Source: Candidatus Eiseniibacteriota bacterium (lineage in GTDB: Bacteria > Eisenbacteria > RBG-16-71-46 > JABDJR01). From it: a DNA stretch of 64,000 bases. The position numbers and the translations under genes are program-made. Position 1 is the first letter of the stretch. Each line of letters begins with the position of its first letter. The stretch spans positions 256,001 to 320,000 of the forward strand of contig CAWANH010000028.1 of the NCBI GenBank assembly GCA_963783375.1, read 5' to 3'. Below the pieces are notes generated by a model. The model had not been told where the DNA came from. It did not search any database and saw only the letters and a list, made by a program, of their open reading frames with translations. This document shows positions 1-64,000 of this stretch, piece by piece.

Positions 1-2400
1 CTGAACGTCGACGGCGACCGGCGCTCCGCCACTTTCGTCCTGGGCGCCCACGATCACTTCTACGGGACGGGGGAACGCGGCATCGCCCTCGATCTCCGGG
101 GCCGGGCCTTCGACACCGCCAACCAGGCGTTCTACGGCTACGGCGCTCCACCCCCCACCATGAACCTGAACGTGCCGTTCCTGGCAAACCTCGCCGGGTG
201 CGGGATCTACTTCGACAGTTCCTGGCCGGGGCGATTCGATCTGGGGGCGGGCAACACGAACCGGTTCAGCTACACCGCGAACGGCGGAGAGCTTTCGTTC
301 TACGTCATTGCCCAGGCCACCGTTCCCGCGCAGATCGAGGCCCTGACCTGGCTCACCGGGCGCCAACCCATGCCCCCACGCTGGGCGCTGGGCTACCTGC
401 AATCGAAATTCGCCTACCGGAACGAGGCCGAGGTCCGCGCGGTGGCCCGGGGCTTCCGGGACCGCGGCATTCCCTGCGACGGGATCATCCTCGATCTCTA
501 CTGGCAGGGGCCGGTGAGCGAGATGGGGAACCTGAGCTGGGACCGCGCCGCCTGGCCGGACCCGTTCCGGATGATGCGCGATCTGCGGGCGGACGGCTTC
601 CGCACCATCGCCATCACCGATCCGTACCTGACCCGGGAGTCGGCCCGGTTCGCGACCGCGCTCGAGCGCGACGCCTTCGCCCGGGCGGCGACGGGAACGC
701 CCTACCTGCTCCAGAACTTCTGGGCCTGCGGCTGCCCCGCCGGGCTGGTGGACCTCACCGATCCCGCGGTGCAGAGCTGGTGGTGGAGCCTCCACCCGGA
801 TTTCATGGGGGACGAGATGGCCGGGCTCTGGACCGATCTCGGCGAGCCCGAGCGCCACCCCGACGGCATGGTTCACCACCTGGGCCCCGCCCCCGAGGTC
901 CACAACCTGTTCAACCTTCTCTGGGCCAAGACCGTGTTCGGGGGGTTCCGCTCCTTCCACCCGGACCGGCGGTTCGTGAACCTCACGCGCTCGGGGTTCG
1001 CGGGCATCCAGCGGTACGCGGCCTTCCCCTGGACCGGCGACGTGCAAAAGTCCTTCGCGGGGCTGGCCGGCCAGATTCCGCTCCTTCTCAACACCGGGAT
1101 GTCGGGGATCGGGTACCTGGGGTCGGACACCGGGGGGTTCTGTTGCGGCGCCACCACTCCCGAACTCTACGCGCGCTGGATGGAGTTCTCGGCCTTCGGC
1201 CCGATGGCCCGCGCCCACAGCGGCGACCAGCCCGCCGAACCCTGGGCATTCGGCGCCCAGACCGAGGCGGTGGCCCGTTCGTTCCTGCGGCTTCGGTACC
1301 GGCTCCTCCCCTACCGCTACACCCTGGCCTGGGAGAACCACCGGACCGGCATGCCCCTGGCGCGGCCGCTCTTCTTCGCCGACCCCGCCGACCCAAGGCT
1401 CCGGGACGTGACCGACGCCTATCTCCTGGGCGGCGCGTTCCTGGTCGCTCCGGTGGTGCGGGACGGCTGGCGGCAGCGGACGGTGCCGCTTCCGGCCGGG
1501 GACTGGGTGGATTACTGGACCGATGAGCGCGTGAAGGGAGGCGCCGACGTCACCGTCTCCGCGCCCCTGGAGTCGATGCCCCTCTTTGTTCGGGCGGGAA
1601 GCCTGGTGCCGATGCAGCCGGACGCGGAGCACACCGACGGGCCGCCGTCGGACACGTTGATCGTGGCCGCCTACCCGGCGGTCGACGCGGGAGAGCGGCG
1701 GTTCACGCTCTACGAGGACGACGGCGAGAGCCTGGGGTACATGCGGGGGGAGTTCGCCCTCACCGACATCAGCCAGGCGGTCGCCCGGGCCGACTCCGAG
1801 GTCTCGGTCTCGGTCACCTTCGACCCAAGCCGCGGGGTCTACCCCGGCATGCCCCGGGCGCGCACGTACCGGGCGGAGATTCATGGGGTGGGCCGCGAGC
1901 CCACGGCGGTGACCCTGAACGGCCGGCCGGTGAGCGGATCGGGGACATCCGTTGGGTACGCCTACGACGCGGTCGGGAACGTGCTTTCGATCACCTTCCC
2001 CGCCTCCCCGGACAGCGGCTACCGGGTGGTCGCCGAGAACGTGGGCGAGCCCTACACCGAGCCGCCTGCGGAACCGTCGTTCACGGCGGCCCTGGGCCAG
2101 AACGTCCCCAACCCGTTCGACGGGGTCACCTCGATCCCCTACCGGCTTCGCCGGAGCGCGGCGGTGGATCTCCGGGTCTACGACGTGCGGGGCCGGGAGG
2201 TGGCGCGGCTCGAAGGCGTCCGGGTCGGCCCCGGGCCTCATCAAGCGCAGTTCCAGGCCTCGGACGAGGCGGGGCGGCCCCTGGGAAGCGGCATGTACTT
2301 CTACCGACTGCTGGCCCGCGAAATCGCCGGAGACGGGAGCCTGGCCCCGCCGCTCCCCATCCCGCCGCGCCGGATGATCCTGCTCCGCGGAGGGCGGTGA
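1..2400 (+). CDS. GH31 glycoside hydrolase (alpha-glucosidase/xylosidase-like) with C-terminal FlgD-Ig/T9SS-type domain; 5'-partial
   Basis: Frame is open from base 1. GH31 motifs LTGRQPMPPRWALG, WTDLGEP (nucleophile Asp), WTGD, YEDDGES. C-terminus GQNVPNPF..LRVYDVRGREV..SGMYFYRL. Confidence 0.92.
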   Translation: MNVDGDRRSATFVLGAHDHFYGTGERGIALDLRGRAFDTANQAFYGYGAPPPTMNLNVPFLANLAGCGIYFDSSWPGRFDLGAGNTNRFSYTANGGELSFYVIAQATVPAQIEALTWLTGRQPMPPRWALGYLQSKFAYRNEAEVRAVARGFRDRGIPCDGIILDLYWQGPVSEMGNLSWDRAAWPDPFRMMRDLRADGFRTIAITDPYLTRESARFATALERDAFARAATGTPYLLQNFWACGCPAGLVDLTDPAVQSWWWSLHPDFMGDEMAGLWTDLGEPERHPDGMVHHLGPAPEVHNLFNLLWAKTVFGGFRSFHPDRRFVNLTRSGFAGIQRYAAFPWTGDVQKSFAGLAGQIPLLLNTGMSGIGYLGSDTGGFCCGATTPELYARWMEFSAFGPMARAHSGDQPAEPWAFGAQTEAVARSFLRLRYRLLPYRYTLAWENHRTGMPLARPLFFADPADPRLRDVTDAYLLGGAFLVAPVVRDGWRQRTVPLPAGDWVDYWTDERVKGGADVTVSAPLESMPLFVRAGSLVPMQPDAEHTDGPPSDTLIVAAYPAVDAGERRFTLYEDDGESLGYMRGEFALTDISQAVARADSEVSVSVTFDPSRGVYPGMPRARTYRAEIHGVGREPTAVTLNGRPVSGSGTSVGYAYDAVGNVLSITFPASPDSGYRVVAENVGEPYTEPPAEPSFTAALGQNVPNPFDGVTSIPYRLRRSAAVDLRVYDVRGREVARLEGVRVGPGPHQAQFQASDEAGRPLGSGMYFYRLLAREIAGDGSLAPPLPIPPRRMILLRGGR

Positions 2401-2463
2401 GCGGGGAGAAACTCCCGGCCGGGCCGGCACCGGCGCGCGGCCGCACGACCCGGCAGGTCCGTC

Positions 2464-4578
2464 CTACCTCGCCGCCCCCGTCGTCTCCGCCGGCGCGTCG
2501 AGATACCGCTGGAGCTTCAACGCCTGCGGATCCTTGGGCTTCTGCGCCAGCGCCTTCTCCACTTCCGTCCGCGCCCGCTCCGGCTCTCCGGCGGCGACGT
2601 AGGACAGGGCGAGGTGGTAGCGAAGCTCGAAGGAGTCCGGGTTCCGGTCCGCCCCCGCCTGGAACGTCTCGACCGCCCGCCCGATGTCGCGTTCCTTCAG
2701 GTACAACATGCCCAGGCGAAGGTAGGGCAGATCTTCCCCGGGGGCGAGGTCGATGCCCCGCGAGTAGGCCTCGATCGCGTTCGCGTCCCGGCCCATCGCC
2801 TCGTAGGCGATACCGAGGTCGACCCAGGCGGAGGCGTCGGCGGGCCGGAGGCGCACCGCGACCTGGAGCTGATTGGCGGCGTCGTCGAACCGATCCAGCT
2901 GGAGGTAGGTGGACCCCAGGTTGAAACGGACGTCGGGATCGGCCGGACGGGCCATGAGCACGTCGTTGTAGAGACGTGCCGCGTCCTCGAGCTTTCCCGC
3001 CCGGCTGTAGGCGTCGGCCAGGAGATTGGTGATGGAAACGTCGTTGGGGGTCTTCCGGTGCGCCTTCTCCAGTAGCGCCGTCCCCTCCGCCACCTGGCCG
3101 CTTCGGAGCAGGATGTCCCCCATCCGGGCGGTCTCCAGCGCCGGGTTCTCCAGGCGCACGTGGAAGAAGTTCGTGTTCACCACCACCAGGGCGACCAGAC
3201 CCGCGGCCAGCGCGGAGCCGCGGAACACCGATCGCCAGCGCGCCGCCGCGTACCCGGCGGCCACGAGCACCGGAATCACCAGGGGCAATCGGAACCGCGC
3301 GGTGATGAAGAACGGCAACAGCGAAAGCGCGTAGAGCACGAACCACCCGGTCAAGAGCGTCGCCCCGGGGCGGGTCCGCCGGTCGCCCCAGGCCGCGAAC
3401 CATCCCACCACCGCCACCGGGAACACCAGCCCCCACGGAAACACCAGCGGCCAGCTCTTCCAGATCAGCCAGCGCACCGGCCCGACCCGGTCGAAGTAGA
3501 GATCGCGGTTGTTGGGGATCTCGAAGGCGTTCACCAGGTAGTAGGCCTTCCGGGCGTAGAGGCCCAGGGCCTTGGCCGGGTGGGAGCCGATCCAATGAAG
3601 CCCGCGGCGGAGCCACCAGCTCGACACTTCCCGCGAGTCCAGGGGCCGCCCCGCCGCCTCCTCCGCGACCGCCCGGGACTGGTCGACGAACTGCCGCCAG
3701 CTCACGATGTTCCGAAGCTCGGGGATCTCCACGCTTCGCCCCGAAGCCAGGCCGTGGTTTCCGGCGTAGAAGTTCACCCCTCCCTGGCTCGACACGAAGA
3801 CGAGGGTCCCCTCCGCCGCCGCGTTCACCCCGGTCAGGATCAGGGCGGGCAGAAGACCGAGCCCCGCGACCCAGGCCGCGGCCGTCCGGGCGCCTCGGCG
3901 CGTCTTCTCCGAGGCCTCGGTCCGGGCGCGCGCCGCGTCTCCGGCCGAGGCGCCGCGCCCCCGCCACCACACCCAGATCGCCGCCGCGGGAAGCACGGCC
4001 AGCGCGTTGGGCCGGGCCGCCGCGGCCAGGCCGAGGAGTGCCCCCGCGGCCACCGCGTTCCGAAGCCGGGGCGGACCGAGGAGCAGGAACAGGGCCCAGG
4101 CCATGAGCGCGAGGAGCAGGTTGGGGATCAGAAGCTCGCCGTCGAAGAAGACCAGGGCGCCGTAGAGCGCGGCCAGGACCCCCGCGGCGAGCCCCGCGCG
4201 CCGGCCGCCGAACCGGTGGGCGGAACCGGCGATCGCCGCCGCGGTTCCCGCCCCCACCACGGCCTGGATCATGCGCGCGGCCAGAAGATCGTGACCGAAG
4301 ATGCGGTAGACGAGGGATAGCCACAAGGGATAGAGCGGGGCCCGGAAGAAGGCGTGACCGTCCATGTTCCAGGCGCCCCGGGCCCAGGCCCAGGCCCACT
4401 CGTCGTGCCACTGGCCGTCCACGATCAGGTGCGAGAAGAAGGGCGAAGCGCGGTAGGCGAAGACGTAGGCCGCGCGGACGGCCAGGGCCAGCACGAAGGC
4501 CAGAAGCATGGTCACGGTCACCGACCGCAGCGAGGCGCCGCGGCCACCGGGGAAGGCGACCGGGGTTCGACGCTTCAT
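2464..4578 (-). CDS. ArnT/PMT-like (GT-C) membrane glycosyltransferase with C-terminal TPR repeats
   Basis: N-terminal D..H.W and FRAPLYP motifs, many TM helices, GGVNFYAGN, then TPRs (DVRFNLG, AWVDLG, YLRLG, YHLAL). Confidence 0.8.
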   Translation of the reverse strand: MKRRTPVAFPGGRGASLRSVTVTMLLAFVLALAVRAAYVFAYRASPFFSHLIVDGQWHDEWAWAWARGAWNMDGHAFFRAPLYPLWLSLVYRIFGHDLLAARMIQAVVGAGTAAAIAGSAHRFGGRRAGLAAGVLAALYGALVFFDGELLIPNLLLALMAWALFLLLGPPRLRNAVAAGALLGLAAAARPNALAVLPAAAIWVWWRGRGASAGDAARARTEASEKTRRGARTAAAWVAGLGLLPALILTGVNAAAEGTLVFVSSQGGVNFYAGNHGLASGRSVEIPELRNIVSWRQFVDQSRAVAEEAAGRPLDSREVSSWWLRRGLHWIGSHPAKALGLYARKAYYLVNAFEIPNNRDLYFDRVGPVRWLIWKSWPLVFPWGLVFPVAVVGWFAAWGDRRTRPGATLLTGWFVLYALSLLPFFITARFRLPLVIPVLVAAGYAAARWRSVFRGSALAAGLVALVVVNTNFFHVRLENPALETARMGDILLRSGQVAEGTALLEKAHRKTPNDVSITNLLADAYSRAGKLEDAARLYNDVLMARPADPDVRFNLGSTYLQLDRFDDAANQLQVAVRLRPADASAWVDLGIAYEAMGRDANAIEAYSRGIDLAPGEDLPYLRLGMLYLKERDIGRAVETFQAGADRNPDSFELRYHLALSYVAAGEPERARTEVEKALAQKPKDPQALKLQRYLDAPAETTGAAR

Positions 4579-4618
4579 GGCGCGCGGCGGACGCCGGATG
4601 AGACCCTCATGGTCGCGC

Positions 4619-5458
4619 CTACCGAGGTGCGACCTCCCGTCCCGCGGCCGCGGCCGGACCGATCGGACAGGTCACGTCGTTGCGGTCGGCGTCCCAGCAG
4701 AGCGGGAAACCTTCGTTCAGTTCATCGGCGGTCAGGCTCCCCGTCCCGTCCTCGGCATTCCAGTCCACCCGCCACGACTTGGCGGTGGAGCTGTCGTAGA
4801 ACTCCAGGGAGTAGGCGGCGCCGTCGACGAGATAGGTCACCGTGGTCGCGTTGTATTTACTTTCCGCGTCCACGATGGTGATGTCCAGAAAGGCGTCGGT
4901 CTCCGAAACCGCGAGCCAGTCCGCGGTGAGGACCGCGGGGTCACCCTCCCGGTTGAAGTCGTGGAAGGTCCAGGCTCCCTGGTGGGTGGTGTCGTTGCTC
5001 CACCCCGAGAACCAGACCTGGGACTCCTTCCCGGGCAGGACCACGTTCATCTGCCAGTTCACCGACTCCCCGTCCCGCTTCCCGGTGAGCCGCAGCTGGT
5101 AGTCCTCGCCGGAGTGGGTGTAGGTGTAGATCCAGGTGTACGACCCGTCGCTCTGCCGGCTGGGCACGGTGTGGAGCGCCAGGGCCAGGGCGGCCTCGGG
5201 GGGAATCATGATCGCGGTGACGGCCAGGTTCACCACGGCCACCCGTCCTGCCGCCATGACGAAATGGGTCGACGCGGCCGGCCTCCGGTCGGCCGGGGAA
5301 CCGGAGATGTTGAAGTAGTCCAGGTTCAGGTGCATCGAGGCGGTGGTGGGAAGGGGCGGCGGATCGCTCTTCTGCTTGTCCCCCCCGCATCCGGCGGCGG
5401 CCAGGAGCGCCGCCCCCACCAGGCCGATCACCAGCAGCTTCGGAATCCGATTCGTCAT
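4619..5458 (-). CDS. Hypothetical lipoprotein
   Basis: ATG at 5458 behind AGAAGGAGG RBS; lipobox AAAG-C; coding-like codon usage. Confidence 0.75.
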   Translation of the reverse strand: MTNRIPKLLVIGLVGAALLAAAGCGGDKQKSDPPPLPTTASMHLNLDYFNISGSPADRRPAASTHFVMAAGRVAVVNLAVTAIMIPPEAALALALHTVPSRQSDGSYTWIYTYTHSGEDYQLRLTGKRDGESVNWQMNVVLPGKESQVWFSGWSNDTTHQGAWTFHDFNREGDPAVLTADWLAVSETDAFLDITIVDAESKYNATTVTYLVDGAAYSLEFYDSSTAKSWRVDWNAEDGTGSLTADELNEGFPLCWDADRNDVTCPIGPAAAAGREVAPR

Positions 5459-5582
5459 GGGATTTCCTCCTTCTCCCGGGCCGCCCACCGGTTCCGGGGC
5501 CAAGCGGCGCAACCGCCGCCGGTGACCGGCTCCATGAGCTTCCCGGACCTGAACTCGGCCCCGTCGATCGATTGCGGCGCGG

Positions 5583-6605
5583 TCAGCGCCGGTCGAGCTT
5601 CTTCAGCTTCCTCCAGAGGGTGCTGCGGCTGATCCCGAGACGCCGGGCGGCCTCGGATGCGTTTCCGGCCACCCGCTCCAGGGTGCGTTGAATGTAGATC
5701 GCCTCCACCTCTTCCAGGGTCAACCCGTCGGGGACGTGAACCGCCTCCCTGGGGGCCTCGATCCGGGGCCGGGCCGCCTCGCGCATCTGGGGGGGCAGGT
5801 CCTCGGGGCGGATCACGTCGCCCTCGGCCAGGGCCACCGCCCGCTGGAGGGCGTTCTCCAGCTCCCGGACGTTTCCCGGATAATCGTAGCGCACGAGCCG
5901 GACCTGGGCCTCCTCGGAGAACCCGCTCAGGCTCTTGTGCATCTTGGCCGCGTAGCGGTCGAGAAAGTAGCCGGCGAGGAGCGGGATGTCCTCCCGCCGC
6001 TCCCGGAGGGGGGGCACCTCGATCTGGAACACGTTCAGCCGGTAGTAGAGATCCTCGCGGAACCCCCGCTCCTCCATGGCCCGGCGAAGATCCCGGTTGG
6101 TGGCGGAGATGATGCGGACGTCCACCCGGATCGAGCTGTTGGAGCCCACCCGGCGCACCTCCCCGTCCTGGAGCGCCCGGAGCAGCTTCACCTGGCTCGT
6201 CTGCGGCAGTTCGCCGACCTCGTCCAGGAAGAGGCTGCCGCCGTCGGCCTGCTCGAACATGCCCTTCTTGTCGGTGGTGGCGCCGGTGAAGGATCCCCGC
6301 ACGTGACCGAAGAGCTCGGACTCCAGGAGGTTCTCGGGAAGGGCGCCGCAATTGATGGCCAGGAACGGCTCGTGGGCCCGGCGGCTCTGGAAATGGATGG
6401 AGCGGGCCAGGAGTTCCTTTCCCGTCCCCGACTCCCCGGTCAGGAGCACCGCGCTCTCGGTGGGGGCGATCTTGGACACGAAGCGGAAGATCCGCTGCAT
6501 GCGCGGGCTCCGCCCGATGATGTGGACGGCCCCGGCCTCCGGGCCCTCCAGGGGGGCCCGGGTGCCGGCGGCGTCGATGAAGGGAGATCTTGAAGAGGCT
6601 GTCAT
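5583..6605 (-). CDS. Sigma54-dependent Fis-family enhancer-binding protein lacking an N-terminal sensor domain
   Basis: GESGTGKE Walker A, ESELFGH..GSFTGA, LFLDEVGE Walker B, FREDLYYRL, PGNVREL, C-terminal HTH (AARRLGISRSTLWRKL). Confidence 0.92.
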   Translation of the reverse strand: MTASSRSPFIDAAGTRAPLEGPEAGAVHIIGRSPRMQRIFRFVSKIAPTESAVLLTGESGTGKELLARSIHFQSRRAHEPFLAINCGALPENLLESELFGHVRGSFTGATTDKKGMFEQADGGSLFLDEVGELPQTSQVKLLRALQDGEVRRVGSNSSIRVDVRIISATNRDLRRAMEERGFREDLYYRLNVFQIEVPPLRERREDIPLLAGYFLDRYAAKMHKSLSGFSEEAQVRLVRYDYPGNVRELENALQRAVALAEGDVIRPEDLPPQMREAARPRIEAPREAVHVPDGLTLEEVEAIYIQRTLERVAGNASEAARRLGISRSTLWRKLKKLDRR

Positions 6606-6884
6606 GATTGATGTCGACGTTCCAGGAGAGGCCAGGCAAGAGAACCCCGGCCCGATCCCGAGCGGCGGGCCGGTTCCGGTATGCGGTTGGGGCCGGCTCC
6701 CCGGCAAGCTCCGATCATGACTGTACCGGTCGGGGGCGGGGATGGGGTAGGGCGTTTCCCGGAACCGCCGTCGGAGGCTCGGGGGGGCGATCGGCGGGCC
6801 CGGGGCGAGGGGGGCGACCCGGGGCCGGCAACCGCCCCGGCTACCCGTTGCTCTCCACGTCAGGAAACCGGCCGGTCGCGGGAC

Positions 6885-7289
6885 TCAGTAGCCCGCGCGC
6901 TGGGTGCGGCGGGCGGCCTTGCGGCCCACCCTCTGGTGCAGGGTCTGTCTGGCCTCGAGGCTGGCCGACGGGCTCGACGCGGGGTAGAACTCGTAGTGAC
7001 GCGTGTAGAACCAGAACGTCACGTCGCATGAGTAGTGGGCGGCGATGGTCGAGGTCCCGGTCTCGGGAACCATGACCACCAGCTGCCGGTCCGTGAGGGG
7101 GATGTGCTTCTCTTCAACGAACGCCATGGTGTCCCGGCGAAGCTCGCGCTCCCCCTTGAGACCCTGGTCATGGATCAGATCCTGCATCTTCCCCTCGAGC
7201 ATGGTGTTCTTGATGTAGGGAGAGGTGAACTTGTAGCCGAGGTGAATGGCGGCCAGGACAAGGAGAAATCCCAGAAGTCCTCGTATCAT
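6885..7289 (-). CDS. Small membrane-anchored hypothetical protein (DUF4845-like)
   Basis: N-terminal TM helix followed by PYIKN; size and pattern resemble DUF4845. Confidence 0.55.
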   Translation of the reverse strand: MIRGLLGFLLVLAAIHLGYKFTSPYIKNTMLEGKMQDLIHDQGLKGERELRRDTMAFVEEKHIPLTDRQLVVMVPETGTSTIAAHYSCDVTFWFYTRHYEFYPASSPSASLEARQTLHQRVGRKAARRTQRAGY

Positions 7290-7358
7290 GATGACGCCCT
7301 CGCGGGAACGGGTTCGGCGCGGGAGCGGTTCGATGGGCGCGCCCGCGTTTCCGAACGG

Positions 7359-8801
7359 TTATCGGCCGCCTTCGCCGGAAGTTGAGGCGGCTTCGGCGGC
7401 GAGGACCGCGGCCGGGGGAGGACCCCCGTCCCCCCCGGACGAGGGGGTCCGCCAGGTTCCCCGCGCCCACCACCAGCGCAGCGCCGCTCCGCGCACGGCC
7501 GCGGTGGCGCTCACCGTCCACCAGATTCCCGGCGGTCCCCACCCCGCGGGCCCGGAGAGGAACCAGGCCAGGGGCATCCGGATGAGCGAGATCGGGACCG
7601 AGACCAGCATGGGGGGAAGGGTGTGGCCCGAACCCGCGAAGCCGCCGCTCAGGACCAGCTCCCAGGATTGGAAGACCTGGCAGACCGCGACCGCCCGCAG
7701 GAACTCCACCCCCTCGCTCACCGCGCCGGGATCCGCGGTGAAGAGCCGGATGAGGGGCGCGGGGAACACCAGGAACACCCCCATGAACACCGCCCCCACC
7801 AGCGAACCAAGGAGCGTGGCGCGGGAGGCGAGGCGCGACGCCCGGTCCACCCGGCCCGCGCCCAGATTCTGCCCCACCAACGTGGCGGTGGCGGTCCCGA
7901 TGGCGTGGATGGTGAGAAAGGAGAGGGCCTCCACCCGGTTCACGATCCCCAGCGCGGCCAGGGTGGCGGTCCCGAACCCGGCGGCCACCCGGCCCAGGAA
8001 AAGGTAGACTGCCGAGAAGAGAATGCCGGTGAAGGTGATGGGAAAGCCGATGCCGGTGATCCGCCGCGCCGCGAGCAGCCTGGGGCGGAACCCGCGACGG
8101 CCCTCGCCGAGGGGAAGATCGATGCGGCCCCGCCGGGCGAGGAGCACGTACACCCCGAGACCCACCGCGTGCGCGAAGGCGCTGGCCGCGGCCGCTCCCC
8201 CCACGCCCCAGTGCGGAAACGGTCCCACCCCGAAGATGAGGAGCGGGTCAAGACCCGCATTCAAGACCAGGATCCCCGCCAGCACCCTGAACGGCGTCCC
8301 GGTGTCCCCCACCCCGCGAAAGAGATCCTGGAAGATGAGCTCCAGGATGAGCACCGGGGCGGAGGCAAAGAGAATCCGGAGGTAGACTGCACCCTGCCGG
8401 CGCACCTCCGGGTCCTCGGTCACCGCGCGGAACAGCGCCCCGGAGCCGAACTGCCCCGCCGCGACCAGGAGCACGGCCAGGACCGACCCCCAGAAGAAGC
8501 CCTGCCAGGCGATCTCCGCGGCGGCGGCGCGGCGCCCCGCGCCCACGTGGCGGGCGGCCAGGGACAACACCCCCACCGAGATCATCTCGCCCAGGGAGAG
8601 GAGCGTCCACGACACGAAGACCGAGGTACTCACCGAGGCCACCGCCCCCGCGCCGAGCCGGCCCACCCAGAAGAGGTCGGTGAGGACGAAGAGGCTCTGG
8701 AGCCCCATGCTCGCCACCACCGGCCAGGCCAGGCCGAGCACCAGCCGGGCAAGCCGCGGATCGTGGAGAATCGGGTTGGTCGCGTTCCGGTTGCCGCTCA
8801 C
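7359..8801 (-). CDS. MATE family efflux transporter
   Basis: About 12 TM helices; DLFWVGRLG, RGVGDT..P, LDPLLIFG..WGVGGAAAA, GQNLGAG. GTG start overlaps the prmA stop (GTGA). Confidence 0.92.
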   Translation of the reverse strand: MSGNRNATNPILHDPRLARLVLGLAWPVVASMGLQSLFVLTDLFWVGRLGAGAVASVSTSVFVSWTLLSLGEMISVGVLSLAARHVGAGRRAAAAEIAWQGFFWGSVLAVLLVAAGQFGSGALFRAVTEDPEVRRQGAVYLRILFASAPVLILELIFQDLFRGVGDTGTPFRVLAGILVLNAGLDPLLIFGVGPFPHWGVGGAAAASAFAHAVGLGVYVLLARRGRIDLPLGEGRRGFRPRLLAARRITGIGFPITFTGILFSAVYLFLGRVAAGFGTATLAALGIVNRVEALSFLTIHAIGTATATLVGQNLGAGRVDRASRLASRATLLGSLVGAVFMGVFLVFPAPLIRLFTADPGAVSEGVEFLRAVAVCQVFQSWELVLSGGFAGSGHTLPPMLVSVPISLIRMPLAWFLSGPAGWGPPGIWWTVSATAAVRGAALRWWWARGTWRTPSSGGDGGPPPAAVLAAEAASTSGEGGR

Positions 8802-9676
8802 CGGCGCCAGGTGAACGCGGTCCACCCCTCCCGCGACACCCGTCCTTCAGCCGCGAATCCCCGCCCTCGCCAGCGGGCTTCCGCCGCAGGGGCCTGCTCG
8901 TCCCGAAAGCCGGAGAGGATCACCCGGGAGCCCGGGGCGACGATCCGGGCCAGCTCTGTCTCGACCGTCTCGTGCTCCGCCGCGGTGAGGTTGGCCGCGG
9001 CGAGGTCGAAGCTTCCGTCCGGAAAGGGCAGGGTGCGGGTGAGGACGGCCCGGCAGCGCGCCCCCGAAGGGTTCCGGGCCAGGTTGGTGCGGAGCGAGGC
9101 CACGGCGTCCGGGTCGGCTTCGGTCAGGGTCGCCCGGAGTTCCCCGACCAGGGCCGTCGCCCCCAGGGAGAGGATCCCGCTCCCCGCTCCCACGTCCACC
9201 AAGCGCCGTGGGGGGGGGCTGGCCAGGCACGGCTCGAGGAGTTCCCAGGCCAGGGCGGTGGAAACGTGAGTGCCGGTCCCGAAGGCCCGGCCGGGGTCGA
9301 TCCGGACCGGGGTCCGTTCCCCGGGAAGCGGGTCTTCCCACCAGGCGGGAACCGCGACCAACCGCTCTCCCAGGGGAGTAGGGCGCCACCCCGCCTTCCA
9401 GGTGCTGAGCCAGTCTTCCTCCACCACGGTGAAGGTTCGTATCCGGACCCCGCCGGCGTCGGCTCCGGGAACCCGGCGGACCCAGTCCTGAACCTCGGCG
9501 GCGAGACGGGTCTCGTCCCAGGGCTCGGCGGAGAACGCGGTCATCCGGCCGGGGACGGCAGGATCCTCCTCGAGGCCGGTCAGGGGATAAGCCCAGAGGA
9601 GGGCCGCCACCACCTCGGCCGCCGGTTCGGGGACGGTCACCTCCAGGGCGTGCCAGACGCGCGGGGGAACGCTCAT
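8798..9676 (-). CDS. prmA: Ribosomal protein L11 methyltransferase
   Basis: EEDWLSTWK, IDPGRAFGTGTHVST, DVGAGSGIL SAM-binding motif, ILSG. Confidence 0.9.
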   Translation of the reverse strand: MSVPPRVWHALEVTVPEPAAEVVAALLWAYPLTGLEEDPAVPGRMTAFSAEPWDETRLAAEVQDWVRRVPGADAGGVRIRTFTVVEEDWLSTWKAGWRPTPLGERLVAVPAWWEDPLPGERTPVRIDPGRAFGTGTHVSTALAWELLEPCLASPPPRRLVDVGAGSGILSLGATALVGELRATLTEADPDAVASLRTNLARNPSGARCRAVLTRTLPFPDGSFDLAAANLTAAEHETVETELARIVAPGSRVILSGFRDEQAPAAEARWRGRGFAAEGRVSREGWTAFTWRR

Positions 9677-9695
9677 CCCGCGTCCTTCCGAACGG

Positions 9696-11735
9696 TCACG
9701 GCCCGCCTTCCGAGCCCTCGGCGGACGGCGTCCAGAGAAACACGCTGAACAGATCGTTCTGGAAGACCCGGCGCGAGTCGGGGGGCGGGGGCCGGTTCGC
9801 CGTCGCCGGGAGCCGGCGGATCACGTAGACCGGGGCCTCGAGGCCGGTGAGCACGGCGGCCTGGCGGGGAAGAAGCGGCGTCCCCCGCAGGAGGTTCAGC
9901 GCGGTCAAGCGGCGGAGCACCACCAGGTCCGTGGCGTAGTTCAGGGCGCGGACGTGGGTCTCGCCGGCGAAGAGCAGCGCGCGCCCCGCTCCCAGCGCCA
10001 GGCCGGGGTCGCTGTCCACCACCACCGCGTTCATCGGGGTCTTCTCCCGGAGCCACGTCTCCACTTCCTCGGCCTCGGGGCGCCGGTCGGTGGGGTCGGG
10101 GGCGCGGAGATAGGCCGCGAGCCCCAGCGCGGTGCGCGGAACCAGAAACAGAAAAACCATGAGCACGGTGATGAACCGGCCCGCGGAACCGGACCGATGC
10201 CACAGGGTGGGGACGCCCGCCCCCGCGGCCAGGGCCAGGGGGACATGGGCGAGAACCAGGGGCGCCAGGACCGGATTGGGCCCGGGGAAATCCACCACCA
10301 ACGCCACCACGAACAGAAGAACGGCCCAGACCGTGAAGGCCTGGCGGCGCACCTCGGGGGCGCCCAGAAACGCGGTGAGGACGCCGGCGGAGAGGACGAG
10401 ATCGGGAAGGAGAACGGCGGCGAAGAGCACGGTCTTCCCGAGCGAGACGTCCAGGAATCGGGTGGGATCGAAGGGAGCGCCCCGAAGCATGAAGGCCAGG
10501 TAGGGCGCGCACACCAGGAGCGCCAGGGCCATGGGGAGAAGGGTTCCCGTGAGTTCCCAGCCGGGGCCTCGGAAGGGGTTGAGCCGCGCGGCCACCCACA
10601 CCACCGGGATCGATACGACGGTCACCGCGATCGCCATCATGCCCACGCCGCCCTGGAAGAGCAGCATCCCCACCGTGGCCAGGAAGAGGAGGATGTTCGC
10701 CCGCATCCGCTGGTCCCCGAGGGTGGCCACCCCCGCGATCATGAACAGGGACAGATAGACCAGGGCCATCATGAAGGGACCCGCGGTCACGAACTGATCG
10801 AGGAAGAAGGAGGCGGGGGGGGGAAACCGGGCGGGGAGCGCCGCGGCGGGAGAGGCGAGACCCAGCTCACCGAGGAGCCGCGGCCAGACCGGGCCGGCAT
10901 GAATCAGGGCCTCGGAGGGAAGCACCAGCCAGAACGCTCCGTTCAGGGAGAAGAAGAGGAAGGCCGCACCCCATACCGAGCGGCCGTGGGTGAGGGCGAG
11001 CAGGTTCAGGAGCCGGTAGCCGGCGAAGATCAGGACGAAGGCGCCGACGAGGCTCCCTCCGGCGAGGACGGCCTCCCCCGGCATCCGGGTGGCGCCCTCC
11101 AGAACCGCGAGGTAGGCGTGAAAGGCCCAGAAGGTGCGGAGCGGCACCCCGGCCAGGAAGGGGTCCCGGGGGGGAAACCCGTGGAGAAGGATGTCGTTCA
11201 CCACCCCCAGGTGGAGGGGGGCGTCCCCGGAGGAACGGGTCCAGTCCCGGGCCAGCAGCGGCACCGCGATCAGGACCAGGACCAACGTGGCCAGCGCGAT
11301 CACCTGCTGACGATCGCTTCGCCGGCGAAAGAAACCGGGGGTGTCCACGGTGAGCGCGTAGTCCTCGATCTCGCGCTGGGGCTGGGGGGCGAGAGCCACC
11401 GCCAGAACCGAAAGGAATACGATCCAGGTGGGGGTGTTCTCCACCGGCATCCCGCTCAGGGTGAGGAGCATTCCCGCTCCCACCGCCAGCACCGGCGAGA
11501 GAATGAGTGGGAGGATGCACGAGGCCCAGAGCCCGAACCGGTTCTCCACCCAGAGCGCGGCCCCCAACCCGGGGAGATAGGCCACCCCGACCATCCCGAA
11601 GAACGCGGTGAGTACGGGAGGCGTGGACGCACCCCGGGTCAGCGCGAAGAGGACGCCCAGCGAGATGGCCAAGCCCGGAAGCAGGGCGCGGCCGAAGGGG
11701 GATCCGGAGGGAAAGGCGAGCTGGGTCGAGGTCAC
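9696..11735 (-). CDS. Large polytopic membrane protein, putative GT-C-fold glycosyltransferase
   Basis: Many TM segments; loop motif GDAPLH..PPRDPFLAG; C-terminal soluble domain WLREKTPMNAVVV. Confidence 0.6.
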   Translation of the reverse strand: MTSTQLAFPSGSPFGRALLPGLAISLGVLFALTRGASTPPVLTAFFGMVGVAYLPGLGAALWVENRFGLWASCILPLILSPVLAVGAGMLLTLSGMPVENTPTWIVFLSVLAVALAPQPQREIEDYALTVDTPGFFRRRSDRQQVIALATLVLVLIAVPLLARDWTRSSGDAPLHLGVVNDILLHGFPPRDPFLAGVPLRTFWAFHAYLAVLEGATRMPGEAVLAGGSLVGAFVLIFAGYRLLNLLALTHGRSVWGAAFLFFSLNGAFWLVLPSEALIHAGPVWPRLLGELGLASPAAALPARFPPPASFFLDQFVTAGPFMMALVYLSLFMIAGVATLGDQRMRANILLFLATVGMLLFQGGVGMMAIAVTVVSIPVVWVAARLNPFRGPGWELTGTLLPMALALLVCAPYLAFMLRGAPFDPTRFLDVSLGKTVLFAAVLLPDLVLSAGVLTAFLGAPEVRRQAFTVWAVLLFVVALVVDFPGPNPVLAPLVLAHVPLALAAGAGVPTLWHRSGSAGRFITVLMVFLFLVPRTALGLAAYLRAPDPTDRRPEAEEVETWLREKTPMNAVVVDSDPGLALGAGRALLFAGETHVRALNYATDLVVLRRLTALNLLRGTPLLPRQAAVLTGLEAPVYVIRRLPATANRPPPPDSRRVFQNDLFSVFLWTPSAEGSEGGP

Positions 11736-11933
11736 CGGGCCCCCTTTCCGCCCCCTGCACCGCATCCACCCCTGACCGGACCTCCGCTCCCCTGATACGA
11801 TGCGCTCACCCGTCGCGGGTTCGGATGGTGGCGGCGGGCTCTGACTCGGCTCCGAGGGCCGGCGCGCCTACCCGGCGCGCCCGCCGTTCCCCGGAGCGCG
11901 ACCGGATCCGGACGGAAGGGGTGGACGGCCGGC

Positions 11934-14543
11934 TTGAACTCACAGCGCATTTCCTGGTTCTGGCCTCTCTCTTTCCTGGCCGCCCTCGGCCAGTGCCTCC
12001 TGCTCCTTACCCATAACACCTCGGGCCCGGCCGCCGCGCGATTCGTGCTGGCGGTGTGGACGTTCTGGATTCCGGGGGTATGGCTGGGGAATCTTCTCAC
12101 AAAGCCGCATACCGGTCTCCCCGCTCGCCTGCCCCTTCAGGCGTCCTGCGCCATGGCCCTGGCTTACGTCCTTCTCATCCTGCGCTCCTCCGGGGTGCTG
12201 GCCACCCAGTGGGTTCCGATCCTGGTGGCGGGCGTCGCGTTCCTGATCGGCCTCGTGTTCCTCCTGCTCCCGGGAAACCGGGGAGGGCTCCGGCGCGCCC
12301 CCCGCTGGGAAGCGCGCGAGGTGCGCCGGGCGGATCCCCAGTGGATGACCCTCTTCGTGGCGGTCCTGATCGGGACCGCCCTCCTCGGACTGTGGGCGGG
12401 ATCGCCCCTGTCCTTGCGCCCGGACGGCGTGGACCAGGTGGGGGCGGCGCGCCTGGCCGGGCGGATCGCCTACGGGTTCCTCCCCCCCGCCTACCACGAT
12501 CACCTGGGGATGGCGGTGAGCGACCCCCACCGGAGCCTCGCCCATGCCCTGATCGACCTCCTGGCCCGGCTCTCCAACCTTCCTCACGACCGGATCTGGG
12601 ACCTGCTCCCCATGGTGGCGGCCCCGGTCCTGCTCCTGGCCGTCTACACCCTGGGGCGGGTCATCTTCCGGAACGAGAACCTCGCCGTGGCCTCGGCCCT
12701 GGTCTACCTGGCGCTGGCCACCGCGGGGTTGGGCGGCGACGCGCTTCGCCTCACCCCCTATCCCGACCGCCTGGCCCAGATCCCCTATTGGGTGGGAGTA
12801 AGCCTGTTCCTCGACGGCCTGGACCGCCCCCATCCGCGGGCGGGAATCGCCCTGGGATTCGTGGCCCTGGCGGTGGCCGGAACCCACCTCGGCATGGGTT
12901 TCGTTCTCCTGGTGGTGATGGTGGCGGTGGGCACCCACACCTGGGGTTCGGTGGACCGGTTCCTGGAGGGATTGCCGCTCCTATTGGTGCTGTGGATCCC
13001 CGCCCTGGTGCTGACCGGATTCTACCTGGCCTTGCGCGCGGCCGCCCTGGGGTCGCTGGTTCCGTTCGAGGTTCCCGCCCAGGGGCTGTTGATCCTGGGG
13101 CCCGGGCGCTGGATCCTCGATCCCGCCGCGCACCGCGGCGCGGTGGAAGCGGCGGCGATCCTGGCCGGCGCGGGCGCGGTGGTCCTCCTGCGCTTCGCCT
13201 GGCAGAAGGTGAGCACCTACTACCTGGTCGCCCTCACCGCGGCCACCCTTCTCCTGGGCTACAACCCCTGGGTCACGCCCTGGTTGGAGCGACACCTGGG
13301 GGCCATGGTTCATCTTGTTCCCTGGCTGCTCCCGCTCCCCTTCCTCCTGGTCGCCGAAGGTGAGTGGGCGGCCCGCGGCCTGGCCCGATCGGAAGGGCTT
13401 ACCTGGATCCGGTTCCTTCTCCTGGGAGCGATGGGGGTGGTCGCGGTGTGGCTGACCGTGGACGGCCTTGGACACTTCGCGTATCTCCCCTCGCGGGTGG
13501 CCGCCGAGCGCGCCGCGGCCCCCGAGAGCTACCGCCCCCTGGCCCGGGCGCTGGCGGAGGCGGTCCCCGAGCGGCCGGTCGTCCTCACCGACCCGGTGGC
13601 CGCGGCGGCGTTGGCCGCCTACGCCCCGGTTCGCTCGGCCTACGTCCCCGGGCAGCCCGATTCCCCCCGGGGCGACGCGCTCCGCCGCACCCTGGCCGGG
13701 CGGGAAGCCCTCATGGAGCGGCCGAACGGGTCGGAAGACCGGGCGGTCGAGGATTCCTCCTTCGTCGGCCCGTCGGTCGGGCCGGGAGCCGATCACCGGC
13801 GCGCTCTGCTCCGGTTTCTGCGCGCCTATCCGGCCGAGGTGGTGGTCGCTCCGCGAAGCCCGGCGCCCGACCGATTCGCCGACGGCTGGCGCCTCAGCCC
13901 GGGCGACGGGCCCGCCTGGGATCGATGGCTCCAGGCCGACTCCACCCGCTACCACCGGGTGCCCCTCGAATCCCTGGGGGCGGCGTTCCTGGTGGCCTCC
14001 CCGCCCCCCGGCCCCGGCCCCGAGACCTGGCTGGGCGACTCCCCGGGACCGCTCCGTCCACCCGCCTCGACACGTTTCCCGGGCCCCGGCCTGCGCTCGG
14101 TGATCCCGGACACCGAGGCGGTGGCGGCGGGGGAAACGTTGCTGGTCATCACGCGGTGGACCAGACCGGCCGGGACCGCGCGCCCCGACCCCCGCGGATA
14201 CCGGCTGCGTCTTGAAATTCACGCGGTCCCCCCGGGGCCGCCTTCATTCCGTTCGTGGCTGCGTACCCGCTGGAGCGCGACCGCCGACCTGCTCTCCGGC
14301 CGGCGCCACGGCACCGGAGTGGAGGACCTGCTCGCGGGTGGACGCCCCACCGCCTGGTGGCCGGGGGAAATCACCCAGGAGACCGCTTTCGCGATCCCGC
14401 GCTGGCTGGTTCCGGGCACCTACGAGCTTCGGGCGGCCGCGCTTCCCGGTCCGGTGAGCCACGACCGGGTCCGCCGGGGAGTCACCTTCCTCCCCCCCCA
14501 CGGTCAGCCGGTTCTGGTTCGCCTGCTTCCTCCCGGTAGCTGA
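11934..14543 (+). CDS. Large polytopic membrane protein, putative GT-C-fold, divergent from 9696-11735
   Basis: Many TM segments, W-IPG motif near the N-terminus, loop PDGVDQ, C-terminal domain with PVVLTDP and PGTYEL. Start codon uncertain (TTG). Confidence 0.6.
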   Translation: MNSQRISWFWPLSFLAALGQCLLLLTHNTSGPAAARFVLAVWTFWIPGVWLGNLLTKPHTGLPARLPLQASCAMALAYVLLILRSSGVLATQWVPILVAGVAFLIGLVFLLLPGNRGGLRRAPRWEAREVRRADPQWMTLFVAVLIGTALLGLWAGSPLSLRPDGVDQVGAARLAGRIAYGFLPPAYHDHLGMAVSDPHRSLAHALIDLLARLSNLPHDRIWDLLPMVAAPVLLLAVYTLGRVIFRNENLAVASALVYLALATAGLGGDALRLTPYPDRLAQIPYWVGVSLFLDGLDRPHPRAGIALGFVALAVAGTHLGMGFVLLVVMVAVGTHTWGSVDRFLEGLPLLLVLWIPALVLTGFYLALRAAALGSLVPFEVPAQGLLILGPGRWILDPAAHRGAVEAAAILAGAGAVVLLRFAWQKVSTYYLVALTAATLLLGYNPWVTPWLERHLGAMVHLVPWLLPLPFLLVAEGEWAARGLARSEGLTWIRFLLLGAMGVVAVWLTVDGLGHFAYLPSRVAAERAAAPESYRPLARALAEAVPERPVVLTDPVAAAALAAYAPVRSAYVPGQPDSPRGDALRRTLAGREALMERPNGSEDRAVEDSSFVGPSVGPGADHRRALLRFLRAYPAEVVVAPRSPAPDRFADGWRLSPGDGPAWDRWLQADSTRYHRVPLESLGAAFLVASPPPGPGPETWLGDSPGPLRPPASTRFPGPGLRSVIPDTEAVAAGETLLVITRWTRPAGTARPDPRGYRLRLEIHAVPPGPPSFRSWLRTRWSATADLLSGRRHGTGVEDLLAGGRPTAWWPGEITQETAFAIPRWLVPGTYELRAAALPGPVSHDRVRRGVTFLPPHGQPVLVRLLPPGS

Positions 14544-14569
14544 CCGCCGTCCGCCGGGAGAGGTCCACG

Positions 14570-14578
14570 TGGTATCAT
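14570..14578 (+). promoter_or_regulatory. Candidate extended -10 promoter (TGgTATCAT)
   Basis: AT-rich island about 80 bp upstream of the 14657 start. Confidence 0.35.
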
Positions 14579-14656
14579 TGTTGTTCGGCAAATCAATGGT
14601 CGTGTCTTCCCCCATGGCATTCGCACCCGGCACTTCGCACCCGAGGGGATCATCCC

Positions 14657-16144
14657 GTGCGCCTGTCTTTCCCCCATGGTCCGTCATTGGGCCTCCACCC
14701 CCGATCCCGGCTCCGAACCACCCTGGTCCTGACCGCCCTCCTGCTTCCCGGTCTGGCCCCCCGGGTCCACGGGGCCGAGACCCCGCCCCCCGGCTACTAC
14801 CTCCGGGACTTCGCCGCCGTGGCCACCCCCACCGCGATGGCCTTCGGGCCCGACGGCTGGCTCTACTGCACCACCGTCAACGGCCGGGTCTACGCGTTCC
14901 GGGACGCGGACGGGGACGGCGTGGCCGACTCCACCGCCCTCTTCGCCCAGAACCTGGTTCGTCCCCTGGGGGTGGCGCCTCACGGTGGGGCGATCTACGT
15001 TTCTTCCCTTGGACGGGTGGCTCGATACTGGGATCTGGACGGGGACCACGTGGCCGACCTCGCCGATACCCTGATCACCGGGCTCCCCTTCGGCGCGCAC
15101 CAGAACAGCGGCATCGCCTTCGGTCCCGACGGAAACCTGTACGTCACGGTAGGGACGACGACCAGCACCGGGATCCAGACCCATCCCTGGGCCGGCACCA
15201 TTCTCCGGTTCACCGCCGACGGGACCTTCGATGAGATCTTCGCCGGGGGATTCCGGAACCCCTACGATCTGGCCTTCAACAATCAGGATGAACTCTTCGC
15301 CACCGACAATTCCCCGAGCGGCGACAGCACCTGGACCTGCTACGAGGCTCCCGATGAGCTGAACTGGATCCAGCGAGGCGCCAACTACGGGTTCCCCTAT
15401 TGTTTTGGATCGGGAGACTGCATCGATTTCGGGAGCGCCTGCGTCAGCCCGCCCTGCGGGGCCGGGGATTGCGAGTGGGGACAGGGATGCAAGAACTGGA
15501 TGACCGAGCCGATCTGGCTCCTCGATCCCCACTCCTCTTCCGACGGACTCTGCTTCGGCGACGGCTTCGCCGGCTTCGGCTCCACCGACCTGTTCGTGGC
15601 CCAGTGGGGCCAGGACGAACCGGTTGCGGGCTGCAATTTTCTGACCGGACGCCGGGTGGTCCACATCACCGTCCGTCGGCGGGGCCAGAAGTGGGTCGCC
15701 GAGAACGAGGAAGACTTCGTGACCGGCCTGCGCTCCCCCCTCGCCGTCCGGGTGGGACCGGACAGCTCGCTCTACATCGCCGACTTCTACGACGGAAAGA
15801 TCGTCCGCCTGGCCAGGACCGGGGTGACCGGAGTGGGGGGTGGGACCGGCCTGGGCGGAACACGGGCCCGGCTGGCCTTCCGGGCTGATCCGAATCCCGC
15901 CCGGGGCCCCGTCACCCTTCACTGGACGGCGCTCCCCCCCGAGGGCACGGTGACTCTGGAGGTGTTCGACGTGACGGGCAGGAAGGTGGCCGATCTCGGT
16001 TCCTTCCGGCGGCCCGATTCCTTGCCCGACGTGCGATGGAGCCTCCGGGACGACTCCGGCCGCCGGGTCCCCGCCGGCCTGTACATGGTTCGGGCTCGAA
16101 GCGGGAGCACCACCGCTCTGGGCAAGGTGCTGGTGCTTCCCTGA
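14657..16144 (+). CDS. PQQ-dependent sugar/sorbosone dehydrogenase-like beta-propeller with C-terminal FlgD-Ig/T9SS-type domain
   Basis: Signal peptide; MAFGPDGWLY, IAFGPDGNLY, GFRNPYDLAF, DELNWI..GANYGFP, GPDSSLYIAD; C-terminal PNPARG..VFDVTGRKV..PAGLYMVR. Confidence 0.85.
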   Translation: MRLSFPHGPSLGLHPRSRLRTTLVLTALLLPGLAPRVHGAETPPPGYYLRDFAAVATPTAMAFGPDGWLYCTTVNGRVYAFRDADGDGVADSTALFAQNLVRPLGVAPHGGAIYVSSLGRVARYWDLDGDHVADLADTLITGLPFGAHQNSGIAFGPDGNLYVTVGTTTSTGIQTHPWAGTILRFTADGTFDEIFAGGFRNPYDLAFNNQDELFATDNSPSGDSTWTCYEAPDELNWIQRGANYGFPYCFGSGDCIDFGSACVSPPCGAGDCEWGQGCKNWMTEPIWLLDPHSSSDGLCFGDGFAGFGSTDLFVAQWGQDEPVAGCNFLTGRRVVHITVRRRGQKWVAENEEDFVTGLRSPLAVRVGPDSSLYIADFYDGKIVRLARTGVTGVGGGTGLGGTRARLAFRADPNPARGPVTLHWTALPPEGTVTLEVFDVTGRKVADLGSFRRPDSLPDVRWSLRDDSGRRVPAGLYMVRARSGSTTALGKVLVLP

Positions 16145-16497
16145 CCTTCCGGGCGGAGCCCGGGAACACGCAGTTTAGCCCCCCTGTTCAAACACGACGT
16201 GGAGCCGCCGGCCAAGCCCCACGGATAGCCTCACAACCGACGGAAATTGTCGCCAATCCCGCCAGTTCTCCCTCCCACCGACCCTTCCCCGGTTCCTTCC
16301 CGTCACCGCCGGCAATTTATCCCGGCAAGCGGGGGCAATTTCCATAAGGGGAACGCATTGCGCTTGAGTCGGCCCCGCTGAAGGAGCACAATGAACGTGC
16401 GCCCGGGGGGGCTCATCTTCGGCGTACCTCCGGGTCCGCCGGCAACATTCTCAAGCATCGAGTGGCGCCTGCCGTGCGCCACCGGAGGGAGGCGCGC

Positions 16498-17190
16498 ATG
16501 TACAAAGCTACCAATCGGTTTGCCTCGACGCTGGGTCTTCTCCTTGTCCTCGTCCTGGTGTTCGCGGTTCCCCTCCCCGCCCTGGCCGCCTCGACCACGA
16601 TGGCGATCAGCCAGGTCTATGGGGGAGGCGGAAACTCCGGGGCGACCTACACCAACGACTTCATCGAGATCCACAACCTGAGCCTGGTGGCGGTGGACGT
16701 GACCGGATGGAGCGTCCAGTACGCCTCATCCACCGGGTCCACCTGGCAGGTGACACCGATCGCCGGCGTCATCCCCGCGGGGGCGTACTTCCTGGTCCAG
16801 GAAGCCCAGGGGTCCGGCGGAACCACCGCGCTTCCCACCCCGGATGCGACGGGTACCATCGCCATGTCCGGGACGAACGGCAAGGTGGCCCTGGTGAGCG
16901 CGGAGACCGCCCTGAGCGGCACCTGCCCCTCCGACGCTTCCATCGTGGATCTGGTGGGCTACGGATCGGCCAACTGCTTCGAGGGTCTGGGCGCCACCCC
17001 GGCGTTGAACAACACCACCGCCGACTTCCGCCTCGACTTCGGGTGCTTCGATTCCGACGACAATGCCTCGGATTTCTTCACCGGTCCCCCCGCTCCGCAG
17101 AACAGCGCGTCCCCCGTCAACCTCTGCACGCCCCCGGTCTCCGACCAGGAGTCCACCTGGGGCGGCGTGAAGACGCTCTATCGGGACTGA
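16498..17190 (+). CDS. Secreted lamin-tail-domain protein with C-terminal TWG motif
   Basis: GGAGG RBS, signal peptide, ISQVYGGGGNSGATYTNDFIEIHN (lamin-tail domain), D.DDNASDF..P.P.NS; ends STWGGVKTLYRD. Confidence 0.85.
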   Translation: MYKATNRFASTLGLLLVLVLVFAVPLPALAASTTMAISQVYGGGGNSGATYTNDFIEIHNLSLVAVDVTGWSVQYASSTGSTWQVTPIAGVIPAGAYFLVQEAQGSGGTTALPTPDATGTIAMSGTNGKVALVSAETALSGTCPSDASIVDLVGYGSANCFEGLGATPALNNTTADFRLDFGCFDSDDNASDFFTGPPAPQNSASPVNLCTPPVSDQESTWGGVKTLYRD

Positions 17191-17234
17191 GTGACCGGCG
17201 CGATCCACCGAACCGGGCCGCGCCCGTACGAATC

Positions 17235-17270
17235 GGGGGCGGGGAGATGACTCCCCGCCCCCTTTCTTCT
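17235..17270 (+). terminator. Rho-independent terminator
   Basis: 12-bp perfect stem GGGGGCGGGGAG/CTCCCCGCCCCC, 4-nt loop, followed by TTTCTTCT; lies between convergent genes. Confidence 0.8.
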
Positions 17271-17322
17271 CCCCCCGGCAAGCCCCCGGGGGGCGCGGGC
17301 GCAGTTCGCTTCGACGCCGCCG

Positions 17323-18024
17323 CTACGGGCCGCAGTGCGCCGGGGAACCGATCGCGAACTTGATGTAGGGGCCGAGTATGGTGGCGTCGGCCCCCGAGGT
17401 CCCGTCCCCATAGGGCGCGGTGAAATCGGTGCACGGGTCGGCTAGGCCGAGTCCCAGGTTGGGAGCATGATAGCTGGCGTCGGCCGCGCTCACCGAGGTG
17501 ACTCCGCCCACCTCGTTGCAGGTCCCGGTCTCCGTGCACAGCTTCCCGTCGGTATCGTTGACGACGTCCGGGGAATTCACGGCCGGTTCGGCCAGGATGA
17601 TGTTGTCGGCCCGGACCTGCACGATGTACGACTGCCCCTGGTAGGCGTTCCACTGGATACAGCCGCCGCCCGCGATGTGGAAACCCACCTCGCCGTTCGC
17701 ATCCGTCACCCCGGTGTATTCCCGGTAGGGCTCGGCCGCGGTCTCCAGGTGGGACGGCGCGTCCCCGAAGCCGTCCGACCAGGCGATGAGATGGGTGGCG
17801 TCGGGAGAGAACGTGACCACGACCGTCGCACCAGGCACCGGGTACCCCTCCCCGCTGATCTGGGCCGCGAACTCGAAGGCGCCGTCCGGGGTGATGGTCA
17901 CCTGATCGGGAATGTTCGACTGGTTCGGGTCGGGGATCGGCCCGGCCAGGCCGGGGACCGCCCCGGTGGCCAGAGTTCCGAGCAGGACGGTACCGCAAAG
18001 GGCGTGAGGACTCCAACGTGGCAT
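17323..18024 (-). CDS. Secreted hypothetical protein, Ig-like domain plus degenerate dockerin/EF-hand-like C-terminus
   Basis: Signal peptide; TDANGEV.F.I.GGGC; NSPDV..VSAADA..TDF..GDGTSGADA paired repeats; several Cys. Confidence 0.6.
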   Translation of the reverse strand: MPRWSPHALCGTVLLGTLATGAVPGLAGPIPDPNQSNIPDQVTITPDGAFEFAAQISGEGYPVPGATVVVTFSPDATHLIAWSDGFGDAPSHLETAAEPYREYTGVTDANGEVGFHIAGGGCIQWNAYQGQSYIVQVRADNIILAEPAVNSPDVVNDTDGKLCTETGTCNEVGGVTSVSAADASYHAPNLGLGLADPCTDFTAPYGDGTSGADATILGPYIKFAIGSPAHCGP

Positions 18025-18189
18025 GGGGATACCTCCCGAAGATGTCAGGCTACTGAATCGCGCGGCCGGCCATCGGGTACACTCCCCGTACCAGGAGCAT
18101 ATCGCGATTTTCCCCCTCCCCCACGCCGGAATCGGCCCGGGCGGAGGGTTGAGGCGATCCGAAGCCGTTCCGGCCGGCCCCGGAAGGGT

Positions 18190-18813
18190 TCAGTATCGCG
18201 CGAGGCGGCCCCGGATCCACTTGAAGGGCAAGAACATGGAGACCCGGCGCCGGTAGGCCCGGTAGGGCTCGCCGAATTCCCGCACGAGCTTCCGTTCCTC
18301 CAGGAACGCTCCCGCGACCAGGTAGACGGAGAGCACCCCCGCGGTGATCAGCCCGGGAGCGGTCTTGGGGCCGGCGGCCAGGAACAGCACGCCCCCGGTA
18401 TACCAGGGGTGGCGGATCGCGCCGAGAATCCCCTTCCGGGAGAGCCCTCCCGAGGCCCCGAGCCCCGGGCCGCTCCGCCCGGCGCGAAGCTGGCGGAGTC
18501 CCAGGAAGGTCGCGGTGTCGTATACCTTCGCCCCCGCCCAGAAGAGGTAGAGCGATGCGGGAAGAAGGATCGCGGTGACCGGGACCCACCCACCCCACCA
18601 ATCGAACACCACCGGGCCGTCCAGGGAACGCGCGAACAGGAAGACGGCGAGAAAGGTCGCGGCGGCGAGCAGGTTGTACCCCAGGCGGTAGAACCGCGCG
18701 CGGGGTCCGAGGCCGGCGGTGATCCGGTCGCGCACCCCGAGGGCGATGAGCCCGCTGTGGAGAGCGCACCAGGCGACCCAGGCCAGGGCGAGAATCCAGA
18801 GCCCTCCGGTCAT
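18190..18813 (-). CDS. Isoprenylcysteine carboxylmethyltransferase/NnrU/MddA-like membrane methyltransferase
   Basis: LHS in TM1, YRLGYN, IRHPWY, EERKLVREFGEPYRAY. Confidence 0.8.
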   Translation of the reverse strand: MTGGLWILALAWVAWCALHSGLIALGVRDRITAGLGPRARFYRLGYNLLAAATFLAVFLFARSLDGPVVFDWWGGWVPVTAILLPASLYLFWAGAKVYDTATFLGLRQLRAGRSGPGLGASGGLSRKGILGAIRHPWYTGGVLFLAAGPKTAPGLITAGVLSVYLVAGAFLEERKLVREFGEPYRAYRRRVSMFLPFKWIRGRLARY

Positions 18814-18865
18814 GAGCGCGGAGCGCCCCGGCGCCCCGGTTCACCGCCGCCGCCCGAAGGCCGGT

Positions 18866-21033
18866 TCAACGCGGGTAGAATCCGGCGGCGCGCTTCCGGA
18901 GGGCCTCGGAGGGAGCAAGCCGGGGCCCGACCGATCCGGCCAGAGCCTCCAGGCGGTCGACGATCGCCCCCACCCCGCGACGATCCGCGTAGCGGAGGAG
19001 ACCGCCCCGGAAGGGCGGGAACCCGGTTCCCATGACCATGCCGAGGTCCACGTCCAGGGGGCGCGAGGCGATCCCCTCTTCCAGGCACCGGGCGGCCTCG
19101 TTCACCATGGGGAGCACCAGCCGGTCCACCACGTCCTCGGGGGTGAACTCGCGAAGCGTCGGGTTTCCCGCCGCCTGCCGGGCTTCGGGGGAGGGCTCCC
19201 CCTTCCGGCCCGCGGCATAGACGTAGAACCCGCGCCCGGACTTCTTCCCGAAGTGCTTCCCGGCGGTGAGCCGCCCCAGGGTGGCCTCGGGGGGAGACGG
19301 TCCCCGAAGGCCGATTCCAATACGTGAGTGACTTTTTCCGCGACGTCGAGACCGATCTGGTCGAGCAACGCGTAGGGTCCCACCGGCATCCCGAAGTCCG
19401 CCAGCAGGCGGTCCACCCGGACCGGGTCGGCCCCGCTTTCCAGCAGATGGAGCGACTCGCCCAGGTAGAACGCGAGGAGACGGTTGACCAGGAAACCGGG
19501 ACCGTCCTGGACCAGGATGGGGGTTTTCCCGAGATCCAGGGCCAGCCGGTAGGCCGCGGCCACCGCCCGCTCCGAGCTCCGCGGACCGGCCACCACCTCC
19601 ACCAGGGGCATCCGGTCCACCGGGTTGAAGAAGTGGAGCCCCACGATCCGCTCGGGACGGCGGGCGCCCTCCGCGATGTCGGCGATCCGGAGGGAGGAGG
19701 TGTTGGAGGCGATGACCGCGTCGTCGCGCATCGCGGCCTCCATCTCCGCCACCACCTTGCGCTTCACCTCCAGGTTCTCCACCACCGCCTCGACCGCCGC
19801 GTCCACCAGGTTGAAGCCGGTGTAGTCGAGGGTGAAGGAGAGCTTCTCCACCCGGCGGTCGCGCTCGTTCCGGGTGATCCGCCGGCGGCGCGCGCTCTTC
19901 GCCCAGAGGGTCCCCGCGGTGTGCACAGCGCTTTCCAGGGCTTCGGGGGCGATGTCCTTGATCCGGATGGGGAGCCCGCGCTCCCCGGCCAACCAGGCGA
20001 TCCCGCCCCCCATCACCCCCGCGCCGACCACCGCCAGCCGCGAGGCCCTCGCGGCCCCGGCCAGGTCCAACCCCACCGGGGTCTTGGCCTCGGAGGAGAC
20101 CTCGAACAGCCAGCAGAGATTCTTGGAGGTTTCGGTGACGATGGCTTCGCCGAGAAGCCGGGCTTCGTTCCCGTAGGCCGTGGTCTCCCCCATGGAGAAC
20201 CCGCCCACGATCGCCTCCAGGGCGGAGAACGGCGCCGGATAGTGGTCGGGGCGGATGTTTCGGGCCACCGCGCCCCGCGCCTTCCCCGCGATGAAGTTGC
20301 GGATGAAGGGAACCCCGGCCAGGAGACGGTCGGTGCGATCGGGCCGGTGGGGCGTCACCCGGCGGGACCCGGTGAGGATCTCGCGGGCCACCCGGCGTCC
20401 CATCCCCGGGGGGACCAGGGCGTCCACCAGCCCGCGCCGGAACGCGGGCCTGGCGGGGAGGGTCTTTCCGGCCAGGATCAGGTCGAAGGCGGTCCGGATC
20501 CCCACCCGGCGCGGGAGGCGCTGGGTTCCCCCGAAGCCCGGAATGATGCCCAGCTTCACCTCGGGGAGCCCGATCTTCACCGCGTCCCGATTCTCGGCCA
20601 CCCGGTAGCGGCAGGCCAGGGCCAGCTCGAACCCGCCCCCCAGACAGGACCCGGCGATGACCGCGGCGGTGGGTTTGGGGAACCGGGCGATCGCCTCCAT
20701 CACCGCCTGGCCGTAGGCCGACTTGTTCTGGCCGATCCGGGGATCGGTCACCCCGGCGATCTCCTTCACGTCGGCCCCGGCGATGAAGTTGTCCGGCTTC
20801 TCGCTGACGAAGGCCAGGGCCGTCACCCCCCGCCGTTGAGCCTCGTCGAGCAGATCCCGGAGCGCCTCCATGAGCGGGGTGGTGAGCTTGTTCACCTTCT
20901 CCCCGGGGAGGTCGAACAGGATCCAGCCGATGCCGTCGGGGTCCACCTCCAGGCGGACCCCGCGCGCGGCGGTGTCCGGGGCGGGCCGCGAGGGACCCTC
21001 GAAGTCCAGGCTGGTCTGGGGTTTCTCGTTCAT
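18866..21033 (-). CDS. fadJ: Fatty-acid oxidation multifunctional subunit (enoyl-CoA hydratase/3-hydroxyacyl-CoA dehydrogenase), split by a 1-nt frameshift at about 19290
   Basis: [61 protein letters not shown]. Adding one base in the G6 run at 19289-19294 restores GKKSGRGFY...[10 protein letters not shown]. Confidence 0.88.
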
Positions 21034-22322
21034 GCCCGCTCCAGGACCACGGCGCCCCCCTGGCCGCCGCCGATGCAAAGGGTGACCAGTCCCAGCGCCG
21101 CCGCCCGTCGCCGCATCTCGTAGAGCAGCGTCAACACCAACCGCGCCCCCGTGGCTCCCACCGGGTGCCCGAGCGCGATAGCCCCTCCGTTCACGTTCAG
21201 GATCCCGCGGTCGATCTCCCCCACCGCGCGCATGAGCCCCAGCTCTTCCCGGGCGAAGGCGTCCGAGGCGAAGGCGGTCTCGTTGGCGATGACCTGGGCC
21301 GCGAACGCCTCGTTCATCTCGATGAGCTCGACGTCCTTCCACGACACCCCGGCCGCGTCCAGAGCCTTGGGAGTGGAGAAGACCGGCCCGAGCCCCATGC
21401 GGGAGGGTGCGAGCCCGGCGAACTCGACGGAGCGGACCCAACCCAGCACCGGCAGCCGGCGCTCGGTGACCGCCTTCTCCGAGGCCATGACCAGGGCCGC
21501 CGCCCCGTCGGTGATCTGGCTGGAGTTCCCCGCGGTCACGCTCCCGTAGCGCCGGTCGAAGACGGTGGGAAGCTTGGCCAGGGCCTCCATGGATTGCTCG
21601 TGCCGGATGCCCACGTCCCGGACGGCGAAGCGGTCGTAGTCGGGGGGGAGCGGAACCGGGACGATCTCCTCGGCCAGCCGGCCCGCCGCCTGGGCCGCCG
21701 CCGCCCGCTGGTGGCTCTGGAGCGCGAGCTCGTCCTGGGCCTTCCGCGACACCTGGAACTCCCGGGCCAGAACCTCGGCGGTCTCTCCCATGTTGAGACC
21801 GCAGTAGTTGTCGGTCAGCCCCACCGCCAGGCCGATCAGCGGCGAGAAGTCGGCGGGGCGAAACGACGCGAAGGCGGCGAGACGGGCGGGGAGCGTCCGG
21901 GCCCGCATGACGCGCTCGAACTTGGCCTTGGCCCCCGGCCGGAAGAAGAGCGGGATCTGGGACATGGACTCGGTCCCGCCCACCGCGATCAGGTCGGCCC
22001 GGCCGAGCCGGATCCGGTGCATGGCGTCGGCCACCGCCTGGAGACCCGAGCCGCAGTTCCGGTTCACGGTATAGGCGGAAGTCGAAAGCGGACAGCCGGC
22101 CCGGAGCGCGATGACCCGGGAGATGTTGGTGGCCTCGGCCGGCTGGGCGATGTTCCCGAAGATGACTTCCTGGACGTCCCCCGGAGCGGTGCCCGCCCGC
22201 TCCAATGCCTCGCGCAGAGCCACCCGCCCCAGCTCGTAAGCGGGAACGCGCTTCTGGTCCGCACCCATCTTGGTGAAGGGGGTCCGGGCTCCGGCGACGA
22301 CGGCGACGCGTGGTGTGATCAT
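21030..22322 (-). CDS. fadI: Acetyl-CoA C-acyltransferase (thiolase)
   Basis: ARTPF, TVNRNCGSG, NSSQITDGAAA, NEAFA, GGAIALGHPVGATG, LCIGGGQG; stop overlaps the fadJ start. Confidence 0.9.
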   Translation of the reverse strand: MITPRVAVVAGARTPFTKMGADQKRVPAYELGRVALREALERAGTAPGDVQEVIFGNIAQPAEATNISRVIALRAGCPLSTSAYTVNRNCGSGLQAVADAMHRIRLGRADLIAVGGTESMSQIPLFFRPGAKAKFERVMRARTLPARLAAFASFRPADFSPLIGLAVGLTDNYCGLNMGETAEVLAREFQVSRKAQDELALQSHQRAAAAQAAGRLAEEIVPVPLPPDYDRFAVRDVGIRHEQSMEALAKLPTVFDRRYGSVTAGNSSQITDGAAALVMASEKAVTERRLPVLGWVRSVEFAGLAPSRMGLGPVFSTPKALDAAGVSWKDVELIEMNEAFAAQVIANETAFASDAFAREELGLMRAVGEIDRGILNVNGGAIALGHPVGATGARLVLTLLYEMRRRAAALGLVTLCIGGGQGGAVVLERA

Positions 22323-22442
22323 GGCGCTATCGATTGTGCCCGGTCGGACGGATTTTCGCCAGGGGCACGCTCGGGGCGCGCACGGAGGCCGGACGTCATT
22401 CACGATCGGGGGAGTCCGCTTCCCGACCCTTGACCTAGGCGA

Positions 22443-22886
22443 CTAGTAGTGGGCCTTCAGGAGCCCCCAGGTGACCGGCACCACCGGGGTGGTGGACGTC
22501 ACGGTGAAGCCGAGCGCCACGGTGTCGGGAGGCGTGACGATGTCCCCCCGGGCGTCGAAGCCGGTCAGGACGCCGACGAGCTCGTAGTGTCCGGGAGGGA
22601 GGGGGCCCACCCCGCAGGCCTCGTCCACCCGGCGGGCGGGGAGGAGGCAGGGCTCGTCCCGGCGGATGAGATCCACCGAGATCGTGCCGGTGGTGTCGCT
22701 CACGCCGCAGGAGACTCCCTGCACGTCCCAGCAGGTCCCGGGAAGTTCGGTGCTCAGCACGAACCCGATCGAATCCCCGGCCGCCGGATCCGGCGGCGTG
22801 ACCTGAAGCAGGAACGGGGGAATGTCGGCCGACGCCGTCGCGGCCAGGGATCCGAGCAGGAACAACGCGAGGATAGTCGATTTCAT
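22443..22886 (-). CDS. Small secreted hypothetical protein with C-terminal TWG motif
   Basis: Signal peptide (ATASA-D), 4 Cys, LPPGHY, ends PVVPVTWGLLKAHY. Confidence 0.7.
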   Translation of the reverse strand: MKSTILALFLLGSLAATASADIPPFLLQVTPPDPAAGDSIGFVLSTELPGTCWDVQGVSCGVSDTTGTISVDLIRRDEPCLLPARRVDEACGVGPLPPGHYELVGVLTGFDARGDIVTPPDTVALGFTVTSTTPVVPVTWGLLKAHY

Positions 22887-23097
22887 TTCCGCCTCTTAAG
22901 CCGGTCCGTCCGGTCCGGGAGAGACCGGGCGGGCCATGATTGATCGCGAGATGTAATGTGCGGTGAGGCCGCCTTCTTCACTACCCCGTGCGGGTCCCCC
23001 GCCTTCCCGGTCGGGCGTCAAGACCTCGGTGAAAGCGGGCGGCAAACGCCGGGGACGGGCCGGGGAGCGGGAAGCACCGGCGCGGTCGAATTGGCGA

Positions 23098-24324
23098 TCA
23101 GGAGGTGGGAGCGGCGTACCGCGCGGCCACGTAGTCGTCGAGCAGGGCCAGGAAATCCAGAACCAGGCCGTCCCCCCGGAGCGTCGCGTGGAGCCGGCCG
23201 TCGACGTAGACCGGGGCCTTGGGATCCTCGCCGGACCCGGGCAGCGAGATCCCGATGTCGGCGTGCTTGGACTCGCCGGGACCGTTCACCACGCAGCCCA
23301 TCACCGCCACCTTGAGCTCGCCGATCCCGGGATACGTCTTTCGCCATTCCGTCATGCGGCTCCGGATGTGCCCCTGGATCTCCTCGGCCAGCTCCTGGAA
23401 GAAGGTGCTGGTGGTCCGCCCGCAACCCGGACAGGCGCTAACCTGGGGAGAGAAGTGGCGGAGTCCCAGGGACTGGAGGATTTGCTGGGCGATCCGGACC
23501 TCTTCGGTGCGATCGCCTCCCGGCCGCGGGGTAAGGCTCACCCGGATGGTGTCCCCGATCCCCTCCTGGAGCAGCACGCTCAGGGCGGCGGTGGAGGCCA
23601 CCGTTCCCTTCATCCCCATCCCGGCCTCGGTGAGACCGAGGTGAAGGGGGTAATCGCACCGCGCGGCCAGCTCCCGGTAGACGTCGATCAGGTCCTGAAC
23701 CCCCGAGGTCTTGGCGGAGAGGGTGATCCGGTCGTGGGGGAGCCCGTACTCCTCGGCCAGCTCCGCCGAGCCCACCGCGCTCTGGACCAGGGCCTCGACG
23801 ATGACCCGGCGATCGTCGCGGGGCCGGTCCAGGGCCGCGTTCGCGTCCATCAACCGGGTGAGGAGCGACTGGTCCAGCGAGCCCCAGTTGACCCCGATCC
23901 GCACCGGCTTCCCGTGCTCCGCCGCGACCTCGATCATCCGCCGGAAGTTGGCGTCGTGATGGCGCCCCTGCCCGACGTTCCCCGGGTTGATGCGGTACTT
24001 GTCCAGGGTCCGGGCGCAATCGGGATGCTCGACCAGGAGCAGGTGGCCGTTGTAGTGGAAGTCCCCGATCAGGGGAACCGCTACCCCGAGGTCCTCCAGC
24101 CGCCGGCGGATCTCCGGCACCGCCCCGGCGGCGGCCCGGGTGTTGACGGTGATCCGCACCAGCTCGCTCCCCGCCTGGGCCAGCTCCGCCGTCTGGGCGG
24201 CGGTGGACGCGGCATCCTCGGTGTCGGTGTTGGTCATGGACTGGACCACAACCGGATGGGCGGAGCCCAGGGGAACTCCGCCCACCACACAGGTCACCGT
24301 CTCTCGACGTACGATCTCAGCCAT
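23098..24324 (-). CDS. ispG: (E)-4-hydroxy-3-methylbut-2-enyl-diphosphate synthase
   Basis: [70 protein letters not shown]. Confidence 0.97.
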
Positions 24325-24333
24325 GGGTTCGCT

Positions 24334-25749
24334 CTACGGGAAGACTCCCAGTTCGAGGTAGGACCGCGCCACCTTCTCGATGGCGATGGCGTAGGCCGCG
24401 GTCCGGAGCATGGTGATGCGATCGTCCGAGAGCATCTTCTGGGCGATCTCCCGGAAGGCCACCACCATGGTCTCCTCCAGGCCGGAGTACACGATGTCCT
24501 CCTCCTCGGCGCCGCGGATCACCCGGGCGCGGGCGGCCGGGCTCAACTCTTTCCCGGTCAGCTCCTCCAGGGCGGCCACCATGTGGGCGTGGGAGGCTTC
24601 CTGGAAGCGCTTGTCCATCCGTCCGAAACGGACGTGGGAGAGGTTCTTCAGCCACTCGAAGTAGGAGACCGTCACTCCCCCCGCATTGAGATACAGATCG
24701 GGGATGACCAGCCTTCCCCGTTCGAAGAGGGTATCGGCGGCGTTGACGGTGATCGGTCCGTTGGCCGCCTCGGCCACCACTTTCGCCTTCACCCGCTCCA
24801 CGTTGGCGGTGCGGATCTGGCGCTCCAGGGCGGCGGGGACCAGGATGTCGCACTCCACCTCGAGGACGGCCAGGGGATCGTCGATGGTCTTCGCCCCCGG
24901 AAGGTTCCGGATGGACCCGGTCTCCCTCCAATGAGCCATGATGTCATCCAGGACGAGGCCGTTCGGATCCACCAGGGTCCCGTCCCGCTCGGCGACCGCC
25001 ACCAGCTTGCAGCCGGCCTCGGTCAGGAACTTGGCCGCGTAGAAGCCCACGTTCCCCAGGCCCTGGACCGCCACGCTCTTCCCTTCCAGCCCCGGCTCGA
25101 GGCCCACGCGGGCCATGAGATCCCGGTGGGTCAGGCACTCCCGGATGCCGTAGAAGCACCCCAGGCCGGTGGCCTCCCGGCGTCCCCGGATCCCCCCCTG
25201 GGTCACCGGCTTGCCGGTCACACAGGCGTCGGCATCGATGTCGCCGGGGTGGAACGCGGAATAGGTGTCCACCATCCAGGCCATCTCGCGCTCCCCCGTC
25301 CCGTAGTCGGGTGCGGGAACGTCGATCCCCGGGCCGATGAAGTTCTTCCGGCAAAGTTCGGCGGTGTAGCGGCGGGTGATGGTCTCCAGTTCCTCGTCCG
25401 AGTACTGGGGGACGCTGATCTTGATCCCGCCCTTGGCCCCGCCGAACGGGGCGTCCACGATGGCGCACTTGTAGGTCATGAGCGCGGCCAGGGCCATCAC
25501 CTCGTCCTGGTCCACGGCCTGGCTGTAGCGGATGCCGCCCTTGGTGGGGAGCCGGTGCTGGCTGTGCTCGACCCGCCAGGCGGAGATGACCTCGTAGCCG
25601 CCCCCCTGCTTCTTGATCGGAAACTGCATGAAGTACACGCTGTTGCAGTGCCGAATCTGATCGAAGAGGCCCTTTGGATAACTCAGCAGGGCGGAGGCCC
25701 GGTCGAAGTTGCGATTTACGTCGCCGAAAAAACTCGTTTTCTCGGACAA
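24334..25749 (-). CDS. gdhA: Glu/Leu/Phe/Val dehydrogenase (glutamate dehydrogenase)
   Basis: PTKGGIRY, MTYKCA..PFGGAKGG, DVPAPD, QGLGNVG, EAANGP, NAGGVTVSYFEW; TTG start with GGAGG RBS. Confidence 0.93.
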   Translation of the reverse strand: MSEKTSFFGDVNRNFDRASALLSYPKGLFDQIRHCNSVYFMQFPIKKQGGGYEVISAWRVEHSQHRLPTKGGIRYSQAVDQDEVMALAALMTYKCAIVDAPFGGAKGGIKISVPQYSDEELETITRRYTAELCRKNFIGPGIDVPAPDYGTGEREMAWMVDTYSAFHPGDIDADACVTGKPVTQGGIRGRREATGLGCFYGIRECLTHRDLMARVGLEPGLEGKSVAVQGLGNVGFYAAKFLTEAGCKLVAVAERDGTLVDPNGLVLDDIMAHWRETGSIRNLPGAKTIDDPLAVLEVECDILVPAALERQIRTANVERVKAKVVAEAANGPITVNAADTLFERGRLVIPDLYLNAGGVTVSYFEWLKNLSHVRFGRMDKRFQEASHAHMVAALEELTGKELSPAARARVIRGAEEEDIVYSGLEETMVVAFREIAQKMLSDDRITMLRTAAYAIAIEKVARSYLELGVFP

Positions 25750-25909
25750 GCGAAAAACCTCCCGTTTCGAGGCCCGATGAGGCCGTTCAGCACACCCCGG
25801 GGGGAATCAGAGGGTCTGGTTCCACGGGCGAACGAACACAGATGGATCTGGAACCGCACAAGCCTAGCATGACCGGGGGGCCGGCCGGGACCGGGACGGG
25901 GACAAGGCG

Positions 25910-26644
25910 TCAGGCACCCTCATCCCGGACCACGAAGAAGGAAACCTGGTTCTGCAGTTCCCCAGGAACGCACTCCGCCTTGACCTGGACCCGGACCGAC
26001 TTCAGAACGTGGAAGACCCAGGACCCGATCCGGCCCTGTTCCCGGTTCCAGAGAAGGGTTCTCCGGCCGCCTCCCAGGACGAATTGGAGCTGGTAGTTGC
26101 GGACCTGGAGGAAGCAGGCGCTGTTCTCCTCGCGGGGATCGCACCCGGCGCTGCCGAAGAACACGTTCAGGTCGCCGTCGGTTCCCAGGCTCCCGTACCC
26201 GTCCGGGAAGATCCGGGGCTCGGAAGGGAGCCAGTCGGTCACTCCCATGTACCTCAATCCCTTGTCGTCGAGGATCTTGAAGCCGAAAGCCGGGGGAACT
26301 CCCCCCAACATCTGGAAGGTGAAGGTGTAGGTCGAGTCGACCTCGATCGGGAGGGCGTAACCCAGCCGGGGAAAGACGAACCGGACCGGCCGATCCGCGG
26401 CGGTCCGCACGCCATACTCGTAGGTGGCCGGTGTGTCCTCCCCAACCCGGATGCTCCGCACCGTGGCGGTGAAGGTCTGGATCTGCTCGTCCACCGCGGG
26501 GTCCACGGAGAAGCTGAACTCGGGTTCCGGGAGCCGCGTGCAGTGCTCGGGCTGGTTGTTGCAGCCGACGAGCGCCAGGACGACCAGACCGCCCCCGATC
26601 GCCGCCGGCCGCGACCACCGCGACACGAAACGTCCTGAGTTCAT
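25910..26644 (-). CDS. Hypothetical lipoprotein
   Basis: Lipobox LVG-C; coding-like codon bias. Confidence 0.7.
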   Translation of the reverse strand: MNSGRFVSRWSRPAAIGGGLVVLALVGCNNQPEHCTRLPEPEFSFSVDPAVDEQIQTFTATVRSIRVGEDTPATYEYGVRTAADRPVRFVFPRLGYALPIEVDSTYTFTFQMLGGVPPAFGFKILDDKGLRYMGVTDWLPSEPRIFPDGYGSLGTDGDLNVFFGSAGCDPREENSACFLQVRNYQLQFVLGGGRRTLLWNREQGRIGSWVFHVLKSVRVQVKAECVPGELQNQVSFFVVRDEGA

Positions 26645-27192
26645 GGGACTCCTCTTCCAAGCCCGAATCCGGCCGGAGCCGGGTGCATGGCGCCTCGCCG
26701 CCCCATCGGGGATCCCCGGCAGTCGGACGCGTCGGCTGAGCTTACCGCGTCGGGGGGAGCTTCCCAAGGCCGCATCGGGGGGGGAGATCACCGAAGCCCC
26801 GGAACCCGGTCACGCCGACCGGCGGGGCGCGTAGTGGGGAATAGGACCTCCCCCCGGAGAAGTATCTCCTGGTGTTCGAGCCCGTCTATTCCGATGACGG
26901 ACACAGATCGAACCGGACCTGCCGTTTATCCCGATGTCCGGCGGGGATCCGAAGCGCACCTGGCCGAGCTCCCCAGCGTCACACTCTGGCCGGAAGCGAT
27001 CGGTCCCCGCCGGCGTTTCCCGTCCCAGCGGCCCGGGTCTCATGCGAGTTCCCTGCCTCGCCCCCCCGCCGGACCCCGAAATCCCCGTATTCCGGCGATT
27101 TCCGCGCATCGCATCTCAATCGGGTCCCCTCATCCGCCGATAATTCAAGGGTGGATACCTACAACTTGTTACCAAACAGGCACTTGCGTGTA

Positions 27193-27630
27193 ATGACCGG
27201 CCCGGGGGCGTCGACCCGCCTTCGTCGCGGCCTCCGGGCCCTCCTGGTTCTCGACGTGCGCCGTCCCGAGGCCCGCGCCCTGGCCATCCTGGCCGTCGAG
27301 GAACTTGTGGCCAACATCGCCGAGCACGGCTACGGCGGCGAAGCGGGGCGCCCCATCGCCCTGAGCGTCCAGGCCCGGGAGGACGAGAGCTTCGAGATCA
27401 CGATCCGGGACCGGGCGCCGTCGGTGGACGTGACCGGGATTCCGCCGAAGAACCTGGGGCGCCTGGCTCACGACCGCGCGGTCCGGGGAAGGGGGTTGGC
27501 CATGGCTCGCCTGCTCTCCCGCTCCATGGAACACCACCTCCGCCCGGGCGGCGGGAACGAGCTGACCCTGGTTTTCGACGCCGTCGATCTCTCGCGGCGG
27601 GTGGCGGAGGATCTCGGTGACGCAGCCTGA
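27193..27630 (+). CDS. RsbW-like anti-sigma factor / Ser kinase (HATPase_c)
   Basis: LAVEELVANIAEHGY (N box), IRDRAP, RGRGL, GGNEL. Start may instead be GTG at 27151. Confidence 0.8.
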   Translation: MTGPGASTRLRRGLRALLVLDVRRPEARALAILAVEELVANIAEHGYGGEAGRPIALSVQAREDESFEITIRDRAPSVDVTGIPPKNLGRLAHDRAVRGRGLAMARLLSRSMEHHLRPGGGNELTLVFDAVDLSRRVAEDLGDAA

Positions 27631-28001
27631 CCGCGACACCCATCTCATTTCCATCTCGCGCATCGCCTGCGTGGGAAAGCGCGGAGGTGTCGGTCCAACG
27701 GTTCCGCGGAGCGGTCCGGGAATCCACCCTCGACGACTTCCGCGATCGCCTGGCCGAGGCCGGGGAGCGGGCCCCCTTCCTGCTCCTGGACCTTTCGGAG
27801 ACGGAGTACCTGAGCTCCACCGGCCTGGGCCTCATCCTGGGACAGGCGGAGGTCCAGGAAGCGCGGGGAGGGTGGCTCCGGCTGGTCGCCCCATCCCCCG
27901 CGGTGAGCATGATCCTCCGTCTCTCGGGAGTCAGCGAGACGCTCCCCCCCTGGAGGGACGAGACCAACGCCCTGCGGGACCTGGCTTCCCGGGCCGCCTA
28001 A
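27617..28001 (+). CDS. STAS anti-anti-sigma factor (probable frameshift near 27673)
   Basis: LLLDLSETEYLSSTGLG, L.LV.PSPAV..IL.LSG. The RBS-backed GTG at 27617 is out of frame with the STAS body by one base; otherwise the start is 27687. Confidence 0.8.
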
Positions 28002-28053
28002 CGAACCCACCACGGCGGCGGGCGGCGGGCGCCCGCCGGCCGGCCCGGGCGGC

Positions 28054-29019
28054 TCACCGGTTCCGGAGCCTCGGATCCAGCGCGTCGCGGAGCCCGTCCC
28101 CCAGGAAGTTCAAGGAGAACAGAGTCAATCCCAGGGCCAGCCCCGGGAAGAGGATCAGCCACCACGCGGTGTGGATGGCGGTGATGGCGCTCGCCCCCTC
28201 GGCGGCCAAGAGTCCCCAGGACGCGTTGGGCGGTTGTACCCCGAGGCCGAGGAAGGACAGAAAGGCCTCCTCCAGCATGACCGCGGGCACGGTGAGGGTG
28301 GCGTAGACGATGATGGGGCCGAGGAGGTTGGGGATCAGGTGCCGGAAGATGATCCGGCGATGGCTCCCGCCGAGGGCGACGATGGCGTGGACGAACTCCT
28401 GGCTCCGGAGCTGGATCATCTGGCCGCGCACGATCCGGCTCATGGTGAGCCACTGCACCGCTCCCAAGGCAAGGAAGAGCAGGACCAGGTGCCTCCCGAA
28501 GTAGGCCACGAGCAGAATGACGAAGAACATGAACGGGAGGCTGTAGAGCATGTCCACGAAGCGCATCATCGCGTTGTCGGTGAGGCCGCCTCGGTAGCCG
28601 GCCACCGCCCCCCAGGTCACCCCGATGGCCAGGCTCACCAGGGTGGCCACCAGGCCCACCGCCAGCGATAGCCGGCCTCCGTAGAGAACCCGGGTGTAGA
28701 CGTCGCGGCCGGCGAGGTCGGTGCCGAAGGGATGATGCAGGTTCGGGGGCTGGAGCTGGTTCACCAGGTCCTGATCCTCGAAGTGGTACGGGGTGAGGAG
28801 CGGGGCGGCGAGGGTGGCGGCAACGATGATCACCAGGAGCACCCCGCCGGTCACCGCCATCCGGCTCTTCAGGAGCCGCCGGAAGGCATCCTTCCAGAAC
28901 CCCACCCCGGCCACCGGCTCGGCGGGGCGCGCCCCGGGGTCCAGGGCGATCTCCCGATCGGGCGTCTTCCAGCCCGCGTCGCGGGCCCGGGAGGTGACCA
29001 CGGGGCGGTCCTCGCTCAT
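28054..29019 (-). CDS. oppC: Oligopeptide ABC transporter permease
   Basis: HPFGTDLAGRD..R..YGGRLSL, RHLIPN, EAFLSFLGLGVQPP..SWG, NFLGDGLRDALDPR. Confidence 0.93.
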   Translation of the reverse strand: MSEDRPVVTSRARDAGWKTPDREIALDPGARPAEPVAGVGFWKDAFRRLLKSRMAVTGGVLLVIIVAATLAAPLLTPYHFEDQDLVNQLQPPNLHHPFGTDLAGRDVYTRVLYGGRLSLAVGLVATLVSLAIGVTWGAVAGYRGGLTDNAMMRFVDMLYSLPFMFFVILLVAYFGRHLVLLFLALGAVQWLTMSRIVRGQMIQLRSQEFVHAIVALGGSHRRIIFRHLIPNLLGPIIVYATLTVPAVMLEEAFLSFLGLGVQPPNASWGLLAAEGASAITAIHTAWWLILFPGLALGLTLFSLNFLGDGLRDALDPRLRNR

Positions 29020-29933
29020 CGAAGCTCCACCCGCGGGTCCACCACCGCGTACAGGACGTCCACCAGCAGGTTCAACGTGATGAGGAGGCCGCTGTAGAGG
29101 AGCACCGTTCCCATGGCCACGGTGTAATCGCGGTTGAGCGCCGAGTTCACGAAGAAGCTTCCCAGCCCGGGGATGTTGAACACCCGCTCCACCACCACCG
29201 AACCCACCAGGATGCTGGCCGCGGCCGGCCCCAGGTAGCTCAGGACGGGAAGAATCGCCACCCGGAGCGCGTGCTTCCCCACCACCACCCGCTCCCGGAG
29301 GCCCTTGGCCCGGGCGGTGCGGATGAAGTCCAGACGGATCACCTCGAGCATCCCCGCCCGGGACAGCCGGGCCACGTAGGCGGCCCGGATCGCTCCCAGG
29401 GTCACCGCGGGGAGGAGGAGCTGCCGGAACGTGCCCCATCCCCCGGCGGGGAGCCAGCCCAGGGTGAAGGAGAAGATGATGATCAGGATGGGGCCGAGAA
29501 CGAAGTTTGGAATGCAGATCCCCATGAGGCTGAAGCCCATCACCGCGTAGTCCCGGCTCTGGTTGTGGTAGAGGGCGCCGAATACCCCGGCGGGAATCCC
29601 CAGCAGGAGCGCCAGAGCCAGGGCCATGGCCCCCAGGGTGAGGCTCACCGGGAGCGACTGGGCGATGATCTCGTTCACGGTGCGGGCGGGGTACTTGAAC
29701 GAGGGGCCGAGGTCCCCGTGGAGGAGCCCGCCCACGTAGCGCAGGAACTGCCGCCCCAGGGATTCGTCCAGGTGGTACTTGGCCTCGAGGTTCCGCTCGA
29801 TCTGGGGGGAGACGCTTCGCTCCGCGTCGAAGGGCCCGCCGGGGGCGGACCGCATGAACACGAAGCTGAAGAACAGGATCGCGAACAGGAGGGGGATCGT
29901 GGAGAGGAGACGGCGGACGACGTAGGCGGTCAT
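29016..29933 (-). CDS. oppB: Oligopeptide ABC transporter permease
   Basis: APGGPFD, GDLGPSF, FIRTARAKGL, HALR, DVLYAVVDPRV. Confidence 0.93.
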   Translation of the reverse strand: MTAYVVRRLLSTIPLLFAILFFSFVFMRSAPGGPFDAERSVSPQIERNLEAKYHLDESLGRQFLRYVGGLLHGDLGPSFKYPARTVNEIIAQSLPVSLTLGAMALALALLLGIPAGVFGALYHNQSRDYAVMGFSLMGICIPNFVLGPILIIIFSFTLGWLPAGGWGTFRQLLLPAVTLGAIRAAYVARLSRAGMLEVIRLDFIRTARAKGLRERVVVGKHALRVAILPVLSYLGPAAASILVGSVVVERVFNIPGLGSFFVNSALNRDYTVAMGTVLLYSGLLITLNLLVDVLYAVVDPRVELR

Positions 29934-31627
29934 GGACGGGTGAAGGCCGGGGCGGCCGAGGCCACCGTGGAATCGGGACCGGAAAGCCGGGTGTCGCGGG
30001 GATGTCCCCGATGGCCGCGGAGGGGAACCACGCTCCGGAGGTTGAGGAGGTTCAGGAGGTTCGGCTTCAGACCGGCGAAATCCCGGTCGTCGTAGAGGTT
30101 CTGGACCACGTAGTAGTAGAGGGGAAGCACCACCATCTCCCGGTTGGTCACCATGTCCTCCGCCCGGTGCAGGAGATCCATCCGCTTTTCCGGGTCGAGG
30201 GTGCGCGCGGCCCGTCCGATCAGCGAGTCGTAGTCCGGGTTCGCGAACCCGGTCCGATTGTTGCCGTTGGTGGAGGTCCACAGGTCGAGGAAGGTGTTGG
30301 GGTCCAGGTAGTCCCCGATCCAGCTCCCCCGGGAGATCCAGTAGTTCTCGGCATCCTGGGTGGACAGAAAGACCTTCCACTCCTGGTTCACCAGCTCCAC
30401 TTCGACCCCCAGGGCCTTCTTCCACTGCTGCTGAAGCACCTCGGCGATCTGCTTGTGGGACTCCGAGGTGTTGAAGAGGAGCTCCACGTGGGGAAAGCCC
30501 TTGCCGCCGGGATAACCGGCCGCGGCCAGGAGCTTCCGGGCCTCCTCCACGTTCCGGTCGGGCATCACGGCCTCGTGATAGCCGGGAACGCCCGGCGGGA
30601 CCAGGCTGTGGGCCGGGACCTGGCCCGCCCGGAGCACGTACTCCGTGATCTCCCGGCGGTTCGTGGCCAGGAAGAACGCCCGGCGCACCCGGACGTCGTC
30701 GAAGGGGGGGCGCTTGACGTTGAAGCGGTAGAAGTAGGTGGCGAAGTAGGGGGCCACGTGGAAGTCGGGGCGCTTCCGGAGCTCGGGGATCACGAAGAGC
30801 GGGGTGGCCCCCGAGTCGGTCCAGTCCAGGATCCCGCTCATGTAGAGGTTGAAGTTGGCGTTGATGTTGTCGGAGGACACCCCGTCGGTGACGCCGAGGG
30901 CGATGTTCTCCGCGTTCCAGTAGTCCGGGTTCCTGACCAGGCGGACGTGGCGGTCGAGAAGCCACTCCTCGAGGAGAAAGGGGCCGTTGGTGACGATGTT
31001 CTCCGGCTTGATCCACTGGTCGCCGTACTTCGCCACCGCCCAGGAGGGAACCGGCAGGTAGGTGTAGAAGGCGCAGAGATCCGGGAAGTAGGCGCAGGGC
31101 GCCCCGAGGTCCACCACCAGGGTGGAGTCGTCGGGCGCGTGGAACCCCAGGGAGTCGGGGTCGGTGATCCGGCCGGAGTTGTAGGCCTCGGCGTTCCGGA
31201 TGGGATAGAGGATCCCGGCGTAGCGGGCGGCGGTGGCCGGGTTCAGGACCCGCTCCCAGGCGTAGACGAAGTCGCCGGCGGTGACCGGACGGCCGTCGGT
31301 CCAGCGCGCCCGGCGGAGGTGGAAGGTGTAGGTGATTCCGTCCGGGCTCCGCTCCCAGGAGCGGGCCATCCCCGGAACCGCCCGGAGGTCGTCGTCCTGG
31401 TAGGTGAGGCCCTCGAAGATGTTCCGGGCCACCCGGCCCCCGGGCTGTCCGGTCACCAGGCCCGGGTCGATGCTCTCGGGTTCGGCCCCCAGAAGCCAAA
31501 CGAAGTCCGCCGGGGCCTCCTTGCCGCCGCAGCCGCCGAGCCCGATGAGGGCGATGAGTAGGAGGGGGGCGAGGACCGAGGCGAGGGGGACCGGTCCCCG
31601 GACGCCAGAGTTGCCGGGACGCACCAT
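29930..31627 (-). CDS. oppA: Peptide ABC transporter substrate-binding lipoprotein
   Basis: Lipobox LGG-C; EPESIDP, IFEGL, YTFHLR.A.WTDG.PVTAGDF.YAW.R, NGPF, WIGDYLDPNTFL. Confidence 0.92.
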   Translation of the reverse strand: MVRPGNSGVRGPVPLASVLAPLLLIALIGLGGCGGKEAPADFVWLLGAEPESIDPGLVTGQPGGRVARNIFEGLTYQDDDLRAVPGMARSWERSPDGITYTFHLRRARWTDGRPVTAGDFVYAWERVLNPATAARYAGILYPIRNAEAYNSGRITDPDSLGFHAPDDSTLVVDLGAPCAYFPDLCAFYTYLPVPSWAVAKYGDQWIKPENIVTNGPFLLEEWLLDRHVRLVRNPDYWNAENIALGVTDGVSSDNINANFNLYMSGILDWTDSGATPLFVIPELRKRPDFHVAPYFATYFYRFNVKRPPFDDVRVRRAFFLATNRREITEYVLRAGQVPAHSLVPPGVPGYHEAVMPDRNVEEARKLLAAAGYPGGKGFPHVELLFNTSESHKQIAEVLQQQWKKALGVEVELVNQEWKVFLSTQDAENYWISRGSWIGDYLDPNTFLDLWTSTNGNNRTGFANPDYDSLIGRAARTLDPEKRMDLLHRAEDMVTNREMVVLPLYYYVVQNLYDDRDFAGLKPNLLNLLNLRSVVPLRGHRGHPRDTRLSGPDSTVASAAPAFTRP

Positions 31628-31782
31628 GGCGACAAGCCTAGCACAGCCGGAGCCGGGCTCTTCCGGGCGGTCTTGCGCCGATCCCGGGGAAGGTGTATCA
31701 AGACGACGATCGGGCTTCGTGTCCATGTCCGAAACCGCTTGCCGGAGGCCCGAACGCCTCCGCGTCCGGGAGGAAAGTCCCA

Positions 31783-32676
31783 ATGCGTCGTCTACTCTCC
31801 GTTCTCGTCCTGATCGCCCTGGCCGCCCTGGCCGGTTGCATCAACTACGAGGAGCACGTCCAGATCCAGAAGGACGGCTCCGGCACCCTCACCATGCACA
31901 TGGCCATGGACCGGCACATGATCGACCAGATGCAGACCATGGCCGAGCAGTTCGGGGAGAGCGATTCCGACCCTCTCGAGGACGTCCGCTCCGATCTGAA
32001 CCGCGACAAGATCGAATCGCAGTTCAAGGAGACCGGGTCCAGGCTCAAGCTCACCAAGTACGACGAACAGGTGACCGACGACGCCTACGTCTGGGACCTG
32101 GCCATCTCCTTCCCGCACTACGACGACCTGAAGGACTTCGATATGGGGGACGGGGAGAGCGGCCATCACGACTCCGACGGCCCGGGGCAGTTCACCTATG
32201 AGAAGCAGCCGGACGGGACCTGGCTCTACCGGCGCGGCATGGATGAGGGGGCCAAAGCGGACATCCCGGGATCCGGAGGGGCGATGGACCAGGGAGACTC
32301 CGAGTCCGCCGAGGCCGGAGAATCCCCGGGGATGGACGAGGAAAACGCCGACGGCGGTGATTGGGAGCCCGTGGCCGACGAGGACTCCGAGCCCGCGGAT
32401 GAAGAGTCCGCGGAAATGGGCGCCGGCGGGGATTCGGAAGATGTCGGGGAAGGCATGGAGGAGTTCGGGAAGGCCATGGAGCAGATGGGCCAGATGATGC
32501 AGGCCATGACCGAGGCGGCGCAGAAGTCCTCGCTCACCTTCACCGTCACCTTCCCGGGGAAGATCGTGGAGTCCAACGCCACCCGGGTGGAGGGGAACAC
32601 CGCGACCTGGGAATACAAGCTCGACGATCTCGAGGGGGAGCAGGAGCCGGTGATGACGGCGAGGATCAAGCCCTGA
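31783..32676 (+). CDS. Hypothetical lipoprotein (LppM-like) with long acidic insert
   Basis: Lipobox LAG-C; I.KDGSG; VTFPGKIVESNATRVEGNTATW. Confidence 0.7.
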   Translation: MRRLLSVLVLIALAALAGCINYEEHVQIQKDGSGTLTMHMAMDRHMIDQMQTMAEQFGESDSDPLEDVRSDLNRDKIESQFKETGSRLKLTKYDEQVTDDAYVWDLAISFPHYDDLKDFDMGDGESGHHDSDGPGQFTYEKQPDGTWLYRRGMDEGAKADIPGSGGAMDQGDSESAEAGESPGMDEENADGGDWEPVADEDSEPADEESAEMGAGGDSEDVGEGMEEFGKAMEQMGQMMQAMTEAAQKSSLTFTVTFPGKIVESNATRVEGNTATWEYKLDDLEGEQEPVMTARIKP

Positions 32677-33356
32677 GCGAGGAGCGCCACCCGTTCATTC
32701 CCCTCGAGTTCGAGCGGCTCGCCCCCCAGGAGCAGGAGGCCCGGTTGGCCGAGCTGGCGGAGCGCCTGGCCCGCCGCCGGTCCGTTCGGGCCTTCTCCCC
32801 CGACCCCGTCCCCCGGCGGCTGGTGGAGGAGGCGATCCGGGTGGCCGGGCGGGCCCCCTCCGGGGCCAACCTTCAGCCCTGGCGCTTCGTCCTGGTCGAG
32901 GACCCCGACGTGAAGCGCCGGATCCGGGAGGCGGCCGAGGAGGAGGAGCGGGAGAGCTACGCCCACCGCATGCCCTCGGAGTGGTTGGAGCGGCTGGCTC
33001 CCCTGGGGACCGACGAGCACAAGCCGTACCTCGAGATCGCCCCCTATCTGATCGTGGTGTTCAAGATCGACTACGGGGTCGAGACCGGTCCGGACGGGGC
33101 GGAGCGCAAGGTGAAGCATTACTACGTGAACGAGTCGGTGGGGCTGGCCTCCGGGTTCCTGCTCGCCGCGCTCACCGTGGCCGGGTTGGCCACCCTCACC
33201 CATACCCCGAGTCCGATGGGCTTCCTCACGCGGATCCTGGGGATGCCGGCCAACCATCGGCCCTATCTCCTCATTCCGGTGGGCTACCCCGCCGAGGGGG
33301 CGGAGGTCCCCGACATCGCGAAGAAGCCCCTGGAGGAGATCCTGACCCGGCGCTGA
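32673..33356 (+). CDS. Iodotyrosine deiodinase (IYD)-type flavin nitroreductase; probable CTG start
   Basis: RRSVR.F, APSGANLQPW, EEEERESY..RM..W...L..L.T...K.YL (E/Y/K halotyrosine lid), HYY..ESV, LTHTP, IPVGYP. Confidence 0.88.
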   Translation: MSEERHPFIPLEFERLAPQEQEARLAELAERLARRRSVRAFSPDPVPRRLVEEAIRVAGRAPSGANLQPWRFVLVEDPDVKRRIREAAEEEERESYAHRMPSEWLERLAPLGTDEHKPYLEIAPYLIVVFKIDYGVETGPDGAERKVKHYYVNESVGLASGFLLAALTVAGLATLTHTPSPMGFLTRILGMPANHRPYLLIPVGYPAEGAEVPDIAKKPLEEILTRR

Positions 33357-33427
33357 ACCCGGGATTGGACGGTGCGGACCGGAGGCGGGATCGTGGAGAC
33401 AAGGCCCCCCACCCGAGGAGGACGAGG

Positions 33428-34006
33428 ATGATCATCAGGCATTGGGCGACGGTCGGGATCGCGGCGGCGGCGACGGTGCTCCTTCTCGGCGCCTGCGCCC
33501 GGGCCGACCGGGACACCGCCGGGAACCAGGAGAACACCATGACCGACCTGACCGTGAAGAGCGCGGCGTTCGACGCCGGTAGCGCCATCCCCACCGAGTA
33601 CACCTGCGACGGGAGCGATCTCTCCCCCGCCCTGAGCTGGAGCCGGGGTCCGGAGGGGACCGCCGCCTGGGCGCTGATCGTGGACGACCCCGACGCCCCG
33701 GGGCAGACCTGGGTGCACTGGGTGTTCTACAACCTTCCCCCCGACACCCTGGGCCTTCCGAGGGGAGTGGCGGCGGATTCCACCGCTCGGGGCGGCCTCC
33801 AGGGGACCACCGATTTCAAACGGGTCGGCTACGGCGGCCCCTGCCCGCCTCCCGGCCACGGCCCCCATCACTACCACTTCAAGCTCTACGCCCTGGACCG
33901 GAAGTTGGAACTCCAGGCGGGAGCGACCAAGCCCCAGGTGGAAGCGGCCATGGAGGGTCACATCCTGGCCCACGGGGAGCTGATCGGCACCTACGAGCGG
34001 AAGTAG
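33428..34006 (+). CDS. YbhB/YbcL (PEBP, Raf kinase inhibitor-like) lipoprotein
   Basis: YTCDG.D.SP.L.W, DDPDAP..WVHW, GYGGPCPPPGHGPHHY.F.LYALD; lipobox LGA-C. Confidence 0.92.
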   Translation: MIIRHWATVGIAAAATVLLLGACARADRDTAGNQENTMTDLTVKSAAFDAGSAIPTEYTCDGSDLSPALSWSRGPEGTAAWALIVDDPDAPGQTWVHWVFYNLPPDTLGLPRGVAADSTARGGLQGTTDFKRVGYGGPCPPPGHGPHHYHFKLYALDRKLELQAGATKPQVEAAMEGHILAHGELIGTYERK

Positions 34007-34143
34007 GCGCGGCACGCGGCCGGCGTCCTCCAACCGCCGGGAGCGACCGGTTTGAACATCGGCGGCGTGGTTCGCTATCATTGCGGCGACAATCATCCGC
34101 GCCCGCGGCGGCCTCGCTGCAAGCAATCGAAAGGAGCCTCGTC

Positions 34144-34758
34144 ATGCGAAACCACTGGTTTCGTGCCGTCATGCTTTGCCTGGCCCCCGCCTTCCTGCTT
34201 CTCCTCCCCTCCGGGGTCCGACCCGCCGAGGCCTCGGGGGGGTCGATCGGGGTCCATCTCGGGTACGCCAAGGCCCGGGACGCCAAGGACGGAAACGGGT
34301 TGGCCGGCGGCCAGCTGGAGTTCCGGCTCGCTTCCTGGCTCGGGATCCAGGGTGCGGTGGACTACCGCCTGGTGAACACCTACCGGATCGACGCCCTGGC
34401 CGCGAGCGGAGATCTCAAGGTCCGGAGCGTCCCCACCACGGTCTCCGCCAAGGTGTACGTTCCGCTCATGGTGGTGTCCCCCTTCGCCGAGGCCGGGGCC
34501 GGCTGGTACCACATGATCTACGACTACTCCTCGAGCCTCGAGTCGGCGGGGCTCGCCGACCGTTCCGAAACGACCTTCGGCTGGCACGTGGGCGGCGGGG
34601 TGGAGATCCCGGTCGCCCCCCGGGTCTCGTTCTACGGCGAGGGTCGGGCGGTGTTCGTGGATCCCGACCAAGCGCTGAACGACCAGCTCAAGAACCAGGT
34701 CAAGAACTTCAACTACGACTCCTCCTACTTCGCGGCGGGGCTGAACCTCCACTTCTGA
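34144..34758 (+). CDS. Outer-membrane beta-barrel (OmpW/porin-like) protein
   Basis: Signal peptide, alternating beta pattern, PFAEAGAGWY, FGWHVGGGVE, terminal Phe. Confidence 0.8.
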   Translation: MRNHWFRAVMLCLAPAFLLLLPSGVRPAEASGGSIGVHLGYAKARDAKDGNGLAGGQLEFRLASWLGIQGAVDYRLVNTYRIDALAASGDLKVRSVPTTVSAKVYVPLMVVSPFAEAGAGWYHMIYDYSSSLESAGLADRSETTFGWHVGGGVEIPVAPRVSFYGEGRAVFVDPDQALNDQLKNQVKNFNYDSSYFAAGLNLHF

Positions 34759-34805
34759 TCCCGCCGTCCTCCGGCGGTACGGCGCCTGGAGCCGCGACCT
34801 CGTGA

Positions 34806-34843
34806 GACCCCCGGAGGCGAAGCGGCCTCCGGGGGTCGTCTTT
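34806..34843 (+). terminator. Rho-independent terminator
   Basis: 13-bp stem GACCCCCGGAGGC/GCCTCCGGGGGTC followed by GTCTTT. Confidence 0.7.
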
Positions 34844-34934
34844 CGCCCGGCGGGCCCCCCGGGGCCGTCTTGCCCCTCCGTCCCCCACCGCCTAGGATCA
34901 TCGGAATGCGTTCCGAGAGGGGAGGGTCCATCGC

Positions 34935-36089
34935 GTGAATCGCTGGGTGAAACGCTTGCTGATCCTGGGTGGGGTGGTGGCGGTGATCGTCGTGCTCCGG
35001 CTCACCGTGTTCCGGCCGGCGCCGGTGCCGGTGACGGTATACACGCTGGTGCGGGGCCGGGTCGAGGACACGGTGGTGAACTCCCGGGCCGGCACCATCA
35101 AATCCCGGCGGCGGGCCCAGATGAGCCCCGGGATCGCCGGCCTGGTGAAGGCGATCCCCGCCAAGAAGGGCGAGACGGTGAAGAAGGGGCAGGTCCTCCT
35201 TCGCCTCGACGACGAGGAGTACCGGGCCCAGGTGGTCCTGGCCGAACGCTCGGTGGACGCGGCCCAGGCGGCGAGCGAGGAAGCAGGGCTCGCCGCGGAT
35301 CAGGCCCTCCGGGACCTGAAGCGGGCCCAGGGGCTGGCCCAGCAGAACCTCCTCTCGGAACAGGCCCTGGAGACCGCCCGCACCCGGTCCGAGTCGGCGG
35401 AGTCGTCCGGAAAGGCGGCCCGCGAGCAGGTGAAGCGGGCCAGGGCCCAGCTCGACGTGGCCCGCGCCACCCTGGACAAGACGATCATGATCGCGCCCTT
35501 CGACGGGGTGGTGCTGGACGTCACCACCGAGGTCGGGGAATGGATCAGCCCATCGCCTCCCGGGGTGTTCATTCCCCCGGTGGTGGACGTGATCGACCCC
35601 GACTCCCTGTACGTGAACGCCCCCCTGGACGAGGCCGACGTGGCCAAGGTGAAGGTCGGCCTCCCGGTTCGCGTCACCATGGACGCGTTCCGCGGGCAGT
35701 CGTTTCCGGGCACGGTGTCCTACGTCTCCTCCTACGTGGAGACCAAGCAGGAGCAGAACCGCACCCTCACCGTGGAGGCGACCTTCGACCGGCGGTCGGA
35801 ACTGCCGGCGAACGTCCTTCCCGGCCTCTCCGCCGACATCGAAGTCATTCTCGCCGAGCGGGACGACGTCCTGCGCATCCCCACCTATGCCCTCCTGGAG
35901 GGGAACAAGGTCCTGAAGGTGGAGAGCGGGACCCTGAAGGAAGTGAAGGTCCAGACCGGCCTCCACAACTGGGAATACACCGAGATCACGTCGGGGCTCG
36001 CGGCCGGCGACCGGGTGGTGGTTTCGCTGGACCGGAGCGACGTGAAGGACGGGGCCCGGGTCAAGGTGACCGGCGAGAGCGAAAAGTGA
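34935..36089 (+). CDS. MacA-like membrane fusion (periplasmic adaptor) protein
   Basis: N-terminal anchor, GETVKKGQVLLRLD, coiled coil, IAPFDGVV, DEADVAKVKVG, GLAAGDRVV. Confidence 0.9.
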   Translation: MNRWVKRLLILGGVVAVIVVLRLTVFRPAPVPVTVYTLVRGRVEDTVVNSRAGTIKSRRRAQMSPGIAGLVKAIPAKKGETVKKGQVLLRLDDEEYRAQVVLAERSVDAAQAASEEAGLAADQALRDLKRAQGLAQQNLLSEQALETARTRSESAESSGKAAREQVKRARAQLDVARATLDKTIMIAPFDGVVLDVTTEVGEWISPSPPGVFIPPVVDVIDPDSLYVNAPLDEADVAKVKVGLPVRVTMDAFRGQSFPGTVSYVSSYVETKQEQNRTLTVEATFDRRSELPANVLPGLSADIEVILAERDDVLRIPTYALLEGNKVLKVESGTLKEVKVQTGLHNWEYTEITSGLAAGDRVVVSLDRSDVKDGARVKVTGESEK

Positions 36090-36799
36090 TCGAGCTGGCG
36101 GGGATCACGCGCACCTACGAGGTCGGAGGGCGCCCGGTGCGGGCGCTCAAGGGCCTCGACCTGGTGGTGGGCGACGGCGAGTACGTCTCCATCATGGGGC
36201 CCTCGGGGTCGGGAAAGTCGACGCTCCTGAACATTCTCGGCTGCCTCGACCGTCCCACCGCCGGATCCTACAAGCTGGACGGGCAGGAGACCGCCCGCAT
36301 GGCCGAGACCGAACTCTCCCGGATCCGCCGCCACAAGATCGGCTTCGTGTTCCAGTTCTTCCATCTGGTGGCCCGGCTCACCGCGGCGGAGAACGTGGAG
36401 CTGCCCATGATCTTCGCCGGCCTGGATCCGGCCGAGCGACGGCGGCGGATCGAGCGGGCGCTCGGCTCGGTGGGTCTGGCCGAACGCGTGGACCACCGCC
36501 CCGACCAGCTCTCCGGGGGCGAGCGCCAGCGGGTGGCCATCGCCCGGGCGGTGGTGATGGAACCGTCGATCCTCCTCGCCGACGAACCCACCGGGAACCT
36601 GGACTCGGCCTCGGGGAACGAGATCGTGGAGCTGATCGAGGAGATGAACGCCGGGGGGCTCACCCTGGTGGTGGTGACCCACGACCCGTCGATCGGAGGG
36701 CGGGCCCACCGCCGGGTCCGGCTGAAGGACGGGGATCTGGTCTCCGACGATCGCGGCGCGCCGGAGCCCGCGCCCGAGGGTGCAGGAGACCGGCGGTGA
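36086..36799 (+). CDS. MacB/LolD-type ABC ATP-binding protein
   Basis: GPSGSGKST, LSGGERQRVAIARA, LLADEPTGNLD, VTHD; GTGA overlap with the upstream gene. Confidence 0.95.
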   Translation: MIELAGITRTYEVGGRPVRALKGLDLVVGDGEYVSIMGPSGSGKSTLLNILGCLDRPTAGSYKLDGQETARMAETELSRIRRHKIGFVFQFFHLVARLTAAENVELPMIFAGLDPAERRRRIERALGSVGLAERVDHRPDQLSGGERQRVAIARAVVMEPSILLADEPTGNLDSASGNEIVELIEEMNAGGLTLVVVTHDPSIGGRAHRRVRLKDGDLVSDDRGAPEPAPEGAGDRR

Positions 36800-36818
36800 C
36801 CGGCGGTGGAGGCCGGCC

Positions 36819-38024
36819 GTGAAGAGCGCCGATCTCTTGCGCTTCTCCGCGGGAGGGCTTCGCGGTCACCGTCTCCGCACGTTCCTCTCGCTCCTGGGGG
36901 TGGCCATCGGGGTGGCCTCGGTGGTCATGCTCACCAGCCTCGGCGAGGGGGCGAAGCTCTACGTCACCGGGGAGTTCACCTCCCTCGGCACGAACCTCCT
37001 CATCGTGCTCCCCGGAAAGACCGAAACCCAGGGCACCACCCCCTTCGTGAACACCGCCCCTCACGATCTCACCGTGGCCGACGCCGAAGCCCTCAAGCGC
37101 CGCATCCCCCAGATCCGCCGGGTAGCCCCGCTGGCCCTCGGCACCGGCCCCGCCGGGTACGGCGATCGGACCCGCGACGTCACCGTGGTCGGGACCACCA
37201 ACGAGGTCATGGCCATCCGGAAGCTCCAGATGGGGATCGGCCGGTTCATCCCGCCGGGAATCACCGACGCCCCGGTTGCGGTCCTGGGCGCCAAGGTGCA
37301 GACCGAGCTCTTCGGATCGAAGAACCCGCTGGGGGAGATGATCCGGGTGGGAAACTACCGATTCCGGGTGATCGGGGTGATCGCCCCCCGGGGCACCTCC
37401 ATCGGGATGAACCTGGACGAGGTGGTGGAGATCCCGGTGGACACCGCCATGCGGATGTTCAACCGCACGACCCTGTTCCGGGTCATGGCCGAGGTGCGAA
37501 GCCACCAGGAGATCGACCAGGCCCGCAAGGAAGCGGTCCAGGTGCTGAAGGAGCGTCACGGGGGTGAGGAGGACGTGACCGTTCTGACCCAGGACGCGGT
37601 GCTCTCCACCTTCAACCAGATCCTCAACATCCTGACCGCGGCCCTGGCCGGGATCGCGGCGATCTCCCTGAGCGTGGCCGGGATCGGCATCATGAACGTG
37701 ATGCTGGTCTCGATCTCGGAGCGGACCCGGGAGGTGGGGCTCCTGAAGGCGCTCGGCGTCACCTCCGGCCAGATCGTGAGCGTGTTCCTGATCGAGGCGG
37801 CGATCATCTCCACCGCGGGCGGAGCGCTGGGGCTCCTGGCCGGGGTGGGTGCGGGACGCCTGCTCCACCACATCTATCCCGATTTCCCGGTCCAGGCTCC
37901 CATCTGGGCGGTGGCGGCGGCACTGGTGGTCTCGATCTCGGTGGGGCTGTTGTTCGGGAGCCTCCCCGCCCGCCGCGCGGCCCGGCTCGACCCGGTGGAA
38001 GCGCTCATGCGGAGGCGGGGATGA
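36819..38024 (+). CDS. MacB/FtsX-type ABC permease
   Basis: RTFLSLLGVAIG, GIGIMNVMLVSISERTREVG..KALG, PARRAARLDPVEAL. Confidence 0.93.
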   Translation: MKSADLLRFSAGGLRGHRLRTFLSLLGVAIGVASVVMLTSLGEGAKLYVTGEFTSLGTNLLIVLPGKTETQGTTPFVNTAPHDLTVADAEALKRRIPQIRRVAPLALGTGPAGYGDRTRDVTVVGTTNEVMAIRKLQMGIGRFIPPGITDAPVAVLGAKVQTELFGSKNPLGEMIRVGNYRFRVIGVIAPRGTSIGMNLDEVVEIPVDTAMRMFNRTTLFRVMAEVRSHQEIDQARKEAVQVLKERHGGEEDVTVLTQDAVLSTFNQILNILTAALAGIAAISLSVAGIGIMNVMLVSISERTREVGLLKALGVTSGQIVSVFLIEAAIISTAGGALGLLAGVGAGRLLHHIYPDFPVQAPIWAVAAALVVSISVGLLFGSLPARRAARLDPVEALMRRRG

Positions 38025-38109
38025 GGGGCCGGGCGGTCCGGCGCCGGCGTCGCGGATCGGGGCGCGGCCGAACTTCGGCGCGAGCGCCGAGGCCTCGGAG
38101 CGTGACGCG

Positions 38110-39312
38110 ATGACCTTCGAGGACGTCCTCCGCCAGTCCTACCGCGCCATTCTCGGCCACCGCCAGCGATCGCTCCTCACCATGCTCGGGATCTCGATCG
38201 GGATCGCTTCGGTGATCCTGTTGACCTCGATCGGCGAGGGAACGCGCCTCTACATCCTCACCCAGTTCACCCAGTTCGGGACCAACCTGGTGGCGGTGAA
38301 CCCCGGGAAGACCGAGACCACCGGCGTGCCCGGCGCCCTGGGAGGGACCATCCACCCCCTGAGCCTGGCCGACACCGAGGCCCTGGGGCGGGTGCGCGGG
38401 GTGGGGGGAGCGGTGCCGGTGACCATGGGCACCGCCCCGGTGGAGTACGCCGGGCTGACCCGGAACGTCTTCGTCTACGGCACCACCTCCGGCGCGCCCG
38501 AGGTGTGGCGGATGGGGGTCCGGGTGGGGCGCTTCCTCCCCGCCGGCGATCCGCGGTACGGATCGTCGGTGACCGTGCTCGGCCCCAAGCTCAAGCGCGA
38601 ACTCTTCGGTGACGCCAACGCCCTGGGCGAGCACGTGCGGGTCGGGGGCGAGCGGTTCCTGGTGGTGGGGATCATGGCGCCCAAGGGACAGTTCCTGGGC
38701 TTCGATCTCGACGACTCGGCCTACATTCCCGTGGCCTCCGCCATGGCGCTCTTCAACCTGGACGGGCTCCAGGAGATCGATCTCCTGGTGGACAACTCCT
38801 CCCTGGTGGATTCGGTGGTGGTGCGGATGACCGACCTCCTGACCGCGCGGCACGGCGGCGACGACGACTTCACCGTCACCACCCAGACCGGGATGCTCGA
38901 CACCCTGAGCCGCATCATCGGCATCGTGAGCATGGCGGTGGCGGGGATCGGCGGCATCTCGCTCCTGGTGGGGGCGATCGGCATTCTCACCATGATGTGG
39001 ATCTCGGTGAACGAGCGGACGGGGGAGATCGGTCTGGCCAAGGCCATCGGGGCCACGCCCCGCCAGATCCTCGTGCTCTACCTGGCCGAGGCGGCGGCGC
39101 TCTCCACCACCGGCGGCCTGGCCGGTTTGGCGGTGGGGTTCGGACTCGCCCAGCTCATCCACATGTTCGTCCCCGCGCTTCCCGTCCACACTCCGATGGC
39201 CTACGTGGTGATGGCGGTGGCGGTGAGCCTGATCGTGGGGCTCCTGAGCGGGATTCTTCCCGCGCGGCGGGCGGCGGCCCTGGACCCGGTGGAAGCGCTG
39301 GCCGCGGAGTAG
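38110..39312 (+). CDS. MacB/FtsX-type ABC permease (second paralog)
   Basis: RSLLTMLGISIG, ERTGEIG.AKAIGA, PARRAAALDPVEAL. Confidence 0.93.
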   Translation: MTFEDVLRQSYRAILGHRQRSLLTMLGISIGIASVILLTSIGEGTRLYILTQFTQFGTNLVAVNPGKTETTGVPGALGGTIHPLSLADTEALGRVRGVGGAVPVTMGTAPVEYAGLTRNVFVYGTTSGAPEVWRMGVRVGRFLPAGDPRYGSSVTVLGPKLKRELFGDANALGEHVRVGGERFLVVGIMAPKGQFLGFDLDDSAYIPVASAMALFNLDGLQEIDLLVDNSSLVDSVVVRMTDLLTARHGGDDDFTVTTQTGMLDTLSRIIGIVSMAVAGIGGISLLVGAIGILTMMWISVNERTGEIGLAKAIGATPRQILVLYLAEAAALSTTGGLAGLAVGFGLAQLIHMFVPALPVHTPMAYVVMAVAVSLIVGLLSGILPARRAAALDPVEALAAE

Positions 39313-39443
39313 GTGGAGAGCCGGGGCGGTGTGGGCCCCGGCCCCGGGTTTGCGGGGGGCGCGCGGTGGGCGGCGGAGTTCCGGGGTGAGCGGCGGCCGG
39401 GGAACGGGCGCGGGCGGCGCCGCGGACCGCAGGAAGATCGGTT

Positions 39444-39887
39444 CTACCGAATCCCGGTGTCGTAGGAAAGGTTCGCCTCCGCCCAGCCGGTCGGGGGCAC
39501 GGTCACGTCCACCGGCGCGGGAGGATGGGGGAACGGCGAGGAGCCGACCCCGCTCCCGGAGTCCAAGTCGACCGCGGGCATGGGCACCACACGGTACTTC
39601 CCGGGATCCAGCGCCACCATGTAGCGGCCGTCGGCGTCCGAGGTCGCCTCCGCGGCCACGCTCCCGTCCAGGTTCTCGATCCGGATGGGCGCGGCATAGG
39701 GGGAGTCGGGACAGGGGTTCCTGGCGCTCACCGGCCCGGGGCACATGGGCCCCAGGGTGATCTCACCGCCGATGCCCGTTCCCTCGAGGTTGGTGAGCCA
39801 GCTGGTTTCGCGGGACGCGACGGGATTGTCCCGCTGGCAGCCCGCCACGGCGAACACGGCGACGAGCGCGATGATGAGCTTTCGCAT
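39444..39887 (-). CDS. Small lipoprotein with carboxypeptidase-regulatory-like (transthyretin) fold
   Basis: Lipobox VAG-C; GPMCP..PC.D.P, SDADGRY..L.PG.Y, YDTGIR. Confidence 0.7.
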   Translation of the reverse strand: MRKLIIALVAVFAVAGCQRDNPVASRETSWLTNLEGTGIGGEITLGPMCPGPVSARNPCPDSPYAAPIRIENLDGSVAAEATSDADGRYMVALDPGKYRVVPMPAVDLDSGSGVGSSPFPHPPAPVDVTVPPTGWAEANLSYDTGIR

Positions 39888-40045
39888 GAGCGCTCTCCTT
39901 TCCGGCCGGAATCCAAGGTCCCCGTGACTCTCAGGACACTATACCCCAAGAACCGGGGAAAAGATCCGACGGGCGATACTGCTCATCCGTTCCGTGGTGG
40001 AACGGTTCGCGGTGGGTCGGTGCCCTCCACCCCCCGGGACCCGGC

Positions 40046-40855
40046 TCAGGCCCCCGCAGACCCCGCGGCCCGGGTGATGAGCAGCACCTCGTCCAGCACC
40101 GCGCCGTTGGTGCCCAACCCTTCGCCGCCGTGGATGGTGGGCTCCCCCTTCCAATCGGTGAAGGTGCCCCCCGCCTCTTCGAGCACCGGCTGGAGGGCGG
40201 CGGCGTCCCAGACGCTCATCTTCGGATCCACCATGACCTCGGCCCGGCCGGTGGCGACCAGGGCGTAGCCGTAGCAATCCCCCCAGCCCCGGGTGAGCCG
40301 GGCGGCGGCGATGAGCGCATCGAAGGCCCGTCGGCGGGGGCCGTCCCCGTAGGCGGTGATCGAGTTGGTGAGAAAGAGCCCTTCGGCAAGTGAGGGAACG
40401 GCGGATACCCGCGCCGGGCAGGGGTCCTCATTCCCCTGCACCCAGTGCGCGCCGAGGCCTCGGGCGGCGAACACGGTTTCGCGGAGGGCGGGGAGATGGA
40501 TGACTCCGACCACGCCGCGGCCCTCCCGCTCCACCGCAACCAGGGTGCCGTAGAGGGGGACCCCCTGAATGAAGCTCTTGGTGCCGTCGATCGGGTCGAG
40601 GATCCAGCGGTAGCCGGATCCGCCCGGAGTTTCGCCGAACTCCTCGCCCAGGATCGCGTCACGGGGGTAGGCGGCGGCGATCACCCGGCGGAGTTCCCGT
40701 TCCGCCGCACGATCGGCGGCGGTGACCGGGGTGAGGTCGGCCTTGCGGTCGACCTCGAGGTCGGCGCGACCGAAGTACTCCAGGGTGACGCGGCCGGCGG
40801 CCAGCGCGGCGTCGTAGGCCAGGAGCAATCGGTCCTTGAGCTCGCTCTTGGGCAT
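40046..40855 (-). CDS. hisN: Histidinol-phosphatase (inositol monophosphatase family)
   Basis: PVTAADR.AE, ILGEEFG, WILDPIDGTKSF, RGWGDCYGY.LVATG, WDAAAL. Confidence 0.85.
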   Translation of the reverse strand: MPKSELKDRLLLAYDAALAAGRVTLEYFGRADLEVDRKADLTPVTAADRAAERELRRVIAAAYPRDAILGEEFGETPGGSGYRWILDPIDGTKSFIQGVPLYGTLVAVEREGRGVVGVIHLPALRETVFAARGLGAHWVQGNEDPCPARVSAVPSLAEGLFLTNSITAYGDGPRRRAFDALIAAARLTRGWGDCYGYALVATGRAEVMVDPKMSVWDAAALQPVLEEAGGTFTDWKGEPTIHGGEGLGTNGAVLDEVLLITRAAGSAGA

Positions 40856-41149
40856 GGTCGGCCTCCGGCGGGGAGTGTAGCGCACGGTGGGGGTGGGGTG
40901 GGTGCGGGGGGTGGGCGGCGCTCGGCGGGGGCGGTGGCGGGTCGGGCCTGCTTGGGTGCGGCGCTCCCCGTGCGGCGACCCGCCGCCAAACCGGTCGTCG
41001 ACCCCGGTCCGCCTGAACGGCATGTTCGCACAAGAGTCCTTATTGCGAACGATGTTCCCCCGGGGACACACGAATACAACCGCACGGCTTGTAGGCGGCC
41101 TGGAGGGCAGCTCATTGCGCCGATCCGGGACCGCGGCGCCGCCCCCGGG

Positions 41150-41953
41150 TCACAGAAGCCGCAGGAGGAACCGGGCCTTCTCCATCCGGCTTTCCAGGAT
41201 CCCCACCCGCCGCCGGTAGGCCTTGCTCGGGCTCCCCGGGTGCCAGGCGGACGGTTTGGGGAGCCCCGCGGCCAGAGCCGCCGCCTCGGGAGGGGCGAGC
41301 TCGGCGGCGGTGAGACCAAAGTAGTGTTCGGCTGCCGCTTCCGCCCCGAAGATCCCCGGCCCGAACTCCACCACGTTCAGGTAGAGCTCCAGGATGCGCC
41401 GCTTCCCCAGGTCATGTTCGAGCTGGCGGGTGAGGAGGGCCTCCTTGAGCTTCCGGAGCGGATTCCTGGACGGCGAGAGCCAGAGGTTCTTGGCCAGCTG
41501 CTGGGTGACGGTCGACGCGCCGCGGGGGGCTTCCTTCTCCTCCCACGCCTCCTCCACCGCCTTCCGGATCTCCGCGGTATCGAAGCCGTGGTGGGAGAAG
41601 AAGCTGATGTCCTCGCCAACCAGGACCGCCTGCTTCAACGGCGGCGCGATCGCGTCGTAGCCCACCCAGCGGTGCTCCACCCGCGCGCCGGGATGTGCCC
41701 GACGGTAGCGCTCGATGAACGCGGTGGTGCGTGGGTCGTGGGCCTTCAGCGCCGCCACGTCGGGCCAGGTGGCCAGCTCGTAGCCCGCCGTCGCGGCGAG
41801 CGCGAGGATCGCGAGCCCCGCCGCGAAGAGGCACCCCCAGGCGAGCCGGCGGCGCCGATGCGGCGTGGCCGAGGCCTCGGACGGCGCGAGCACCGCGTCT
41901 TCACCGGGCGCCGCGCCCGGGGATTCCTCCGGCGGCCGCCCCTCCCCGGTCAT
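41150..41953 (-). CDS. mtgA: Monofunctional peptidoglycan transglycosylase
   Basis: ED..F..H.GFD, RGASTVTQQLAKNL, RKLKE, KRRILELYLNVVEFG; ATGA overlap with the kinase gene. Confidence 0.93.
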   Translation of the reverse strand: MTGEGRPPEESPGAAPGEDAVLAPSEASATPHRRRRLAWGCLFAAGLAILALAATAGYELATWPDVAALKAHDPRTTAFIERYRRAHPGARVEHRWVGYDAIAPPLKQAVLVGEDISFFSHHGFDTAEIRKAVEEAWEEKEAPRGASTVTQQLAKNLWLSPSRNPLRKLKEALLTRQLEHDLGKRRILELYLNVVEFGPGIFGAEAAAEHYFGLTAAELAPPEAAALAAGLPKPSAWHPGSPSKAYRRRVGILESRMEKARFLLRLL

Positions 41954-43335
41954 GCCGTCGGGAGGCGGATCTCGAACACCGTGCGCCCGGGGGCCGAGTC
42001 CACCCTGACCTCGCCGCCGTGGCGCTGGGTCACGATCCGCTGCACGATGTCGAGGCCGAGGCCCGTTCCCTCCCCCACGTCCTTGGTGGTGAAGAAGGGC
42101 TCCCAGATCCGTCCCTGCGCCTCGTCGGGAATGCCGGGTCCGTCGTCCTCGATCTCCACCCGCACCGCGCCCTCGCTGCGCATGGTGCGAACCTGGAGGC
42201 GCCCCCCCTTCCCCACCGCATCCACCGCGTTCTCCAACAGGTTCATCCACACCTGGTTCAGCTCGCCGGGATACGCGTTGACGGGGGCCACGCCGTCGGC
42301 ATAGCTCCGCGTCACCGTGATCCCCATCGCCCGGAACCGCGACGCCAGCACGGTGATGGTGGCGTCGATCCCGTCGTGGATGTCGGTGGGGCGCTTCTCC
42401 GGAGCCTCGTCCATGCGGGAGTAGGACTTGACCGCGGCCACCAGCTCGGAGATGTGCAACGCCGACGCCTCCGCCTCCTCGAGCATCCCGTGCACGGAGA
42501 GGTCGGCGGCGAGCCAGGCGAAGGCGACCCCGAGGTGATCGGGATCGATCCCTTCCAGGGCGCCCTCCGCCGTTTCCGGGCCCAGGCCGGCGGAGACGAA
42601 GGCTTCGGAGGCCACCCAGGGTTCGGGCACGCCGTGCCGGATCAGGACGGCGCCCCAGGCTTCCTCCTGCTCGCTCCGGGCCAGCGGGTCCAGGCCGGCC
42701 GCGGCGGTCCGGTCCACCCGGGCGCGAATTCCGGTCAGGATCCGCATCCGCTCCGGGTCCGTCCCCAGGGCGGCCAGGTCCAGGGTCAAGCCCTCCAGCT
42801 CTTCCATCCTCCGCCGGAGCTCCCCCACCGAGCGGCGGAGAGCGGCGGCCGGGTTGTTGAGCTCATGGGCCAACCCGGCGGAGAGCTTCCCCAGGGCCAT
42901 GAGTTTCTCGCGTTGCTGGTCGGAACGGGCGGTCTCGCGCACGCGGTCGGCAATGGCGGCCACCAGCCGCGGCTCCAGCTCCGGAATCAACCGGAGCATC
43001 TCCGGGAAATCGGTGACGGGGAGGAGAAGCACCCGGCTCGGCACCACCGCCCGACCGGTGACCGGGATCCGCTTCATGCGGGAGTGGGGGAGCATTCCCG
43101 TCAGCTCTCCCTGCTTCCGCACGTAGAGCCGGCCGTCGGAGGGGCCGCGTTCCACCCGGGCGTGCACCTCCCCCTCCAGAACCACGACCATCGTTTCGGG
43201 GAGGTCGCCCTCTCTGAACACGATCCCGCCGGTGTCGAGCGACATCTCCTGCGAGTGGTCCGCGATCCAGTCGAGCTGAGGCGGGGTCAATCCAGCGAAG
43301 ACCGGGATTCCCTCGATCTCTTCGCGGAGGGTCAT
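41950..43335 (-). CDS. Cytoplasmic histidine kinase with N-terminal cNMP-binding-like domain
   Basis: PVFAGLT..L, VFREGD; LAHELNNPAAA (H box), NQVWMNLLENA, DDGPGIP, PFFTTK.VGEGTGLGL. Confidence 0.9.
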   Translation of the reverse strand: MTLREEIEGIPVFAGLTPPQLDWIADHSQEMSLDTGGIVFREGDLPETMVVVLEGEVHARVERGPSDGRLYVRKQGELTGMLPHSRMKRIPVTGRAVVPSRVLLLPVTDFPEMLRLIPELEPRLVAAIADRVRETARSDQQREKLMALGKLSAGLAHELNNPAAALRRSVGELRRRMEELEGLTLDLAALGTDPERMRILTGIRARVDRTAAAGLDPLARSEQEEAWGAVLIRHGVPEPWVASEAFVSAGLGPETAEGALEGIDPDHLGVAFAWLAADLSVHGMLEEAEASALHISELVAAVKSYSRMDEAPEKRPTDIHDGIDATITVLASRFRAMGITVTRSYADGVAPVNAYPGELNQVWMNLLENAVDAVGKGGRLQVRTMRSEGAVRVEIEDDGPGIPDEAQGRIWEPFFTTKDVGEGTGLGLDIVQRIVTQRHGGEVRVDSAPGRTVFEIRLPTA

Positions 43336-44992
43336 AGCGTGCTCAGGTGGCGGTGGACGAAGCTCACCACGGTGGACCCTTCCCCCACGCCCGAGGCCAC
43401 CCGCTTCATGGAGCCCTTGCGGACGTCTCCGGCCGCGAACACCCCGGGTACGCTGGTCTCGAGCAGGAACGGGTCGCGGTCCAGAGGCCAGCCGCGCGGG
43501 CGGCCCCCCTCCGGCACCAGCTCGGGGCCGGTGAGGATGAACCCCGCGGGATCGCGCGCCACCGCGCCATCCAACCAGTCGGTACGGGGTACCGCGCCGA
43601 TGAAGATGAAGAGGCCGGCGGCGGGAACGGTTTCGACGCCGCCGGACTCCACGTCCTTGAGCTCCAGGGACGTGAGCGACCGATCCCCCGAGGCACCGGC
43701 GATCTCGGTTCGGGTGCGGACGCCAATGTTGGCGGTGGTCTCGATCCGGTCCACCAGGTAGCTGGACATCTTGGCCCGCAGGTCGTCGCCCCGGATGACC
43801 ACGGTGACCCGGGAAGCGAACTGCGCGAAGTGGAGCGCGGCCTGGCCGGCGGAGTTCCCCCCCCGACCACGTACACTTGCTGGTCGCCATAGGCGGCGGC
43901 CTCGGCCATGGAGGCTCCGTAGTACACACCCGCTCCCGAGAACTCCTCCAACCCGTGCGCCTCGAGCAGGCGGTAGGAGACTCCGGTGGCGATGAGGAGC
44001 GCGTGACAGGACACTTCGCTCCCGTTCCCCAGGCGAAGCCGCCGGTAGGGGCCGTCCATCACCAGCCGCGACACTTCCTGGGGGGCGAGGATCTCCGTCC
44101 CGAACCGGCGGGCCTGGGCGGTGGCGCGTCGGGCCAGGTCGGAGCCGCTCAAGCCGGCCGGAAAACCGAGGTAGTTCTCGATCCGGGAGCTTTGCCCCGC
44201 CTGCCCTCCCGGCGCCTCCTTCTCCACCAGCATCGTGCGAAGCCCCTCGCAGGACCCGTAAACCGCGGCGGCCAGTCCCGCCGGTCCGCCGCCCACGATG
44301 ATGAAGTCGTAGAAGGGGCGCTCGGCGCGCGTCTTCAAGCCCAGGCGCTCGGCGAGCACGGCGATGGTGGCCTCCTCCACCGCATCGCCGTCCGGGCACA
44401 GCGCGAGGGGGAGGCCGGCCCCGGTCAGCCCCAGCTCCTTCAGGAGGCGGCCGGCCAGCGGGTTGGCCTCGATGTCGAACCACTGGTAGGGGATGTTGTT
44501 CCGGGCCAGGAAGTCCTTCAGCCGATGCGTCTCCGGCGACCAGCGGTTCCCGATCAGCCGAACGCCGCCGAAGGTGGGGCGGAAGTCGGCCCTCCAGTCA
44601 TCCAGGAGATCGTCCAGGATCGGGTAGAGCCGCTCTTCCGGAGGGTTCCAGGGCTTCAATAGATAGAAATCGATCTGGGCCCGGTTGATGGCGCGGATCG
44701 CCGCCTCGGTATCGGCATAGGCGGTCAGGAGCACCCGCTTGGCCTCGGGAAAGAGATCGACCGCCTGCTCGAGAAACTCCACCCCGGTCATCTGCGGCAT
44801 GCGCTGATCCACCAGGAAGAGCGCCACCGGATCGTTCCGGCGCTTCAGGGTCTGGATCGCCTCCAGGCCCTGGGATCCGGATGCCGCTTCCACTACCCGG
44901 TAATGCTCGCCGTACCTGATACGCAGGTCGCGGGCCACGGCTTTCAGAACCTCGAGGTTGTCATCGATCGCGAGAAGAGCGGGCTTGGACAT
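43332..44992 (-). CDS. Receiver domain fused to thioredoxin-reductase-like flavoprotein; 1-nt frameshift at 43857-43864
   Basis: Receiver (IDD, DQRMP, LLTAYAD, KPW), glutaredoxin-like linker, GGGPAG, IENYLGFP. Adding one base in the C8 run restores VVGGGNSAGQ...GVFAAGDVR. Confidence 0.88.
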
Positions 44993-45021
44993 GTGGGGAC
45001 TCCGGGATGTGGGAAGCCAGG

Positions 45022-45049
45022 ATTATAGACCTCCGCTTCCGGGAAACAA
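45022..45049 (-). promoter_or_regulatory. Candidate sigma70 promoter (TTGTTT-16-TATAAT) for the receiver-TrxR operon
   Basis: Perfect TATAAT on the - strand, 30 bp upstream of ATG 44992. Confidence 0.5.
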
Positions 45050-45090
45050 TCCTGGAGTGCGCCGGGAATCCCGTCGCTGCCGGGCCCCGC

Positions 45091-46359
45091 TCAGACCTCG
45101 TCCCGCACCAGGGGGTGGCTCAGGCAGTGCGGCCCGCCCCGGGCGCGGGAGATCTCGTGGCTGGGGAGGAGGATGCACACGCGCTTCCCTTCGTCGAGGT
45201 CCACCTCCTCCCGGCCCAGGAGCAGATCCTCGGCGTCGATCACCCGGAAGCCCCGGCGTCCCAGTTCCTCGGCGGTCCCCTCGTTCCGGTCGTAGAGGGT
45301 GATCACCCCGGGGGCGACGGCGAGGGCGTTGGCCCCGTCGGTCCACTGTTCCCGTTGTTGGCGAACGGCATCACCGCCCCCGCAGGGGATCGGCTCCAGA
45401 TCGAGGCCCCGACGGGCGAGCGCGGCCAGGAGGTCCCCCGCGTCCACCGGGACCGGGTCCTCGGCGTGGAGATCGATCTCACCCACCGAGGCCGATTCGC
45501 GGCGGCCGGGGAGGAGCACCGGCGGGTAGATCAGCGCCGCGTCGCGGTCCACCGGGGTGATGAGGGTGTCGAGGTGCATGTAGGCCCGGCGCCGGGGGAT
45601 CTCGACCAGGAGCATCCAGCGGGGGCCGGTCTCGAGCTGGGCTAGGTTCCGGGCCAGAGCGGCGGTGGCGGTGGCGTTGGTGCGCTCGGAATGGCCGACC
45701 ACCACGACCTCCGGGGAGAGCACCAGGAAGTCGCCCCCCTCGAAGCACGGGCGGTGAACGTCGAGGAAGAGCGCATCCTCGGCGGAGAACTTGAGCGGAT
45801 CGTGGAGCACCGAGGCCGCGGCAAGATCGGGATGGAACCGGAAGATGGCCCGGGCCAGGAGCGCCTCGCGGTGGCGGGCCGGAGCGGCCATGGCCCCGAA
45901 GATGACCCCGTCCCCCAGGACGACCTGGGGATCGCGTTGGAAGCACCAGTTGGGAATGGGGGGAACCTCGAACAGGTCCTCCGCCTCCACCCCGGGGGTC
46001 GCGGTTCCGGACCGCACCCCCGCCACCAGCATCTCGGCCAGGTCCGTCCCCGCCGCCTCCTGCATGCGGCGCCGGAGGCCCGGGGAGAGATCCCGCAGCA
46101 ACACGTTCAGCACCCAGGCCCGGGCCACCGGATCGTCGAGAACCTCGGCCAGGGCGTCCTGGGCGTCCACCGTCTCCACCCCCAGGAGCTGGAGCACGCG
46201 ACGGAAGAGCGCATGCTCCTCGCGCGCGCGGTTCCCGAACAGGACGTCGTCGAAGAGAAGGTCGTCCATCATGGCCGGAACCATGTGGTCCACTTCAAGA
46301 CCGGGTTCGTGAAGGAGAACTTTCTTCAGGCGACCGATTTCCGAGGTGACGCGAACCAT
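45091..46359 (-). CDS. arcA: Arginine deiminase
   Basis: V.SEIGRLKKVLLHEPG.E, LLFDDV, FQRD, FEGGD, MHLDT, REQWTDGAN, RARGGPHC (catalytic Cys). Confidence 0.88.
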   Translation of the reverse strand: MVRVTSEIGRLKKVLLHEPGLEVDHMVPAMMDDLLFDDVLFGNRAREEHALFRRVLQLLGVETVDAQDALAEVLDDPVARAWVLNVLLRDLSPGLRRRMQEAAGTDLAEMLVAGVRSGTATPGVEAEDLFEVPPIPNWCFQRDPQVVLGDGVIFGAMAAPARHREALLARAIFRFHPDLAAASVLHDPLKFSAEDALFLDVHRPCFEGGDFLVLSPEVVVVGHSERTNATATAALARNLAQLETGPRWMLLVEIPRRRAYMHLDTLITPVDRDAALIYPPVLLPGRRESASVGEIDLHAEDPVPVDAGDLLAALARRGLDLEPIPCGGGDAVRQQREQWTDGANALAVAPGVITLYDRNEGTAEELGRRGFRVIDAEDLLLGREEVDLDEGKRVCILLPSHEISRARGGPHCLSHPLVRDEV

Positions 46360-46408
46360 GCTCTGCCTGTCGGTTGGGGGTGAACGGAAGCGACCGGCCG
46401 ACGGCGCC

Positions 46409-46738
46409 TCAGCGCTTCTTCTTGGCGTTGTTCGGCTGCTCGCGCACTTCGGCCATGAGCACCAGGAACTCATCGTAGGGAACGGCGGGCCAGCTCTCGG
46501 CGGTGAGGGCGCCCTCGGTCCGGGAGATGAGAGACACCTGATGCGCGGTCTCCACGTCGGGGGCATCGTAGATGTCCATGAAGTCGTAGGGGCCTAGCAG
46601 GGCGTAGTGGCCGTGCCACCTCACCTGGGGACAGACCTCCTTCACCTTCTTCATCCACTCCTTCCCGGTGCTCCGCCGCTTGGCGGCGTCATGCATGGAC
46701 TCGGGCGAGAGCTTGGTCATGAGCACGAACGTCGGCAT
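46409..46738 (-). CDS. GYD-domain protein
   Basis: MPTFVLMTKL..YALLGPYDF..I.DAPD.E.A..S; AAGGAGG RBS. Confidence 0.85.
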   Translation of the reverse strand: MPTFVLMTKLSPESMHDAAKRRSTGKEWMKKVKEVCPQVRWHGHYALLGPYDFMDIYDAPDVETAHQVSLISRTEGALTAESWPAVPYDEFLVLMAEVREQPNNAKKKR

Positions 46739-46883
46739 GGAAACCTCCTTCCAGATGGATCCAGACAGGTCCCGACGCTCTGATGGTACACCGGATGGGG
46801 CGGGCGCACCGGGGTCCGGACCATGAATCATGACCGATCAAGTAGCCGAAGCCGCCGGGGACGATCCACCGGGCCCGGTGCGG

Positions 46884-47495
46884 CTAGTCGATCTCGGGGG
46901 GGCGGGCGGCCGCGCGGGCGGCGGCCAGGGTGAGGTCCAGGTATCCGGCCGCCCAGACGAACGGCGTCTCCCCCGCCTTCTTCGCGGCCCGGGGAAGCCA
47001 GGATAGCAGATGCCGCTCCACGAACTCGTGCCGGGCCCGGAGAACCTGCTCCTGAACCCCTCCCTCGCTTTCCGAATCCATCCGGCAGAGATGCGCGGTG
47101 AACTCGAGTTGATGGCGCAGATGGTCGGCGGTTTCGTTGGCTTCGCCCCGGAGCCGGAGACCGAAGCTCTTGTGGAAGAGAACGTTCTCATGGAGAACCC
47201 GAGGAACGGGGTCGCGCTTGTTGTAATGGGATTCCAGGAGCGGGACCGGGGGATGGGGAGCGCCGGCGTCGAACGCGGCGATGTACTGGGCCTCGTACTC
47301 CCCGGGAGCGTCCGGCAGGGCCGGTCCACCGGGAAGCGAAGGGTTGGCCAGGGCGCCGGTCAACCGCCGCCAGAACTCAGCGGTCTCCGGCGCGGTGAGC
47401 CAGGCCCACTGTCCGGGCCCGGGAACCCGGTAGAGATCGTGGAGGAAGAGGAACGCCGCGGCGAGATCCCCGGCTTCCAGGACGGTTCGGATCAC
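46884..47495 (-). CDS. Type II DMSO-reductase-family maturation chaperone (delta; NarJ/EbdD/SerD-like)
   Basis: EYEAQYIAAFD.G..PVPL.ES.Y, F...FGL, ETADHL..QLEF...L, F..RHL.SW; GTG start overlaps the gamma stop. Confidence 0.85.
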   Translation of the reverse strand: MIRTVLEAGDLAAAFLFLHDLYRVPGPGQWAWLTAPETAEFWRRLTGALANPSLPGGPALPDAPGEYEAQYIAAFDAGAPHPPVPLLESHYNKRDPVPRVLHENVLFHKSFGLRLRGEANETADHLRHQLEFTAHLCRMDSESEGGVQEQVLRARHEFVERHLLSWLPRAAKKAGETPFVWAAGYLDLTLAAARAAARPPEID

Positions 47496-48226
47496 GGGGT
47501 CACCTCGTACCAGAGGCTGTAGAACTTGAGCCCCGAACGCTGGTCGCGGTCCCCGTCCCAGACCGCGAAGGCCACGGGGGTGCCGGGGGCCGGAACGGGG
47601 AGCTCGAACACGACTTCCCATCCTTCTCCGGTCCGCCTCATCGTCCCGGGAAAGGAAGCCCCGGTTCCCTCCACTGTTCCCCGCCCCGCCCCGCCAAGAA
47701 CCTCGAAGCCCCGGGCGCGGTTCCAGTAGTACAGGTCCACCGGGTTGTCCCGGTCTCCCATCATGACCGCCGGAAAGCTTCCCGTGGGGCCCTGGGACCG
47801 CGGCACCATGACGCAGGCCGCGTCGGCGAACCGCTCGATGTCCCGGGAGTGCTCCTTGTAGATGTGCGTTTCCCCGCCGTCGGGATACCGGGCGGGGGGG
47901 CGAGGATCGCTGTCGGTGGCGTCGGTCCAGCGGAGCCGGACGAAGAGCGAATCCCCGCTCTGGATCAGGGCGACCCCGGCGGTGGGACGGTACCCGTCGT
48001 CGGTCGGGTCGCCCTCGTAGATGGGTGGGGTCCGGTTCATGTGGATCGGGATCTCGCCGGCCCGCGCCCATTCCGGGCCCTCTCCGGCCCGAAGGACCGA
48101 GGGCGCGGCGGAAACCACCGCCACCGGGAGAGGGAGCCCTCCGTCTTTCCCCACCCCCGGCCCCGCGCCCGCGACGCCGGCGGCGATAACCAGGACTCCC
48201 ACGGTCAGGATGATCACGCGCTTCAT
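47492..48226 (-). CDS. Periplasmic heme-b subunit (gamma; EbdC/SerC-like)
   Basis: Signal peptide; L.W.D.T, F.DA, VMMGD (Met ligand), W.VVF, VAFAVWDG..QRSGLK (Lys ligand). Confidence 0.85.
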   Translation of the reverse strand: MKRVIILTVGVLVIAAGVAGAGPGVGKDGGLPLPVAVVSAAPSVLRAGEGPEWARAGEIPIHMNRTPPIYEGDPTDDGYRPTAGVALIQSGDSLFVRLRWTDATDSDPRPPARYPDGGETHIYKEHSRDIERFADAACVMVPRSQGPTGSFPAVMMGDRDNPVDLYYWNRARGFEVLGGAGRGTVEGTGASFPGTMRRTGEGWEVVFELPVPAPGTPVAFAVWDGDRDQRSGLKFYSLWYEVTP

Positions 48227-48239
48227 GGACGACCTCCGT

Positions 48240-49607
48240 TCAGCACCAGTCGTCGCCTCCATCGGAAGGAGCGGGAGGAGCGGCCGCCGTGCACTCGGGC
48301 GCCAGGGAACAGCTCGAGCAGGCTTCATCGGGCGGGGCGGGAACCGGGGGTGACGGGTTCCCCGCGCGACGCCGGCGCGACGCCCCCACACCGGTCGCGA
48401 GCCCGAATGCGGCCCGAACCGGGCCTGGAATGCCCCCCCGACCGCGCCGGTCGCGCTTTCCCCCGTCGCCACCGGGCGCCGGGCTCTCGCCCTCCGCATC
48501 GCGGAGCGCGGCATGTTCGCCTGCCGTCTTCGCGCCGGGGGTCCCCAATTCGGTGAGCCCCGGACCCGGCTCGTATCCTTCCACGCGTCTCTTCACGTCC
48601 TCGGGAGCGTCCTTCAGCACCTCGCGAGGGGCCACGCGGAAACGCACCGAGGCGTCGCGCCCGATCAGGAGCTGGAGCAACTCACTCTTCTCCCCGGACT
48701 GCGCCCGCTTCAGCTCCCCTTCCAGCCGGTGGATCACCGTCACCACCTCGGGGCCGAAGAGGTACTTCAGGTAGTCAAGAGGCAGCCGCGGATCCTCCAG
48801 AACGCTGTTACCCGCGTTCCCCGACTTGGGAGGATTGAACGGGGGCACGTAGTACACGTTGGGAGAGGTGCCCTTCTCGGGGAAGAGGCCGAGAGCCACC
48901 TTGTACTTGATCACCAGTTTGTGCACCGGGGACTCTGGGTCGTCGAGAAGGCCCAGGAAGCGGATCCGGCCCGGACACTGGGCGGCGCAGGCGTTCACCT
49001 GCCCCTTCTCCAGACGCGGGTAGCAGAAGATGCACTTCTCGCTCTTTCCCTTGACCTCGTTGAAATAGATCTTCTTGTAGGGACAGGCCTTCACGCAGTA
49101 GCGATAGCCGCGGCAGCGCTCCTGATCGATGAGAACGATCCCGTCCTCCTCGCGCTTGTAGATCGCCTTCCGCGGACAGGCCTCGAGGCACGCCGGGTGG
49201 GTGCAGTGGTTGCAGATCCGGGGAAGGTAGAAGAAGTAGGGGTTGGCGGTGTCCCATCCTCCGACGTCCTCGTCCCAGTTCGGCGTGTAGGTGGGCTCGA
49301 CGTTGGGCATCACCGGCTTCCGCTTCCCCTCGAAGAGCCGCTGAGCGTAGTCGTACTCGAAGGCCTCGCCGTAGTCCTCCTTGGAGGGGAGGGCCGATGG
49401 GCGAAGATGGCGTTGCTCGTCGAACCCGCCCCCCAGGGTGTGCCACCCCCGGGGATAGCCGGCGCCGGGATGGGTCTCCACGTTGTTCCAGTACATGTAG
49501 TCCATGCCGTCGCCGTCGGTCCATTGCTTCTTGCAGGCCAGGGTGCAGGTCTGACACCCGATGCACTTGTTCAGGTCCATGACCATGGCGTACTGATGCT
49601 TGGACAC
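48240..49607 (-). CDS. narH: NarH-like Fe-S beta subunit with about 120-aa C-terminal extension
   Basis: MDLNKCIGCQTCTLACK, WNNVET, NWDED, PRICNHCTHPACLEACP, CRGYRYCVKACPY, KCIFCYP, C...CPGR. Confidence 0.9.
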   Translation of the reverse strand: MSKHQYAMVMDLNKCIGCQTCTLACKKQWTDGDGMDYMYWNNVETHPGAGYPRGWHTLGGGFDEQRHLRPSALPSKEDYGEAFEYDYAQRLFEGKRKPVMPNVEPTYTPNWDEDVGGWDTANPYFFYLPRICNHCTHPACLEACPRKAIYKREEDGIVLIDQERCRGYRYCVKACPYKKIYFNEVKGKSEKCIFCYPRLEKGQVNACAAQCPGRIRFLGLLDDPESPVHKLVIKYKVALGLFPEKGTSPNVYYVPPFNPPKSGNAGNSVLEDPRLPLDYLKYLFGPEVVTVIHRLEGELKRAQSGEKSELLQLLIGRDASVRFRVAPREVLKDAPEDVKRRVEGYEPGPGLTELGTPGAKTAGEHAALRDAEGESPAPGGDGGKRDRRGRGGIPGPVRAAFGLATGVGASRRRRAGNPSPPVPAPPDEACSSCSLAPECTAAAPPAPSDGGDDWC

Positions 49608-49609
49608 GG

Positions 49610-52582
49610 TCAGCTCCTCCCGTCGCGCTCGTAGCCGGCCACCGGTCCGTCGTACCGGGCGAAGTCCACCTTGATATCGCGGTTGTTCCCGGTCGGACCC
49701 CAGTAGTTGAGCCGGAAGTTCAGATGGCCGTAGCCGCCGATGAGCTGGGTGGGCTTGATCTTGATGTAGGTGAGGGACTGCCAGCCCCCTTCCTGGAATC
49801 CCAGGTACTTCTCCCATCCGTGGTACATGGTGAGCCGGCCTTGTTTCTCTCCCGGCAGGATCTTGGCCTTCACGACCGCCGATCCCTGTGCGTTGAAGAT
49901 CTTGACCCAGTCGTTGTCCTTGATCCCCCGGGACTTCGCGTCGCCGGGATGGATGTAGACGATGGGGAGCCCCCGCTGGAGCCGAAGGAGATAGCGGTTG
50001 TCCCGCCAGGTGGAGTGGATCGACCATCGTCCATGAGGGGTGTTCCAGAAGAACGGGTACTGGGGATCGTCCTGGGGGCCCTTGTGCACGGGGAGCGTCT
50101 CGCCGAGCGCCCGGTACCACTCGTGGTCCACGTAGAACTGCTGCCGGCCGGTCAGCGTCCGCCACGGCCGCTTCTTCTCCACCTGATGGGTGAAGGGCGT
50201 GTAGGCGCGGCCTTCCTCGATCTCGCTGTTCCAGACTTCGGGATCGATTCCCACGAAGCGCTGGGGGGACTCCTGGAGGCCGTGATAGGTCATCCCCCGG
50301 GTCTCGGCGGAGTTGGCCAGGATGAAGTTCGCCGCATCCTCGTCGGTGACGATCTTCCCTTTCCCCGACCAGTCGTCGTGGATATGGGTGAAATCCCGGC
50401 TCCAGCCCAGCTCCTTGTCCTCGAAAGGCTTCAAACCCCGTCGACGGGCCACTTCCTGGATCTTCGCGGCCAGGGCGCCGAACGCGTCCCAGTCGGTCTT
50501 GGATTCGAACAGCGGGTCGAGCACCTTGGAGAACGGGTGCATGTAGGAATGGCAATCGGTGGAGTTGAGATCGGTCTTCTCATAGTAGCTGGAGGCCGGG
50601 AGCACCACGTCGCTGTAGAGGGCGGTGGTGTCCATGCGATAGTTCACATCCACGATCAAGTCGAGGTCTTTCCAGAGGGAACGGATGATGGCTTCGTTTC
50701 CTTTGGCCTGGTTCAGGTAGTTGGCCCGCCACACGATCAGGGCGCGGGGCTTCCGCGGGAGATCGTGCATCTTCTCCGGGGTGAGCTTCTCCCAGTCGTT
50801 CCGGGGCCAGAGCGGCATCCAGCCCTTCCGGACCGATTCCAGGATGTAGTGTTCGATCGGCTTCCCGGCGATCCGGTGCGGATCCCGCATGGAGGAGTGG
50901 CAGTAGGTCCATAGGGTCGTGTTCTGGAACCGCTGCTTCTTCCCTCCCTCGGGAAAGGCCAGCATCTTGAACCCGTGCTCGGGCCACACCCGCTCCTGGC
51001 CCACGTAGTGGTTGAACCCGCCGCCGTTCTTCCCCACGTTCCCGGTGAGGGCCACGACGAGAATGAGCGCTCGGTTCAGGAGATCGTTGTGGTACCAGTG
51101 GTTGACCCCGGCGCCGTGAATGATCATGGCCGGTTTCCGGGTGAACCCGCGCGCGAACTGGATCAGGTCCTTCTCGGGAATGCCGCAGGCCGCCGCCGCC
51201 CGGGCCGGGGTGTAGAGGGGATCGGCCAGGGTTTCCTGGAGCATGGCGAAAACCGTGGTCACCTCCACCGGCTTCCCGTCGGCCAGGGTCACCTTCCAGC
51301 TCCCTTCGAGATCCGGATCCACGCTTCCGAAGCGCAGGGAACGGGCGGTGGAACCCATGGTTCCAGGGGCCTGGACCGGGCGGCCGGACGCGGCGTCGTG
51401 GACATAGAAGACGGATTCGGGGTCGATCGCGGCGGGTTCCCCGTCGCCCGAGTCTCCGGCGGTTCCCTGGTTCCAGGGGGAGACCCGCGGGGCCTCCCCC
51501 CGGTCCCCGGGGCGCAGGTGGGATGCGCGCAAGAACTCGCCGGTGTCGGTCCGCACCAGGAAGGGAAGATCGGTCTGCTCCTTGGCGTAGGGAACGTCCA
51601 TGTGGCCGTTCTCGATCAACCAGCGGCAGACCGCCAGGGCCAGGACGATGTCCATTCCCGGCTTGATCGGGACGTACTGGTCGGCATGGATGGAGCTGGT
51701 GTTGAAATCGGGGGACACGCAGGCCACGGTGGCGCCGTTGTAGCGGGCCTCCCAGGCGAAGTGGGCGTCGGGGATCCGGGTGGCGTTGATGTTGGAGCCC
51801 CAGAGCACGATGTGCTTCGCGTTGAACCAGTCCGCGCACTCGGAGGACTCGGTCTGAACTCCCCAGGTGATGGGTTCCCCGGGGGGGAGATCGCAGTACC
51901 AGTCGTAGAACGAGGCGACCACCCCGCCGAGGTAGTGGGCCACGCGGATGCCCGAACAGAAGCTCACCGGGCTCATGGCCGGGATGACCGAGAAGAACGT
52001 ATTGGTGTCGGGGCCGTGTTCGTAGACGTTGTCGAGGAGCTTCCCCGCGATGAGCTCGAGGGCCTCGTCCCAGGAGGCGCGGCGCCACTTGCCTTCGCCG
52101 CGTTCCCCCACCCGGATGAGGGGGTACTTGATCCGCTGGGCGCCGTAGACGTACTCCACGAAGCACGCGCCCTTCTGGCAGCCCCGAGGGTTGTAGTCGG
52201 GGAGATCGAAGGAGATGCGGGGGTAATCGGCCGCCTGCTCCTCCCGGAGCATGATGCCGTCCTTCACGTACACCTTCCACGAGCAGGAGCCGGTGCAGTT
52301 GGCGGAATGGGTGGAGCGCACCACCCGATCCCAGGAGAAGCGTTTCTGATAGAGATCCTCCCACCCACGGTAGGGATAGGTCCGGAGAGGATCAACGTCC
52401 AGGATCTCGAATTCCTCCAGATCCGCTCCCGCCGGGCGGACCAGGAGGGCGGCCAGGCCGAGCCCGGTTCCGGCTCCCACCTGAAGGAAACGCCGCCGGG
52501 AGAGGGGCTTCTTCCCCTCGACTCCATCGCGGTCTCCGGTTTCGCTCGCCGGTCGTTCGTCGTGGATGAGCTTGTCGGTCAT
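49610..52582 (-). CDS. narG: TAT-exported molybdopterin alpha subunit, periplasmic NarG (pNar)-type nitrate reductase
   Basis: SRRRFLQ TAT motif; THSANCTGSC..PRGCQKG (FS0); IPAMSPVSF; SFYDWYCDLPP (Asp Mo ligand); TRIPDAHF; HYVGQE; TPHGRWSIHSTW. Confidence 0.88.
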   Translation of the reverse strand: MTDKLIHDERPASETGDRDGVEGKKPLSRRRFLQVGAGTGLGLAALLVRPAGADLEEFEILDVDPLRTYPYRGWEDLYQKRFSWDRVVRSTHSANCTGSCSWKVYVKDGIMLREEQAADYPRISFDLPDYNPRGCQKGACFVEYVYGAQRIKYPLIRVGERGEGKWRRASWDEALELIAGKLLDNVYEHGPDTNTFFSVIPAMSPVSFCSGIRVAHYLGGVVASFYDWYCDLPPGEPITWGVQTESSECADWFNAKHIVLWGSNINATRIPDAHFAWEARYNGATVACVSPDFNTSSIHADQYVPIKPGMDIVLALAVCRWLIENGHMDVPYAKEQTDLPFLVRTDTGEFLRASHLRPGDRGEAPRVSPWNQGTAGDSGDGEPAAIDPESVFYVHDAASGRPVQAPGTMGSTARSLRFGSVDPDLEGSWKVTLADGKPVEVTTVFAMLQETLADPLYTPARAAAACGIPEKDLIQFARGFTRKPAMIIHGAGVNHWYHNDLLNRALILVVALTGNVGKNGGGFNHYVGQERVWPEHGFKMLAFPEGGKKQRFQNTTLWTYCHSSMRDPHRIAGKPIEHYILESVRKGWMPLWPRNDWEKLTPEKMHDLPRKPRALIVWRANYLNQAKGNEAIIRSLWKDLDLIVDVNYRMDTTALYSDVVLPASSYYEKTDLNSTDCHSYMHPFSKVLDPLFESKTDWDAFGALAAKIQEVARRRGLKPFEDKELGWSRDFTHIHDDWSGKGKIVTDEDAANFILANSAETRGMTYHGLQESPQRFVGIDPEVWNSEIEEGRAYTPFTHQVEKKRPWRTLTGRQQFYVDHEWYRALGETLPVHKGPQDDPQYPFFWNTPHGRWSIHSTWRDNRYLLRLQRGLPIVYIHPGDAKSRGIKDNDWVKIFNAQGSAVVKAKILPGEKQGRLTMYHGWEKYLGFQEGGWQSLTYIKIKPTQLIGGYGHLNFRLNYWGPTGNNRDIKVDFARYDGPVAGYERDGRS

Positions 52583-52592
52583 GTTCCGTTCC

Positions 52593-54170
52593 TCACCGGG
52601 GGTCCGCCGCGGCCCGGTCCGGAGACTCCGGCGCGGGCCCGACGGAGGCCGAAGCGGTGGTTCCCGCCGCCGGCGTCCCCAGGGATTTGACGTAGGCCAC
52701 CAGGTCGTTGATGTCGGTTCGGTCCAGGCCCCCCCAGCCGGGGGCGAGGAAGGCGGGCATGGCGGTGTCGGTCCGGCCGTAGGCCACCGTCCGGAACACG
52801 AGTTCCCGGCTCGCGTTGTGCTGGAAGGTGGAGTTGGCGAGGCTCGGTCCCAGAACGCCCAGGCCGGTCGGGCCGTGGCAACCGGCGCAGTTCTTCAGGA
52901 AGAGCACGGAGCCGCGTTCCGGATCGCCCGGCCCGGGGTCGGCGATCAGGGCGGAATCGGCCCCGGCGGCGGTCTCGGAGACGGTGACCGGTCGCCCCAG
53001 CACGTACCCGGTCAACCGGGCGATATCGTCCTCGGAGAGCCCCCCCGCCTCGGGGCCCCAGGCCGGCATGAGGGTGCCGGGGCGCCCGTCCCGGATCATG
53101 GCGGCCACGAAGGCGGGGTCGGCGATCTCGCGAAAGGTTTTCCCGCGAACGGCGGGGATGAAGCGGGCGAAGAACTTGTCGTACCGGCCGCTGGATCCGG
53201 TGTCGTGGCACTTGGCGCAAAGCTCGGTGTAAAGGGCTTCGGCCGGCCTCGGCTCGGGCCGCGACCGATGGTATATCTCCAGGTGCTTCTCCGGGCTCAC
53301 GTAGGAACCGGGGAAATCGCGTTCCTGGAGCGACAGCACGAAGGAGGTGAGGGCGACGGTCTCCCGGCGGTTCAGGCCGGGGTTGGGCATCCGGCTCCCC
53401 GCCACCACCGCCTGGGGATCCGCGAAGTGCTCGATCAACCACTCCGGCACGGTGTGGGGGCCCTGGATGGCCGCGAAGGGGAGCTGACCCTTCACCTTCA
53501 GCCCCTCGTTGTCCAGGGCGGGGCCCAGGGCCCCCCCCAACCGGTTCAGTTTGTGGCAGCTCCGGCACCCCTTGGTCTCGAACAGCGCCGCTCCGCGTGC
53601 GTACACCTCGCCCCCCCGGTCCGCGACCTCGGCCGGCGTGTGGCAGAGCCCGCAGGCGGACTGGGTGAGGTCGAGGGGAAGGAGGGGATAATCCCAGTGA
53701 CGGTCCTCGGCCTTGGCGTCGGCGAAATCCGTGGCCCGTCCCTGGCCCCGGTGGCAGACGGTGCAACCGAATCGGGCGTCCTCGTGCCAGGAAAGGTACC
53801 GTCCGGGATGTGTGCGGTAGGGATTCGGCTCCTTCACCATTCGGGGGTCGTCGTAGCCGGTATGACAGCTCACGCACCGATCCACCGTCCCGAGATCGGG
53901 AACCACGATCTGGCGCATCTGAACCTCGAAGTTCTCGGCCAGCTTCTTCCCCCAGGGGTCCGTGGCCTTCTCCCTCAGGATCTTCCCGTATCGGATCTGG
54001 TAGAGACGCCAAGGAGCGGCGTAGTTCTCCTTGATCGCCGCCCCGGCCAGGACGGCGAGGGTGGCCAGGCTGACCGCGAGGAGCCAGATCTTGACCCGGC
54101 GGTCGGTGCGGGCCGCCTCCTCGCGGACCTCGGGAGTGAGCCGTTCATCCTGTGGGTTGTGACTAGTCAT
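52593..54170 (-). CDS. Membrane-anchored hexaheme cytochrome c
   Basis: N-terminal TM; six CxxCH motifs (CVSCH, CTVCH, CGLCH, CRSCH, CAKCH, CAGCH); the last three are followed by class-I-type MP motifs. Confidence 0.92.
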   Translation of the reverse strand: MTSHNPQDERLTPEVREEAARTDRRVKIWLLAVSLATLAVLAGAAIKENYAAPWRLYQIRYGKILREKATDPWGKKLAENFEVQMRQIVVPDLGTVDRCVSCHTGYDDPRMVKEPNPYRTHPGRYLSWHEDARFGCTVCHRGQGRATDFADAKAEDRHWDYPLLPLDLTQSACGLCHTPAEVADRGGEVYARGAALFETKGCRSCHKLNRLGGALGPALDNEGLKVKGQLPFAAIQGPHTVPEWLIEHFADPQAVVAGSRMPNPGLNRRETVALTSFVLSLQERDFPGSYVSPEKHLEIYHRSRPEPRPAEALYTELCAKCHDTGSSGRYDKFFARFIPAVRGKTFREIADPAFVAAMIRDGRPGTLMPAWGPEAGGLSEDDIARLTGYVLGRPVTVSETAAGADSALIADPGPGDPERGSVLFLKNCAGCHGPTGLGVLGPSLANSTFQHNASRELVFRTVAYGRTDTAMPAFLAPGWGGLDRTDINDLVAYVKSLGTPAAGTTASASVGPAPESPDRAAADPR

Positions 54171-54179
54171 CGCCGGACC

Positions 54180-55727
54180 TCAATGCAAGGGCCACTGGGA
54201 CTTGCTCCAGTAGAACCCCCAGTTGGGACCCCTGAGCTCGGAGCCCACGTAGGTCAGGATCACGAAACCGACCAGGAAGCAGGTGAAGAGCGCGATCGCC
54301 GACATGCGGGTGGAGTTCGTCCGCTTCAGGACCCCCAAAGACCAGAGAACATAGGCCGCGGTGAGGAGCGTCCCCGGGTTCACCGCGATAATGAGCAGCT
54401 GGGGAACGTGGGGGAACCAGTTCCGGATCCAGCCGAAGGTGACGGGGACCGCCACCGCCAGGATCGCGGTCAGCGCCGCGAAGATCAGGCTCTGGAGCGC
54501 CACCCGCTTCCCCCGGGATCCGCTCAGGTAGACCCCGGCGTCTTCGGGCTCCCGGTCGAGATAGGGGATCAGAGCCAGGCCCAGAACCGCCACCGCGGGG
54601 ATCACGAGCCCCCCCATGAAGGCGGAGTAGGACACCAGCTCCTGAAGCCCCAGGAAGTACCACGGCGCCTTGGCCGGATTCTCGGGAACGCTGGCGTTGG
54701 CCAGCTCCTTCAGGGGGGCGTCGAAGAAGATTCCAAGGAGAACCACCACCAGCATGCAGGCCATGAAGACCAGGAGTTCGGCCCGGAGCAGGTAGGGAAA
54801 GCTCGGCACGGTCTCGGAGGGATCGAGGTTGGCGGCGGGACGACGGTCCCGAACCAGGCACATGAGCCCGAAGGTCTTCCGGGTGGCCTCGGCGGGGGCC
54901 CGCGCCGGCGTGCCGGAGGGAGGCGCTCCCTTCCCCGCCGGCGTGGACGCCGTCCCCGGCCGGCCCAGTCCCCCATCCTTGCGGATCCGCCAGAAGTGGA
55001 CGCTCAGAAGCGCGGCCACCGCCAGGGGGAGCACCATCACGTGGAGCAGGTAGAACCGGATCAACGCTTCCGGGCCCACGCCGGTCGCCCCGAGCAGGAG
55101 TTCCTTCTGGAATCCACCGGGATCGAAGAAGCGGGTGACGCCCAGGGCGTCGGTCAGCTCACGCGGCGATCCCGCGATGTTGCTCCCGATGGTGATGGCC
55201 CAGTAGGCGAGCTGGTCCCAGGGAAGAAGGTAGCCGGTGAAGGAGAGCCCCAGGGTGAGGATGAAGAGCCCCATCCCCATCAGCCAGTTGAACTCCCGCG
55301 GCTTCTTGTAACTCGCGGTATAGAACACCCGCACCATATGGAGAATCACCGTCACCACCATGAGGTGGGCGGACCAGCGGTGGATGTTCCGGATGAAGCG
55401 TCCGGTGGGAACGGCGTAGTGGATGTCCTTCATGCTCTGATACGCCTGATCCACCGAGGGTTTGTAGTAGACCATGAGGAGCACCCCGGTCACGACCAGG
55501 ATGAGGAAGAAGCTCAGGGTGGCGATCCCCATGGCCATGGTGGTCGAGAACCGGAGCGTGCGGATGTGGGTCCGCGTCGAGTGGAGGTGGAGGTACACGT
55601 TGGAGAACACGGTCTGGGAGCGGCTGCGGTCGGTGACCGGCGGGCCGTGACGCACCAGGGACTCCTTGAAGTTCCGGGGCAGGCGTCGCAGGTTTTCCTT
55701 GAAGGCGTCCAGACCGATGCTGCTCAT
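54180..55727 (-). CDS. Cytochrome b6 fused to subunit IV (Rieske/cytb complex)
   Basis: HRWSAH..ILH..RVFY..YKKPREFNW, TGYLLPWDQLAYWA, RFYLLH-x14-H; subunit IV part PENPAKAPWYF. Confidence 0.92.
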   Translation of the reverse strand: MSSIGLDAFKENLRRLPRNFKESLVRHGPPVTDRSRSQTVFSNVYLHLHSTRTHIRTLRFSTTMAMGIATLSFFLILVVTGVLLMVYYKPSVDQAYQSMKDIHYAVPTGRFIRNIHRWSAHLMVVTVILHMVRVFYTASYKKPREFNWLMGMGLFILTLGLSFTGYLLPWDQLAYWAITIGSNIAGSPRELTDALGVTRFFDPGGFQKELLLGATGVGPEALIRFYLLHVMVLPLAVAALLSVHFWRIRKDGGLGRPGTASTPAGKGAPPSGTPARAPAEATRKTFGLMCLVRDRRPAANLDPSETVPSFPYLLRAELLVFMACMLVVVLLGIFFDAPLKELANASVPENPAKAPWYFLGLQELVSYSAFMGGLVIPAVAVLGLALIPYLDREPEDAGVYLSGSRGKRVALQSLIFAALTAILAVAVPVTFGWIRNWFPHVPQLLIIAVNPGTLLTAAYVLWSLGVLKRTNSTRMSAIALFTCFLVGFVILTYVGSELRGPNWGFYWSKSQWPLH

Positions 55728-55791
55728 GACCGCTTTCTTCCCCGCGGGTCGGGCTCGGATCGGGTGGGTGGGTCGACGGGTTCGTGCACGG

Positions 55792-56259
55792 TTAGGCCCG
55801 ATAGAACGTGCCCTGGGGCACTTCCCGCTTGGCGTCCACCACCAGGCTGCCGTCGGCGGCCCGCGAAACCTCGAGCCATCGGAGGGGCCTCGGAGCGGGC
55901 CCCCCCAGGACGTCGCCGACGGGGTCGAACCGCGAGCCGTGGCAGGGGCATTTGAACCCCTCCGCACTCTCCCCCACGATGCAACCCAGGTGGGTACAGA
56001 CCATGGACATGGCCGCCACTCCCCGGGGGGTGGCCATCACCCGCACGTTCCGCTCGGCGAGGATGCGGGTGGTTCCGGGGGGAAACTCCTCGGGGCGGCC
56101 GATCCGAAAACGGCTTCCCGCCTCGGGGAGGACCCGCGGCATGGGCAGGCGGACCATCCCCACGATGGAACCCAGAACCGCGGCCCCCGCCGCGGCCAGG
56201 CCGGCCAGGCTCAGGAAGTCGCGTCGGGGGAGAGGATCGGGAGTCAGTCGATCCGACAT
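55792..56259 (-). CDS. Rieske [2Fe-2S] subunit
   Basis: PRRDFL TAT anchor; CTHLGC and CPCHGSRF; GPAPRPL. Confidence 0.95.
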   Translation of the reverse strand: MSDRLTPDPLPRRDFLSLAGLAAAGAAVLGSIVGMVRLPMPRVLPEAGSRFRIGRPEEFPPGTTRILAERNVRVMATPRGVAAMSMVCTHLGCIVGESAEGFKCPCHGSRFDPVGDVLGGPAPRPLRWLEVSRAADGSLVVDAKREVPQGTFYRA

Positions 56260-58196
56260 GCGGGCACCTCCTCGAATCGGAACCGTTCCATGGTGATGGC
56301 GCCGGTGGGGCAGCGCTCGGCGCAGAGACCGCAGCGAATGCAGAGGGTCTCGTCCTTGAGGATGGCCGAGGCCTCGACCGGATCCAGGCCGGCGAGCCGG
56401 TTGGCCACGAGCCCGGCGAGATCGTCCAGGGCCGGGTCGCCCGAAGCGGTCAGGCGGTCGGCGGAGACGATGCGGAGGCAGAGTTCGGGACAGACGTCCA
56501 CGCATCCCCCGCAGAGGATGCACCGGTCGCCGTCGAAGATGGTGTTCACCCCGCAGTCCAGACAGCGCGAGGCCTCCCGCCGGGCCTGCGCCCCGGAGTA
56601 GCCGGTCTCGACCTGGGCGCGGGGGTCCCCCATCCGGCTCTCGGGCGACGCGGTGGGGATCGGAACCCGGGAGATCCGCTCGTAGTCCGGTTCCCGCCGG
56701 TAGTCGGGAATGGCGAGATGGAGCTGGACATCCCGGTGGGTGACGGCGCGTCCGGTGAAGTCGCCGTAGATCTCCCGGGCCACCTGTTTTCCCGAGGCCA
56801 CGGCGTGGATCAGGAGTTTCGGCCCGTAGGCCAGGTCCCCGGCGACAAAGACGTCGGATGCGGAGGTGCGCCCGGTGACCCCGTCGCAGGCCAGGTATCC
56901 CCGTCCGGTCACCTCGAGCCCGTCGCGCCCGGCGTCCACGAAGGAAAGGTCCACCGCCTGGCCGACGGCGAGGAGCACGTTGTCGCAGCGGATGGTCTCC
57001 CGAACCGAGTCGTCGAACACCGGGTTGAAACGACGGTTCTCGTCGAAGACGCGCAGGCAGCGACGGAACGCCACGCCGCGTACCCGGCCCGATTGGGTGG
57101 TCAGCACCTCCACCGGGCCCAGGCTGTTCCGGCGGATGATGCCCTCTTCGTCCCCCTCGATGATTTCGGCGTCGTCCGCGGGCATCTCGTCCAGGGACTC
57201 GAGGGAGCAGAGATGGACCTCCCCCACCCCATGCTCCCGGAGCGCGGTGCGCGCGGTATCAAGGGAGATCTGCCGAAGAACCGAACGACCCACGTCGTAG
57301 GCCACGTTCCCACCTCCGATCACCACCACGCTCTTTCCGAGGGCCGGCGGACGGCCGAGCGCCACGTCGCGCAGGAATTCCACCCCACCCAGGACACCCT
57401 GGGCGTCGGCCCCGGGGAGCGGGAGAATACGGGAGCGCTTGGCCCCCACCGCGATCACCACCGCGTCGTGGCGGGCGCGGAGTTCGGAGAGCGAGACGTC
57501 TCGACCCACCTCGCAGTTCAGGACCGCCTTCACGCCCATGGCCAGGATGACCTCGACCTCCGCGTCGATCTCCTCTCGGGGCAACCGGTAGCCGGGAACC
57601 CCCAAGGCGAGCATCCCGGCGAGGACCGGCTCCATCTCGTAGATCGTGACCTCCACCCCGAGAAGGGCCAGGTCGTGGGCGGCGGCCAGTCCGGCAGGCC
57701 CACTCCCCACGATCCCCACCGAGCGCCCGACCACCGGAGAGAGGTCGCCGGTCAGAAGCGATCGGAGAATGGGGAGGAGTTCGTCCGTGTCTTCACAAGC
57801 TCGGGGAGCGTGGCGTCGGGCCGCATCCTTGAGGAACTCGATCAGGTCCCGGCCGCCGGCGGGGCGGGCCTCGGGTCCGAACGATTCGCAGACGAAGCGC
57901 TTGAGGGCCCGGATGGCGATGGGCCGGTCGATGTCGCCGCGACGGCAGGCGGCCTCGCAGGGCGCGCCGCAGATCCGTCCGCAGATCGAGGCCAACGGGT
58001 TGGGTCCCCGGGCGATGAGGTAGGCCAGCTCATCGTCGCCGGCGGCGATGGCCCGCACGTAGCCCCGGGCGTCGGTGTGAACCGGGCACGCGGCCTGACA
58101 CTTAATCTGGCTCTTCCAGTAGAAGCGGTCAGGCACGCGGACGAAGACCGGATCGATACCGTCGCTGCCTGTCGGGGGGGCTACCCGATCCACCAT
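56244..58196 (-). CDS. FAD/NAD(P)-dependent Fe-S oxidoreductase (GltD/NfnB/DsrL-like) with C-terminal ferredoxin domain
   Basis: CQAACP, CGRICGAPCEAAC, GSGPAG, GGGNVA, FVAGD, RCLDC, CILCGGCVDVCP, CIRCGLCAERCP; overlaps the Rieske start by 16 nt. Confidence 0.9.
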   Translation of the reverse strand: MVDRVAPPTGSDGIDPVFVRVPDRFYWKSQIKCQAACPVHTDARGYVRAIAAGDDELAYLIARGPNPLASICGRICGAPCEAACRRGDIDRPIAIRALKRFVCESFGPEARPAGGRDLIEFLKDAARRHAPRACEDTDELLPILRSLLTGDLSPVVGRSVGIVGSGPAGLAAAHDLALLGVEVTIYEMEPVLAGMLALGVPGYRLPREEIDAEVEVILAMGVKAVLNCEVGRDVSLSELRARHDAVVIAVGAKRSRILPLPGADAQGVLGGVEFLRDVALGRPPALGKSVVVIGGGNVAYDVGRSVLRQISLDTARTALREHGVGEVHLCSLESLDEMPADDAEIIEGDEEGIIRRNSLGPVEVLTTQSGRVRGVAFRRCLRVFDENRRFNPVFDDSVRETIRCDNVLLAVGQAVDLSFVDAGRDGLEVTGRGYLACDGVTGRTSASDVFVAGDLAYGPKLLIHAVASGKQVAREIYGDFTGRAVTHRDVQLHLAIPDYRREPDYERISRVPIPTASPESRMGDPRAQVETGYSGAQARREASRCLDCGVNTIFDGDRCILCGGCVDVCPELCLRIVSADRLTASGDPALDDLAGLVANRLAGLDPVEASAILKDETLCIRCGLCAERCPTGAITMERFRFEEVPACRID

Positions 58197-58232
58197 GGAA
58201 CCTCCATCCCGGGTTCGCGATCCAATTCCGGT

Positions 58233-58261
58233 AGAATAGGACTTGCAGGTCCTGATATCCA
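58233..58261 (-). promoter_or_regulatory. Candidate sigma70 promoter (TGGATA-17-TATTCT) of the 8-gene respiratory operon, with an inverted repeat in the spacer
   Basis: AT-rich island; 17-bp spacing; AGGACTTGCAGGTCCT dyad at 58238-58253; GGAGG RBS at 58201-58205. Confidence 0.5.
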
Positions 58262-58334
58262 TTTTATTCCTGAAAAATGACTTATCCAGAAAATCAATGA
58301 CATCTAAGCGCTTATTTAGTTGGGGTTTAGAAGG

Positions 58335-58682
58335 TTATCCACGCGTTTTCGACACGTCCCGGACCCAGCAGTACGCGGCCACCGTAGCCGGCATTCCCAG
58401 GGTTCCCGCGGCCAGGGCCACCACCTGCTCCAGCTCCTCAGGAGTGATCCCGAGCGCCAGAGCCTTCCGCACGCTGGAATGGACCGCGCCTTCCTGGCGA
58501 GCTCCGATGGCAATGCCGAGCTTCACCAGCCGCCGGGTCTTCTCGTCGAGAGGTCCGGCGTTCTTTCCTCCGGCGTTCACGAATTCCCAGGCCTTTCCCA
58601 GCTCCGGGAATCGCTCCACGAACTCGTCGTGGATACGCGGCGGCTTGGGAAGTTTGGTCTTGGCGGGTTTCCTGGTGGCCAT
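58335..58682 (-). CDS. Carboxymuconolactone decarboxylase/AhpD-like protein
   Basis: GPLDEKTRRLVKLGIAIG..GAVHS..RKAL..GITPEEL; no CxxC. Confidence 0.85.
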   Translation of the reverse strand: MATRKPAKTKLPKPPRIHDEFVERFPELGKAWEFVNAGGKNAGPLDEKTRRLVKLGIAIGARQEGAVHSSVRKALALGITPEELEQVVALAAGTLGMPATVAAYCWVRDVSKTRG

Positions 58683-58686
58683 CGTG

Positions 58687-59106
58687 TCACTCTCCCATGA
58701 TCTGCGCGGTGATTCTCCGCTCCCGAGCGCGGGTGTCGAAGTCGCACAGGATGATCTGCTGCCAGGTCCCCAGCGTCAACCGCCCACCCACGAACGGCAC
58801 GGTGAGGCTCGGTCCGAGGAGCGCCGCGCGCACGTGGGCATGGCCGTTGTCGTCCCCCCAGCGCAGGTGATGGCGGTACTCCCGGCCCGCCGGAGCCACC
58901 TCGTCGAAGAGGCGCTGGAAATCCGAGACCGCCCCCGGCTCGAACTCGATGGTGGTGAGGCCCGCAGTGGAGCCGGGCACGAACAGGGTGAGCAACCCGT
59001 CGGTTAGCCCGCTCTCCCGCACCGCCTGCTCGGCGTCCGCGGTGAGATCCCGGGTGTCGCCGTTCCCCCGGGTCCGGCAGGTGATGCTCGCGGTTCGAAC
59101 CGCCAT
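58687..59106 (-). CDS. yjbQ: YjbQ/UPF0047 family protein
   Basis: GSTAGLTTIE.E, Y.HH..DDNGHAHVRA, LGTWQ.I...DFD. Confidence 0.9.
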   Translation of the reverse strand: MAVRTASITCRTRGNGDTRDLTADAEQAVRESGLTDGLLTLFVPGSTAGLTTIEFEPGAVSDFQRLFDEVAPAGREYRHHLRWGDDNGHAHVRAALLGPSLTVPFVGGRLTLGTWQQIILCDFDTRARERRITAQIMGE

Positions 59107-59122
59107 CGCGCGCTCCTCCCTT

Positions 59123-60130
59123 TCATCTTGAATCGCGGCCGGTTCGAGGAGGGTCCGACGGGCCCGTATCCCCCGCTCCGGTCAGTAGATCATGGGTCTT
59201 CATCCAACCCAGAACCGCCTCGATCAACCGGGGCATCATCTCGTTCTCGTCGATCACCTTGTGTCCGGTCTCGAGCCAGAGCAGTTCCTTCGGCTCCCCT
59301 GCCGCATCGTAGAGAGCGAGCACCGACGCACGGGGGATGATCCTGTCACCGGATCCGTTCACCATCAAGAGCGGTCGCGGGGAGATCCGCGCCGCGTAGC
59401 GGGAGGGCTCGAGTCGATCGAGCCACGGGTTCATGGCCAGCGCAACCCCCGCCCGGAACCAGCGCGGCCCCCAGGGGAGGTTCTCCGCCACCACCCGCCG
59501 GACGTCGCCGCCGCCGTAGAGGACGGCCACCCCGGCGAAGCCGGGATCCGCCGAACCGGCGATCACCGCGGCGAACGCTCCCAGGCTCGCGCCGGCCACG
59601 GTGATCCGGCGGGGATCCACGTCCGGGCGCGTGCGGAGATACTCCAGGGCGAGAAGCAGCCCGCTCACCGAGGCCTCGGCCCCGCGCGCCGCCCGGGGGA
59701 GCGCGCGAAAGAACCCCACCGGTCCGGGAAACCGCGTGGGGGGGACGTAGGGATAGTCGAAGGAGAGGCGCACCAGCGCGAGGTCGGGGGAGGGCAGATG
59801 ATCGAGGGCCCGCCGCCCGGCCTGGATCCCCCCCAGAACGAGGAGCCCGGGGAGTCGGCCGCCGATGCCGGCCGGCCGTTCCACCCGGCAGATCAGTATC
59901 TGCCCGGCGCCTCCCGCCAGTCGGATCTCCTCCCGCAAGAGTCCCGGGACGGGCGAGGAACGGTCGATCGTATCGACACGCGACGAGATCCCCCCCAGGC
60001 TTCGAACCCGCGCCTCGGACCAGGGACTCCGCGGAAGAATCACCCAAAGGAGCACGGCGAGGACCGCCGCCGGCGGGAGCACCCGGACCAGGCGGGGCCC
60101 AAGGCGAGGAAACGGGCGGGCTTCACGCAT
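59123..60130 (-). CDS. Membrane-anchored alpha/beta hydrolase
   Basis: YLRTRPDVDP.RI..AGASLG, PLLMVNG..D.IIP, GH. Confidence 0.8.
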   Translation of the reverse strand: MREARPFPRLGPRLVRVLPPAAVLAVLLWVILPRSPWSEARVRSLGGISSRVDTIDRSSPVPGLLREEIRLAGGAGQILICRVERPAGIGGRLPGLLVLGGIQAGRRALDHLPSPDLALVRLSFDYPYVPPTRFPGPVGFFRALPRAARGAEASVSGLLLALEYLRTRPDVDPRRITVAGASLGAFAAVIAGSADPGFAGVAVLYGGGDVRRVVAENLPWGPRWFRAGVALAMNPWLDRLEPSRYAARISPRPLLMVNGSGDRIIPRASVLALYDAAGEPKELLWLETGHKVIDENEMMPRLIEAVLGWMKTHDLLTGAGDTGPSDPPRTGRDSR

Positions 60131-60374
60131 GGACGGCTCCAGGGCTCGAGGATCCGGACTCCGGGGAGACCCTCAGGGCTCCTTGTACCACGACCGGCTT
60201 CCGACCGCCAGGCGAGGGCGCCGCGGGATCCCCTCCACGGTCAATTCGTTGGAGGATAAGGAGTTGAGGCATTGCCGCGCGAACCCCTCAAGACTCATAC
60301 CGAATAGGAGCGATGCCGATAACCCGAGCACGGGCCGAAGACTGGCGGCCCGGATCCAAAGGGGGCCCACAGCT

Positions 60375-61943
60375 TTGTCGCACAAGAACAACCCCGTCCA
60401 GCATGAGGTGGAACGCCGCGGGTGGTACCTGTGGTTCGCCGCGTTCTCGCTCATCCTTGCATTCGCCGCCACCGTCCATGTTCTCCACCTCCGTCTCCTC
60501 GCCGTCCTGCGCGACTCGGGAGACGCCGGGGTGTGGCTTCGGAACGGGTACTTCACCGGCATCGGCCTCACCGGCCTGGTCTTCCTCTTCATCCTCTACA
60601 CCGCGCTGAAGCAGGTCCAGCTGCACCGGCTCCACGTCACGCTCAGCACGGAGGAGAGCGAGCTCGAGGATCTCCGCGCCCGGCTCTCCGAGCTCACCAC
60701 CCTGTTTCAGCTCGCCACCGCCCTGAACCTCGAGCTTACGGTGGACGCCATCCTGGGAATCATCGTGAGGCGGGTGGTGGCCGCGCTCAAGGCCCAGCAG
60801 GCCTCGATCATGCTCTACAACCCGAAAACCGAGCTCCTGGAGACCCGCGCCTACTACGGGGTCGGAGGGGAGTTCGCTTCGGACGGGAAGCGCCGCCTGG
60901 GGGAAGGCATCGCCGGATGGGTGGCCGAGCGCCAGGAGGCGATCCTCCTGAACGACGACGACCGGCATTCCGAGATGAAGCGCCACTACAAGCCGGAGCG
61001 CCAGATCACGTCCGCTCTGTCCGTTCCCCTCCGGGTGGACAGCGAGTGCGTGGGCGTGCTCAACGTCAACCGGATCAGCCACCCCGCCCAGTTCAACGAC
61101 CGCCAGCGCGACATCCTGCGGATCTTCGCCGAGCACGTCGGGGTGGCGATCCAGCGGGCCCTCACCCTCGGTGAGCTCCAGCGGAAGACGGTGGAGCTGG
61201 AGCGGGCCAACGTCCGGCTTCAGGAAGTCAACCGGATGAAGGATGTCTTCCTCTCCACCGCGAGCCACGAGCTCAAGACCCCGCTGACCTCGGTGATCGC
61301 CTACGCCGAGGTCCTGAACGATCACTCCGGAAAGCTCTCCGAGGAGCAGAACCGGGAGTTCCTGGGCCGTCTGCGCGGCGAGGCCGACCGCCTGCTGGGC
61401 CTCATCGAGGACATCCTGGACCTCACCCGGCTGGAGACCGGCAAGATCGAGCTCAAGCGCCAGACCATGCTCCTGAACCAGGTCATCCGGACCGCGGTGG
61501 AGACCGTGCGCCCCACCGCGGAGAAGCAAGAGGTTCTCCTCGAGGAGGACTACGACGACGCGGTGGACCTGGTCGAGGTGGACGAAGTCAAGCTCCGCCA
61601 GGCGGTGGTGAACCTCCTGGTGAACGCGGTCAAGTTCAGCCCGGAGGACGGCTGCGTGGTCGTCCGCACCCGGTGCGACGGCGGGGAGCTGGTGGTCGAG
61701 GTCCAGGACCAGGGGCCGGGGGTCTCGCCCGGCGAGGTCGCCCAGATCTTCTCCCTGTTCGGCCAGGGCGCGCGAGGCACGCCGCGCGGTTCGGGCGGGC
61801 TGGGAATCGGTCTCCACCTGGTGAAGGCGGTGGTGGAGCTCCACGGGGGTCACGTGGGGGTGAAGAGCTCGGCGGGCTCGGGAAGCACCTTCTGGATCCG
61901 CCTTCCCCGGAAGGGAACGTCGGAGATCACCGAGGCCGCCTGA
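60375..61943 (+). CDS. GAF-domain sensor histidine kinase with 2 TM helices
   Basis: GEGIAGWVA, SVPL..VGVLN (GAF); ASHELKTPL, NLLVNAVKF, DQGPG, GLGIGL. TTG start is approximate. Confidence 0.9.
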   Translation: MSHKNNPVQHEVERRGWYLWFAAFSLILAFAATVHVLHLRLLAVLRDSGDAGVWLRNGYFTGIGLTGLVFLFILYTALKQVQLHRLHVTLSTEESELEDLRARLSELTTLFQLATALNLELTVDAILGIIVRRVVAALKAQQASIMLYNPKTELLETRAYYGVGGEFASDGKRRLGEGIAGWVAERQEAILLNDDDRHSEMKRHYKPERQITSALSVPLRVDSECVGVLNVNRISHPAQFNDRQRDILRIFAEHVGVAIQRALTLGELQRKTVELERANVRLQEVNRMKDVFLSTASHELKTPLTSVIAYAEVLNDHSGKLSEEQNREFLGRLRGEADRLLGLIEDILDLTRLETGKIELKRQTMLLNQVIRTAVETVRPTAEKQEVLLEEDYDDAVDLVEVDEVKLRQAVVNLLVNAVKFSPEDGCVVVRTRCDGGELVVEVQDQGPGVSPGEVAQIFSLFGQGARGTPRGSGGLGIGLHLVKAVVELHGGHVGVKSSAGSGSTFWIRLPRKGTSEITEAA

Positions 61944-62007
61944 CCCGTCCGGCCGGAAATTTCCAGGGGACCGCGCTCCGATCGCGCCCCGGCCGGCGGA
62001 CGTGGCG

Positions 62008-63216
62008 TCAGTAGGCCTCGCCGATGCTCAGATAGAAGCCGCTCTGGTCTTCCCCGTAACCCTGATCCAGCCGGAGCACCAGGGAGTCCTCCCGGCTCAG
62101 GACCATCCGCGCTCCCCAACCCCAGGCGAGATGGAACCGATCGGCCCGAAAGCGGGAAACGGTTCCCGCGACCTGGCCGGCCCCGACGAAGAGCGCGGCC
62201 CCAAATCGTCCCGCCACCGGAATCCGGTCCTCCGCCTGGAACGCCGTAAGCTGGCGGTCGCGGAAACGACCCTCGTAGTAGCCCCGGAGCAGCCCGGCGC
62301 CGCCCAGGACCGGCATCCGGTGGAAGGGAACGGTGCCGCCGGAGAGCCGGGTGATTCCCCGGAGCGCGATCACCTGGGAGGCGAACCCGGGGACATAGCC
62401 TCGGGCGTCGACCAGGTAGCTTTGAAACGCATAGTCGCTCCCCAAGACACGGCCCGCCCCCCCGACCTCGGCCTGGAGGAAGACCCCCCGGGAGGGGCCG
62501 GTACGCCGGTCCCGGGTGTCGAACCGGGCCAGGGCCGCGGCGGTCCGGGTCCACCCCCCGCTGATCCCCGGGATCCCCCCCGCGGCGAGACGTCCACCCG
62601 CCTCGGTCCGCGCCAGGCGGAGATGGTCGGCGTTCACCCGCCCCCCGAGCCGGAATCCGGCCCCGACGTCGCGGATTCCCTGCAGGTTCGCGGTGAACTC
62701 CTCCGGCGTGTACTCCTCCTCCGCCCCGACCCGGGTGTCGTTTCCCATCCCGTAGAACGACGTCGGGAACTTCTGGTAGGAAAACCCGGCCTGGATCTCG
62801 ACCGCCCCCTCTTTCCCGTACAGCTCGGTCCCCGCCGAGAGGAGGCTCTGGCGGTTCTGGGTATGGATCCCGACCCCGAAGATCGAGGATCGGGGATCCT
62901 CCTGGTTCCGCCCGGCCCGGGGCCCGAAGAGATAGAGGGCCGCCGCGCCGCCCGCGAACCGGGTCTCCGGCGAGTAGTAGAGAAAGGGGATGGGGATGAG
63001 CCGGGGGGAACCCTGGCTGTCCGACGGGGCCGCGTCCGCGGGGTTCGGATCGGGGATCGCTTCCATCACCGCCGGGGCGGACTCCCCGGCCATGGGGTCC
63101 GCCGGCTCCGAGGCCTCGGCGCCGAACGCGCCGGCGGCGGAGGCCAGTACCGCGGCAGCCCCCACGATCAGGGCCCTCAGCGATTTCCCGGGGAGCGCCC
63201 GACTCCGAAGACTCAT
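62008..63216 (-). CDS. Omp85/BamA-TamA-family beta-barrel without POTRA domains
   Basis: PFLYYSPET, FYG.GN, DTRD...P..G, LGG..LRGY..GRF.D, G.G.R, terminal IGEAY. Alternative GTG start at 63273. Confidence 0.8.
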   Translation of the reverse strand: MSLRSRALPGKSLRALIVGAAAVLASAAGAFGAEASEPADPMAGESAPAVMEAIPDPNPADAAPSDSQGSPRLIPIPFLYYSPETRFAGGAAALYLFGPRAGRNQEDPRSSIFGVGIHTQNRQSLLSAGTELYGKEGAVEIQAGFSYQKFPTSFYGMGNDTRVGAEEEYTPEEFTANLQGIRDVGAGFRLGGRVNADHLRLARTEAGGRLAAGGIPGISGGWTRTAAALARFDTRDRRTGPSRGVFLQAEVGGAGRVLGSDYAFQSYLVDARGYVPGFASQVIALRGITRLSGGTVPFHRMPVLGGAGLLRGYYEGRFRDRQLTAFQAEDRIPVAGRFGAALFVGAGQVAGTVSRFRADRFHLAWGWGARMVLSREDSLVLRLDQGYGEDQSGFYLSIGEAY

Positions 63217-63269
63217 GGGATCCCTTCCGATCCTGGACCGAGGCGGACTTGGGTCCTCCCCGGCGCCGG

Positions 63270-64000
63270 TCACTCGCCGTGCTTCTTGGAGAGGCGCTCC
63301 AAGAGCTCCCGTTCCGCCGGGGTGAGACCCTCGATCCCTCTCTCCGAAACCTTCTCCAGCAGGATATCGATCACCGCCTGGTCGCCGGACCGCTCCCCCT
63401 TGGGGAAGGGTACGACCTTCGGACGGGAAGGGTTGCGCGTGAACCGCCCGCTCGTCCGGGGTTGAGGACGGGGGATCCCCGAGGGGAACCGGGCCAGGAA
63501 GACGAAGAATCCGACGGTGATCCCCAGAATCAGGAGGAAGAGCCAGAGACTGTGACCCACCACCTGCGGGAAGAGGAGCGCGGTGAGGAGGAGCCCGACC
63601 AGGGCGCCGCCGAGGTGGGCGTCGTGACCGATGTTCCCGTGGCGGGTCCGGATCCCGTAGATCGAGGTCAGGACGAAGAAGATGGCGTAGATCCAGGCGG
63701 GGATCGGGAAGTCGAGGGGGAAGATCCGGACGCCGCCGCCGGGAAAGAGGAAGATGGCCGCGAAGACCACCCCGCTCACCCCGCCCGAGGCGCCCAGGGC
63801 GCGGTAGTTCTCCCGGCGGTGGAGGGCCAGGGAAAGGAGATCCCCCCCGACGATGCTGGCGAAGTAGATGAGAAGAAAGACCGGAGCGCCGGCGGTCAGC
63901 TCGATCGCGCTCCCGAAGGCGAAAAGACTGAACATGTTGAAGCCGAAATGGCCCCAGTCGGCGTGCAGAAAGGCCGAGGTGAGGACCCGGTGATACTCCC
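63270..64000 (-). CDS. Rhomboid intramembrane serine protease with C-terminal DUF6576-like helix pair; 5'-partial
   Basis: YHRVLTSAFLHADWGHFGFNM, LGASGG, HDAHLGG, IDILLEKVSERGIEGLT..E. Confidence 0.9.
   Translation of the reverse strand, partial: EYHRVLTSAFLHADWGHFGFNMFSLFAFGSAIELTAGAPVFLLIYFASIVGGDLLSLALHRRENYRALGASGGVSGVVFAAIFLFPGGGVRIFPLDFPIPAWIYAIFFVLTSIYGIRTRHGNIGHDAHLGGALVGLLLTALLFPQVVGHSLWLFLLILGITVGFFVFLARFPSGIPRPQPRTSGRFTRNPSRPKVVPFPKGERSGDQAVIDILLEKVSERGIEGLTPAERELLERLSKKHGE

Follow-up and report, generated by a model that had tools for sequence, protein, structure and literature searches.

A 17-residue C-terminal TWG tag on small signal-peptide proteins: a candidate export or surface-docking signal, possibly derived from a T9SS signal

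Two proteins encoded in the window (the whole 64,000-nucleotide stretch of DNA analysed here) end in a shared 17-residue tail with the consensus [VT]-P-[VT]-E-x-[TS]-[TS]-W-[GS]-x-[ILV]-K-x-x-Y, and this TWG tag recurs at the end of 73 ORFs in the genome, with 70 distinct tails on about 40 unrelated passenger groups. We infer that the tag is an export or surface-docking signal. The reading that we prefer, with about even confidence, is that it is a minimal fragment that has become detached from the T9SS signal and is read by one trans-acting envelope protein, and that its passengers are exported via SprA and held at the cell surface. The tagged genes of the window and their comparators are given in Table 1.

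Table 1. Tagged genes, their tags and the CTD-bearing comparators in the window
Feature	Coordinates	Strand	Details
Lamin-tail-domain protein with signal peptide and tag	16498..17190	+	230 aa from ATG; 242 aa from GTG at 16462; PF00932, E 4e-12
TWG tag PVSDQESTWGGVKTLYRD, followed by stop	17134..17190	+	divergent linker; PSSM score 34.7
Signal-peptide protein of 147 aa with tag	22443..22886	-	no family below E 0.09
TWG tag PVVPVTWGLLKAHY, followed by stop	22443..22487	-	PSSM score 44.1
Comparator without tag: propeller protein (DUF7133/GSDH) with FlgD/T9SS type-A-like CTD	14657..16144	+	TIGR04183, E 7e-4
Comparator: 3' part of second CTD-bearing gene	1..2400	+	start precedes the window

Both tails were found where the earlier note had placed them, at the ends of the lamin-tail ORF, whose open frame spans 16462..17190 (+), and of the 147-aa ORF, and the signal peptides claimed for the two proteins correspond to a hydrophobic signal-like stretch at each N-terminus. 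The two FlgD/T9SS-type proteins said to lie nearby are the comparators of Table 1; the CTD of the propeller protein is preceded by a VTGVG linker, and its gene lies directly upstream of the tagged lamin-tail gene. The 147-aa protein has a single homolog among the sequences found (P0053, 66% identical), which keeps the tag, and no CTD-bearing homolog was found.

The earlier note had held that such a signal should be common in the proteome, restricted to C-termini and enriched among signal-peptide proteins, and the genome bears this out. The strict regular expression [ST]W[GS].[ILVM]K..[YF], located at most 4 residues from the stop, matches 62 of the 66,750 stop-ended ORFs of the whole genome, while shuffling the last 30 residues in 20 rounds gave no match in 19 rounds and 1 match in one, so that the recurrence of the tag is not chance. 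Eight strict-motif matches lie farther from the stop, of which six are tags with tails of 5-13 residues, one sits behind a signal peptide and one is in an ORF without a gene call. With a PSSM, 75 ORFs score >20, and the motif lies at most 13 residues from the stop in 73 of them (70 distinct), the same C-terminal position as that of the T9SS type A CTD. By a crude heuristic, a signal peptide is present in 57 of 67 called tagged genes versus 1105 of 3690 genes genome-wide (30%). Within the phylum, 145 of 151 genomes have the tag, and in viral contigs there were 8 matches, seven in ORFs of at most 20 aa and one a real tag. The protein stops 0-13 residues past the Tyr and the tag contains no hydrophobic segment, in agreement with the claim that it lacks a TM helix. 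When 114 tag termini were compared with Pfam, NCBIfam and PDB sequences, nothing meaningful matched, including TIGR04183, PF18962 and PF13860 (0 of 114) and the CTERM models of NCBIfam, and a description of the motif was not found in the openly available full-text literature covered.

The tagged proteins are small, with a median length of 229 aa versus 718 aa for the CTD proteins, and one passenger has a match (E 4e-7) to PepA, a family of PEP-CTERM proteins. No ORF of the genome carries both tag and CTD, as judged from the genome's own CTD profile against the tagged ORFs, and 8 of 65 tagged passengers share domains with CTD proteins, which sustains the view that the tag occupies the slot of the FlgD/T9SS domain. 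A CTD gene adjoins 10 of 67 tagged genes versus 183 of 3509 in the background. Four tandem tag copies occur in a lipoprotein (locus L188 of genome G006), one internal copy occurs in locus L262, and another copy lies immediately past a signal peptide (C28:1279421); a metagenome scan for relatives of this N-terminally tagged protein found none. The tag is also present on four lipobox proteins, and 5 of 30 loci have it on an anti-sigma-like protein with a single TM helix, while there was no convincing lipobox among 107 CTD proteins and no CTD on the anti-sigma homologs of the 30 loci. This spread over tandem, internal and N-terminal sites, lipoproteins and the anti-sigma-like protein speaks for a binding motif and against a signal that works only at the terminus.

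A different lineage has the motif just in front of the CTD, at a fixed distance from it and preceded by a cleavage motif of the PorU type. Among the matches listed in a metagenome scan, the gap between WGx[ILVM]K and YPNPFN is 18 or 21 nt in 97, and the next commonest gap has 9 matches. At positions left free in the search pattern, these cis copies show T at -1 (72 of 86) and [GSA][VI] at -11/-10 (68 of 86), the latter matching the cleavage preferences of PorU, X/(GSA)(VLI) in PMC4560394 and PT/GI in PMC11969387. Since the motif lies between a likely cut site and a T9SS signal, the free tag is probably a minimal address label that has come away from that signal and would be read by some part of the T9SS. 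The earlier note had proposed a second signal with unknown machinery; the cis copies directly before the CTD tie the motif to the T9SS signal itself, so that a wholly separate second system is improbable. Within this genome, no tag-before-CTD protein was found, and a pattern with a 30-60 nt gap, wider than the true 18-21 nt and therefore missing such copies, had no match in 5 genomes. The CTD proteins here have T[GA]V[GP] linkers without the TWG motif. A linker regular expression made post hoc, and descriptive only, matches 58 of 109 CTD linkers, versus 10% of the background, and 39 of 75 tags. At the position where PorU prefers G/S/A, the free tags here have Pro in 60 of 70 and fit X/(GSA)(VLI) in 6 of 70, and the GTDB free tags have Ala in 25 of 109 and Gly in 7 of 109.

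The T9SS outer-membrane core is present in the tag-rich genomes tested. This genome encodes a SprA match over the cut-off, 13 PorV-family matches (6 over the cut-off), a PorU-like protein with a C25 domain next to the main PorV (377 of 420 bits), several further C25-like proteins and about 119 ORFs with a C-terminal type-A-like CTD. Four tag-rich genomes of a distant lineage (G164, G165, G185 and G196) also have a SprA-like frame of 2100-2300 aa and 15-17 PorV-like matches each. One family, f5, keeps 6-11 PorV-like genes yet has only 0-5 tags, which counts against a T9SS reading of the tag; we considered it as a natural tag knockout and rejected it because it keeps the PorV-like genes, the PorV2-like clade and the lipoprotein LipA (both described below) and still has some tag matches (1-6 pattern matches in 23 of 24 genomes), so that it gives no contrast.

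In the mechanism that we propose, signal peptides would likely bring the small tagged proteins to the periplasm, where a single envelope protein acting in trans would receive the tag, a short predicted helix. This protein would most likely be a PorV-family shuttle barrel dedicated to the tag, and the proteins bound to it would pass through SprA and then be held at the cell surface. Most tags here would stay uncut and remain bound as anchors, because they have Pro where PorU prefers G/S/A. We infer that the tag has a protein as its binding partner, that this partner is part of the T9SS and that the tagged passengers reach the surface; the recovery of Lys in all 65 tags by a PSSM with the Lys column masked and the family-wide tolerance of Arg may be counted for a single reader of all tags. 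Precedents for parts of this scheme are found in PMC12618676, where every CTD class is served by a shuttle of its own and orphan cargos have an orphan shuttle in common, and in PMC11969387, where reduced CTDs of 40-51 aa exist. Several observations speak against it. CTD recognition, according to PMC10994853, involves a beta-sheet wrapped by PorV loops and SprA, and the tag has no beta-sheet; the tag is not always terminal or single; the free tags here mostly have Pro at the cleavage position; and this genome has no tag-before-CTD protein. The lipobox and single-TM anti-sigma-like carriers also count against a T9SS reading, since a membrane-tethered protein is not an ordinary T9SS cargo.

The Lys of the tag offers a handle on the reader. 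Each of the 8 genomes in families f6 and f10 has 10-33 Arg-variant tags, against 0-4 in each of the other 164 genomes, and f6 and f10 separate on the PorV2-like tree; two families thus independently tolerate Arg at the otherwise invariant Lys, and the preference for Lys or Lys/Arg is genome-wide. Our guess for the reader, which overall we regard as doubtful, is a single-copy orphan PorV2-like barrel (G000:C29:452812-453843), whose best family is PorV2 (NF052325) with 169 bits, below the 325-bit equivalog cut-off. Its clade is present in 9 of 9 tree genomes (with 3 sister paralogs each in G165 and G196), none of its 7 core rows has a CTD gene as neighbour, and the barrel has matches in 38 of 39 genomes, mostly single. 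Against this candidate, it is also found in G152, which has no tag excess over the control, and weakly in the Bacteroidota genome G180. Columns at least 80% conserved elsewhere and changed in the Arg-tolerant set were found neither in the PorV2-like barrel (33 versus 9 rows) nor in the main PorV (29 versus 8 rows), and family-specific changes occur in both and are uninformative.

A different reader, independent of the T9SS, could be encoded by a conserved operon of a predicted 28-strand plug-less outer-membrane barrel and the NTF2-fold lipoproteins LipA and LipB; the C-terminal TWGxLR helix of LipA would be the natural ligand or placeholder, and free tags would mimic it for export through this barrel or docking on it. 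We consider this unlikely. The barrel lies beside LipA in 37 of 40 regions (two from one genome, all chosen for LipA/LipB matches), its model has a pLDDT of 92.8 with no close PDB match (TM 0.25-0.44), and tagged LipB paralogs are located inside the operon. LipA was detected in 33 of 42 genomes, and of the 9 without it 4 are chance-hit genomes; it ends in [ST]W[GTC]x[LMAY][RKQ] in 26 of 39 rows, with residues 173-180 modelled as a helix (pLDDT 91.8). Such a reader would also account for the lipoprotein carriers. However, the barrel profile had no match in the G165 lineage, in a search of four tag-rich genomes that had no positive control, so that we rejected the barrel as a universal reader; the NTF2 lipoproteins of that lineage have neither a TWG helix nor a barrel neighbour in the loci read. 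In addition, LipA has Arg in 19 of 39 rows where the free tags demand Lys, its motif is degenerate in this genome itself (G000; TLGSLH), and the cis position before the CTD is left unexplained. The comparison of the barrel and LipA for Arg tolerance had only 2 Arg-tolerant rows.

The tag might instead be recognized by a PorU-like or other C25 transpeptidase rather than by a shuttle, positioning the upstream linker for cutting and anchor attachment; proteins that have only the tag would then get to the surface along some other path or be carried there by CTD proteins. The cis motif 10 residues behind a PorU-type site, the presence of one PorU-like and several C25-like proteins in the genome, and the Ala and Gly of the GTDB free tags are in line with this. 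We nevertheless find it improbable, because the tags here mostly have Pro at the cleavage position, a cleavage signal at the terminus would have no use for tandem or N-terminal copies, and the CTD linkers of this genome lack the TWG motif. Equally improbable is that the tag works without a protein reader, as a cationic amphipathic helix of a generic kind that adheres non-covalently to LPS, the membrane or a cell-wall glycan. The net charge is +1 to +3 in 72 of 75 tags, W, I/L and L/Y share one face of the helix, position-independent and tandem copies are typical of wall-binding repeats, and a change of glycan ligand could also yield the lineage switch between Lys and Arg. But the invariant W-[GS] and Lys, with a lineage-wide Lys/Arg switch, are more specific than lipid binding requires, the fixed spacing before the CTD is unexplained, and the hydrophobic moment of 0.35 as a helix versus 0.45 as a strand does not favour a helix. 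Finally, the Lys could be a covalent acceptor, as in Braun's lipoprotein with its isopeptide link to peptidoglycan, here joined to peptidoglycan or PorU-cut cargo, and its recovery under masking would fit; this is largely refuted and very improbable, since Arg, which cannot be such an acceptor, replaces Lys in so many tags of the 8 Arg-tolerant genomes.

Returning to the T9SS reading, we tentatively extend it to a fourth T9SS signal class. A helical peptide of 17 residues, once the front end of the classical CTD and now separate from it, would by itself send dozens of small proteins per genome, lipoproteins and a membrane-tethered anti-sigma sensor among them, to a shuttle barrel of its own in several uncultured phyla; the pocket of the reader would be marked by the relaxation from Lys to Arg seen in two families, and the TWG helix of LipA would be a second use of the same docking code. 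If the tag is a true T9SS signal, it would be far shorter than any described (40-51 aa in PMC11969387), would show a secretion signal splitting into separable recognition elements, and would offer a tiny display tag. The tag marks about 2% of the genes here and, in Eisenbacteria-type and related uncultured lineages, dozens of proteins in each genome; nearly all of them carry a hypothetical annotation, and therefore a simple pattern predicts a hidden surface or secreted proteome. With Arg-tolerant families, a cis-to-free transition and few candidate barrels, the reader is directly testable.

Among known signals, LPXTG/sortase, PEP-CTERM/exosortase and GlyGly-CTERM/rhombosortase are tripartite, with a motif, a TM helix and a basic cluster. 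Like the tag, they are short portable C-terminal signals on many unrelated exported proteins, but the tag has neither TM helix nor basic tail, and the earlier note rightly set it apart from them. Closer is the T9SS type A CTD (TIGR04183/PF18962, here of the FlgD_ig PF13860 type; carried by PorV and cut by PorU), which is likewise a portable C-terminal signal on Sec-type proteins, takes the same place behind a low-complexity linker, is found together with SprA/PorV/PorU and, in another lineage, physically includes the TWG motif as its N-terminal part. It is a seven-stranded beta-sandwich of 70-80 aa, whereas the tag has about 17 residues, no sandwich and no motifs B/D/E, mostly has Pro at cleavage +1 here, is restricted to small passengers, and is also found on lipoproteins, on the anti-sigma-like protein and at tandem and N-terminal sites. 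The short CTDs of Prevotella intermedia (40-51 aa) and the minimal signal of Hbp35 (22 residues), as presented in PMC11969387, are strongly reduced T9SS signals that are still cut and anchored; they keep the C-terminal beta-strands (motifs D/E), whereas the tag is the opposite, N-terminal end and has no GxY. The T9SS type B CTD (TIGR04131, PorP/SprF shuttles) is a folded domain of at least 100 residues in which we saw no sequence similarity to the tag, but it has its own shuttle, with one orphan shuttle serving the orphan cargos, and its cargo is surface-bound according to PMC12618676, and it is the model for the mechanism proposed here for the tag.

The tag is a real, widespread and uncatalogued motif. 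Both tagged ORFs of the window match their description in the earlier note, which had read the shared tail as a candidate sorting or anchoring signal: one encodes a lamin-tail-domain protein (PF00932), and the other a 147-aa protein that belongs to no family and has one homolog, likewise tagged. A FlgD/T9SS-type C-terminal domain (CTD) closes two further window genes, as was also said there. For the whole genome under study (G000, 4.73 Mb), a PSSM was built from 67 seeds; 75 ORFs scored >20, the next scores falling to 17 or less, and 73 of the 75 carry the tag no more than 13 residues from the stop. Removing duplicated contigs (some small ones repeat genes of C28 and C1) leaves 70 distinct tails. 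The consensus is [VT]-P-[VT]-E-x-[TS]-[TS]-W-[GS]-x-[ILV]-K-x-x-Y-x-stop. Of 66,750 ORF ends, 62 matched a strict regular expression, versus 0-1 in 20 shuffles. Genes were called with a rough home-made caller, which returned 67 of the 75 tag ORFs, and a crude test found signal peptides in 57 of these 67 versus 1105 of 3690 genes overall, so the commonness, terminal restriction and signal-peptide enrichment for which the earlier note proposed checks were all borne out. BLAST sorts the 65 proteins bearing the tag (passengers) that are long enough for comparison into 40 groups, of which 29 have a single member; recognisable domains include lamin-tail, Big_5, beta-helix, fn3, X25, cohesin-like and PepA-like. 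Tagged proteins are short (median 229 aa vs 718 aa in 107 CTD proteins).

Of the 151 genomes in the phylum, 145 matched a back-translated tag pattern, typically with 10-68 matches each, and a reversed control gave 0-2. Family f5 is tag-poor (0-5 matches per genome), and there the tag is most often retained on one conserved lamin-tail-domain protein, likely a core cargo. A GTDB scan gave at least 122 matching stretches; the 126 matches listed yield 109 distinct real tails, and the 80 titled loci comprise 33 Eisenbacteria, 7 Latescibacterota, 4 Krumholzibacteria, 1 Zixibacteria, 27 unnamed bacteria, 3 other labels with real tags and 5 chance hits. An ORF whose tag looks genuine also occurs on one IMG/VR contig (L673, 64% GC), which may be host DNA. 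No Pfam, NCBIfam or PDB model recognised the tag in 114 tails, and a full-text literature search found no published description of it.

G000 encodes SprA, 13 PorV-family matches, a PorU-like C25 protein adjoining the main PorV, and 119 ORFs with a C-terminal CTD, none of which also carries the tag. Eight of 65 passengers have a domain that is also found in CTD proteins, an example being the adjacent genes C28:590810 and C28:591614. In a distant lineage, which, with the contigs described next, we take to be Poribacteria, four tag-rich genomes (G164, G165, G185, G196) have a SprA-like frame below the cut-off and 15-17 PorV-like matches. A metagenome scan for the motif directly before a CTD matched at least 123 stretches; the gap between WGx[ILVM]K and YPNPFN is 21 nt in 85 of the matches listed, 18 nt in 12 and each other length in at most 9. 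Their sequence is x-[ASG]-V-[ETN]-P-x-G-K-x-x-x-T-W-G-x-[VI]-K-x-x-x-L-[YF]-Q-N-Y-P-N-P-F-N, with a full CTD behind it. Among the 86 such copies listed, T occupies -1 in 72 and [GSA][VI] occupies -11/-10 in 68, all positions that the search pattern left free. The [GSA][VI] pair agrees with the PorU preference X/(GSA)(VLI) (PMC4560394) and with PT/GI (PMC11969387). The motif in this lineage is therefore likely the opening element of the T9SS signal that is cleaved, and proteins with the tag alone resemble such a signal minus the beta-sandwich. The free tags of G000 have Pro at the equivalent position in 60 of 70 and fit the PorU consensus in only 6 of 70, so most would escape cutting and stay uncut.

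With the Lys column masked in the PSSM, Lys was still present in 65 of 65 tails. An Arg version of the pattern matched 10-33 times in each of five f6 genomes, 10-14 times in each of three f10 genomes and 0-4 times in the remaining 164 of 172; f6 and f10 separate on the PorV2-like gene tree (one gene, with weak deep forks). An altered binding site would produce such a genome-wide relaxation over unrelated passengers, which is evidence for a single reader, and we give even chances to its being a T9SS shuttle-type protein.

On a FastTree tree of 88 PorV-family rows from nine genomes, most G000 paralogs adjoin their own CTD protein; most of the genes lie directly 3' of it, and that CTD lacks a flexible T[GA]V linker, which suggests uncut cargo-shuttle pairs outside Bacteroidota. 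The clade of one predicted barrel (best family PorV2, below the cut-off) has seven core rows, none with a CTD neighbour in 1.5 kb flanks, and G165 and G196 each add three sister paralogs; the barrel was matched in 38 of 39 genomes. By analogy with the orphan shuttles described for orphan type B cargos (PMC12618676), it is a candidate reader, though a doubtful one: it is also present in G152, which has no tag excess, it has a weak match in a Bacteroidota genome, the CTD binding described in PMC10994853 involves a beta-sheet, and no residue change common to the Arg-tolerant families was found in it.

The rival candidate reader is a predicted barrel encoded with two NTF2-fold lipoproteins, LipA and LipB, in a conserved operon with the order tatD-ksgA-barrel-LipA-LipB-secD, the flanking genes being what we take them to be from sequence. 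The barrel adjoins LipA in 37 of 40 fetched regions, and the LipA model is an NTF2-like lipoprotein whose TWG-like end forms a helix and is conserved, mostly with Arg, in 26 of 39 rows. The barrel profile found no match in the G165 lineage, in any of its four tag-rich genomes, which weakens the case for a universal reader. The barrel model has 28 long strands and no plug (pLDDT 92.8, pTM 0.76), with only distant barrels as structure matches, no Pfam or NCBIfam family and no close PDB match; the operon itself may encode a core machine of the envelope that has yet to be described. Covalent chemistry on the Lys is argued against by the Arg-tolerant tags of f6 and f10.

Some tags depart from a plain terminal export signal. 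Four in tandem close a LipB-type lipoprotein in G006 (L188, C20), one is internal, one directly follows the signal peptide of a Cys-rich protein (no relatives in the metagenome scan), four are on lipobox proteins, and one is on the periplasmic end of a single-TM anti-sigma-like protein adjoining an ECF sigma factor. The last occurs only in family f1 (5 of 30 loci read) and was thus probably appended; that protein may sense the tag pathway. Copies of these kinds speak for a binding motif that is portable and can stay on the protein, and the best explanation is therefore phrased as docking: a tagged protein would dock on a T9SS-associated reader and would presumably be exported.

Coordinates of features in the window and in G000
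Feature	Locus	Position	Remark
Lamin-tail protein, tag	window	17134..17190 (+)	
147-aa protein, tag	window	22443..22487 (-)	
Presumed fatty-acid oxidation multifunctional enzyme	window	18866-21033 (-)	split over two frames near 3' end
SprA	L144:5042-11346	C29:765039-771346	apparently split between two frames that overlap (261 aa N-terminal; main frame): frameshift, assembly error or true split
PorV loci with CTD partner (examples)		C29:826397; C28:1984574; C28:1483217; C3:264590	
PorV2-like barrel		C29:452812-453843	
Barrel-LipA-LipB operon	L140:5210-8651	C28:943210-946654	single-copy, conserved, upstream of secD/secF
Cys-rich tagged protein	L142:3424-4092	C28:1279421-1280092	223 aa
ECF sigma factor and anti-sigma-like protein	L141:6954-8739	C28:1952951-1954739	
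Conserved lamin-tail-domain protein	L190-L219	C3:207433-208362	
Tagged paralogs		C28:705416-708056; C29:1343672-1344118; C29:1503407-1504052	look frameshifted: pseudogenes or long-read errors

Compared with known systems, the tag fails membership of both the type A CTDs and the tripartite CTERM signals, and is best filed as a novel variation on the T9SS sorting signal.

Follow-up and report, generated by a model that had tools for sequence, protein, structure and literature searches.

An eight-gene cassette joining an NAD-linked Rieske/cytochrome b module to a periplasmic nitrate-type molybdoenzyme: a candidate menaquinol:nitrate chain

The window analysed here (64,000 nt of contig CAWANH010000028.1, positions 256,001–320,000, from a Candidatus Eiseniibacteriota bacterium) carries eight consecutive ORFs on its minus strand (46884–58196), which raise the question of what a flavoprotein and a Rieske/cytochrome b complex do beside a periplasmic nitrate-type molybdoenzyme, and in which direction electrons would pass between them (Table 1). 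Our tentative answer, read from the sequence, is that the cassette may be a menaquinol:nitrate chain, in which the Rieske/cytochrome b complex would split the quinol electrons, outward to nitrate and inward to NAD+.

Table 1. Features of the locus (window coordinates)
Feature	Position	Strand	Basis
Flavoprotein (GltD/NfnB-like)	56244..58196	-	650 aa; Pfam Pyr_redox_2, Fer4_20, Fer4
Rieske [2Fe-2S] protein	55792..56259	-	155 aa; Pfam/NCBIfam
Cytochrome b6 fused to subunit-IV part	54180..55727	-	one 515-aa ORF; Pfam/NCBIfam
Hexaheme cytochrome c	52593..54170	-	exactly 6 CxxCH, one N-terminal helix
Mo-bisPGD alpha subunit, pNar type (predicted)	49610..52582	-	990 aa; TIGR03479
Fe-S beta subunit	48240..49607	-	455 aa; TIGR03478
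Heme-b gamma subunit	47492..48226	-	Pfam EB_dh
TorD/NarJ-type maturation chaperone	46884..47495	-	203 aa; Pfam Nitrate_red_del
Leader with sigma70-like site	58197..58334	-	site at 58288-58261
Indel block, extent against same-genus genome G050	46830..58281		contig comparison

The ORF coordinates and Pfam/NCBIfam assignments agree with the gene order and spacing given in a preliminary description of this DNA (intergenic spacings of −16, 64, 9, 10, 2, 13 and −4 nt). That description also placed the genes behind a single promoter: one sigma70-like site (9/12 match) does precede gene 1 by 65 nt, the scan finding none inside the eight-gene block, but support for a promoter is weak because 3 such sites were found against 1.0 expected. 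Terminator-like matches are at chance level (7 found, 7.6 expected); there is no Rfam match in 44000–62000. Beyond the reported lack of narI and narK in the window, queries from a cytoplasmic nar locus (NarI, and the MFS transporter encoded upstream of narG there) gave no tblastn match anywhere in the genome at E 1e-6.

The block is missing in five close relatives, in which the flanks are joined. A single contig of G050 matches 44186–46819 (93%) and 58331–59377 (89%) with 68 nt between, and the −35 part of the leader is also found at its empty site. An unoccupied site this clean, in a relative 93% identical, indicates that the eight genes move together. The 5-bp sequence ATGAC is present at both block ends (46830 and 58277), a weak signal, since the G050 sequence there is different. 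By tblastn, the complete set of eight keeps one order at L001, L002, L004, L005, L101 and L227, and tblastn plus ORF reading shows the same at L125 and L161; the ordered set is found within the host's own class as well as in Ignavibacteria and Acidobacteriota, and the gene set is thus kept together in several phyla, as the preliminary description required.

The alpha subunit had been called NarG, which holds as regards a periplasmic nitrate type; the protein is, however, of DMSO-reductase type II, nearest PcrA and haloarchaeal pNar, and falls below the narG cut-off. Alpha scores 1112.5 bits with TIGR03479 (cut-off 984.75) and beta 505.8 with TIGR03478 (480.7), which together with the Asp ligand and the His/3Cys FS0 cluster site assigns both to DMSO reductase family type II; gamma (83.7 against 169.85, TIGR03477) and the chaperone (83.2 against 152.3, TIGR03482) score below these cut-offs and above those of Pfam. 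A cytoplasmic NarG was rejected (624 against the TIGR01580 cut-off of 1084 bits; RRRFL signal present; no NarI match in the genome). The proposed FS0 ligands (His92 and three Cys), Mo-ligand Asp231 and gate residues Phe225, Tyr226 and Glu530 are highly conserved, the gate and Asp231 in 120/120 homologs and His92/Cys96/Cys100 in 118/120, and a Tat-like motif is present in 96 of the 120. The gate is the same as in Haloferax mediterranei NarG, to which alpha is 49% identical (40% to ClrA, 31% to NxrA). On the basis of the Tat signal and the Phe/Tyr/Glu gate, alpha is assigned as a Tat-exported pNar-type enzyme, and nitrate is very probably its substrate.

The best PDB matches of alpha are to perchlorate reductase PcrA (5e7o/4ydd, E 1e-267), and in vitro (per)chlorate also serves as a substrate of pNar enzymes (PMC6650914), which raises the possibility that the same wiring serves chlorate, perchlorate, selenate or another oxyanion. 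We regard this as improbable: the residue at the PcrA Trp461 gate position is Glu530, which is the NarG state (PMC6650914), no chlorite dismutase match was found in the host genome, identity to ClrA is limited, and genes of NO stress lie beside homologous loci (qNor at L002; a weak NnrS match and Crp at L004; Rrf2 and hemerythrin at L001). An assignment as PcrAB was rejected on the gate residue and the chlorite dismutase result. That NirK, NirS, NosZ and full-length NrfA gave no match in the 97%-complete host genome counts against a nitrate chain.

The beta subunit has a C-terminal tail of ~120 residues with a CxxCx5C motif, found in four of the six beta subunits compared. Gamma, with an N-terminal signal helix, is a periplasmic heme-b protein; its Met156 and Lys234 are invariant in 7/7 rows, ClrC and the gamma of H. 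mediterranei among them, and are likely the heme ligands, a Met/Lys pair which we take from EbdC. The membrane-anchored cytochrome c is predicted to comprise an N-terminal tri-heme part and three class-I-like hemes of high potential with His/Met ligation, Met261, Met368 and Met471 being invariant in 8/8 aligned rows. The Rieske protein has an RRDFL Tat anchor and the cluster motifs CTHLGC...CPCHGSRF; its Ser-Phe signature recurs at 25/26 Mo-linked loci of the earlier sets and 32/32 Acidobacteriota loci and predicts a mid-to-high potential, Rieske proteins of this kind being classed as 'Mid+, about 260 mV' (PMC4122944). The outward high-potential wire proposed in the preliminary description agrees with these cofactor ligands (the alpha gate and FS0, gamma Met156/Lys234 and the cytochrome c Met residues).

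The cytochrome b6-type part contains His116, His130, His229 and His244, and five hydrophobic segments after residue 300, predicted to be helices, form the subunit-IV part. His47, Arg249, Glu317 and the APWY Qo motif are each conserved in 40/40 rows, whereas the heme c_n Cys (position 65) occurs in 0/40 and is also absent at 32/32 Acidobacteriota loci, by which heme c_n is judged lost in this module. Glu317 aligns with the bc1 Qi-site Asp and Arg249 with b6 Arg207; the complex may therefore retain a quinone site on the N side, or a heme held non-covalently, and this would leave room for an ordinary Q-cycle or for electrons entering from NADH. An Arg stands where bc1 has its Qi-site His. By its motif and the Mid+/high-potential-type Rieske signature, the cytochrome b is placed in the APWY clade, the motif being proposed as a mark of reverse-running complexes (PMC4122944). 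His47 and Arg249, with flavoprotein Arg510, resemble, as matched by position only, residues of the additional heme that is modelled at an interface in the Kuenenia complex (PMC12954380).

The flavoprotein, for which no signal peptide is seen, is cytoplasmic. Its nearest PDB entries, by sequence and by fold (model pLDDT 84), are the NfnABC/StnABC flavo-domains 9bov, 8oh5 and 9n5u; the block contains no Nfn small partner subunit. Four [4Fe-4S] clusters are predicted, two of GltD type and two in a C-terminal ferredoxin domain, and 13 Cys are invariant in 40 aligned rows, as are Glu333 and Arg204 (40/40 each) and nearly so Arg510 (39/40). An acidic residue after the second Rossmann strand distinguishes NAD(H) from NADP(H) enzymes, and the S/C-L-E333 motif at this position suggests a preference for NAD(H). 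Arg204 is presumably the NfnB-like Arg.

The flavoprotein is probably a docked subunit of the complex. Its gene shares 16 nt with that of the Rieske protein and is the adjacent upstream gene at 31/31 Acidobacteriota loci with enough DNA; its tree agrees broadly with that of cytochrome b, and in Kuenenia the subunits are reported to co-migrate (PMC12954380). These observations make it unlikely that an ordinary Q-cycle feeds nitrate while the flavoprotein is only loosely tied to it, through a ferredoxin/NADP(H) link, poising or maturation, although some more distant Rieske/cytochrome b loci (e.g. L118, L119, L159) do have no flavoprotein nearby, and the invariant Arg204 would permit flavin-based chemistry with another partner.

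With the flavoprotein docked, NAD+ reduction as the net direction is about an even prospect. Menaquinol would be oxidised at the Rieske/cytochrome b complex, where its two electrons would part ways: the high-potential electron would pass via the Rieske protein, hexaheme cytochrome c, gamma and beta to the periplasmic nitrate reductase, while its partner would probably travel via the b hemes and flavoprotein to NAD+. The resulting NADH, supplied thereby also from substrates entering at the quinone level, would be re-oxidised by complex I, refilling the quinol pool, to the benefit of a heterotroph. Of the ~500 mV between menaquinol and nitrate, such a loop would conserve a larger share: about 4–6 charges for each nitrate reduced, where a Q-cycle or NarGHI yields 2. 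The computed ΔG, for which the potentials are partly general-knowledge values, is −13 to −25 kJ for each turnover with two charges included. This value speaks for the NAD+ branch, as do the Ser-bearing Rieske, which is like Kustd1480 (+335 mV; PMC12954380), the absent heme c_n Cys, the constant upstream flavoprotein gene and the residues similar to those of the Kuenenia interface heme; against it, the loop would run near the thermodynamic limit (computed maximum 5.5–8.2 charges), NADH is not scarce in a heterotroph, and APWY is tied to reverse operation (PMC4122944).

Alternatively, the flavoprotein could oxidise NADH and pass electrons, on the cytoplasmic side, to the b hemes or an N-side quinone site, giving a self-contained NADH:nitrate oxidoreductase, similar to the Q-cycle in Mitchell's original form, supplied by an outside donor. 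Every step would be downhill, Glu317 is invariant at the Qi-site acid position, the host is heterotrophic, and movement as one block would be explained by a portable cassette that brings both donor and acceptor with it. This arrangement is nonetheless rather doubtful, given the missing heme c_n Cys, the Arg at the Qi-His position and a Rieske signature higher than a plain menaquinol Q-cycle requires. It would also forfeit complex I pumping, though the host has two NuoF, an argument raised in the same form for Kuenenia (PMC12954380). Quinol-driven NAD+ reduction, itself no more than a tentative reading, is favoured over NADH input.

A nitrate/nitrite Mo enzyme follows the long-form cytochrome b at 55/55 loci with the cytochrome b found and enough DNA, loci related to each other and not independent (8 pNar, 45 NXR-type, 2 NapA-like), from which a widespread clade is recognised in which the terminal enzyme appears swapped among three nitrate/nitrite molybdoenzymes. 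The Mo-linked flavoproteins group as a single clade (FastTree 1.0), and the sister clade sits with cbb3 oxidase. In reverse, the Mo enzyme would oxidise nitrite and pmf would drive electrons uphill via the Rieske/cytochrome b complex to quinone and NAD+. The APWY motif, the 45/55 loci with an enzyme nearest anammox NxrA 7b04 and the aerobic oxidases of the host are consistent with this, but it is very unlikely here, as the host has no match for RuBisCO or acetyl-CoA synthase (ACS), alpha is pNar-like with low NxrA identity, and the module is joined also to reductases, namely NapA-like enzymes and, in the sister clade, cbb3 oxidase. Forward operation is further in keeping with menaquinone futalosine genes and complex I genes in the host (two NuoF and two NuoD). 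Since the host has two NuoF genes and neither RuBisCO nor ACS, nitrate respiration is highly likely.

Our literature search found each half described and did not find the NAD-linked Rieske/cytochrome b module joined to a nitrate reductase. The mechanism is the published anammox proposal with a new acceptor, quinol-driven NAD+ reduction in anammox bacteria being itself a proposal only (PMC12954380); that proposal gains, away from anammox cultures and their slow growth, a case whose acceptor, nitrate, is defined and simple to assay. More speculatively, a mobile, widespread class of complexes may make NADH by quinol bifurcation against nitrate, an NADH loop with complex I replacing the Q-cycle at roughly two to three times the charge yield of nitrate respiration, with the terminal enzyme swapped among three molybdoenzymes and most linked Acidobacteriota NXR-like genes encoding nitrate reductases rather than nitrite oxidases. 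The long-form cytochrome b is present in 32/401 Acidobacteriota genomes sampled and, within the phylum of the host, in 9/206 genomes; nitrate respiration by this route would therefore not be rare. Surveys with narGHI markers would miss it, and those equating NXR-type genes with nitrite oxidation could misread these loci.

Among known systems, a Rieske/cytochrome b complex and multiheme c are proposed to feed periplasmic nitrate reduction in Caldithrix abyssi (Nap; PMC5317091) and Methanoperedens (pNar; PMC4683180); the parts of these reports available to us describe no NAD-linked flavoprotein and, for Methanoperedens, place the Rieske/cytochrome b complex and pNar in two separate clusters. PcrAB (4ydd/5e7o) and ClrABDC share the type II alpha/beta/gamma/delta organisation, Tat export and Asp ligand, but the present cassette has Glu530 for Trp461, no chlorite dismutase and its own Rieske/cytochrome b donor. 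The H. mediterranei cluster (PMC3509893; L207) similarly groups Rieske, cytochrome b, NarG, NarH, EB_dh gamma and chaperone, with the alpha identity and gate Glu noted above. In contrast to the present locus, it has no flavoprotein or c-type cytochrome, its Rieske is of the low-potential Gly/Phe kind and its cytochrome b (28% identical) has PDWF; membership of this type was rejected on the S-F Rieske, the hexaheme c and the cytochrome b identity.

The closest likeness is to the Kuenenia stuttgartiensis complexes Kuste4569-4574 and Kustd1480-1485 (PMC12954380; subfamily G, PMC5600118; APWY clade, PMC4122944), which by published description have an NAD(P) flavoprotein with four Fe-S clusters, a b6-type cytochrome b, a five-helix subunit-IV part, a hexa/multiheme c in place of cytochrome f, a Ser-bearing Rieske and a menaquinone host. 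Here, however, a predicted Mo nitrate reductase stands at the end of the chain instead of an HAO-like octaheme protein, and the present host lacks the RuBisCO/ACS carbon-fixation markers. As its b6 and subunit-IV parts are fused rather than split and the heme c_n Cys is absent, the module is not a strict member of the anammox type; judged by its sequence features, it would work like an anammox NAD(P)-linked Rieske/cytochrome b complex. The merged design first suggested for this locus is thus upheld in part, an anammox-like NAD-linked Rieske/cytochrome b module and a periplasmic nitrate-type reductase being combined in one conserved unit.

The eight genes occupy 58196–46884 of the minus strand, with intergenic gaps of −16, 64, 9, 10, 2, 13 and −4 nt, and ORF coordinates together with Pfam and NCBIfam assignments bear out the order proposed in the preliminary description: a GltD/NfnB-like FAD/Fe-S protein, a Rieske protein, a cytochrome b6-subunit-IV fusion and a cytochrome c with six CxxCH motifs (together, the front module), followed by the alpha, beta, gamma and chaperone genes of a DMSO-reductase type II enzyme. 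The reported absence of narI and narK extends to the whole host genome, where one query each returned no NarI or NarK-like match. The proposal of a single promoter agrees with one sigma70-like site 65 nt upstream of gene 1 and none within the block, but the promoter scan is weak and terminator-like matches were at chance level. Five relatives, three from the host's genus and two from its family, have the flanks joined by 52–457 nt containing none of the eight genes, and in 4/5 of these one or more small flanking genes are also missing. A single contig of a same-genus relative (G050), with flanks 93% and 89% identical to the window, sets the block ends at ~46830 and ~58281. No integrase or transposase was seen within the block, and its gain in the host lineage is a simpler reading than loss. 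Contigs from two soil DNA runs of one study, possibly the source, cover the block region thinly, one spanning the left junction; a contig joint in these runs that skips 46957–57507, with only 43 letters on its short side, was taken as an artefact. At 43332–44992 (minus strand) an apparently frameshifted response-regulator/thioredoxin-reductase fusion lies beside a histidine kinase; since an additional C follows 43856 in contigs from both soil runs, the frameshift is likely an assembly error.

The first test set beforehand for the proposal, whether the eight genes are kept together elsewhere, did not refute it. The full order recurs in L001 (Ignavibacteria), L002, L004 (Acidobacteriota), L005 (Terriglobia), L101 (the host's own class) and L227 and, by tblastn plus ORF reading, in L125 and L161. 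An alpha-based locus search, which also matched cytoplasmic NarG, yielded at least five close alpha homologs, all accompanied by the front module; because loci found through alpha would bias a count of linkage, these were excluded and the count was restricted to loci found through the long-form cytochrome b (~507–515 aa, at least 53% identity) with more than 3.6 kb of downstream DNA. Loci with less than 3.6 kb downstream were dropped (L124, L127, L131, L135, L136, L138, L139, L141, L145-L148, L152, L153, L155, L158, L179, L182, L187, L224, L245). The resulting 55 loci (8 own-phylum, 17 metagenome, 30 Acidobacteriota) are related, not independent, and in 55/55 a cytochrome c gene and then a Mo enzyme follow. 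This enzyme is of the pNar type in 8 loci, closest to anammox NxrA 7b04 in 45 and NapA-like with NapH in 2, the cytochrome c having 6, 7 and 10 hemes, respectively. Long-form cytochrome b occurs in 9 of the 206 host-phylum genomes (matches of at least 58% identity) and in 32 of 401 sampled Acidobacteriota genomes; alpha was matched in 3/206. In G061 the contig with alpha has only 4 kb, not enough for a test of the block, and alpha homologs 78% and 74% identical are labelled Ca. Eisenbacteria and Hinthialibacter antarcticus, respectively.

Alpha has a Tat signal, a His/3Cys FS0 site and an Asp ligand. Among solved structures PcrA is nearest to it, and the PcrA gate residues Phe164, Tyr165 and Trp461 correspond to Phe225, Tyr226 and Glu530 of alpha. 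A glutamate at the Trp461 position is the NarG state (PMC6650914), and it is present in 120/120 alpha homologs and in H. mediterranei NarG. Another oxyanion as acceptor is accordingly named here as a distinctly improbable alternative to nitrate; no chlorite dismutase match was found in the host genome. The Met conserved at the three distal c hemes of the hexaheme cytochrome and the conserved Met/Lys pair of gamma are, as residue patterns, consistent with a high-potential wire. The long, low-complexity C-terminal tail of beta (48240–48600) ends in CxxCx5C, a motif that may form a further metal or Fe-S site and is found in four of the six beta homologs compared (window, L001, L002, L101) and missing in L004 and L161.

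The His spacing of the cytochrome b is b6-type, with the Qo motif APWY in 40/40 rows, and the Rieske signature is Ser/Phe, a class placed at ~260 mV (PMC4122944). The Cys that binds heme c_n in Kuenenia is present in 0/30 Mo-linked rows, versus 4/20 outgroup rows, and in 0/32 further loci. His47 and Arg249 of cytochrome b are invariant and Arg510 of the flavoprotein nearly so; compared by position alone, they may match the His/Arg residues of the interface heme modelled in Kuenenia. The flavoprotein model folds like the flavo-domains of NfnABC/StnABC, with cysteines sufficient for four clusters and an S/C-L-E333 motif, where NADP-specific relatives presumably carry basic residues. A complex prediction (two copies of cytochrome b 25–340, four hemes, flavoprotein 485–650) scored 0.01 and was weighed neither way.

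We tentatively favor, at somewhat less than an even chance, a model in which quinol electrons are split between nitrate and NAD+. Menaquinol would most likely be oxidised at the P-side site, with one electron running to nitrate; the favoured route for the second would lead from the b hemes through the Fe-S chain and FAD to NAD+. The coupled reaction was computed at −13 to −25 kJ after two charges are moved, taking −74, −320 and +420 mV (in part general background values) as the potentials. Re-oxidation of NADH by complex I could add at most 2.7–4.1 protons (computed ceiling, 5.5–8.2 charges), and a heterotroph would therefore have reason to run NAD+ reduction. Cytochrome b Glu317 is invariant and aligns with the Qi-site Asp of bc1, which disfavors a simple loss of the N-site. 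The same residue fits an unlikely but serious alternative, in which the flavoprotein oxidises NADH and feeds the cytochrome b complex; this direction is downhill, but wastes the span of complex I. A plain Q-cycle to nitrate we consider rather improbable.

Trees were built with FastTree on tblastn segments, leaving out L176 (cytochrome b) and loci with short flavoprotein matches (flavoprotein). The flavoprotein tree unites every Mo-linked locus in a single clade (support 1.0), whose sister group consists of two loci that carry cbb3-type oxidase genes. In the cytochrome b tree, whose deep nodes are weakly supported, the window clusters with a NapA-linked locus, which points to exchange of the terminal enzyme. 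Most loci with a shorter (~420–440 aa) or split cytochrome b, which we treated as sister groups, lack a nearby Mo enzyme. Flavoprotein-bearing modules with no terminal enzyme nearby (Table) often have a protein of ~450 aa and a monoheme c as neighbours. The NxrAB-like-linked module is the commonest Acidobacteriota form (28/30 loci with enough DNA), and such genes could be mistaken for nitrite oxidation. Reverse operation of the window's complex as a nitrite oxidiser agrees with a published suggestion on APWY, but neither the host nor the module's reductase partners fit it, and we regard it as the least probable reading.

Features of the host genome (G000; C, contig) and related modules at homologous loci (L)
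Feature	Location	Remark
Rrf2 regulator, qNor, RIC-like gene	G000 C28:1832366-1836205	far from operon
Very large multiheme cytochromes	G000 C28:1119317-1127193; C29:1462912-1466112; C1; C13	51/42/23/19/16 CxxCH
Two further Rieske/cyt b clusters and an ACIII-like cluster	G000 C28:351967-358220; C29:1066320-1078543; C29:1454909-1456615	one Rieske/cyt b cluster with caa3-like oxidase; ACIII-like cluster with oxidase
Sister module with heptaheme c and cbb3-type oxidase genes	L181:13120-17505; L184	flavoprotein gene downstream
Module with decaheme c, divergent NapA-like enzyme and NapH	L100:5766-11254; L154	enzyme under NapA cut-offs
Module with anammox/Nitrospira-type NxrAB-like enzyme	L102-L107; L216-L247	
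Flavoprotein-Rieske-cyt b-hexa/octaheme modules	L149, L156, L160, L169, L171, L110, L116, L188	no nearby terminal enzyme
Rieske, cyt b, octaheme c, type II Mo alpha	L007:2892-9903	Syntrophus aciditrophicus MAG; alpha split in two ORFs; no flavoprotein match at the locus

The host genome (97% complete) encodes two NuoD, two NuoF, futalosine menaquinone genes and two heme-copper oxidase clusters, and gave no match for NosZ, NirK, NirS, RuBisCO or ACS; NrfA returned partial multiheme matches only, and octaheme proteins of uncharacterised kind are encoded. The host reads as a facultatively anaerobic heterotroph with four quinol-oxidising systems, the operon included, and its very large multiheme cytochromes suggest extracellular electron transfer. 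At L002, qNor and Rrf2 genes lie immediately upstream of the operon.

A flavoprotein-bearing Rieske/cytochrome b complex is described for anammox and, from gene proximity, for 'many other cases' (PMC5600118), and haloarchaea pair Rieske/cytochrome b with pNar (PMC3509893), a cluster that we also saw directly in sequence. For Caldithrix and Methanoperedens, a pairing of Rieske/cytochrome b with Nap or pNar is discussed in print (PMC5317091, PMC4683180), and the available part of the Hinthialibacter antarcticus paper lists NarGH with no mention of Rieske (PMC9324843). No description of the joined eight-gene operon was found in the full-text literature searched (main texts of non-subscription papers), and passages of PMC6037941 likewise offered nothing about it. 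The operon is real and conserved, and combines two known designs in a new way. The subunit-IV part of the window cytochrome b has five hydrophobic segments, like the five-helix part modelled in both Kuenenia complexes; in contrast to the Kuenenia protein as described there, the window cytochrome b is fused and has no heme c_n Cys (PMC12954380).
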